The position numbers and the translations under genes are program-made. Positions 1 to 32,000 of a stretch of 32,000 nt of DNA are shown here, piece after piece. Positions within the stretch are counted from its first letter, which is position 1. Each line of letters starts with the position of its first letter. The notes under the pieces were generated by a model, which made no database searches, had not been told where the DNA came from, and saw only the letters and a program-made list of their open reading frames with translations. The stretch spans positions 30,001 through 62,000 of the forward strand of contig NC_009930.1 of the NCBI RefSeq assembly GCF_000018105.1, in the 5' to 3' direction. This stretch comes from Acaryochloris marina MBIC11017. Its GTDB lineage: Bacteria > Cyanobacteriota > Cyanobacteriia > Thermosynechococcales > Thermosynechococcaceae.

Positions 1-1
1 A

Positions 2-124
2 ACGGATGGTCAGCCAAAATCAATGGGAGTCATTGGCAAGCAAATTGGTGTCAGTCGAGAGCGGGTTCGGCAAATCCTCAATATCGCCATGAAGAAGATG
101 ACAAGACAGGTTCGCTCAGCTTAG
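2..124 (+). CDS. 3' end of a sigma-70 family sigma factor (region 4 HTH), truncated by the window edge
   Basis: Frame 2 reads TDGQPKSMGVIGKQIGVSRERVRQILNIAMKKMTRQVRSA*. The IGxxxGVSRERVRQI core is the classic region 4.2 helix-turn-helix. Stop TAG at 122-124. Confidence 0.6.
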   Translation, partial: TDGQPKSMGVIGKQIGVSRERVRQILNIAMKKMTRQVRSA

Positions 125-165
125 TCATTGCGAGTTGCAACCTGTGCAGCTTTACTTCGGACTAA

Positions 166-2028
166 TCAGCAACTTGCAACAGATTGACCAGAGTTATAGG
201 TCATAAGCTTTGAAGTGTTTGCTGTTAATACTACTCGGCCTTGTTTATCCCGAATCCATCTTTGTGCCTCAACAATGGTAGGGTTGGACGCTGGGGTCAG
301 TGATTGATTATATGTCTCTCGTTTTGTGAGATTGGATGTTTCTGTAATTGTTGAAGAAGGAGAGTTTTGGGGGGATATTTGTGGCTCTCTCAAGTCTTGC
401 CAAATGGAGGGTGGCGTTTGGATATGATGTGGGCCAAGAGGTACTCCACCTCTTCCAACATTCACGAAAGTGCTATTTCCGAGAGATTGACCAGGACGAC
501 AACTTTTTATAACGTCTTTTGGTTGAGCTAGTGATTCTTTGTATTTTTCAGCAGCATCAATTATAAATTGACCGTTTGAATCAAAAAAACCTAATGATTC
601 AATATTGAATTGAGTTAGAGGTGCATCAATCTCAATAAGACTTTCTTCTAGACCTACCAGGAGTCTAACATCGAAATCAATTAAACCACCAATACCAAGT
701 CCGTTTGCATCATATTTTATCTTGCTCTTATTTCTCAACAGCAAAATATTATCAAGTTCAATATTTAAATCACCGAGACGTTGATTTTCCACAATCATAG
801 AAATAGAAGCATTATCCTCCAGAGTTAGATTATTGCCTGTGATAGAGAGAGAGCCTCCAGGTGCATTGCTTGAAAATAATCCAATTTCTGCGTTGTCTCT
901 AAGAAGTATTTCTTTCGAAGCTATTGTAATATTTCCTGCTTTCCCAAATACATTAGAATTGCTGGATATTTTACCCATATTTTCTAATGTAGTATTCTTT
1001 GAATTGATCAGTATATTTCCACCACTGGATGACTGATATGAATTTGAAGATATAGTGCCACTATTATCAATATTGAGTGCATTCCGTGTATTTATGAAGA
1101 TATTCCCACCAGTCCCATTAAAGTATGAATAAGTATCAATCAATCCATTGTTTTCAACATTTAAATTTCTTGAATTTATACGTAAATATTTATTTCTTGA
1201 AGAATCAGAGCTATCAATTAATATCTTGCTGGAATTTTTTACATTTATATCTTTGAAAGACCCAACATCTTCATACCCCAATAGCCAGCCCTGATTGGTA
1301 GGCTGTAAACTTACGTAGCTTCTTGGTGCTACACTACCAATTTCAATATTTCCATTGAGAACTTGGATGCCACCTCGTAGGAAATTTATACCTCCGCCTA
1401 GAATTGATATCGTATTTCTAGGCTTAACCCTCAAATTTGGATATTCAGAAAAGCACAGATTCATGCATGTAGTAATACTAGGATCTACAACATAAACTGA
1501 TTGGATATTTATATCTTGAGCTGTGTTACCAAATTGAATGCCGATTGGAATACTTAACTTTAGATTTTGTACTGGTTGAGGATTGATTGCACTAAACGAT
1601 TTTCCATCTTTAAATATAAATCTACTTCCTGTAGTTGCAAGAAATGATCCATTTAAATCTAAAAAAGAATTAGGTCCAAAATAAATCCCAGATGGATTCA
1701 TCAAGAATAGGTCAGCATCACCTAGTACACCTAGAGTGCCATTAATATTTGATGGATTTCCACCCGTTACACGGGTCAGGATCAAGTTGATGTTATTGGG
1801 ATTTGAGAAGTAAACTTCCTGACCAGTCCCTATACTTAAGTCCTTAAGGCTATGGAATAGAGATTTATTTCTTGAAGCCCCTCCCTTGATCAGAATCCGG
1901 TTTCTCTGTTGCTCAATTACCGAATTCTCATTCCCTAACGTCCGATCAGCAGATACTTGGGCTAATCCTGGTGTGAGCAAAACGCTCCAAATGGCTAGAG
2001 CACTGGTCAACAAGATTGATTGATTCAT
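166..2028 (-). CDS. Secreted protein with a filamentous-haemagglutinin N-terminal (two-partner-secretion, TPS) domain
   Basis: N-terminal signal peptide (MNQSILLTSALAIWSVLLTPGLAQV). TPS-domain hallmarks follow: NRILIKGGA...NLFHSL..., FSNPNNINLILTRVTGGNPSNINGTLGV, and DLFLMNPSGIYFGPN. A beta-helix-like Asn/Gly/Ser-rich repeat body comes next. The C-terminal block (FVNVGRGGVPLGP...WQDLR...IVEAQRWIRDKQGRVVLTA) is typical of cyanobacterial members. Confidence 0.8.
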   Translation of the reverse strand: MNQSILLTSALAIWSVLLTPGLAQVSADRTLGNENSVIEQQRNRILIKGGASRNKSLFHSLKDLSIGTGQEVYFSNPNNINLILTRVTGGNPSNINGTLGVLGDADLFLMNPSGIYFGPNSFLDLNGSFLATTGSRFIFKDGKSFSAINPQPVQNLKLSIPIGIQFGNTAQDINIQSVYVVDPSITTCMNLCFSEYPNLRVKPRNTISILGGGINFLRGGIQVLNGNIEIGSVAPRSYVSLQPTNQGWLLGYEDVGSFKDINVKNSSKILIDSSDSSRNKYLRINSRNLNVENNGLIDTYSYFNGTGGNIFINTRNALNIDNSGTISSNSYQSSSGGNILINSKNTTLENMGKISSNSNVFGKAGNITIASKEILLRDNAEIGLFSSNAPGGSLSITGNNLTLEDNASISMIVENQRLGDLNIELDNILLLRNKSKIKYDANGLGIGGLIDFDVRLLVGLEESLIEIDAPLTQFNIESLGFFDSNGQFIIDAAEKYKESLAQPKDVIKSCRPGQSLGNSTFVNVGRGGVPLGPHHIQTPPSIWQDLREPQISPQNSPSSTITETSNLTKRETYNQSLTPASNPTIVEAQRWIRDKQGRVVLTANTSKLMTYNSGQSVASC

Positions 2029-2214
2029 ATCTTATCCACTTCATAGTCAGTGGTTGTATGAATAGCTATATCTAAAGAATTAGAGCAGTCACCTAAAAGA
2101 GTTTTCAGGATAAAAAAGATATTTTGCTTGAGTTCTTACAAAAATTCATCTGATTTCGATGGGATTTTTGAGTTTATACAGACAATGTTCTAATTACTGG
2201 GGCATTAATCTAGA

Positions 2215-3360
2215 TATACTGCGGACGACTTGTGACTTAACATTGTGGTAGAGAGATTTGGCACACTGGGAGTATCCCCGCACCTATCCTCCACTCCCAT
2301 GATTAAAATTGATTTCACCGCAGAGGAAATCCAACAACTCAATTACGAACGCTATCATCACCCTCACCCACGGGTGCAGCGACGGATGGAAGTGCTCTAC
2401 TTGAAGAGTCAAGGTCTTTCCCATACCCAGATCTGCCAGCTTTGTCAGATTAGTCGCCCCACTTTAGCCAAAACTCTTCGTCAGTATCAACAAGGAGGGA
2501 TTGAAGGGCTGAAGACCCTTGAATATAAAGGTCAACCGAGTCTACTCAACGCTCATAGCGATAGTGTGAGAGCTTACTTTGAGCAACATCCTCCCCGCAC
2601 CAGTGCAGAAGCTCAAGCGGTCATTGAGCAATTAACAGGCATCAAACGCAGTCCCACCCAAATCAAAGCCTTCCTCAAACGCATCGGTTGTCGTTATCGA
2701 AAAGTGGGGTATGTGCCGGGAAAGTCGAGTCTGCCCGAGAAAATTGAGGAGCAAGAGCAGTTTCGACACACTCGCCTTGAACCCTTATTAGAGGAAGCTC
2801 AACGCCAAGAGCGTCTTGTCTTTTTTGTGGATGCTGCTCACTTTGTTCACCGTGCTTATCTAGGGTTTGTCTGGTGCATCACTCGGATCTTCATCCCTTC
2901 TCCTTCTGGTCGCCAACGTTTCAATGTCCTGGGCGCGCTCGACGCTATCACCAAAGACCTAGTCAGCGTTACCAACCACACCTATATCAATTCTCACAGT
3001 ATGTGCCTGTTACTGGCCAAGCTGGCGCTACTTGACCCAGTCATACCCATCAGCGTGATTTTAGACAATGCGCGATACCAGAAATGTCAGCTTGTAACGG
3101 ACTTTGCCGAGATCGTCGATATTGAGCTGGTCTATCTGCCCTCCTATTCACCCCATTTGAATTTGATTGAGCGACTCTGGCGTTTTGTACGCAAGGAATG
3201 TCTCTATTCAAAGTATTATGCTGATTTTCCCGCCTTCAAAGGGGCCATTCAACAGTGCATCGACCAGTGTAATGGAGAGCATAAGGCGAAACTCACCACC
3301 TTACTATCACTCAAGTTTCAGTCTTTTAAGAAAGTTAATATCTTAGCCGCCTAGAGTATA
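2215..3360 (+). mobile_element. IS630-family insertion sequence, apparently intact
   Basis: Single HTH+DDE transposase ORF. The termini are imperfect inverted repeats: left TATACTGCGGACGACTTGTGACTTAAC (from 2215); reverse complement of the right end TATACTCTAGGCGGCTAAGATATTAAC (ending 3360). The right IR overlaps the transposase stop. The ends sit in TA-rich context, as expected for TA-targeting IS630. The exact boundary is uncertain by a few nt. Confidence 0.6.
2299..3354 (+). CDS. IS630-family transposase (HTH + DDE_3 domain)
   Basis: The track ORF opens at GTG 2245; the first ATG is at 2299 (MIKIDFTAEEIQQLNYERYHH...). The N-terminal winged-helix/HTH (LSHTQICQLCQISRPTLAKTLRQY) is followed by the DDE block (FFVDAAHF..., VILDNARYQKC, LVYLPSYSPHLNLIERLW), which is typical of IS630/Tc1-mariner. 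Confidence 0.85.
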   Translation: MIKIDFTAEEIQQLNYERYHHPHPRVQRRMEVLYLKSQGLSHTQICQLCQISRPTLAKTLRQYQQGGIEGLKTLEYKGQPSLLNAHSDSVRAYFEQHPPRTSAEAQAVIEQLTGIKRSPTQIKAFLKRIGCRYRKVGYVPGKSSLPEKIEEQEQFRHTRLEPLLEEAQRQERLVFFVDAAHFVHRAYLGFVWCITRIFIPSPSGRQRFNVLGALDAITKDLVSVTNHTYINSHSMCLLLAKLALLDPVIPISVILDNARYQKCQLVTDFAEIVDIELVYLPSYSPHLNLIERLWRFVRKECLYSKYYADFPAFKGAIQQCIDQCNGEHKAKLTTLLSLKFQSFKKVNILAA

Positions 3361-3583
3361 GTATTTGGGGGCCAAGACCAAGTTGCGATCGCAAAACCAG
3401 TCAAAGCCATTGTCAAAGACTTAGAAAGTACCACCTCAACTGAATCTGGGTTGTTGCCTTTGCCTTAATCCATAGACCAAACAGCTTAAGCGTTAAGTCA
3501 CACCGTATCCTTAAACATCCGGTCTTTGGGTGGAGTCATTCTAGCCACCTCCTCTGTCGAGAAATAGAAAAGGGTATAGAAAA

Positions 3584-3814
3584 ATGTCCGATTTCGAGGT
3601 ACAAAGAGAAAAGCTAGAGCATTTGTACTATTCATCACCAAGCTTTCTATCTGATGAAATGATTGAAGCTGAAATAGGGTACATCCCCTCAGAAGTCATT
3701 GAGGAGGGTGATGACCTCGATTCACAAAACAACATTGAAGCGTCTCCAACGGTCCTTGACCTAATCGGTGAGGCTGTTGAATTATGGGTGCTGAAACGAG
3801 GTGGGGATGACTGA
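3584..3814 (+). CDS. Small acidic hypothetical protein
   Basis: 76-aa ORF with a purine-rich AAGGG upstream of the ATG. No recognisable domain. Confidence 0.4.
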   Translation: MSDFEVQREKLEHLYYSSPSFLSDEMIEAEIGYIPSEVIEEGDDLDSQNNIEASPTVLDLIGEAVELWVLKRGGDD

Positions 3815-3968
3815 GCTTCGCGAGTTTTCCTTCCTCGTCTTGCATACCAGCGGCGAAGAGACCGTTCAGACGGTCGTGAGTACCAGTAAGGATCTGGCTG
3901 AAAGTGCTTTGTATCGCTGGATTACAGATATCAAATCACTACAACTCTTGGCTTCCAAGAACGAGTAA
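3807..3968 (+). CDS. Small hypothetical protein (53 aa, below ORF-track threshold), start overlaps the upstream stop
   Basis: ATG 3807-3809 overlaps the end of the upstream ORF (stop TGA 3812-3814). It reads MTELREFSFLVLHTSGEETVQTVVSTSKDLAESALYRWITDIKSLQLLASKNE*, with TAA at 3966-3968. Support is only the open frame and the coupling geometry. Confidence 0.25.
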   Translation: MTELREFSFLVLHTSGEETVQTVVSTSKDLAESALYRWITDIKSLQLLASKNE

Positions 3969-4076
3969 CAACAATGATTGCTTGTTGTTCATTACTGATG
4001 GAGTCATCCCTCATTGAATTAATTGACAAAGTAAGAACCGTGGCTAGAATATCGGCAAAGTTGCTGGGTAGGTGAT

Positions 4077-4535
4077 ATGTCAGATAACCGAGTTGATTGG
4101 TTTGGGTTTGCCCTCAATAAAGGGTTACATCTTCTGGAGGAATTCACCCAAGGCATCACCCTACCCAGTTGGCTGGCTCCTTTGAGTATGGTTGGTGTGT
4201 TAGCAGCCTTAATTAAGCTGATACCCTCCATAGAAAAAGGCTCCTTTCTAGCTGGCATTGGGGGTTATCTGCTTTTAGGTTTATTGATCGTCAACGTGAT
4301 CGCCCTATCAATTTTCGTCTACCTACCTGGCAAACTAGTTACCTTCAAGTCCCGTTCAGTCTCCCGGACAAGATTAACGCTAATGAGACTTCTGTTGATG
4401 GGTGTTGTAGTGATGCTCAGGGATATGATTAAGGTGGCCTTGCATCTTGCCTTTGATCTTGTAATTCTTCTCTTAACAGCATTGACCTACCCTTCACGAC
4501 AAAATGAACAACCGTTGAATCTACAAGGCTGTTAA
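4077..4535 (+). CDS. Hypothetical integral membrane protein
   Basis: 152-aa ORF with several hydrophobic helices (LAPLSMVGVLAALIKLI; GGYLLLGLLIVNVIALSIFVYL; LLLMGVVVML; LAFDLVILLLTAL). Confidence 0.5.
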   Translation: MSDNRVDWFGFALNKGLHLLEEFTQGITLPSWLAPLSMVGVLAALIKLIPSIEKGSFLAGIGGYLLLGLLIVNVIALSIFVYLPGKLVTFKSRSVSRTRLTLMRLLLMGVVVMLRDMIKVALHLAFDLVILLLTALTYPSRQNEQPLNLQGC

Positions 4536-4697
4536 GAATATCTGCCCCCTGAAAACGTTGCAATAGTGCCTTGCTAGGAGACTTGGATCACTGCTCCAAG
4601 GTATTCACAGTCATCAACAGGTGATGATACTGCTCACGGTAACGACTCTCCCGTCATGGGACCATACCTGTGATGCTTCTAGAACGAGGGTTTGGAG

Positions 4698-4955
4698 ATG
4701 ACTGCAATGTTGAGCAAGCAAACTATTCCAAATGCAAGTCTTGAAGATGCTATCCAGGAAGAGTCTGTTCAAACCCTGGATGGACAAGGCAGCTCAGCCC
4801 TCTACAAGGACGTAGATATTTATCAAATTCTCGTCGCTGATTTAGTCATTCACCACAAAGAGATTCTTCAGAACATTCCACTAGAAATAGCCATTCAAAC
4901 GATGAAATCAGCATGGAAATTGTCTCATAGTACTGATGAAGGCTTCAAAGGCTAA
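4698..4955 (+). CDS. Hypothetical protein
   Basis: The track ORF opens at TTG 4692. ATG at 4698 is preceded by GAGGG. No recognisable domain. Confidence 0.4.
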   Translation: MTAMLSKQTIPNASLEDAIQEESVQTLDGQGSSALYKDVDIYQILVADLVIHHKEILQNIPLEIAIQTMKSAWKLSHSTDEGFKG

Positions 4956-5084
4956 ACAGAACGCTCTCAACCGTTGTACATTCGTTGGCTGTGTTATCCC
5001 AAGGAAGCCGCCATACCTGTTTGGCGGTATGAAGACCGTATTAATAGTCGCTACAACTGCTGATAAATTCTTGAGGGTACGTTT

Positions 5085-5276
5085 ATGAAGCTCATCAGAA
5101 AAATAGTTGGTTTTGGCCTACTCGTCATAGGCGTTCCACAAGTCGCCAATGGTATTCAGCAGATCATCGAAACTGGAGGTGATCCCCGAGTGGTTGGGAG
5201 ATTGACCGCTCATGTTTTATATATTGTCGTCGGTCTCTGGCTACTATTGTCCAAAAATAGGCTTAAAAGCACTTGA
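5085..5276 (+). CDS. Small two-helix membrane protein
   Basis: 63 aa with two hydrophobic segments (IVGFGLLVIGVPQV; VLYIVVGLWLLL). GAGGG lies upstream of the ATG. Confidence 0.4.
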   Translation: MKLIRKIVGFGLLVIGVPQVANGIQQIIETGGDPRVVGRLTAHVLYIVVGLWLLLSKNRLKST

Positions 5277-5341
5277 CCTATCCAGGTCAAAGGCACGGAT
5301 GATACACCCTTAGTATTCTGCCGGATTGATGAGAAAGGGGA

Positions 5342-5647
5342 TCAAGCAGCTTTAGCCCCCACTTCAACTTTCACCTCCAGACCTGCACGGGATAGCATCT
5401 TGACTAATTTATCAATGCTAAATCTCTCAATATCTCCCGTCATCAGGTCACTAATGCGAGGTTGAGTCTCCCCGAAAAATTGAGCTGCCTTTTGTTGGGT
5501 CCATCCTTGAGATTGGATAAAACTCCGCAAGCTCAACATCAGATCAGCCCTAATCTTAAGGTTCTGGGACTCCTCTGCATCAAACCCCAGATCCGCAAAT
5601 ACATTTTGACTGCCTTTCGTCACTGTAAATTCTTCTTGATTCATCAC
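5342..5647 (-). CDS. higA: XRE-family HTH antitoxin (HigA-like)
   Basis: The pattern ...NVFADLGF...NLKIRADLM..., WTQQKAAQFFGETQPRISDLMTG..ERFSIDKLVKML is the typical XRE HTH partner of Gp49/HigB toxins. It lies 3 nt downstream of the toxin gene, in the reversed toxin-first order. Confidence 0.8.
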   Translation of the reverse strand: MMNQEEFTVTKGSQNVFADLGFDAEESQNLKIRADLMLSLRSFIQSQGWTQQKAAQFFGETQPRISDLMTGDIERFSIDKLVKMLSRAGLEVKVEVGAKAA

Positions 5648-5650
5648 TGT

Positions 5651-5989
5651 CTACTCCCTTGACTTTCGGTATTGAAGTAATTGCTGATAACGTCTCTGTC
5701 CAATCTCGATATCTAACTTTGAGGTCTTCTGAGTCTTTTTCTGGAACGCATGAAGGACATACACAGCCTCTGCAAATTTGGCGACATAGAAGACCCGGTA
5801 TGCGTCTTCAGTGCGGATTCGGACTTCCTTAACCCCAGCTCCAACAACAGACATGGACTTGAAATCCGTCGGCTTCTCACCTCCTTGGACAAGCCGAAGC
5901 TGAAACCCTGCTTTGCGTCGTGCGCTTTCTGGAAAATCTGAAATATCTTCTAATGAAGTTCCTATCCAGTTGATGGGCTTGTCCGTCAT
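5651..5989 (-). CDS. higB: RelE/ParE-superfamily toxin of the HigB / phage Gp49-like type
   Basis: The 112-aa sequence (KPINWIGTSLEDISDFPESARRKAGFQLRLVQGGEKPTDFKSM...GVKEVRIRTEDAYRVFYVAKFAEAVYVLHAFQKKTQKT) matches the conserved Gp49/HigB layout. It is paired with the downstream XRE antitoxin. Confidence 0.8.
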   Translation of the reverse strand: MTDKPINWIGTSLEDISDFPESARRKAGFQLRLVQGGEKPTDFKSMSVVGAGVKEVRIRTEDAYRVFYVAKFAEAVYVLHAFQKKTQKTSKLDIEIGQRRYQQLLQYRKSRE

Positions 5990-6359
5990 ATCCGAATTAT
6001 ACCTGATTTGGCATAATTAGAATTTAGTTAGCAATGCTAACCACTCTTGGCCGGGAGAGAGTATTGCTGTATCGCTAGGTGTTTAGAAAAGTATTTATAC
6101 TTTCTTGTTGATACCATTCTGAAAAGATAACTATTTGAGGAAACCAAAAGACTTGCTGATAGGGTGTTTCAGCGTATGGATTCTCTAACCAGTAGCTAAC
6201 GGTCAGTATGAACAGTCGCAACGAGGATCGTGATTTACTCCGAGCAATCAAGGCTGGTATCGATAAGTCGCTGAGACGTTCTGAGTAAACATCTATCAAT
6301 TCACAGATATATATTTAACGCTGGTTCAATATACATGAACTGGGCGATGGAGATAACTT

Positions 6360-6773
6360 ATGGCCGATATCCCATCTCTTTCTCTCCCACAACTAGAACT
6401 CCTCAGACTTGCTAAAAAACATTCTGTGGAAGAACTTCGGCTTGTCTATGAGTTCCCAGTGCTGGATGATAATGAACTTTCAAGCGGCCATCCACCGTTT
6501 ATCCAAGAATTGATTGATCACCATTTCATTCAGGTGCAAGAGAAAGGAACTTCTTTATGTGCTTCCGAGTTTCAACAAGAAAGCTGGACTGAGTACTGTG
6601 ACGAGATTGACTATCCCAAGCAAACTGATTGGGAGCGATGGAGGCAGGGATTCATTGTCCAACTCAGTGAGGGCTTTGAAAGCCTGATGACTCCAGGAAA
6701 AAGCTTGGGGCAATTCTCTAAGGTATGGATCCGAGAGATTGGCCTTCGAGGGGTTCAGCCAAGTAGCCTGTGA
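6360..6773 (+). CDS. Hypothetical protein
   Basis: 137-aa ORF with normal amino-acid composition. No domain recognised. Confidence 0.4.
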   Translation: MADIPSLSLPQLELLRLAKKHSVEELRLVYEFPVLDDNELSSGHPPFIQELIDHHFIQVQEKGTSLCASEFQQESWTEYCDEIDYPKQTDWERWRQGFIVQLSEGFESLMTPGKSLGQFSKVWIREIGLRGVQPSSL

Positions 6774-6969
6774 GTGAGGCTTGGGGCTGGGATATAGCAC
6801 TAAGCCTCTACATCCTCGTCAGCTTATTTTTCCAAATTCAAGCGGCCTCAATATGTTCCTCTAAAAAATGGCAAATGGCTTAGTGCCTTCTAGAAAGGTA
6901 TACCTTCCCAGCCCACTAAGCCATTTAGAGGTGACTCTAAATATATGTCAATTTCCAATTTGACAGTAT

Positions 6970-7428
6970 CTAATCATCATAGACTCTGCGATTTAACCAG
7001 CGGTCAAGCTTATCTCGAAAATCGCCTCGTTTGTCGCCTCTACGCCAGCGCCAATCATCATTTCGATGTCTGCGATCTCGCCATCGTCCATCCCGCCATC
7101 GCCCATCTCGCCATTGTCCATCTCGCCATCGTCCATCTCGCCATCGTCCATCCCGCCATCGTCCATCTCGCCTTCGCCAACGGCGATCTCTCCAACGACG
7201 ATCTCTCCAACGGTTATCAAACCGATCTCTACGACCTTTACACCGAACACGACCATACCGACGCCAACAGTATCGATTACCTCGACCTCTGCCAGCCACC
7301 AGTGTTTGAGTCTCTTCAAATTTTTCTAGCGGAGTTTCTGAGCTGAATGTTGCAGCTTGAGCAGGGGAAAGAACAGATGTAGCCCCAACCATTAGTGCAG
7401 CAGCCCACATCATATAAGATTTGGCCAT
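6970..7428 (-). CDS. Secreted Arg/Trp-rich tandem-pentapeptide-repeat protein
   Basis: This is the only one of five overlapping ORFs with a canonical Sec signal peptide ([26 protein letters not shown]). The mature part is (R/Q)WRD(G/R) repeated about 11 times, with Trp every 5th residue. It is encoded by the 15-nt tandem array. Confidence 0.55.
7072..7221. repeat. 15-nt tandem repeat array, about 10 units
   Basis: Plus-strand units of TCCATCTCGCCATCG with point variants fill 7072-7176, followed by CCAACGRCGATCTCT-type units to 7221. The period is a multiple of 3, so all frames stay open. Confidence 0.9.
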
Positions 7429-7737
7429 TGCTTTTCTCTCACTTATCCAACTATTTGTAAGTGTTACCTTAGTTACAAAAGCCCAGCATGTCAGTCTAAA
7501 AGCAATAAAAATAAACTTCTACTTAAAGAGAAAAAAGTTAAGTTTAAGTGGAAAAATATGGAATTAAGTGGAATTTAGAAGGGCATGATTTGTCTAGTTT
7601 TGGGGCTGCCTGTCATGGGTTAGAGTTCAGTTTCTATAAGGATTCTGAACATCTGGATGATTCTTTAGGTTTGAATTCAATGAGTTGGTATTGAAGTTGC
7701 TATCGTATCACCCAGCGTCTTCACTCAGAGCTAATTT

Positions 7738-7944
7738 CTAAACAGAAACTAAAGTCACTAATCGACACATGAGCAGTCGAATAAAACAGATATTAATCAT
7801 GACTTCAATCGTTTCTAAATAGATTTCGTAATCCTTCCCCAAACAACGATAGCGATTCAACCACTCAAAATACCACTTCGATAAACCATCTGCAAAGATT
7901 TTAACCCTCATAGTACTCAGAGGGTCTTTTGCTGTATATGCCAA
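7738..7944 (-). pseudogene. C-terminal remnant of an IS5/IS4-type DDE transposase
   Basis: ...KWYFEWLNRYRCLGKDYEIYLETIEVMINICFIRLLMCRL resembles the conserved transposase C-terminus (ERTFAWLxRFRRLxxDYE ... hydrophobic ... RL). Only about 50 aa of homology remain and there is no upstream DDE core. Confidence 0.5.
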
Positions 7945-8054
7945 AGTTTATCCCTGTAACTTCAGCGGATGACTACCCATCGACAAGATTCACCCATGCC
8001 TTTATAAGCAGGAATCACAGGTCCGATCGCAACCATCACCACCCCAAAAACACC

Positions 8055-8270
8055 CTAATCCCAATCCCGTAACCACCCCTGTTCCTTCGCTGCCTGGGCA
8101 AGGACCATTCGCATCCACTCAGACGGATTATCCACGTGCTCCACAATGGCATCCTTGAGCCGCTGATCCAGCCTGAACGTCACCTGTGCCGTTCGGGGTT
8201 CATCCCCCTCAGGTTTAAAACACTGAGCCTTAAATAAAGGGGACAGGGGTTTGGTTTTATGTCCACTCAT
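8055..8270 (-). CDS. Small hypothetical protein, possibly ribbon-helix-helix-like
   Basis: The likely start is the internal ATG at 8270 (MSGHKTKP...). The segment VTFRLDQRLKDAIVEHV resembles the beta-strand/helix start of RHH (CopG/Arc) DNA binders. Confidence 0.35.
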   Translation of the reverse strand: MSGHKTKPLSPLFKAQCFKPEGDEPRTAQVTFRLDQRLKDAIVEHVDNPSEWMRMVLAQAAKEQGWLRDWD

Positions 8271-8950
8271 TGTCTTTATCCATACGCTGAAATGCATGGG
8301 ATTTGAGCCAATGCTATCACACTAGAATTTGCTTATAACTCCCTCCAGACAAATAACTTATATTGATTAAATTTCCCTTGCACTGCATAGGAAAATAGAT
8401 ATATTGTTGACATGGATGAGAGGGACTTCTCTACAACCCTCAATCCTCTGCACTAATCAGGTCCATAGCCCATCGGTGGGGGCAATCAATACCCACCCTC
8501 CAGACGATGCACTCGGAATGCATCAGGAAGCCTAAACCCCTTCCAACCCGCTAACGGGGCTGTTCCTCAGCGAGAGAGGACAGAGAACGCTGAGCGGGTC
8601 AGTCCAATGTTTCTAGTCGCTACACCAGGAGAAATACATGGATAATTCACAGACCATTCTGGATTTGCTTTCACAGATGCAAGCCACGGCAGACGACATC
8701 AAACGAACCTGTCAAGAGACGAGGGAACGGCTGGGCCAGCAACGACGGTCCATCCATGATCAGGTCCAAGAGACGCTTGATCGGTATCCCTTACTTTGAC
8801 CGATACGACCTTGCGATCGCAGTACGCCACACGGACGCTTCACAAAGCTGCACAACCGATATTCGAGATTCGGCGCGAGGATTGGGCGCAGACCACCACT
8901 GCGAGAGTCCCACCGTACTCTCATTCAGAGAGTTTCGTCACTCAAATTCA

Positions 8951-9643
8951 ATGGTGAACATCATGTCTAACAAAAACTTTGAAGCCTGCACACGCAACGC
9001 CCTCACCATCGCGGCTCGTCAGGCTCTAGGACTGGCGGAAGATGCCAAGCTACGGAAGCATCTCATCATTACCTACCTGCCCGAGAACGTGCGGAAGCGG
9101 GACGGTGAAGATGCGGATACCACTTCTGAGCTGTGCCAATTCGCCCAGCAGTTAAAGGATGGCTCGGTCAACCTCCGGGGAACGGAACATTGCATCCGAC
9201 TCGCTGAAATCCTAGACCTAGATGATACGCAGATGGCGAAAAAGGCAGTCAAACCCGAGAAGAAGGCCAAGGGCTTAACTCGGATGCAGAAGGCGGTCTA
9301 CGGACTGCTGAAGCAAGCTGCAATGGGTGATGCCGTGGGGGTCGCCGCAGCCTATGAGACGGCTTTAGTCTGCAACCTTAAGAATATCGCTGGGATTCTC
9401 ACAACTGGCGAGACTCTGAAGGGAAAACAGGATGAAGTCAGTGCCCTCGTGGATGAGGTCTGCGGTTTGGCGGGGGTTCAGTACAAGGATACTGAGGGGG
9501 TTGAGAAATACCTCCTTGGTTTGTATCCGAGCTATGCCTCCGATATTGCGGGTGCCTTTGAATGGCACACGGCAAAAGCCTGGAGTACGGCTCGGTACAA
9601 CATCGACCAGTACCTCCAGTCCAGCCAACATCAGGCTGCTTAA
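8951..9643 (+). CDS. Hypothetical protein (about 230 aa)
   Basis: The track ORF opens at 8756, but its first 65 codons look non-coding (Arg/Cys/His-rich and containing a HIP1 site). ATGs at 8951 and 8963 begin a normal-looking helical protein (MVNIMSNKNFEACTRNALTIAARQALG...). A strong terminator follows. Confidence 0.5.
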   Translation: MVNIMSNKNFEACTRNALTIAARQALGLAEDAKLRKHLIITYLPENVRKRDGEDADTTSELCQFAQQLKDGSVNLRGTEHCIRLAEILDLDDTQMAKKAVKPEKKAKGLTRMQKAVYGLLKQAAMGDAVGVAAAYETALVCNLKNIAGILTTGETLKGKQDEVSALVDEVCGLAGVQYKDTEGVEKYLLGLYPSYASDIAGAFEWHTAKAWSTARYNIDQYLQSSQHQAA

Positions 9644-9658
9644 CGTTGCTCCGAGAAT

Positions 9659-9701
9659 CCCCTCCGATCCTTCACTGGGTTGGAGGGGGTTCTTTTTTTT
9701 G
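9659..9701 (+). terminator. Rho-independent terminator
   Basis: CCCCTCC (9659-9665) pairs with GGAGGGG (9682-9688). The stem extends with G-U pairs to about 12 bp around the loop TTCACT. The tract GTTCTTTTTTTTG follows, 16 nt after the TAA stop. Confidence 0.7.
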
Positions 9702-10287
9702 TGGTTATTCCTGAATTAATGCCAAGGAATTGATGGGAATGACTTTATTCCGTTGATAATCAACAATGAATAGGTTTTTCTTGGGGCCGATCACCAGTGG
9801 AAGCGGGGGCTTTTCTTGCAACAGAAGCCATAAAAGGATTCGTTGGCCTTGCGGTCAGAGTCTTCGGTGAAATGGCTGACATCAAAGTTGATGAGCCCTT
9901 CAAACTACTCCTATTCAATGCCACCGAAAAATACGTCCAAACTTACATAAAGCACCACGGCCATGTCCAGGTCATCCCCTTAGATGCCATATATTCCGGT
10001 GCTAGGAGTTAGCGGCTATAAGGTCTGGGCTAGAAGTTAATTCTTTTAGACAATTAATGATGGTTTGTTAATCTCAAAAAAACATAATCCTTTCATTATC
10101 AAGAGCAAACGCACTGATACTTAGTTGTTCTAGCCGTTAGATTTATCCGATAGAACATATCTAAAGAATCAATATCTATAAAGTTGCTTTAACCCAGACC
10201 TTTTGGCCGCCAGCAAAAAATGCAGAAATTTGCCAGAAAATAGATATTAAATCAGCACAGACTAGGGTTCTGTTTCGCTTCCATGCA

Positions 10288-10764
10288 TCAATGCCCATGG
10301 CCGTCATCGTGGTCATCATGGTCGTCACCATGTCCGTCAAACGTCTTCGCATCCCAAGCCCAAAGATGGGAAAAGCCATGATCTATGTAGATGATCCGAT
10401 ACCCTTCATCGTTCTTGCCGGACGTGCTGTCGGCCATGATCTCACGAGCAAAAGCGATGTAAACAGGGCCATCCTCCTCCGGTGGAGTTTCAACCACCTT
10501 GTAGCACCAATACTCATTGTTTATGAGTCCACCCACATATTCCATCTCATCATCGTGCCAGTCCACATCAAAGTGGCTGCTGCCTTCATGAGATTCTAAA
10601 TGGTGCCACACAAAAGAAGCGTGACCCTTTTGGGGGTTATTGCCTTGAGATAGGGTGAAGGAACCGATTGAGGGGGCGAGATACCCAAGCACGTGGTCTG
10701 GTGCTTCGAAGTTCGGATCCAGCTCTTTCTCAATGTTGATTTTATGTCCGTGGGGGCCTTTCAT
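10288..10764 (-). CDS. His-rich hypothetical protein with a His/Asp C-terminal tail
   Basis: 158 aa. AGGAG sits 7 nt upstream of the ATG. The tail is GHGDDHDDHDDGHGH, and many internal His residues occur (HGH, WHHLESHEGSSH, WHDDE). Confidence 0.6.
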   Translation of the reverse strand: MKGPHGHKINIEKELDPNFEAPDHVLGYLAPSIGSFTLSQGNNPQKGHASFVWHHLESHEGSSHFDVDWHDDEMEYVGGLINNEYWCYKVVETPPEEDGPVYIAFAREIMADSTSGKNDEGYRIIYIDHGFSHLWAWDAKTFDGHGDDHDDHDDGHGH

Positions 10765-11162
10765 AAATTCTCCTGTAGGAAAAGATCAAATTGGTAATTC
10801 TTCTAGGGTTATGACAGAGTCATTGTCATAACCGAATGGTAAACATAAAGTTTTATACATTCTTATTAGCTATTCAGCTTGAAATCTAATGATTACGAAA
10901 TCTGAAATATATCTTTGAACTTGGCGTTCGCGTAACAAATTAGTGAAACAAATAATCGCCTAAATACACCTAAAACCCTTACTGGTAAATGCATAGAACA
11001 ATAGCCCTGTTGGTGAAAGGCCATTTCTTTTCTCTAAATATTGCGTCAAATTGCTTGGTTTATGAGTCTATTCAGACAAAGAATAATTTTTCAGAAAGAT
11101 AGATCTATAGGCTGTAACGTTTACATAGAAAGTATTGCAAGTATTTTGAACAAGAAATCTTT

Positions 11163-11315
11163 TTACATTTCTATAACGCGAACGTCAAGTTGAATTTTGC
11201 CATCAACCCTCCCCAGCTTACATAGGAACTCAGCTTGGTCACAGACAACACCCAAGCCCGCATTTCTACCAATGAAATAGCCTGCAATCAGACCGATAGC
11301 AAAACAGCAAACCAT
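11163..11315 (-). CDS. 50-aa small membrane protein, paralogue copy 1 (not in ORF track)
   Basis: MVCCFAIGLIAGYFIGRNAGLGVVCDQAEFLCKLGRVDGKIQLDVRVIEM*. AAGGGG lies 8 nt upstream of the ATG. It is 29 of 39 identical, with mostly conservative changes, to the copy at 14544-14696. The C-terminus diverges exactly where the repeat ends. Confidence 0.4.
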   Translation of the reverse strand: MVCCFAIGLIAGYFIGRNAGLGVVCDQAEFLCKLGRVDGKIQLDVRVIEM

Positions 11316-11344
11316 CAGGGTCACCCCTTGCCATCGGTCCTGGT

Positions 11345-11460
11345 TCAGCTTGACTTTGAGCCGTTCTGTTCGTGTGAGCCTCGTGCAGTTTCCACGACCT
11401 GATTGAGTATGGTGTCTACCCGCCGATCCGTGACGAGCGGTTCGGGCTGATCGTCATTCC
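11345..11460 (-). pseudogene. 3' remnant of a paralogue of the 210-aa gene at 14738-15370
   Basis: It reads QPEPLVTDRRVDTILNQVVETARGSHEQNG, compared with QPEPLVTDQQVDDILDQVVENARHSREPNG in the intact gene. The stop is mutated (TAA to TCA). Homology ends abruptly at 11460. Confidence 0.5.
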
Positions 11461-11567
11461 TTAACTACCTCCACACTATCCCTCACGGGTTTGATCGGCC
11501 CACAGAAAAAGCATGGCGAGATGCAGCCCATAACTTCAAGAAGCATGTTGAAGCCTTGGAGCAGTAA
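11461..11567 (+). pseudogene. Possible 3' remnant of a paralogue of the gene at 8951-9643
   Basis: It reads ...HGFDRPTEKAWRDAAHNFKKHVEALEQ*, compared with ...GAFEWHTAKAWSTARYNIDQYLQSSQHQAA*. It is followed by the same terminator type as that gene. The similarity is weak. Confidence 0.3.
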
Positions 11568-11589
11568 GCAGCGTAACATTACCCGAAAT

Positions 11590-11639
11590 CCCCCTCCAAC
11601 CCAATGAAGGATCGGAGGGGATGCTTTTTTGGCTTTTTC
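11590..11639 (+). terminator. Terminator hairpin, second copy with an inverted loop
   Basis: The structure is CCCCCTCC (11590-11597), AACCCAATGAAGGATC, GGAGGGG (11614-11620), then ATGCTTTTTTGGCTTTTT. Stem arms and flanks match the 9659-9701 terminator. The 16-nt interior is its reverse complement, with one mismatch. Confidence 0.55.
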
Positions 11640-11712
11640 TGGAAATAAGGATTAGGTCTTTGAAATCTGAAAAATCACTCAAAAGAATAATCTAAATGTT
11701 TTTACATTGAAT

Positions 11713-13689
11713 TTAGTTGTTGTTCTGAAGTGACTGGAGATTCATCCGGGCAAAATGTTCAAGCAACATCCGATGGATAAAGATATAACCACCACCAACT
11801 TTTTGTAGAAAAAGACGCTCAACAGCATAATCTAGGAAGCGGGAATAGTTCCAGGGAATATAACCCATACGGTAAAGCATAAAGCGAAGAGTAAAATGTT
11901 GAAGACAAGCAGCACCACCACCATACAGTCCGCCGATCATTCCAAAAATTGAGAAACCGATCAACCCAATGGGTAGCCAAAATTCAAATCCACCGATCAG
12001 TCCAAAAGCTATCCCGCCGATTAGCCCAAAGAATAGCCCAAAAATGAGTGTATTGCGAGCAGTCATCCACAGTCCCTGATTTGCTTTAAATTTCTTTTGA
12101 AATGATACTTCTGGACCTCTGAATCCACTAATAAGCCAGTAAAGCAACCAATAGAGTAACCAATAAATTAGTCCAAAACTCAGCCCAAAATATAGTCCAC
12201 TAGTCAGTCCAATAATCAGTCCAATAATCAGCCCTAACAGTGAAGCATTCACTGCTACTTTCCGAGAAGTCCTCAACGACTCAACTGTTCGTATATCTCT
12301 TAAAAATCCAATAACTATGCTAGGCAACAACCCTATAAATAGTGCAAGATACGACCCAAAAATCAACCCCAGATACGAGCCCAACATTAGGCCACCTATC
12401 AGCCCAAAAACCAGCATAAAAACCAGCATAACCATCAGTCCACTAGCCAACTGATATCTAGTTCTTTGAGGTTTTGTTTGGAGCCAATTTGGCTGCAATC
12501 GCTCAATCAAAAAGACTACTTGAGAATGCTGAACCATTCGTTGAGATAACCAAATTAACCACCGCCTTGATTGTGGTTGGAGATACTTCAGTGTAGTTCC
12601 CCGTCGTTTGAACATGCGTTGAATATAGGTATCAAACAGTTGCTGATGAAAAGCGTCTGAAGCAATTGGCTGAGAAAAGTCCTTCCATCCTGAGTCTTGA
12701 TAGGAGAGACTCATAATGCTCAATATCAAAGGCGAGGAGGCAAACGCTTTAATTTCAGAGTTCTGACTGAGCATTGATCTCAAATTCGCCAATGAATCTC
12801 CAGACCGTTCTAGATAATCATCAATTTGCTGGAGAGTTAATGGCTGAACGTAAATGGCACTTCGCAAACTTAACTCCTCAGTAAGAGCTTCGTAGTCGCG
12901 AATACGGCTACAAACAACCATCTCAGTTCGGCCATGAGTTTGGATGAATTGATTTAGAGCCTTTACACAGGTATTCCGATGTTGAGCATCAACTTCATCG
13001 AGTCCATCCAGCAACAAGATTAATTGCTCTTCTTCGATCCAGGCTTTTCCCAATGACTTAGAAACGGTATAGGTCTCATAGAGTTCCTGTACTAACCAGT
13101 CCTCGATGGACTTTCGCTGTCTAGCCCAAGACGACAGATTTACTACCACTGGTAACGGCTGGCTCAGATCCTTTGATGTTCGAGCAAGAAGGCTTTCTGC
13201 TAGCTTCAGTAAGGTTACTGTCTTCCCTGCACCAGGCTCTCCTAGTATCAGTAAGGTGCGTCCTGCTCCGATGTTTTCAAATACATCTGCGGCTGATGTG
13301 CCATTAGGCAAAACATTTATAGTCTCGGAAGAGATTTCCTTGACTCCTGCTAGAGGACTATGAACATATTCACTTCGTTCTTCTAATCCAAGTTCAATTA
13401 AGACTCGGGTATGTAGTGAGTTTGATAAGACCCCATCAATCCAGAACTGTTGGACCTTACTTAGCAGAACCTGACGCCATCTATACTCATCTTGTCTAAG
13501 AGGCTTTGTTGTGCTCAGAGGAGTTTGAGGAACCTGAACAGTACCATATACATTGACAACCCCGACCTTTTGAATCTGAGTTAATTCCAGATCTCCTCCT
13601 GAAATGCCTCCAATCTGGACATCTTTTAGAACACTATCCGAAATATTTAAACTCTTCTCAGCCCCCTGGTTAGGTTGTTTATTCATCAC
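11713..13689 (-). CDS. NACHT-family STAND NTPase with a multi-TM glycine-zipper C-terminal region
   Basis: Walker A is GEPGAGKT (aa 150-157) and Walker B is LILLLDGLDEV. The NACHT core continues with MVVCSRIRDYE... About 8 hydrophobic GxxxG-rich helices span aa 410-620. The conserved tail is VGGGYIFIHRMLLEHFA. The first codon is GTG 13689, with an ATG at 13686. Confidence 0.85.
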   Translation of the reverse strand: MMNKQPNQGAEKSLNISDSVLKDVQIGGISGGDLELTQIQKVGVVNVYGTVQVPQTPLSTTKPLRQDEYRWRQVLLSKVQQFWIDGVLSNSLHTRVLIELGLEERSEYVHSPLAGVKEISSETINVLPNGTSAADVFENIGAGRTLLILGEPGAGKTVTLLKLAESLLARTSKDLSQPLPVVVNLSSWARQRKSIEDWLVQELYETYTVSKSLGKAWIEEEQLILLLDGLDEVDAQHRNTCVKALNQFIQTHGRTEMVVCSRIRDYEALTEELSLRSAIYVQPLTLQQIDDYLERSGDSLANLRSMLSQNSEIKAFASSPLILSIMSLSYQDSGWKDFSQPIASDAFHQQLFDTYIQRMFKRRGTTLKYLQPQSRRWLIWLSQRMVQHSQVVFLIERLQPNWLQTKPQRTRYQLASGLMVMLVFMLVFGLIGGLMLGSYLGLIFGSYLALFIGLLPSIVIGFLRDIRTVESLRTSRKVAVNASLLGLIIGLIIGLTSGLYFGLSFGLIYWLLYWLLYWLISGFRGPEVSFQKKFKANQGLWMTARNTLIFGLFFGLIGGIAFGLIGGFEFWLPIGLIGFSIFGMIGGLYGGGAACLQHFTLRFMLYRMGYIPWNYSRFLDYAVERLFLQKVGGGYIFIHRMLLEHFARMNLQSLQNNN

Positions 13690-13699
13690 TAGTTAGGTT

Positions 13700-14134
13700 T
13701 TATAGAAAGAAACCAGTAGCAACCCCTAGCCAGGGAGTGATTTTTTCAACAATCGGTTTGACTTTGCTCCAAAGGCTGGAACCTGCTGCTACCGTTTCAC
13801 CTGCTTCTTTAAGTACCGTAGTGGCCTTTTTAAGGCTTTTTGCAGCATAGTCTTTGTCTGGTTTTTTTGCTTGAACTTCTTCCTTAGCAGTTTCTAGGTG
13901 TCGAAGTGCTTTACTAGCGCCGCTTTTTGGTAGCTCTGCACCTTGCAATAAGTCTTCCAATTGAGTAATGAGGCCCACGACATCAGCCTTTGTCAGTTGA
14001 GCTTCCATCCCATCCGTCCCAATTTGCTGAGTTTGGTTCACAGTCTGATCCTGCCCAGCTATTCCACCTATCTGGACATTAGAGTTTTGACCACCACTGA
14101 TATTGATAGATTGAGGAAGATTTTCTTCTGACAT
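13700..14134 (-). CDS. Small partner protein: N-terminal G/N/Q-rich motif, helical body, C-terminal hydrophobic anchor
   Basis: The 144-aa ORF ends 10 nt upstream of the NACHT start on the same strand. Its aa 9-39 (SINISGGQNSNVQIGGIAGQDQTVNQTQQIG) align without gaps to NACHT aa 13-43. The C-terminus ITPWLGVATGFFL is hydrophobic. Confidence 0.65.
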   Translation of the reverse strand: MSEENLPQSINISGGQNSNVQIGGIAGQDQTVNQTQQIGTDGMEAQLTKADVVGLITQLEDLLQGAELPKSGASKALRHLETAKEEVQAKKPDKDYAAKSLKKATTVLKEAGETVAAGSSLWSKVKPIVEKITPWLGVATGFFL

Positions 14135-14405
14135 ATCTGTAGTTGGAATTTTAATTATGTACCCTTTAAATTGTCAGTCCTTTCACTAGATGTTATAGTT
14201 CTCTTCATTAAAATTTGAGATTGAGAGACATGATTCAAAGACAATGAGCAAGTGAAAAACGCATTCATTACTCTAGAGTCAGCTAATCCTAGTTAAGCTG
14301 CTCTAGCAGCTCTCTTGGAATACTATTGGTGTCGTTCAATCATCGATGAGATAAGTGCACAATCACCGTCTGATTTAATAATTTACTTAACCTCAATAAT
14401 CAGCA

Positions 14406-14451
14406 CCGAGGCAATTTCTAGCCAAGGAGAATGGGCTAGAAATTGCCTCGG
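14406..14451 (-). terminator. Perfect 18-bp-stem hairpin, likely terminator or insulator between the accessory operon and the NACHT operon
   Basis: The arms are CCGAGGCAATTTCTAGCC (14406-14423) and GGCTAGAAATTGCCTCGG (14434-14451), with the loop AAGGAGAATG between them. It lies downstream of the minus-strand small ORF at 14544-14696. There is no clean U-tract. Confidence 0.45.
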
Positions 14452-14543
14452 ATTAATCATCTAAAACTAAATTAGAATTACTCCATTTTCCATCTCACCT
14501 CCACCTCCCAAGCCCTAGCCCCTCATAGGCTTTTCTTCGCTCA

Positions 14544-14696
14544 TCACTCTGCCCTTTTCGGCCTCAGTCGATAAACATTGCCATCAACCCTCCCCAGCTC
14601 ACACAATGGTGCAGCTTGGTCACAGACCACCCCCAAGCCCACATTCCTGCCGATGAAATAGCCCACCACTAGCCCAACGACAAGGCAGCAAACCAT
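14544..14696 (-). CDS. 50-aa small membrane protein, paralogue copy 2 (not in ORF track)
   Basis: MVCCLVVGLVVGYFIGRNVGLGVVCDQAAPLCELGRVDGNVYRLRPKRAE*. AAGGGG lies 8 nt upstream of the ATG. It sits directly downstream of the 210-aa gene. It is conserved at protein level with copy 1, although the DNA has diverged. Confidence 0.45.
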   Translation of the reverse strand: MVCCLVVGLVVGYFIGRNVGLGVVCDQAAPLCELGRVDGNVYRLRPKRAE

Positions 14697-14737
14697 CAGG
14701 GTCACCCCTTGCCATCGGTCCCGATTCAGTCTGACCT

Positions 14738-15370
14738 TTAGCCGTTCGGTTCGCGTGAATGTCGTGCGTTCTCCACAACCTGATCGAGGATGTCGTCTAC
14801 CTGCTGATCCGTGACGAGAGGTTCGGGCTGATAGTCGTTTCCCAGCTTCCCCAGGCCATCGTTTAGTCCCCGGTAGAATGCCCCATCTACAACCTTGGCC
14901 GCTAGTTCCTGGTTATGTTGAATTCTGCCTTCCATCCCTTGGGCAATTTGCAAGCCCGCATCATAGGACCGTTGTGCTGGAATTGATAGGTTGTGTGCTG
15001 GATTGTTACCCGTATGACTGCCTGCATCAGTGCCTGTATGGCTACCCACATCGTTACCTGCAACCATATCGCCTTGCTGCACGGAAGTTAATGCGGAACT
15101 CTCTTGCTCATAGGCTGCATTCACACTCTCTTTGCGCTCCTCCCAAACTTGGCTCAATGCATCATAGTCTGTGATTTCCCCACTATCGACCCAGCTACGA
15201 ACAATGCCGATGCAGTATGCGGTCTGTTGCTTGAATTTTGTTCCATTGGGTTTTAGCCCCATTGCCTTGAGGGTGTTTGCTAGCTCCTCTTCTGAATCTT
15301 CAATGCCGTTGAAAAACTGCTCCAAGAGTTGTGTCCGGGATACTGCATCGTTACTGGATTTCGTCGTCAT
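14738..15370 (-). CDS. Hypothetical protein (210 aa), second gene of the accessory operon divergent from the relaxase
   Basis: Clean ORF whose start overlaps the upstream gene by 20 nt. It contains an internal GSHTGTDAGSHTGN repeat. No domain recognised. Confidence 0.6.
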   Translation of the reverse strand: MTTKSSNDAVSRTQLLEQFFNGIEDSEEELANTLKAMGLKPNGTKFKQQTAYCIGIVRSWVDSGEITDYDALSQVWEERKESVNAAYEQESSALTSVQQGDMVAGNDVGSHTGTDAGSHTGNNPAHNLSIPAQRSYDAGLQIAQGMEGRIQHNQELAAKVVDGAFYRGLNDGLGKLGNDYQPEPLVTDQQVDDILDQVVENARHSREPNG

Positions 15371-15746
15371 CGTCTATAATCTCCGCACTAATTTGTTGCA
15401 CTGATGGTGTGGCCTTGATTGCCCCGTTTGAGTCTACGGTTCTACCTGGATGGCCTCTTTTTCTAGCCTCCAGCTTTGCCCGGTTCTCTGCCTTCTTCCT
15501 TGCCTTAGTGATGTCTCGAAAGTACTGGCTCAGTGTCTGGTCGTTAATATCGATGCCATTTTTTTCCAACACCTGGGCTATCGTGCCAAATGTATGACCG
15601 TCATCTAGAAGTGATGCAATATCCTCGTACATTTCCTCGATGGCAATCCTACGGCTGATGTCCTCGGATTCTTTCGGTGGGGGTACATTCTGCAATGCCT
15701 GCCTGACATCGGTGAGGATGCTTCGTTTTAACTTTTGTTTTGCCAT
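15351..15746 (-). CDS. Putative HTH DNA-binding protein (relaxosome or partition accessory candidate)
   Basis: The preferred start is ATG 15746 (MAKQKLKRSILTDVRQAL...), preceded by GGAGGAG. The HTH-like segment is GHTFGTIAQVLEKNGIDINDQTLSQYFRDI. A basic helix and an acidic tail follow. It is divergent from the relaxase across the repeat region. Confidence 0.6.
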   Translation of the reverse strand: MAKQKLKRSILTDVRQALQNVPPPKESEDISRRIAIEEMYEDIASLLDDGHTFGTIAQVLEKNGIDINDQTLSQYFRDITKARKKAENRAKLEARKRGHPGRTVDSNGAIKATPSVQQISAEIIDDDDEIQ

Positions 15747-15791
15747 GACTCCTCCATGATTTCTATCGCTATGAGAGTCTACGGAACTACC

Positions 15792-15899
15792 TGTGTTGAT
15801 GCCTGTGTTGATGCCTGTGTTGATGCCTGTGTTGATGCCTGTGTTGATGCCTGTGTTGATGCCTGTATTCATGCCTGGGTCCGTGCCTGTGGTCTTGCT
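15792..15899. repeat. 12-bp tandem repeat: 6 perfect and 3 degenerate units
   Basis: TGTGTTGATGCC occurs 6 times (15792-15863), then TGTATTCATGCC, TGGGTCCGTGCC and TGTGGTCTTGCT. Further degenerate TGCCTGTG(G/T) copies extend to about 16020. Confidence 0.9.
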
Positions 15900-16540
15900 T
15901 GGAAGTTATACGGAGGGAGTCTTGGGAACTGCCTGTGGCTATGCCTGTGGTCATTCTCTGGAGATTCTATGGAAACTGTCTGGGGTTATGCCTGTGTTGG
16001 TGCCTGTGGTTGTACCAGTGTTGGTATCGGGGTTCATTCTCGGAAGTTCCGTATGCTCAAGTGTGGGGGATACCTGAAGGAAGCTTTATTTATTACATGA
16101 CAGGAATCATGATGAGAACTTTTTCACTGCCTGGTGCTGTGCTGGGGTGGGAACATGACGGGTGCTTTTTCGCAGATGGTTTCATTGCATGGTCACTGCC
16201 TTGTTCAATGCCTCATCCAATGCATGGGCTGTTGTGGGGGGAATATACGATGAATACTTTTTTGCAGCTTCTGGGACTGCACGATGGGAATATGACTGGG
16301 GCTTTTGCAATGCTTGGGTCACTGCCTGGGCTGTGGTGTACGGGAAGTCTGTCGGGATGTATGGGCGAGGACTTGTTCGGTGCTTTTTTCGTGATGGGAC
16401 GGGGACTTTTTCGTTGATGTGTTCACTGCATGGTGCTGTTGTGTCGGTGGAGTATGGCGAGGAATTATGGCGAGTGCTGGGGCGGCGCTTTTTTCACGGT
16501 GGGTTGGGTGCTTTTTACACTGCATGATGCTTATGCCTCT
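15900..16540. promoter_or_regulatory. G+T-skewed, repeat-dense non-coding region (candidate oriT or origin region)
   Basis: The intergenic region lies between divergent genes. The plus strand is almost devoid of A-runs and rich in G/T. There are 8 dispersed copies of an RSNRCTTTT(T)(T) motif and two copies of TTCACTGCMTGGTGCTGT (16123-16140 and 16422-16439). Its ORFs are composition artefacts. Confidence 0.45.
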
Positions 16541-16560
16541 GGGTAACGATGCGAATTACA

Positions 16561-16761
16561 AACCGATAACCAAACGAATTTCAAAGTGGATAGACAACAG
16601 GTAGCAAAACAAGTTTCAAACCGATAGACAAACAGATAACAAGACGGACAGCAATCAGGTAACTGAACCGATAGCGATGTGGATTACAAAGTGGATAGCA
16701 ATGAAGTGACTATGTGGACAACAACGAGGTAACTGAGCGGACAGCAATCTAGGTAACCACC
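16561..16761. repeat. Iteron-like degenerate direct repeats abutting the relaxase start codon
   Basis: GGACAGCAATCAGGTAACTGA (16646-16666) and GGACAGCAATCTAGGTAACCA (16739-16759) are near-identical. Interleaved with them are AACCGATAR (3 copies) and GTGGATAGMCAA-type units. Composition flips here to A-rich. Confidence 0.55.
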
Positions 16762-18735
16762 ATGATTTCCAACTCAAAAGTTTCAGGGCGAGGATTAGGG
16801 CATTACCACGCACGTGAGGACGGGCAGGAAGCACCAGGCCATTGGATAGGTCAGGGGGCAAAGGAACTTGGCTTGAATGGAGAAGTCAAACGAGCAGACT
16901 TAGAGGCAGTGGCCCATGGAACTGCACCGAATGGCATGAGGCTAAAGGCCAAACGCTCTCAATGGAGACAAGGCAGTTATCGTAATGGTCATCGTGCAGG
17001 TACGGATGCCACCTTCAGTCCACCAAAGTCCGTATCTATCATCGGGTTAGTGGGCGGGGACAAAAGAGTGATCGAAGCCCATGAACATGCAGTACTAGAC
17101 ACATTGAAGGAGATAGAAGAAACCTGTTCAATTGCCAAGATACGAACGGGTGGCATTCGTAGAAACGAAGTGACGGGCAAACTGATTATCGCCAAGTTTG
17201 ATCACAGGACGACTCGACCGAACGATCAGGGTATCCCCATGCCACAGATCCATACACACAGCCTGATATTCAACTCGACAAAGTGCAAGGATGGCAAGTG
17301 GCGTAGCTTGGAGAACTGGAAGTTCTTCAGGACGGATAAAAAGCGATTGCGAAGGCACTATATCAACGGGTTAGGAGAAAGACTCAAAGAGATAGGCTAT
17401 CGAATTAAATCCGAGCGTGATGGACTTCACTTCCAGGTAGAGGGCATAACGAGAAGCCAGGAACTGGCCTACTCTGAACGGACCAAAGAAATAGAACGAG
17501 AACTGGGTGAAAGTGCCAATGGGGTCAGATACAAGAAAGGCAGATTCGCGGCATTGAAGACGAGAAACCCAAAAGTACCCTTTGAGCATGAACGGGTGCA
17601 TAAACAATGGAAGGAGATGGCATATCGGGAAGGCATTGCCTTTGATAGAGTCCCTGGTTTAGTCCGTACACCTAAGGAGATACCCTTACCGACACGAGTC
17701 AGACTTGAACTCAAGTGTCTACAAATCTCTCACCGCATCAAAGCTCAAGTAAGCAGAGTGCATGAGGTCTGGGATAAAACACATGGCAAGGTCGATATCA
17801 GTCATTACAGTGATGCTGACTTGATGAAGTTACTTCAACCGAAACATCTCAGTGATAAACACTGGAATGAATTGGTGGTTGAGAGCAGCATCGAACCTGC
17901 AATCGCCAGTGCATCCTTTGAGACAGTTCCAGGTGAAGATGCCGTTGAATTGGTCTTGGGTAAGAAACTGGAGTCTCTGGGGGGCTATGCCCAGCAATAC
18001 GTCACCAAATCAGTCGAAGGTTTGTTGGATAGCTACAAGCATCTAGAGGATGGCGGCTTATGGTGTCCAGGCAGTGGAGAGTATGGGCAGCTCAAACCAG
18101 AATCCCCCAGGAAGGACGAGAAGGGCAAGACGATTAAATATGAGAATCCTCCAGGGGTTCCCTTGGGGGTGATGCTGCCTGAAGGACCGGGGATTGATTG
18201 GGATGAGATTCGGCGCAACGTCAATGTTCCCGTGGGGATTACGGAGGGGAAGAAGAAGGCGGCGAGTGCATCATCAAGGGGGCTGAATACGATTGCTCTG
18301 TCTGGGATGAATGGAGGGCTAAAGAATGGGGACTTGAGGGACGACTTGAAGGGATTTGACTGGAAGGGCCGCAAGGTCTACCTCGTGTTGGATAAGGATC
18401 CGAGTCATAAGCTGAAGACACTCCGGGATGGGGCAAGGGAGCTGTATAAGCTGGGAGCGATGCTGGATTACTATGGGGCGGATGTGGTGATCGGGACGAT
18501 TCCCGGCAAGCTCAAGGAGAAGGTGGGGCTGGATGACCACTTCTCCAAGGGAAGGACATTGGCCGATCTGAGGTGGCGGTCGGTGGATGATTTTGGGCTG
18601 AACTCTCCGTATCTGACTCAGAAGTACCGTAACCATAACAAGGAACGGATGGAGCGGGGGTATAGCGCCTATGACAATCCCATCGTGAGAGAGGATGGGA
18701 CGAGGAATGATCTGGATTTTGGGTTAGGGCGGTGA
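16762..18735 (+). CDS. MOBF/TrwC-type conjugative relaxase domain fused to a C-terminal Toprim (DUF3854-like) domain
   Basis: N-terminal relaxase hallmarks: GHYHARED...GHWIGQGAKELGLNGEV; HRAGTDATFSPPKSVSIIGLVGGDKRVIEAHEHAV; and the His triad FDHRTTRPNDQGIPMPQIHTHSLIFN. The C-terminal part (about aa 480-600) has a Toprim-like acidic pattern: VGITEGKKKA ... KVYLVLDKDPS ... VGLDDHF. No helicase P-loop is visible. Confidence 0.85.
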   Translation: MISNSKVSGRGLGHYHAREDGQEAPGHWIGQGAKELGLNGEVKRADLEAVAHGTAPNGMRLKAKRSQWRQGSYRNGHRAGTDATFSPPKSVSIIGLVGGDKRVIEAHEHAVLDTLKEIEETCSIAKIRTGGIRRNEVTGKLIIAKFDHRTTRPNDQGIPMPQIHTHSLIFNSTKCKDGKWRSLENWKFFRTDKKRLRRHYINGLGERLKEIGYRIKSERDGLHFQVEGITRSQELAYSERTKEIERELGESANGVRYKKGRFAALKTRNPKVPFEHERVHKQWKEMAYREGIAFDRVPGLVRTPKEIPLPTRVRLELKCLQISHRIKAQVSRVHEVWDKTHGKVDISHYSDADLMKLLQPKHLSDKHWNELVVESSIEPAIASASFETVPGEDAVELVLGKKLESLGGYAQQYVTKSVEGLLDSYKHLEDGGLWCPGSGEYGQLKPESPRKDEKGKTIKYENPPGVPLGVMLPEGPGIDWDEIRRNVNVPVGITEGKKKAASASSRGLNTIALSGMNGGLKNGDLRDDLKGFDWKGRKVYLVLDKDPSHKLKTLRDGARELYKLGAMLDYYGADVVIGTIPGKLKEKVGLDDHFSKGRTLADLRWRSVDDFGLNSPYLTQKYRNHNKERMERGYSAYDNPIVREDGTRNDLDFGLGR

Positions 18736-19115
18736 GGGATAATGCTTGAAAATGAATTCACTAAAAGCACGTTGTAATTTTAAATTCAAAAAAATTTGGA
18801 GAGGGAGAATTTAAACTGATCTGAAAAAATACCCAGTTAAATTTGGCAAGATATTTAACAGTTTACTGATATAAACTCTAAAAAGTATATTTAGGAAAAA
18901 TGTATATATGATTGCTCGGAAATTAGAAAATCTATAAATGATAATTAATAAACCAATATGGTTGAGACTTCAAGATTCATCAATCTCTTAATATTATACT
19001 AAACATAAATCAATGAATTTTTCCAAACCTGCTTGTATATAATTCCTTAGCAATTTAAAATCGATCATAAACGTTTATTGACCTATAAAGTACAGCCATC
19101 TAAATTCTTTTATTC

Positions 19116-19535
19116 ATGACAGAATCTGAATATCTAGAGAAAGAAGCAGAATATACAAGAGCAGCTGTTTTGACCTTAATCGATAAGATTGAAGAGTTAG
19201 AACGTTATGCTTTGATCACTACAGGGGCAATTTGGAGTTGGGCAGCCGCTAACAACCAAAGCTCTGCTATTCATTATCTTCTCTGGTCGCCATTTTTTAT
19301 TAATTCACTTTTTGCTTTTCGTGCTTATGTAAAGTGGAGACATTTAAAACTACACATGGAGTATCTCGCTAATCTCGAAAGTAAACTAGACCTAAAGATA
19401 TCAATTGGAATCGGCAACACAACATTAAAAAAATGGGGAAAACTTGCTGAGAAGACTGGCTCTTCTTTCTGGATCATACTGGTTTTAGTCAATTTTTTTG
19501 TATCCCTATTTGCACCGTCTCTCATCACTTCTTAA
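19116..19535 (+). CDS. Hypothetical 3-TM membrane protein in an AT-rich island
   Basis: 139 aa. An N-terminal amphipathic helix is followed by the hydrophobic segments ALITTGAIWSWAAA, IHYLLWSPFFINSLFAF and FWIILVLVNFFVSLFAP. The gene and its 375-bp upstream region are visibly much more AT-rich than the flanks. Confidence 0.5.
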   Translation: MTESEYLEKEAEYTRAAVLTLIDKIEELERYALITTGAIWSWAAANNQSSAIHYLLWSPFFINSLFAFRAYVKWRHLKLHMEYLANLESKLDLKISIGIGNTTLKKWGKLAEKTGSSFWIILVLVNFFVSLFAPSLITS

Positions 19536-19597
19536 AGTTCGTTTATATCATTGATCATGCTGCATATAGCTTTCATGCTCAGACTGTAGAATTCCCT

Positions 19598-19936
19598 CTA
19601 CTTCCCCGTCCGCTTCGGAGCATATCGCCAGCCCCCATGCAGCAGCCAAGTGCGATATTCTCGCTCCTTTCTTTCAGCCTCCCTCTTAGCCTGCACCTCC
19701 GACGTATTCAAACACCAATCACTCAACAGTGGGGCATACTTCGCTGTCTTCTTGATGCAGCTTTTCTTCGTCCGCATCCCGAGCTTGTACTCAAAGGCTG
19801 CTTGAATGCCCTCACCGCTATATGTCACGACAATTATGGGGATGACCAGCATCAAGGTATAGGTCACGATTTGGGCGTAGATACCAAAAATTGGATTGCA
19901 GGAGATTACAAAGTATTCATATCTTCTATAGCTCAT
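19598..19936 (-). CDS. Small membrane protein overlapping the 3' end of the T4CP gene
   Basis: The 112-aa ORF starts 11 nt before the T4CP stop. Hydrophobic core: IFGIYAQIVTYTLMLVIPIIVV. The C-terminus is basic. Confidence 0.4.
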   Translation of the reverse strand: MSYRRYEYFVISCNPIFGIYAQIVTYTLMLVIPIIVVTYSGEGIQAAFEYKLGMRTKKSCIKKTAKYAPLLSDWCLNTSEVQAKREAERKEREYRTWLLHGGWRYAPKRTGK

Positions 19937-21593
19937 CGTCTTCAGACACCTCTTTCTTTGCGAGGGGTAACATTTCAGCGGCGTATTTCGTTCTCAACCG
20001 AATGTCTTCTTGAGTGTACGGTTTAGATCGACTCGCCGAGATCAGCTCTGGCCGCATATGGGTTTTCCATCGTTGCTCCGATAGCTGAATGATTCTCTGG
20101 TTCTTCTCAGGGACTCGGATCCGACGCTTGACGGGGATAAATGCCTCCGTCTTCGTCTCAAATCCAGGTGACACCATCAATGCTGTCCCTTGGGGCATCC
20201 GATTGATCTCCGTGGCCTCTAACGCCAATTTCACCTTGACCTGATCCGAGACATTACTAGAGCTACCACCCTTGTTTCTCCCTCTAGACTTCAGGGTGTA
20301 ATCCACCTCAATATCCCCCGTCCACTTCGCCATCTGATGAGCAACGTTGATGTTGTTGGGGTTCATAAAGGCTTTAGTCGGTGAACCCGTATAGATAATC
20401 TCTGCCCCTTCTTTGCCATATCTTTCAATCAACTGGTGAACCGACTGAAAGCCTAAGATGCCACAGAACCCATCCTCTCTCCCTTCACTCAGCCAGTTCT
20501 TGATTTTGGGCAGGGTCAGGGCTGGCAACTCATCACAGAAAAAGGCCAGGGGTGTTTCCCTCGGTTGGGTGAGATTAAGCTCAATGACAGCATGAGCGAA
20601 CATGCCGATGGAAGGCGACAGCACCTCTTTGTAGGCTCGGTTGAGACCAATAATCAGCATTTGCTTTGGCCCCACATCGAGGGGGACCGTTGTTTTCCCG
20701 ATAATTGAGGGCAGAAACTCTAGTGCCGTCATCTTGTCTAGAAGCTGGAGACAGGTGGACAGGAGAGCCGTAAACTGTCTAGCGTTGCGTTGGGCCGCAA
20801 TCACTTGCCCAAACATGGCAAAGATGGAGGGGGGAATCTGGTCTCGGTTGTCTTTCAGTCGTTGGGGCAGATCATCGAGAGACAGCATGGCTCTCAAGGT
20901 GAGGATATCGGCATACTTCCAGGTCTTAATCAGGCACAGTCCCGCCGCTAAAGTCTGGGTACTGGCATCGTCCCAGAACTTATCCCCTTCACTTTGAACC
21001 TTGGACTGCACCATATTGAGCTTGGCGACCTTGATGATTTCTTCCGCTCGGATGGTATCGATGGGGGACCGTAGTAAATCAACGGGATTAAGGGTGCCCG
21101 TCTCTGGGAAGGTGGGAGCTAAGACTCCGACCTCATACCCACACCGTTTGGCATAGTCGGCAATCCTGGCCGTCTGTTTGGGGTATTTGAAATCGACCAT
21201 CACACAGCCCCATCCCTGAAAGACCACAGAGAGCATGAACTGATTGAAGAAGGTGAAGGATTTACCGCTGTCCGGTCCACCCTCGACCAAGATTCCCGGT
21301 AATACCCGTCGAAACCAGATGGTGTCTTTGGATTCTGGGTCACCCAGCCAGAGAACGGACTTGTTTAAAGTGGTGCCGAGTTCTTTGATGCCTTGTCTCC
21401 TAGCTCGGTCCAAAATGGCTTGGTCTCCGATACCTCCCTTCGCTAGTTTCTTCTTCTTGCCCTGGTAGTTTTTGGCAATGACGGCAACAAGGACTAGAAA
21501 GCCAAGCAGGATAAAGTCCGGGGCATTCTGTCTAAACCATTTCGATTCAAAGAAGGTGGGTTGTTGGGTCGTGGTATTGGCATTGGTATACAT
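19926..21593 (-). CDS. Type IV coupling protein (TraG/VirD4/TraD-like conjugative ATPase)
   Basis: An N-terminal TM helix (FILLGFLVLVAVIA) is followed by Walker A (VEGGPDSGKSFT) and Walker B (LAFFCDELPAL). The gene has T4CP-like length and sits on the same backbone as the relaxase. Confidence 0.8.
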   Translation of the reverse strand: MYTNANTTTQQPTFFESKWFRQNAPDFILLGFLVLVAVIAKNYQGKKKKLAKGGIGDQAILDRARRQGIKELGTTLNKSVLWLGDPESKDTIWFRRVLPGILVEGGPDSGKSFTFFNQFMLSVVFQGWGCVMVDFKYPKQTARIADYAKRCGYEVGVLAPTFPETGTLNPVDLLRSPIDTIRAEEIIKVAKLNMVQSKVQSEGDKFWDDASTQTLAAGLCLIKTWKYADILTLRAMLSLDDLPQRLKDNRDQIPPSIFAMFGQVIAAQRNARQFTALLSTCLQLLDKMTALEFLPSIIGKTTVPLDVGPKQMLIIGLNRAYKEVLSPSIGMFAHAVIELNLTQPRETPLAFFCDELPALTLPKIKNWLSEGREDGFCGILGFQSVHQLIERYGKEGAEIIYTGSPTKAFMNPNNINVAHQMAKWTGDIEVDYTLKSRGRNKGGSSSNVSDQVKVKLALEATEINRMPQGTALMVSPGFETKTEAFIPVKRRIRVPEKNQRIIQLSEQRWKTHMRPELISASRSKPYTQEDIRLRTKYAAEMLPLAKKEVSEDDEL

Positions 21594-21596
21594 ATA

Positions 21597-22049
21597 CTAT
21601 CTCCCATCCCTACCTGTGCGTTCTAGGGTCTTCTCATGGTTGCGATGGATGCTAGCGGCCTCAGATCGAGTGATGTCATTGGCTTGAACGAATCCTTTCC
21701 TGAGTTCTAGGGCTGGTTTGTCCTGGCCGTTGCGAATGAGCCTGACGTTGCGGGCATTCTTGCTCTCAATGATGAAGTTCTTTCCTCGGAACACATAGCG
21801 GCCATCCGTGAGTCGTTTGCCGTTCTGCTTATTGATTTCATGGAGCTTGCGGCCTAGCTCTCTGGGTTTGCGACTGAATTTGTCCTTACCTTTTCCCTTA
21901 TCATCCTTGGCTTTGTTGTCTCGTCCCTTGTTGTCCTTCTGGAGAGGAAAAGCATTGGCTAGAAGACCGAATACGATTTGATTCATTTCTCTAGCCAGTT
22001 CAGTGGCCTCATACTTTCTGACGCCAGTGTATTCATCTGAGTTGGGCAT
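21597..22049 (-). CDS. Hypothetical Lys-rich protein upstream of the T4CP gene
   Basis: The 150-aa ORF ends 3 nt before the T4CP start. It contains a KDNKGRDNKAKDDKGKGKDK low-complexity stretch. No domain recognised. Confidence 0.5.
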   Translation of the reverse strand: MPNSDEYTGVRKYEATELAREMNQIVFGLLANAFPLQKDNKGRDNKAKDDKGKGKDKFSRKPRELGRKLHEINKQNGKRLTDGRYVFRGKNFIIESKNARNVRLIRNGQDKPALELRKGFVQANDITRSEAASIHRNHEKTLERTGRDGR

Positions 22050-22114
22050 GATGGATCCTCATAGAGTGCTGTTTGAGGATACGGATTCATTGAAATCGTC
22101 CTTTCAAATGATGC

Positions 22115-22447
22115 CTATGGGACGTTTGCCGTTGCCGCCGCTTTGATTCCCTCTAGCTTGCTGGGATCCGGGAGATGATCCAGAGGATTGAGATTGCGGC
22201 TCTCACAGCGCTTGAGATGAATCGCCGTGGCATCCAAGGCCAAATCAATGGGGAGATAGCGCATAAAGTACTCACGGGTCTGCTGTTCCGTGGGGTTGTT
22301 AGCCACAGAGTAAAGCAGTTTCTCTCCCGCATAGAATCGGACTCGATACATCTTGCCCCCATAGCTCAGCATCCAGTTCGTCCAATCCTGCCCTCGTTTA
22401 CGGATGAATTTCTCTGAGCTGCACAAGGTCGCTTGGGCTTCGTCCAT
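22115..22447 (-). CDS. Hypothetical protein, first gene of the T4CP operon
   Basis: 110-aa ORF with normal composition. No domain recognised. Confidence 0.45.
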   Translation of the reverse strand: MDEAQATLCSSEKFIRKRGQDWTNWMLSYGGKMYRVRFYAGEKLLYSVANNPTEQQTREYFMRYLPIDLALDATAIHLKRCESRNLNPLDHLPDPSKLEGIKAAATANVP

Positions 22448-22646
22448 CTTCTATTAGACGACAATCGAGCTGACGGATTAATGACGATGTCACGTCGGCT
22501 ATAGCTATGAAGAAACCAAGCATCCCCTGAGAAGGATAAAACTAGATCTCAATTCCCTAGAAATGATGTGTGAGATCGCGTTTCTAGAATTCAATCTCAA
22601 GAAAAAAGACACTTTTTACATCCCTAATCAATAGAGGGCTGTACAA

Positions 22647-24383
22647 GTGCCTAACAAAAGAATTGATTCCTATCATACTCGTGTTTATATGAACGGAAGA
22701 GACCTCGGCTTGAAACAAGCTGAAGCAGCTTACATTGCCGAAATATCTACAAGAACCGGACAACGAATTGAGGCCGGCACCCATCAACCTAATCGCGGCC
22801 GCCTTCAGGACCAACGCACCGTTCCCGACCCCTTAGCTGATGTGTGGGAAGACGAGCTAGAACCAATGCTGCGTCGAGACCCACGCCTCAAACCCATGAC
22901 CCTGTATGAGTACCTGCAGGATAAGTATCCAGGCCAGTATCCCCAAGTCCTGCGGACCCTACAACGTCGGGTGAGAACGTGGAAAGCCTTACATGGACCA
23001 AGCCCTGAAGTGATGTTTGAATTGCGTCATGAACCCGGGGTACAAGGGTTCTCCGATTTTACAGAACTCAAAGGCATCACGATTACCATTGCCGGCAAAC
23101 CCTTTGAGCACCTGATATACCATTACCGTCTGGGATATAGCGGCTGGCGATATGCCCAGATCATCCAAGGAGGCGAAAGCTTTGTTGCCCTCTCAGAAGG
23201 ATTGCAAAATGCCTTTGCAGCCTGTGGAGGTGTTCCTACACAGCATCGTACTGATAGTTTGAGTGCAGCCTATCGCAACATGTGCGGCCGCCGGTCCAAA
23301 AACCTCACGCGTTTGTACGACGAACTGTGTGACCACTATCGGCTAGAACCCACTCGTAACAACAAAGGTGTAGCCCATGAGAATGGCTCCATTGAATCTC
23401 CCCATGGCCATCTCAAAAACCGAATTAAGCAGGCGATCTATCTGCGCGGCAGTGCAGATTTTACGAGTGTTGGTGAGTATCAAGCTTTGATTGATGCCCA
23501 GGTTGCCAAGTTGAATCAACAGTGCCAGGCCAAGTATGAGCAAGAAAAAGAGCATCTGCAACCCTTGCCCAAATATCGAACCCCTGACTATGAAGTGCTT
23601 ACCGCTAAAGTCAGTAAACGCAGCACCATTGATGTTCGTTGCATTCTATACACCGTTCCTTCTCGGCTAATTGGCCGTCAATTGGAACTGCATCTATACC
23701 ACGACCGGATTGTCGGCTATCTAGAGCGACACCCAGTCGTGGAATTGCCGAGGAAGCGTGTCAGTGGCAAAGGCAAACGTCGCGACCGTTGCATCAACTA
23801 TCGCCATGTTATTGGTTCAATGCGATTGAAGCCTCGTGCTTTTATCTATTGCACCTGGCAATCAGACCTACTTCCCAATCCTGAATACCGCCAAATCTGG
23901 GAACAGCTCAAAGCCCAATTTGACCTGGAGCAGGCTGCCAAGATCATCGTGGAAGCCCTGTATATTGCTGCGGTTCAAGATAAAGAACAGGCCGTAGCAG
24001 TGTACTTACAGCAGCAGCTTCGCTCATCCAGCCTTACCCTCAATCGCCTGAAAAAACAGTTTGAGCCGCCTCAGATGAAGCAGGTTCCTGACCTCAGCAT
24101 TGAACAACATTCACTTGAACTTTATGACAAACTCCTCCCCTCCTGCTCAGTCCCCGCTGAGCCCCTACCAGCACCTGAGCCTCTATTTAAAAAAGCTCAG
24201 GCTCTCCCACATGTTGACCCATTGGGAATCTATCGAATCCCAAGCCATGCAGGAAAACTGGTCCTATGCGGAATTCTTACTAGCCTTGTGCGAAACGGAG
24301 GCCCAAAGAAGAGAACAAGCTCGCCTAAAACGTGCTCTCACCGAAGCCAGGCTCCCAAACGCAAAAAGTTTTACCAACTTTGA
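22647..24383 (+). CDS. istA: IS21-family transposase IstA (HTH + rve/DDE integrase core)
   Basis: GTG start. DDE core: QGFSDFTELKG...; PTQHRTDSLSAAY; and KGVAHENGSIESPHGHLK. The last ~90 codons overlap istB out of frame and look like read-through rather than native sequence. Confidence 0.8.
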   Translation: MPNKRIDSYHTRVYMNGRDLGLKQAEAAYIAEISTRTGQRIEAGTHQPNRGRLQDQRTVPDPLADVWEDELEPMLRRDPRLKPMTLYEYLQDKYPGQYPQVLRTLQRRVRTWKALHGPSPEVMFELRHEPGVQGFSDFTELKGITITIAGKPFEHLIYHYRLGYSGWRYAQIIQGGESFVALSEGLQNAFAACGGVPTQHRTDSLSAAYRNMCGRRSKNLTRLYDELCDHYRLEPTRNNKGVAHENGSIESPHGHLKNRIKQAIYLRGSADFTSVGEYQALIDAQVAKLNQQCQAKYEQEKEHLQPLPKYRTPDYEVLTAKVSKRSTIDVRCILYTVPSRLIGRQLELHLYHDRIVGYLERHPVVELPRKRVSGKGKRRDRCINYRHVIGSMRLKPRAFIYCTWQSDLLPNPEYRQIWEQLKAQFDLEQAAKIIVEALYIAAVQDKEQAVAVYLQQQLRSSSLTLNRLKKQFEPPQMKQVPDLSIEQHSLELYDKLLPSCSVPAEPLPAPEPLFKKAQALPHVDPLGIYRIPSHAGKLVLCGILTSLVRNGGPKKRTSSPKTCSHRSQAPKRKKFYQL

Positions 24384-24746
24384 CTTTAGCCATTGTCCCC
24401 AGCTCAATCCTGCTCCCTTGATGCAATTAGCCGCAGATCCGGGTTGGTTGGAGCGCGCCGAGAACTGCCTTATTTTGGGACCCTCGGGCGTTGGAAAAAC
24501 ACATCTGGCCACTGGAGTGTCCAAAAAGATGCTGGAATTCGGTAAGCGGGTGAAGTTCTTTGCAGCCAACGCATTGGTTCAACAATTGCAACAGGCGAAG
24601 CTCCAACTGCAGCTGCATCCAATGCTCAAAAAACTGGACCGCTATGATCTGTTGATCTTGGATGACTTGGGCTATTGCAAAAAGTCGGAAGCGGAAACGT
24701 CCGTTCTGTTTGAATTAATTGCGCATCGCTATGAACGAAAAAGTTT
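24100..24746 (+). pseudogene. istB: IstB helper ATPase, 5' part (interrupted by ISL3)
   Basis: The sequence ...SYAEFLLALCETEAQRREQARLKRALTEARLP..., Walker A (LILGPSGVGKTHLA) and Walker B (DLLILDDLGY) are present. The reading frame breaks after RYERKS(L) at the ISL3 left end. Confidence 0.85.
24739..24746. repeat. 8-bp target-site duplication of ISL3 (left copy)
   Basis: AAAAGTTT lies immediately before the ISL3 left IR, and the identical octamer is at 26132-26139. Confidence 0.85.
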
Positions 24747-26131
24747 GGCTCTCTGGGAATTAGCGTGTAGCAGTCCTACATTTAGTGTGTTTCCTTTTTC
24801 ATCCCTATGGAATGATCTGAGGTAGTACTTCAGAGCAATGGCGTAATGGATAACTCAATTCGCATCCCGCTCAACCTTCCTGATATTCGAGTTCTAGAGC
24901 TATCGAAGACTGAGAGAGGGGATTGGCTCATCAAGATTGAGAGTACGCTTCAAGGAACAACCTGTCATCAATGCGGACGTGAGATTACTGACCTCCATTG
25001 TCATGATCAGCCTTTTCGGATTCGTCACCTGCCATTATTTGAAGTCCCCGTTTACTTAGAAATTCGGCCCAAGCGTTATCGATGCAAGTATTGCGATGAC
25101 CATCCCACAACAACTCAACATTTAGAATGGCACGAACCTCGCAGTCCCAATACAAAAGCATATGAGCGTTGGCTTCTGCGAATCTTGATCAATTCAACGG
25201 TCTCAGATGTTGCCAGAAAACTAGGCGTTAGTGAGGATATCGTCAGTGGAATCATTGATCGTTGGATTGCCGCTCAAGTTGACTGGAGCGAATATGCAGA
25301 CCTCAAAGTTATGGGGATGGATGAGATTTCTCTCAAACGAGGCCATCGTGATTTTGTGGTTTTGATCACGATTCCTACGACGGATGGGGTGGATATATTG
25401 GCAGTTCTAGCCGACCGTAAACAGCAGACAGTGGCAAATTTCCTTCAATCGATTCCCATTGATTTACGCCAAACCATTGAGCGCGTCTGTACGGACATGT
25501 ACCAAGGATTTGTCAGTGCAGTCCGAGAACAATTGCCGCAAGCCAAAATTGTCATTGACCGCTTTCATGTGACCAAAGCCTATCGTAATTGTGCTGATAC
25601 GGTTCGTAAACGTGAGGTCAAACGTCTACGACGAGAGCTCTCTAAGCAAGAGTATGACAGCATCAAAGGCGCGATGTGGCCTTTTAGAAAACGACCAGAG
25701 AATCTGAAAGAGTCAGAGCAACAACTCCTTGAGCGATTGTTTGCTTATTCTCCACAACTGAAACAGGCGTACAACCTCCGAGAGAAACTCACGCAGATAT
25801 TTGAGGGCAGGTACACCAAGCACGGAGCTAAATGTGCCATCCGTGCTTGGTGTAAACAAGTACTCAAGAGTGACATCAAGGAATTCGATTGTTTTCTGAC
25901 CACTATCAATAATTGGATGGACGAGATGACCAACTATTTCCTGGAGGGGTGGACCAGTGGTTTTGTGGAAGGATTTAATAACCGAGTCAAAGTCTTAAAA
26001 AGACGATGCTACGGTATTTTCGATATTGAAAGACTCTTCCAAAGGATTTCTCTTGACCTCAATGGGTATCAGACATTCGCTGTGACCTAAACACTATATC
26101 TAGCGGCTACCACGCTAATTCCCGGAGAGCC
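24747..26131 (+). mobile_element. ISL3-family insertion sequence (1385 bp), intact
   Basis: Left IR: GGCTCTCTGGGAATTAGCGTGTAGC. Reverse complement of the right end: GGCTCTCCGGGAATTAGCGTGGTAGC. It is flanked by the 8-bp direct repeat AAAAGTTT. Removing it, plus one repeat copy, restores istB in frame (..RYERKSLLITANQPFSQW..). Confidence 0.9.
24846..26090 (+). CDS. ISL3-family transposase
   Basis: 414 aa. The N-terminal zinc-finger pattern (CHQCGREITDLHCHD ... YRCKYCDD) is followed by the DDE domain (MGMDEISLKRGHRDFV..., VCTDMYQGF..., EGFNNRVKVLKRRCYG). Confidence 0.9.
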   Translation: MDNSIRIPLNLPDIRVLELSKTERGDWLIKIESTLQGTTCHQCGREITDLHCHDQPFRIRHLPLFEVPVYLEIRPKRYRCKYCDDHPTTTQHLEWHEPRSPNTKAYERWLLRILINSTVSDVARKLGVSEDIVSGIIDRWIAAQVDWSEYADLKVMGMDEISLKRGHRDFVVLITIPTTDGVDILAVLADRKQQTVANFLQSIPIDLRQTIERVCTDMYQGFVSAVREQLPQAKIVIDRFHVTKAYRNCADTVRKREVKRLRRELSKQEYDSIKGAMWPFRKRPENLKESEQQLLERLFAYSPQLKQAYNLREKLTQIFEGRYTKHGAKCAIRAWCKQVLKSDIKEFDCFLTTINNWMDEMTNYFLEGWTSGFVEGFNNRVKVLKRRCYGIFDIERLFQRISLDLNGYQTFAVT

Positions 26132-26139
26132 AAAAGTTT
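26132..26139. repeat. 8-bp target-site duplication of ISL3 (right copy)
   Basis: AAAAGTTT lies immediately after the ISL3 right IR. Confidence 0.85.
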
Positions 26140-26335
26140 GTTGATTACAGCGAATCAACCCTTCAGCCAATGGGATGACATTTTCACTGATTCGATGATG
26201 GCGGTGGCTGCCATTGATCGCTTAATTCATCATGGCTTGATTATCGAAATTCAAGCCGATAGTTATCGGCGCAAATCAGCGACTCAGAGAACGGCTCAAA
26301 CTCAGTCTCAACCTCAAAAATCCCAGTCCAAATAA
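26138..26335 (+). pseudogene. istB: IstB helper ATPase, 3' part
   Basis: LLITANQPFSQWDDIFTDSMMAVAAIDRLIHHGLIIEIQADSYRRK is the conserved IstB C-terminus, and it continues the frame broken at 24746. Confidence 0.85.
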
Positions 26336-26506
26336 TCGAGCGATCACTGGTTGTCATTTCGATCACGGGTTGTCGTTTTGTTCTGAAGGTATCGTATGAG
26401 GTCTGAAAAAGAGCTAACGCAAAGGGAGTGTACGCCAAATAATACGGTTCAAATTTGGGGGTTGATCCGCCTTGTGGTTGTCGCGACATCGCCTATGGGG
26501 TTGACA

Positions 26507-27248
26507 TCCAATACATTCTCCATTCACCCGAGGCAGAATAAGCCATTCGGTGTCGCCGGTTGCGGGGTGAACAAATCCATACAGATAGGTCCATTCGTAA
26601 CGATGGTCCACCTCAGCAATTGGACGCTGACCCACAGGCGCCCAAATCTTTCGAATAATGGGTTTAAGGCCTAGACGATGTTCATCAAAGGACCAAACTT
26701 CGACCTGAGCATTAGGGTAGCGTCGCTCCAATTCTGCTTTGTACTCAGGCAGTTTTTTTAAAAGCGGCTTGGGCCTCTGGTTCACCTTTACGGTGGTGAG
26801 GGCGTGGGCATTGCAGGGACTGCTCTAATCGTTTGAGATAGTCCCAACCGCGTTGGGGCCACACCTTCTCGACTCCTGTCATCTGAGCGATGACCTGGGC
26901 TACTTTGGGGCCGTTCCATAGACCACCGTCGGCGGGTGGTGTTTGTAGACGAGTCAACAATTGTGCACATTGGTCTTGAGTCAGGAGACTGCGAGATTGA
27001 TGAGGTCGCTTATCTTTGCGTCGGTTGCGTAATCCATTAGCTCCATGGCGGTTATACTCCCTGACGATTTCTCGAGCGTAATCGTAATTGAGACCTACCA
27101 CTTGGGCTGCTTGAGTTAGCGTTGTTTGCTCACTGACGAGCCACAACAGATGCCAGCGGCGCGATTCTACTGGGTCTTTGCTGGCTCGATAATGAGACTT
27201 CAGTTCGTCGGGCGAAAAATGAGGTTCGAGATATAGTTTTCTTGGCAT
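26507..27248 (-). pseudogene. IS630-family transposase, frameshifted and 3'-truncated
   Basis: The N-terminal HTH ORF is at 26745-27248. The DDE-domain start (VWSFDEHRLGLKPIIRKIWAPVGQRPIAEVDHRYEWTYLYGFVHPATGDTEWLILPRVN) is in the +1 frame. The two are joined at an A7 tract. Homology stops near 26520, where the IS21 end begins. Confidence 0.7.
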
Positions 27249-27652
27249 TCTCTAATGATGCATTATACCGGGGTGATATAAATCGGATTTGGTATAAGAA
27301 TTACTATCTGGGGAACGGGCGCAATCTTTTTTCGACACTCTATTCGGCCATAGTAGTGCTAGTGGTGTATACCTTTCCCTGGATTGGATTAGGATTGGCT
27401 ATTGTTCTGGAGAGTGATGAACGGTCAGCAGCGGGTGTTGTGCCTGTGATACTAGGGATAGGTGCTATCTCAATGCAATACTACTTTCGCCTTCAAACTG
27501 CCCAAAGGTTTCACCAGCCCTTGCGCTATGCCTGGCTCAGCTGGCTCAGTGGCATACTGGTATCGTCTATTGCTGTTGGTTCAATAATAAAAACTGAAAC
27601 TGGCTGGGGCTGGACTTGGCGTGGTCGTCCTTTAAAAGTTCAGGCTCAATAA
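27242..27652 (+). pseudogene. Possible C-terminal fragment of a polytopic membrane protein (GT2 glycosyltransferase-like tail), 5' part lost at the IS630 end
   Basis: The ORF opens right at the IS630 end. It has hydrophobic helices and a terminal ...GWGWTWRGRPL resembling GT2 C-termini. It sits 3 nt upstream of the hydrolase gene. This is a weak call. Confidence 0.3.
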
Positions 27653-27655
27653 CCC

Positions 27656-28531
27656 ATGCGGAAAAATACCCTGTCTCTATCAACCTATACTGCTGCCTTT
27701 ACCGATCAAGGGCAAGGAGCACCATTGATCTTCTTGCATGGTTTCCTAGGTAGTAGCGACTGCTGGCATCGCATCATCCCTGAGTTACAGATAGCTTACC
27801 GCTGCCTGGCACTTGATCTTTTAGGCTTCGGTGGCTCTTCTAAACCGCGACTACGCTATAACATCTGGCATCAAGTCGAGTTTTTGCAACAATTTATTCA
27901 AACCTTAGATCTGCAAAATTTCCATTTGGTTGGTCATTCCTACGGTGGTTGGACAGCGGCAGCTTATTCCCTTGCCTCAACAGGGCTTGGTTGGACATCA
28001 CAGGGTTGGTCCTCCTTTACACCAATTTCAACCTCGATTCCACCTCCGACTTCCCTAAATTTGATTGCACCAGCAGGAATTCGAGACGATAGCTTTGCTG
28101 GTCGCTACACTTACATGAAGCCTTTATTATGGGAGACCCCGTTGGTTGATTGGGGATTAAAATTGATTGCTCCCATGGCCAGAGTTGTCAACCAGCAATC
28201 GGCATTTCAAAAAGTTTTTCAGGCTCGTCAAGAACTTTTGAGGCAGCCAGTCGCCAAGTCTTTTCTGGTAGATCGCTGGCGGCCTGAAGATGCCATAGAT
28301 ACTGTTGACCAATATTTACAGCAGTTACAGATTCCTACTCAGGTCATTGCGGGTCAGCAAGACACCACTATTCCGCTCTGGCACTGTCAAACCTATGCCG
28401 AGAAAATAGCGACATCGACCATTAATGTTATCCCCAATGCAGCTCATGATCTAATCCAAACTCATAGTTTTGAAATTGTCCGAATTATTAACCGTTTTTT
28501 GGAACAGTTTCAGAACCGGGTAGCGGGTTAG
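27656..28531 (+). CDS. Alpha/beta-fold hydrolase
   Basis: It has the oxyanion-region HGFLGSS, the nucleophile elbow GHSYGG, and a C-terminal IPNAAHDL (catalytic His). Confidence 0.8.
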   Translation: MRKNTLSLSTYTAAFTDQGQGAPLIFLHGFLGSSDCWHRIIPELQIAYRCLALDLLGFGGSSKPRLRYNIWHQVEFLQQFIQTLDLQNFHLVGHSYGGWTAAAYSLASTGLGWTSQGWSSFTPISTSIPPPTSLNLIAPAGIRDDSFAGRYTYMKPLLWETPLVDWGLKLIAPMARVVNQQSAFQKVFQARQELLRQPVAKSFLVDRWRPEDAIDTVDQYLQQLQIPTQVIAGQQDTTIPLWHCQTYAEKIATSTINVIPNAAHDLIQTHSFEIVRIINRFLEQFQNRVAG

Positions 28532-28894
28532 CAGTCATAATGCCTGAGTTAAGACAACTTAACAATTACTATCTTTTTCCTATCTACTCCATCTTTGACT
28601 AGAACGGCTCCGTAGAGTGAGTCTCCCTTTTTCGACTCTTCAATTGCCATACGCATGAAATCGCCATCGTTCATAGTTGTCTTCAGAAATGCTATGAAGC
28701 AATATGTCTAGACAGACCATAAATTGGTAAACGTATTTACAAAGCATGCTCTTAAACTATTCAAGCAATATTTGAATTGAAATATTCACTTTATTAATGA
28801 GACTTTGCATTTATCTGAAGTAAACATTCAAAAGAGTTTCAGAGTGAAATAATTGCATGTAAGTAATAATTAAAGTATATATCTTGATAAGAAT

Positions 28895-29812
28895 ATGGAA
28901 CTCAACAAGGAGTATGTTCGAAAAATTATTAAATGGTTGAAACTTGCTTACCCTGAACTACCATTCACTATGTATGACATTGGTGTCAGATATGGAATCC
29001 ATTACTTATATATCGACCTGCTGAGCTTAAACCATTTTAAAGTAATTGGTTTTGAAGTAGACAAGAAGGAGGCAGAAAATCTTACAAAAAATAGCAAATC
29101 AGGTATTTCAGAAGTATGGCCATATGCTGTTGCTAAATCAAAAGGAAGGAGGAAAATATATATTACGAAGCATCCAGGCTGTTCTTCATTTTATCCCCCA
29201 AATCAAGAACTCTTAAGTCAATATTCGTCATTTGATTTCTTCAAAATATCTGAAACGAAATTCGTAGAGACCATCTCAATTGATGATTTCATAGAAGGAC
29301 ATGAAACAACTGCACCAGATTATTTAAAGATAGATGTACAAGGTGCTGAATATGAAATCCTTGAAGGTAGTGAATTAGCCTTAAACAATATCACTGGAAT
29401 ATTTTTAGAAACTCAATTGAGGGAAATATATTTAGGTGCCCCGCTTTTCCCAGAAATTCATATGTTTCTCAACAATTTAGGATTTAGGCTAATCTTCTGT
29501 GAGTATAATGCTGATCTTGGCGGAGAACTGATAGAGTTTGACGTAGCTTATGTGAGAGATTATAAATCGGTTACATCGAAAAAAGATCTACTCAAGTTGG
29601 TCTTATTCTGTTGTATTCATAAAAATATTGATTATGCAGTTAATGCAGTAAGAAATTCATCTCTTACAGATTCTGAAAAGCAAGAAATACTGAATTTATT
29701 TTCACGACCTTTGCAACCAGAGAAAATGCTTGTCAAATCAGACAGTCCATATATTAGCAGTAATATTGAACTTAGGAAAATTCATGAAGACTGGTGGATT
29801 AATAAGCCCTAG
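28895..29812 (+). CDS. FkbM-family SAM-dependent methyltransferase
   Basis: FTMYDIGVRYG is a variant of the SAM-binding DxGxxxG motif, and LKIDVQGAEYEILEGS is the FkbM signature. The gene and its flanks are strongly AT-rich. Confidence 0.7.
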   Translation: MELNKEYVRKIIKWLKLAYPELPFTMYDIGVRYGIHYLYIDLLSLNHFKVIGFEVDKKEAENLTKNSKSGISEVWPYAVAKSKGRRKIYITKHPGCSSFYPPNQELLSQYSSFDFFKISETKFVETISIDDFIEGHETTAPDYLKIDVQGAEYEILEGSELALNNITGIFLETQLREIYLGAPLFPEIHMFLNNLGFRLIFCEYNADLGGELIEFDVAYVRDYKSVTSKKDLLKLVLFCCIHKNIDYAVNAVRNSSLTDSEKQEILNLFSRPLQPEKMLVKSDSPYISSNIELRKIHEDWWINKP

Positions 29813-29903
29813 AGTATCTGTTGGGTAGCAAATTAAGGATGGCAATTGAGATAATCAGAGGGTACTAGGAAGTATGTGGACATCCCGAATCTGTGACACA
29901 GGA

Positions 29904-30323
29904 CTAAATCCAAGGATTGAGCAGTTTGACTCCAGTTCCTTGAAAGTCATTCGTATTTCTGGTGACGAGAGTAAGGCCATGTTCTAAAGCAGTTGCTGCT
30001 ATTAACGCATCGTAAGCAGGCATTGGATCTGGTACGTGAAGCTGAGCAGTCCTGATGGCGATACTCGTACTGATGGGAATGATGCGTTCAGCATAGTTAT
30101 TTAGTACATGATCCGTTAACCAAAGACGTAGCACTTGGCCCTGCTTTTTATCACGGCGTTCAGTAAGGAGTACCCCTCGCTCAATTTCAAATACAGAGAT
30201 TGCAGAAATGTAGGTTTGTTCTCCAGGTGTGCTGGTTGCCCATATTTCAACCTGCTTGTTGGCTTTTCTAGAAGCAACTTTACGGAGTTCAGAGATAACA
30301 TTAGTATCCAGTAAGAACATCAA
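29904..30323 (-). CDS. vapC: PIN-domain toxin VapC
   Basis: It reads MMFLLDTNVISELRK..., FEIERG..., YDALIAATALEHGLTLVTRNTNDF, which carries the four acidic PIN residues. It overlaps the antitoxin stop by 4 nt. Confidence 0.85.
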   Translation of the reverse strand: MMFLLDTNVISELRKVASRKANKQVEIWATSTPGEQTYISAISVFEIERGVLLTERRDKKQGQVLRLWLTDHVLNNYAERIIPISTSIAIRTAQLHVPDPMPAYDALIAATALEHGLTLVTRNTNDFQGTGVKLLNPWI

Positions 30324-30571
30324 GACAAATCTACCTCTCTCAAGGTTGAATCCGCATCCCGTACTGATTCAAACTCAATCTCAGCACAATCAGGCATCGC
30401 TAACAAATCAGCTACGCTTTTAGACGAATGGATTAACTTATAGTATTGATCCACCGTTAGCAACACATGGGCAGGTGTTCCCCGATCTGTGATGAAGACA
30501 GGCTCTTTTTCAGCAGCCCGTTTAGCTTTGCCCACATCTTGATTAAATTCTCGACTAGAAATGCTTTGCAT
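30320..30571 (-). CDS. Phd/YefM-type antitoxin partner of VapC
   Basis: SISSREFNQDVGKAKRAAEKEPVFITDRGTPAHVLLTVDQYYKL matches the Phd/YefM N-terminal fold pattern. It lies upstream of, and overlaps, vapC. Confidence 0.8.
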   Translation of the reverse strand: MQSISSREFNQDVGKAKRAAEKEPVFITDRGTPAHVLLTVDQYYKLIHSSKSVADLLAMPDCAEIEFESVRDADSTLREVDLS

Positions 30572-30700
30572 ATGCCCCTCTGCAATGTAGATATGTAACT
30601 ACATTATAAATCCTTACCAGATGTATAGAGAGACACCAGAGTGTCAGGCAGGGCATCCTAAAGGAAGAATAATATTCAGATAAGATTTCAATCATTAACA

Positions 30701-32000
30701 ATGAGTGCCAATCAACCCGTCCCTTTGCTTTACAGTGGTCAAGTCGGAGACTATTTTGGAACGGAGTATGAAGGGCTGCCAGCCAATGTGCATCCCAGTA
30801 TTAATGACGTTGGGGTGCAACTTATCCACCGCGATTTAATCTATCTTGGTGTTCTCACTTGTTCAGAGTTTTCCCAAGTTCAAATTTACGCATTCGCTAC
30901 TCCAGATCGACAGACAGTCGTCTCGGTGATGGCAGGTGTATCTGAATTATGTGGAATTGATTGTGTTTGTAAGTTTGAAGACGGTAGTTTTCTGACCACA
31001 ACGACAACTCAAATCGCTCATAACGCCTACGATGAGCAGAGACTATTCCGTATTTCTTTCCCAGAGCTTAATGCAGTAGAACTTTTGGAACAACATCAGA
31101 GTTTTGCTCAAGAATTTGAGGATCGATGTGGTGGTGTTCAGGCGATCTTCATTGATCTACTATCACTCGCTCAAATGGTCGATGAATATACGCTCAGGCA
31201 AAGATCTAATCCTGGTCATGGAATTCTTCAGTTCACGACAAGCGTTGCTCAAGCTGGGTTTACCCAGATGATGATGGACGATAACAATGAAGATGATTTG
31301 GATGAAGGCGACGATGATAATGTAGATCAAATTGAATACGATGAAGAAAGTATTGCTCCTTTAATTCAGGCAATACTTCAGGATGATTTAGACCAAATAG
31401 AAACGCTTTTAGCCCAAGGTGCAGAATTAGATCCCAAAGATTGGCAAGAAGAAGTGCCACTTGTAGCGGCGGTCTATCGACAAAATCCCAAGGTGATCCA
31501 ACGACTTATTGCCGCAGGAGCAAATCTGGATAGGCTTGACCTAGCTGTGGATTGTAGTCCGGTTGGTATGGCCATTAAACAAAATAGCCCTAATTTGGTT
31601 ACACTCCTATTACATGCAGGAGCTTCACCAGATTCTGGGGATCTATCTTGGACCGGATTAACTCTGGCCATTAACCAAGACAACTTACCGATTTTAAAAA
31701 TACTTCTTGAGGCAGGGGCTGATCCCAATGCTGACATGGAAGATTATGATCGCGCCATTATGCATGCAGCATCTCAGGGCAACTTAGAGATGGTGCAGCT
31801 ACTTGTAACTCACGGCGCAGACGTCAGTGCTTGGAGTCAAGGCGATACCGCCATTATGAGTGCAGCTCATAATGAACATAAAGCTGTGTATGAGTATCTG
31901 TATCCATTGGTTGATGATGAAACCCGTCGCTATGCTGATAAACATGGACAGGCAGTAATGGCTAAAGCAGCTAAGCGTAAAGCCCGCTTATCCAATAAAG
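30701..32000 (+). CDS. Ankyrin-repeat protein with an unknown N-terminal domain; 3' end beyond the window (absent from ORF track)
   Basis: From ATG 30701 the frame stays open to the window edge (433 codons). It has about 190 aa of unknown domain and an acidic linker (DDNNEDDLDEGDDDNVDQIEYDEE). ANK repeats follow (..LIQAILQDDLDQIETLLAQGAELDP; VIQRLIAAGANLD; LVTLLLHAGASPD; ILKILLEAGADPNA; AASQGNLEMVQLLVTHGADVSA). Confidence 0.75.
   Translation, partial: MSANQPVPLLYSGQVGDYFGTEYEGLPANVHPSINDVGVQLIHRDLIYLGVLTCSEFSQVQIYAFATPDRQTVVSVMAGVSELCGIDCVCKFEDGSFLTTTTTQIAHNAYDEQRLFRISFPELNAVELLEQHQSFAQEFEDRCGGVQAIFIDLLSLAQMVDEYTLRQRSNPGHGILQFTTSVAQAGFTQMMMDDNNEDDLDEGDDDNVDQIEYDEESIAPLIQAILQDDLDQIETLLAQGAELDPKDWQEEVPLVAAVYRQNPKVIQRLIAAGANLDRLDLAVDCSPVGMAIKQNSPNLVTLLLHAGASPDSGDLSWTGLTLAINQDNLPILKILLEAGADPNADMEDYDRAIMHAASQGNLEMVQLLVTHGADVSAWSQGDTAIMSAAHNEHKAVYEYLYPLVDDETRRYADKHGQAVMAKAAKRKARLSNK

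Follow-up and report, generated by a model that had tools for sequence, protein, structure and literature searches.

Do two neighboring genes on an Acaryochloris plasmid, whose products have little in common beyond a short motif at their N termini, encode a receptor and an effector that communicate through that motif? Fungi, animals, and bacteria share, as a conserved immune principle, amyloid signaling from NLRs to effectors of cell death, and the original prediction was that a NACHT NTPase and the small protein encoded beside it form such a pair. We have examined this prediction in the 32,000-nucleotide stretch of DNA that contains the genes (the window) and among their homologues. We conclude that the pair is most likely an instance of NLR/effector amyloid signaling, in which the effector carries the tag at the other end than in the cases so far described.

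The gene pair and its shared motif

The pair is plasmid-borne and compact, with two genes on one strand (-) within 2.4 kb. The open reading frames are present as first described, co-oriented and 10 nt apart (Table 1). Codon 2 of the NACHT frame is an ATG (13686), and initiation there would give a 13-nt spacer, the commonest spacing in orthologous loci. No promoter-like site was found between the partner and NACHT genes; the site upstream of the partner is a match to consensus only, and promoter-like sites are no more numerous in the region than shuffling would lead one to expect. We consider it fairly probable that the two genes form a single operon, in which a receptor and an executioner would talk to each other via a shared N-terminal motif of ~31 residues.

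Two copies of a direct repeat, 80% identical and spaced 3381 nt apart, flank the pair. The homologous site in plasmid pREC4 of A. marina MBIC10699 holds a different NACHT gene. The mobile setting ascribed to the locus is borne out by a TrwC relaxase, a TraG/TraD coupling protein, and IS630-like, ISL3, and Mu-like transposases in the window, and the toxin-antitoxin modules said to lie nearby are represented there by a Gp49/HTH_37 pair.

Table 1. Coordinates of the features of the locus (positions in the window)
Feature	Position	Strand	Sequence	Remarks
Direct repeat, copy 1	11197..11469	+		273 nt; downstream of NACHT gene, flanks pair
NACHT-TM receptor gene	11713..13689	-		658 aa, GTG start
Conserved receptor C-terminal tail	11740..11868	-	PWNYSRFLDYAVERLFLQKVGGGYIFIHRMLLEHFA	aa 608-650; modelled as helix, beta-hairpin, helix; mean pairwise identity 0.59
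Hypervariable six-helix hydrophobic region	11869..12474	-		aa 406-607; from hydropathy and AlphaFold2; presumed sensor
NACHT nucleotide-binding domain	12805..13260	-		aa 144-295; PF05729 E 8.5e-11; Walker A GEPGAGKT, Walker B LLLDGLDE
Receptor-side motif	13561..13653	-	SLNISDSVLKDVQIGGISGGDLELTQIQKVG	NACHT aa 13-43; mean pairwise identity 0.55 across 18 receptor homologues
Intergenic spacer	13690..13699	-		10 nt; 13 nt if NACHT starts at ATG 13686
Partner/effector gene	13700..14134	-		144 aa, ATG start; matches a hypothetical protein of Acaryochloris marina at 100% identity
Partner hydrophobic C-terminal tail	13703..13741	-	ITPWLGVATGFFL	13 residues, conserved
Partner helical domain	13727..13990	-		aa 49-136; four-helix bundle in AlphaFold2 model
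Partner-side motif	14018..14110	-	SINISGGQNSNVQIGGIAGQDQTVNQTQQIG	partner aa 9-39
Promoter-like site	14148..14177	-	CTGACA + 18-nt spacer + TAAAAT	14 nt upstream of partner ATG; consensus match only
Direct repeat, copy 2	14578..14850	+		upstream of partner gene, flanks pair

The likeness between the two N termini, on which the prediction was built, was recovered in full: the 31-residue segments can be aligned without gaps, and 15 of the 31 residues are identical, VQIGGI included. BLASTP with composition-based statistics gives the motif pair an E value of 2e-6, and in 2000 shuffles of the 60-residue N termini the best 31-mer averaged 7.4 identities and reached 12 at most (p ≤ 5e-4). The remainder of the two proteins is unrelated, as had been claimed, the next BLASTP segment having an E value of 0.027. 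At the nucleotide level the motif copies are 52% identical and use the same codon at only 5 of the 15 identical residues, so that neither recent gene conversion nor an RNA element explains the likeness; the pattern suggests selection at the protein level. The consensus core can be written [S/N]-I-S-G-x(5)-V-Q-I-G-G-phi-A-G-R-D-x(4)-Q-x-Q; positions Q21, G24, and D29 are invariant.

The receptor and its small partner

The assignment of the larger protein as a NACHT NTPase is secure, with Pfam PF05729 scoring 42.4 bits (cutoff 26.7) and the best Foldseek matches being NLRP2/5, NOD2, NLRP3, and NLRC4 (E 9e-6 to 1e-4). The description of this NLR as membrane-embedded likewise agrees with both hydropathy and the AlphaFold2 model, which place six long hydrophobic helices between residues 406 and 607 (406-436, 441-461, 476-501, 503-524, 539-566, and 571-607 in the model). 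Among homologues this transmembrane region has a mean pairwise identity of only 0.17 and ranges in length from 154 to 375 residues, whereas the motif, the nucleotide-binding domain, and the C-terminal tail have identities of 0.55-0.59. Its variability beside the conservation of the other parts points to a sensor-like role, and we presume that it stands in for the TPR, WD, or LRR sensor usually present. The conserved tail that follows may, judging from its modelled fold, be the end of a STAND winged-helix domain that the transmembrane region interrupts. Pfam recognizes no effector domain in the receptor besides the membrane region. The protein also matches the PADLOC candidate defense family PDC-S60.

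The small partner belongs to a family of 127 clusters at 90% identity, with lengths of around 144 residues, in which all members with a named source are cyanobacterial and no Pfam domain was found. The AlphaFold2 model, built from a 20-sequence alignment, places its helices at residues 49-65, 70-87, 94-112, and 116-136, with pLDDT values of 82-91 over most of the domain. Foldseek finds no match to this fold in the PDB at E ≤ 0.001, MLKL appearing only at rank 45 (E 4.6). The PADLOC profile PDC-M14B aligns with residues 14-132 at E 4.2e-10, in a match that covers only positions 148-262 of the 267 in the profile; we found no literature on PDC-M14.

Across the family the motif and the C-terminal tail are the most conserved parts, residues P134, W135, L136, G137, V138, and A139 being nearly invariant. 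The partner had been credited with a C-terminal hydrophobic anchor. Its tail is indeed hydrophobic and conserved, but it cannot be shown to be a membrane anchor, the tail being 13 residues long and the best 19-residue Kyte-Doolittle mean 0.8, below the 1.6 taken to mark a transmembrane helix. The tail-anchored ElaB/YqjD/DUF883 proteins, whose name JGI gives to a homologue (P0060), were rejected as relatives given so short a tail, and DUF883 is absent from the top 25 Pfam families by members matched when 20 partner members were scanned. A helical executioner of the Bell, HeLo, or MLKL type was set aside on the Foldseek result and because the hydrophobic element lies at the C terminus rather than the N terminus; Pfam HeLo matched one of 20 family members, at E 0.058.

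Relation to known amyloid signaling systems

The motif has the composition and length of BASS-type motifs, which are rich in Q, N, G, V, and I, poor in K, P, and L, and ~25-40 residues long. The fraction of Q+N+G+V+I is 0.55 and that of K+P+L 0.11, compared with 0.44 and 0.09 in a sample of BASS motifs, whereas the remainder of both proteins has 0.22-0.27 and 0.22-0.31, respectively. In both AlphaFold2 monomer models the motif is disordered, with pLDDT < 50 over residues 1-43 of the partner and 1-44 of the NACHT protein.

The profile comparison called for by the original prediction, against BASS1-10, HET-s, and sigma, assigned the motif to none of these families. Of 175 published BASS motifs scored with the motif HMM, 5 of the 36 BASS1 sequences and none from the other families exceeded the 0.1% decoy threshold of 8.5 bits. 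Membership of BASS1-10 was rejected, as the best score (12.6 bits, BASS1) lies within the range of shuffled decoys, which reach 15.1. In hhalign comparisons the probability was 35% for BASS1, over 10 columns, and < 4% for the other families; this 10-column AGRD core is the sole part of the motif that resembles BASS1. Pfam models of RHIM, HET-s, and sigma gave no match at E ≤ 1. The V-Q-I-G tetrad is identical to cores of the RHIM type, for example (G)VQ(I/V)G in members of BASS3, but a RHIM, PP, or BASS3 core was discarded as an identification, the leading G being absent, Pfam RHIM giving no match, and BASS3 scoring at most 7.1 bits, below the decoy threshold.

Among the closest parallels are the Bell/NLR pairs of BASS1-10. 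These too are adjacent collinear genes, commonly ≤ 10 nt apart compared with 10 (or 13) nt here; in the published distribution the spacing is ≤ 10 bp for 57% of collinear pairs, and the collinear order with a very short spacer that marks amyloid signaling pairs is present at this locus. Both combine a short G/N/Q/V/I-rich motif at the N terminus of the NLR with a small (~140-residue) helical protein, both occur in cyanobacteria, and in both the motif is also carried by TIR and CHAT effectors. The identity within our pair (~48%) falls inside the 43-56% range of BASS pairs that cross-seed (bioRxiv 10.1101/2020.01.06.895854). There are also differences. The effector motif is N-terminal here (residues 9-39 of 144) and C-terminal there; the helical domain of the partner has no detectable similarity to Bell, and its hydrophobic element is C-terminal whereas that of Bell is N-terminal; and the variable region of the receptor is membrane-embedded, whereas Bell-associated NLRs carry TPR or WD repeats. 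Acaryochloris is also unicellular, unlike most BASS hosts, the reported pairs coming mainly from multicellular bacteria. The screen of Dyrka et al. examined only the C termini of Bell proteins (bioRxiv 10.1101/2020.01.06.895854) and for that reason would have missed the pair.

In the NWD2/HET-S system of Podospora anserina and in the fungal sigma and PP clusters, the N-terminal motif of the NLR matches, as here, that of the adjacent gene product, and in those systems it templates it (PMC3321046, PMC5485727). The effectors are likewise small helical proteins with a terminal hydrophobic element, but the motif is C-terminal in HET-S, SesA, SesB, and HELLP, and our motif, from a bacterial host and a membrane-embedded receptor, has no sequence relation to HET-s, sigma, or PP. 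Experimental precedent in bacteria is provided by Bab/Agp of Escherichia coli (BASS11), an antiphage abortive-infection system that operates by amyloid signaling (bioRxiv 10.1101/2024.11.07.622273). Like our pair, it consists of two genes on a mobile element and has a small helical effector, and the BASS11 motif is also seen with TIR, CHAT, NACHT, and NB-ARC domains, as ours is, but the motif of Bab is C-terminal. The atypical geometry pointed out at the start, with the motif N-terminal in both proteins, is thus a genuine peculiarity, as the effector-side motif is C-terminal in every case described in the literature. As for the receptor, a NACHT module followed by transmembrane segments is an architecture that Kibby et al. 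already list as a category of its own, and the passages searched in their report make no mention of amyloid or of a neighbor-shared motif (bioRxiv 10.1101/2022.07.19.500537). Set beside that class, our receptor family has a conserved segment of ~43 residues after the transmembrane region that, from its model, may resemble the end of a winged-helix domain.

The motif could instead be a non-amyloid adaptor that works by ordinary heteromeric binding, for example by beta-strand augmentation in a defined oligomer, and that would resemble Death-fold or EAD adaptors in function, without templated polymerization. We regard this as possible, although on the unlikely side. The motif lies outside the validated amyloid families BASS1-10, RHIM, HET-s, and sigma, AlphaFold2 gives it no structure, and the linkage, modular swaps, and length matching described below would fit any homotypic adaptor equally. 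Its G/N/Q/V/I-rich, K/P/L-poor composition, short strands punctuated by glycine, and disorder in the monomer nevertheless resemble BASS and fungal amyloid motifs rather than a folded adaptor, for which 31 residues would in any case be short as an autonomous fold, and in one receptor (locus L010) the motif is present twice, as pseudo-repeats in tandem that recall HET-s-type solenoids.

Carriers of the motif and their exchange

Among 1.84 billion representative proteins, 64 matched the motif profile at E ≤ 1e-3. About 58 are genuine, almost always within residues 1-50; the other 6 are artefacts from large repeat proteins, with weak scores summed over short matches. Conserved adjacency in other cyanobacteria, which the pairing hypothesis led one to expect, was found in 24 of 26 informative cyanobacterial loci reached through the small protein, where a motif-bearing gene adjoins it; in the two loci without such a neighbor the partner motifs are degenerate. 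The loci come from Tolypothrix, Brasilonema, Trichormus, Chlorogloeopsis, Leptolyngbyaceae, Nodosilinea, Spirulina, cyanobacterial MAGs, and metagenome contigs. The widespread, unlinked tag lacking covariation that was named beforehand as speaking against coupling is therefore not what this search encountered, and at the level of sequence the motif is rare and specific, not a generic tag.

The motifs within a locus also tend to match. The core is 18 residues long in 25 loci and 15 in 5, and the length class of the partner agrees with that of its neighbor in 28 of 30 (Fisher 4e-5; kinship ignored). Smith-Waterman similarity averages 77.3 within loci and 65.1 between them (22 pairs; permutation p 5e-5; kinship ignored), and matching persists in long-variant loci alone (p 0.007). 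The proposed covariation of partner and NLR motifs is thus detectable, as a modest signal. The pair in the window ranks 12 of 22 in motif similarity, and in two loci (L028 and L030) motif indels are not mirrored in the other partner.

On the receptor side the motif is carried by NACHT-TM, NB-ARC-TPR, and single-pass membrane proteins, and on the effector side by the small helical protein, a TIR protein, and TIR- or CHAT-helical fusions. The partner is paired with an NB-ARC+TPR receptor in L022; in L024 and L025 it is paired with a single-TM protein that lacks an NTPase. Protein P0117 of L033 bears the motif at the N terminus of a TIR_2 protein directly upstream of a motif-NACHT-TM gene; in L036 a CHAT-motif-helical fusion precedes a motif-NACHT gene, and P0084 is a TIR_2-motif-helical fusion. 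The motif need not be N-terminal, since the TIR and CHAT fusions carry it internally. Judged by these arrangements, it is a modular element by which receptors of different types are linked to different kinds of effector.

These exchanges bear on a further reading, in which the membrane-embedded NACHT protein is itself the effector and the small protein a regulator, inhibitor, or scaffold that docks on its N-terminal motif. The receptor is already in the membrane and has no other recognizable effector domain, and the partner has no recognizable toxic domain. We nonetheless think this reading clearly improbable, because sister loci place TIR_2 upstream of the same receptor family and fuse CHAT and TIR to the partner, because the partner also pairs with NB-ARC-TPR and non-NTPase membrane proteins that lack the six-helix region, and because one partner can serve two tandem receptors (L003, L004, L010, and L018). 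That the likeness arose by chance or low complexity, or marks a generic N-terminal signal, degron, or translational element without coupling, is very improbable indeed: the region is compositionally biased and six large repeat proteins score weakly on the profile, but the BLASTP E value, the shuffles that never exceed 12 of 31 identities, the ~58 genuine carriers in 1.84e9 representatives, linkage in 24/26 loci, the internal motifs of the TIR and CHAT fusions, and the differing codons at conserved residues all argue against it.

Motif-coupled NLR/effector signaling thus remains the preferred reading. The coupling itself, as originally proposed, is favored by the rarity of the motif, the adjacency of its carriers, their swaps, and the within-locus matching; only the tail of the partner, too short for a transmembrane helix, can no longer be called a demonstrable membrane anchor. 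The amyloid templating, trigger, membrane action, and defense role are what we infer in the following scheme. A membrane-associated cue, most plausibly phage infection, would release autoinhibition and allow the NACHT modules to oligomerize. The disordered N-terminal motifs thereby brought together may fold into a cross-beta nucleus of the beta-arch or beta-solenoid type, which would template the matching motif of the small protein. Refolding of its N terminus would free the four-helix domain and hydrophobic tail, which would then probably act on the membrane, so that the infected cell stops growing or dies. In its fullest form, the proposal is that the motif defines a previously unclassified bacterial amyloid signaling family, set apart from BASS1-10 and working N terminus to N terminus, which couples membrane-embedded NACHT receptors (in sister loci also NB-ARC-TPR sensors and membrane sensors that are not NTPases) to small helical executioners of a new class, hydrophobic at their C-terminal tail; we judge this evenly balanced between right and wrong.

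Published genome screens have sought such motifs at effector C termini only, mostly on Bell or HeLo-type domains. If the proposal is correct, an N-terminal effector tag, a new helical effector, and a sensor made of a membrane-helix bundle would mean that existing screens undercount these systems. Amyloid templating would then not be bound to a C-terminal effector motif, and bacterial NLRs would be able to read membrane events through it. The family would offer a compact system in which to study both how a membrane cue leads to NLR oligomerization and the polarity of amyloid tags, with natural swaps of the effector (helical domain, TIR, and CHAT) on the same receptor family providing built-in controls.

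The gene pair and its plasmid setting

The preferred reading of the locus is that of a receptor/effector module like NWD2/HET-S, Bell/BASS or Bab/Agp, with a small protein (the partner) as the proposed effector and an adjacent NACHT protein as the proposed receptor. Both open reading frames lie on the minus strand, co-oriented and 10 nt apart, as originally noted. The NACHT frame opens with GTG-ATG, and a start at the ATG gives a 13-nt spacer, as in most orthologous loci. Since a promoter-like site lies 14 nt upstream of the partner ATG and none was found between the two genes, a single operon is the simplest reading. The partner is 100% identical to a hypothetical protein of Acaryochloris marina.

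Coordinates of the gene pair and of the surrounding plasmid features
Feature	Position	Strand	Remark
Partner ORF	13700-14134	-	144 aa; first gene of pair
NACHT ORF	11713-13689	-	658 aa; second gene, 10 nt after partner ORF
Direct repeat, 273 nt, 80% identity	11197-11469 and 14578-14850		brackets gene pair
Gp49/HigB-like toxin	5651-5989	-	toxin-antitoxin pair with HTH_37
HTH_37 antitoxin	5342-5647	-	toxin-antitoxin pair with Gp49/HigB-like toxin
TrwC relaxase with DUF3854	16762-18735
TraG/TraD coupling protein	19926-21593
IS630-like DDE_3 transposase	2245-3354
Mu-like transposase	22647-24383
ISL3 transposase	24846-26090

The window is a conjugative-plasmid backbone; the relaxase, the coupling protein, three transposases and the Gp49/HTH_37 pair agree with the mobile setting of toxin-antitoxin modules and IS elements proposed for it. 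Each copy of the direct repeat holds a 53-aa ORF (11163-11324 and 14544-14705; 'MTLMVCC…GYFIGRN.GLGVVCDQ'). Beside the same ORF at the homologous site of plasmid pREC4 of A. marina MBIC10699 lies another NACHT gene, which lacks the motif, so that the site behaves as, and on this comparison may well be, a hotspot for the exchange of NLR cassettes. Elsewhere in the window, a 12-nt tandem repeat (15761-15908, with weaker copies at 15950-16037) encodes (NTGI)n at the N terminus of a 173-aa ORF (15351-15872, minus strand). A 620-aa ORF (166-2028, minus strand) contains a TPS (two-partner secretion) domain (E 8e-54) and looks like a short exoprotein of the filamentous-haemagglutinin type, and a 158-aa ORF (10288-10764, minus strand) without a Pfam match has a His/Asp-rich tail, …GHGDDHDDHDDGHGH.

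The two proteins and their common motif

The motif on which the original prediction was founded is confirmed: residues 9-39 of the partner align without gaps to residues 13-43 of the NACHT protein, with 15 of 31 positions identical. For the two proteins BLASTP reports E 2e-6 under composition-based statistics, and in 2000 shuffles of both 60-residue N termini no 31-mer match had more than 12 identities. The coding stretches are only 52% identical as DNA, and their codons agree at just 5 of 15 conserved residues; the similarity has therefore been kept at the protein level, and recent gene conversion or a common RNA element is ruled out as its source. The motif is rich in Q+N+G+V+I (0.55, versus 0.22-0.27 in the rest of the two proteins) and poor in K+P+L (0.11 versus 0.22-0.31), with glycines punctuating short beta-prone stretches (SINIS-GG-QNSNVQI-GG-IAG...). 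Partner positions Q21, G24 and D29 are invariant. The motif is disordered in the AlphaFold2 monomer models of both proteins, as a prion-forming region would be expected to be while still soluble.

That the large protein is a NACHT NTPase, as had been proposed, is confirmed by its profile (Pfam PF05729, 42.4 bits; cutoff 26.7), its Walker A (GEPGAGKT) and Walker B (LLLDGLDE) motifs and its fold, the top Foldseek matches of the AlphaFold2 model being NLRP2/5, NOD2, NLRP3 and NLRC4. Six long hydrophobic helices at residues 406-607, found both by hydropathy and in the AlphaFold2 model, support the suggestion that this NLR is membrane-embedded. A NACHT protein ending in a transmembrane C-terminal region is a recognized architectural class (bioRxiv 10.1101/2022.07.19.500537). 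Among receptors of the family, sequence varies far more in the hydrophobic region than elsewhere (mean pairwise identity 0.17, length 154 to 375 aa), a pattern that would be expected of a diversifying sensor; identities are 0.55-0.59 for the motif, the nucleotide-binding domain and the C-terminal tail. This conserved tail, …FLQKVGGGYIFIHRMLLEHFA, is modeled as helix, beta-hairpin, helix. From this predicted secondary structure and general STAND architecture, we infer that it may be the end of a STAND winged-helix domain into which the helix bundle is inserted. In a BLASTP comparison with the pREC4 NACHT protein the tail was not aligned to the winged-helix 'FSHxxxQEF' motif, and a PDB sequence search with the NACHT protein returned nothing at E <= 0.01.

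Residues 49-136 of the partner are predicted by AlphaFold2, from a 20-sequence alignment, to form a four-helix bundle (pLDDT mostly 82-91), followed by a hydrophobic tail. This tail, ITPWLGVATGFFL, is almost invariant across the family. At 13 residues, it is too short for a canonical transmembrane helix, and the C-terminal hydrophobic anchor originally proposed falls short in this respect. A Foldseek search of the model against the PDB gave nothing specific (best E 0.45, generic bundles), and a Pfam scan of 20 family members gave no significant match. Kinship with Bell, HeLo or MLKL proteins was rejected, no significant fold or profile match being found, as was kinship with DUF883/ElaB, which appears in one JGI annotation; it has no Pfam or NCBIfam support, and the tail is too short. 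The PADLOC candidate defense family PDC-M14B matches partner residues 14-132 (E 4e-10) over the C-terminal 115 model positions only, and no literature on this family was found.

Distribution and modular use of the motif

A first search with the motif profile (45 aa) yielded just 13 short fragments, without architectures, and was replaced by an exhaustive one in which a HMMER profile was run against 1.84 billion representative proteins, giving 64 proteins at E <= 1e-3. Six large repeat proteins (P0110, P0115, P0120, P0123, P0126 and P0132) were considered as possible beta-helix relatives and discarded: each has 7-10 short matched stretches confined to profile positions 13-34, and the two that were fetched, P0115 and P0123, are unrelated repeat proteins in which many short matches, repeated along the sequence, add up to the score. 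In the remaining matches the motif lies, with few exceptions, within the first ~50 residues. At 90% identity the partner family falls into about 127 clusters, with lengths near 144 aa; no member is annotated, and all those with a source name are cyanobacterial.

When loci were fetched from genomes and metagenomes via the partner and scanned in six frames, a second motif-bearing gene adjoined it in 24 of the 26 with usable flanks, usually 13 nt downstream on the same strand. The adjacency that was to be checked in other cyanobacterial genomes is thus conserved. Both loci without such a neighbor (L013 and L015) have a degenerate partner motif, and one receptor without a partner (P0109, in L031) has a degenerate motif of its own. 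With 64 matches in all, this linkage and the nature of its exceptions argue against a widespread tag on unlinked proteins.

Matching between partner and neighbor extends to the form of the motif. Its core, measured from phi-Q-phi to Q-x-Q, has 18 residues in 25 loci and 15 residues in five (the QIGQAGRDLxQxQ type), and the length class agrees in 28 of 30 loci (Fisher p 4e-5), including two (L024 and L025) in which the neighbor is not an NLR; L028 and L030 are the exceptions. Smith-Waterman scores between the N termini average 77.3 within and 65.1 between loci (permutation p 5e-5), or 80.3 and 76.8 once the short-variant loci are removed (p 0.007), a signal that is real but modest, as these tests ignore kinship and the number of independent events is therefore small. 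The window pair ranks 12th of 22 in within-locus similarity. Matching of the same kind has been reported for fungal sigma clusters (PMC3321046). The covariation sought between the two motifs stands for length class and overall similarity but not for single positions: at the candidates (I/Q/M after GG; I/F in VQ[IF]G) it is unconvincing, most receptors having I where partners have Q.

Most neighbors belong to one receptor family, consisting of motif, helical segment, NACHT domain, hypervariable hydrophobic region and conserved ~43-aa tail. Other proteins also carry the motif. It heads an NB-ARC+TPR protein adjoining the partner in L022 and single-pass membrane proteins without an NTPase in L024 and L025. 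On the effector side, L033 encodes a motif-TIR_2 protein (P0117) immediately upstream of a motif-NACHT-TM gene, CHAT-motif-helical fusions either precede a motif-NACHT gene (P0112) or face one on the opposite strand (L005), and P0084 is a TIR_2-motif-helical fusion. In four loci (L003, L004, L010 and L018) a single partner precedes two receptors in tandem. These swaps and tandem arrangements argue that the partner holds an effector rather than a regulator position. Combinatorial use of this sort is known for BASS motifs (bioRxiv 10.1101/2020.01.06.895854) and for BASS11 (bioRxiv 10.1101/2024.11.07.622273), and the present motif recombines with receptors and effectors in like manner.

Several loci depart from these arrangements. 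The first of the two tandem receptors of L010, from a Trichormus MAG (6457-7353), carries the short motif twice (…GQIGQAGRDVNQLRLIFG…SQIGQSGRDLHQVQFIFG…), and these receptor-side pseudo-repeats recall the two repeats of HET-s. Motif-only receptor N termini directly downstream of the partner gene in L005 (~6499) and L034 (~3034) look like remains of receptors that were lost or replaced. A 583-aa protein (P0125, and L023 at ~3214 on the minus strand) has the motif near its N terminus and a body without Pfam or PADLOC match; in L023 its gene is divergent from an otherwise 'orphan' partner gene, and it may be another receptor or effector class. Three metagenomic proteins are deletion chimeras that hint at recombination or decay within these operons: P0076, on 12 contigs, joins the partner motif to the last ~20 receptor residues, P0095 joins the N-terminal half of the partner to the receptor from 'LSQPLP' on, and P0106 is a receptor lacking everything between the helical segment and the tail. 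The two partner copies among IS elements on plasmid CP071722 of Acaryochloris sp. 'Moss Beach' (L027), each followed by a fragmented receptor, are decaying paralogous modules.

Relation to known systems and proposed mechanism

In composition the motif resembles a published sample of 175 BASS1-10 motifs (Q+N+G+V+I 0.44, K+P+L 0.09). Under its HMM the highest scores go to BASS1 members (7-12.6 bits), with shuffled decoys reaching 15.1 bits; the 0.1% shuffled-decoy threshold is passed by five of 36 BASS1 sequences and by no sequence of another family, and hhalign gives BASS1 35% probability over a 10-column 'AGRDxxhxQ' core. On these profile comparisons, which covered the ten families, the motif does not belong to BASS1-10. 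Its V-Q-I-G tetrad recalls BASS3, but the leading glycine is absent and BASS3 sequences fail to match; the tetrad is likewise all that is held in common with RHIM, again without the leading glycine or a Pfam RHIM match. All described systems have the effector-side motif at the C terminus (bioRxiv 10.1101/2020.01.06.895854; PMC3321046), whereas that of the partner is N-terminal, and fungal SesB is ruled out as a precedent because SesA and SesB share a C-terminal region. The family is absent from the BASS screen because only Bell protein C termini were covered there (bioRxiv 10.1101/2020.01.06.895854).

The principle of amyloid signaling is already known and was recently proven experimentally in E. 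coli (bioRxiv 10.1101/2024.11.07.622273). No description was found in the literature searched of the motif family, the partner effector domain, the N-terminal placement, the use of such a motif with membrane-embedded and non-NTPase sensors, or the core string QIGGIAG. The finding is not categorically new; the motif family, effector and geometry are new to that literature.

That the pair follows a receptor-effector coupling logic is, on the comparative data, very probable; its role may lie in defense or allorecognition. Amyloid templating is the favored means of coupling, with some confidence, given the composition, length and disorder of the motif, length-class matching and analogy. The main rival, in which the motif is a homotypic adaptor of a non-amyloid kind, is rather unlikely. 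There is little reason to regard the partner as a regulator, a role disfavored by the TIR and CHAT swaps, and the statistics exclude chance or a generic tag as the source of the motif likeness, leaving that explanation a very small probability. Under amyloid templating, the membrane-embedded NACHT protein would oligomerize once activated, and its N-terminal motifs would thereby be nucleated into a cross-beta fold. The matching motif of the partner would be converted on this template, and the partner's helical domain and hydrophobic tail would then be free to act, the membrane being their probable target.
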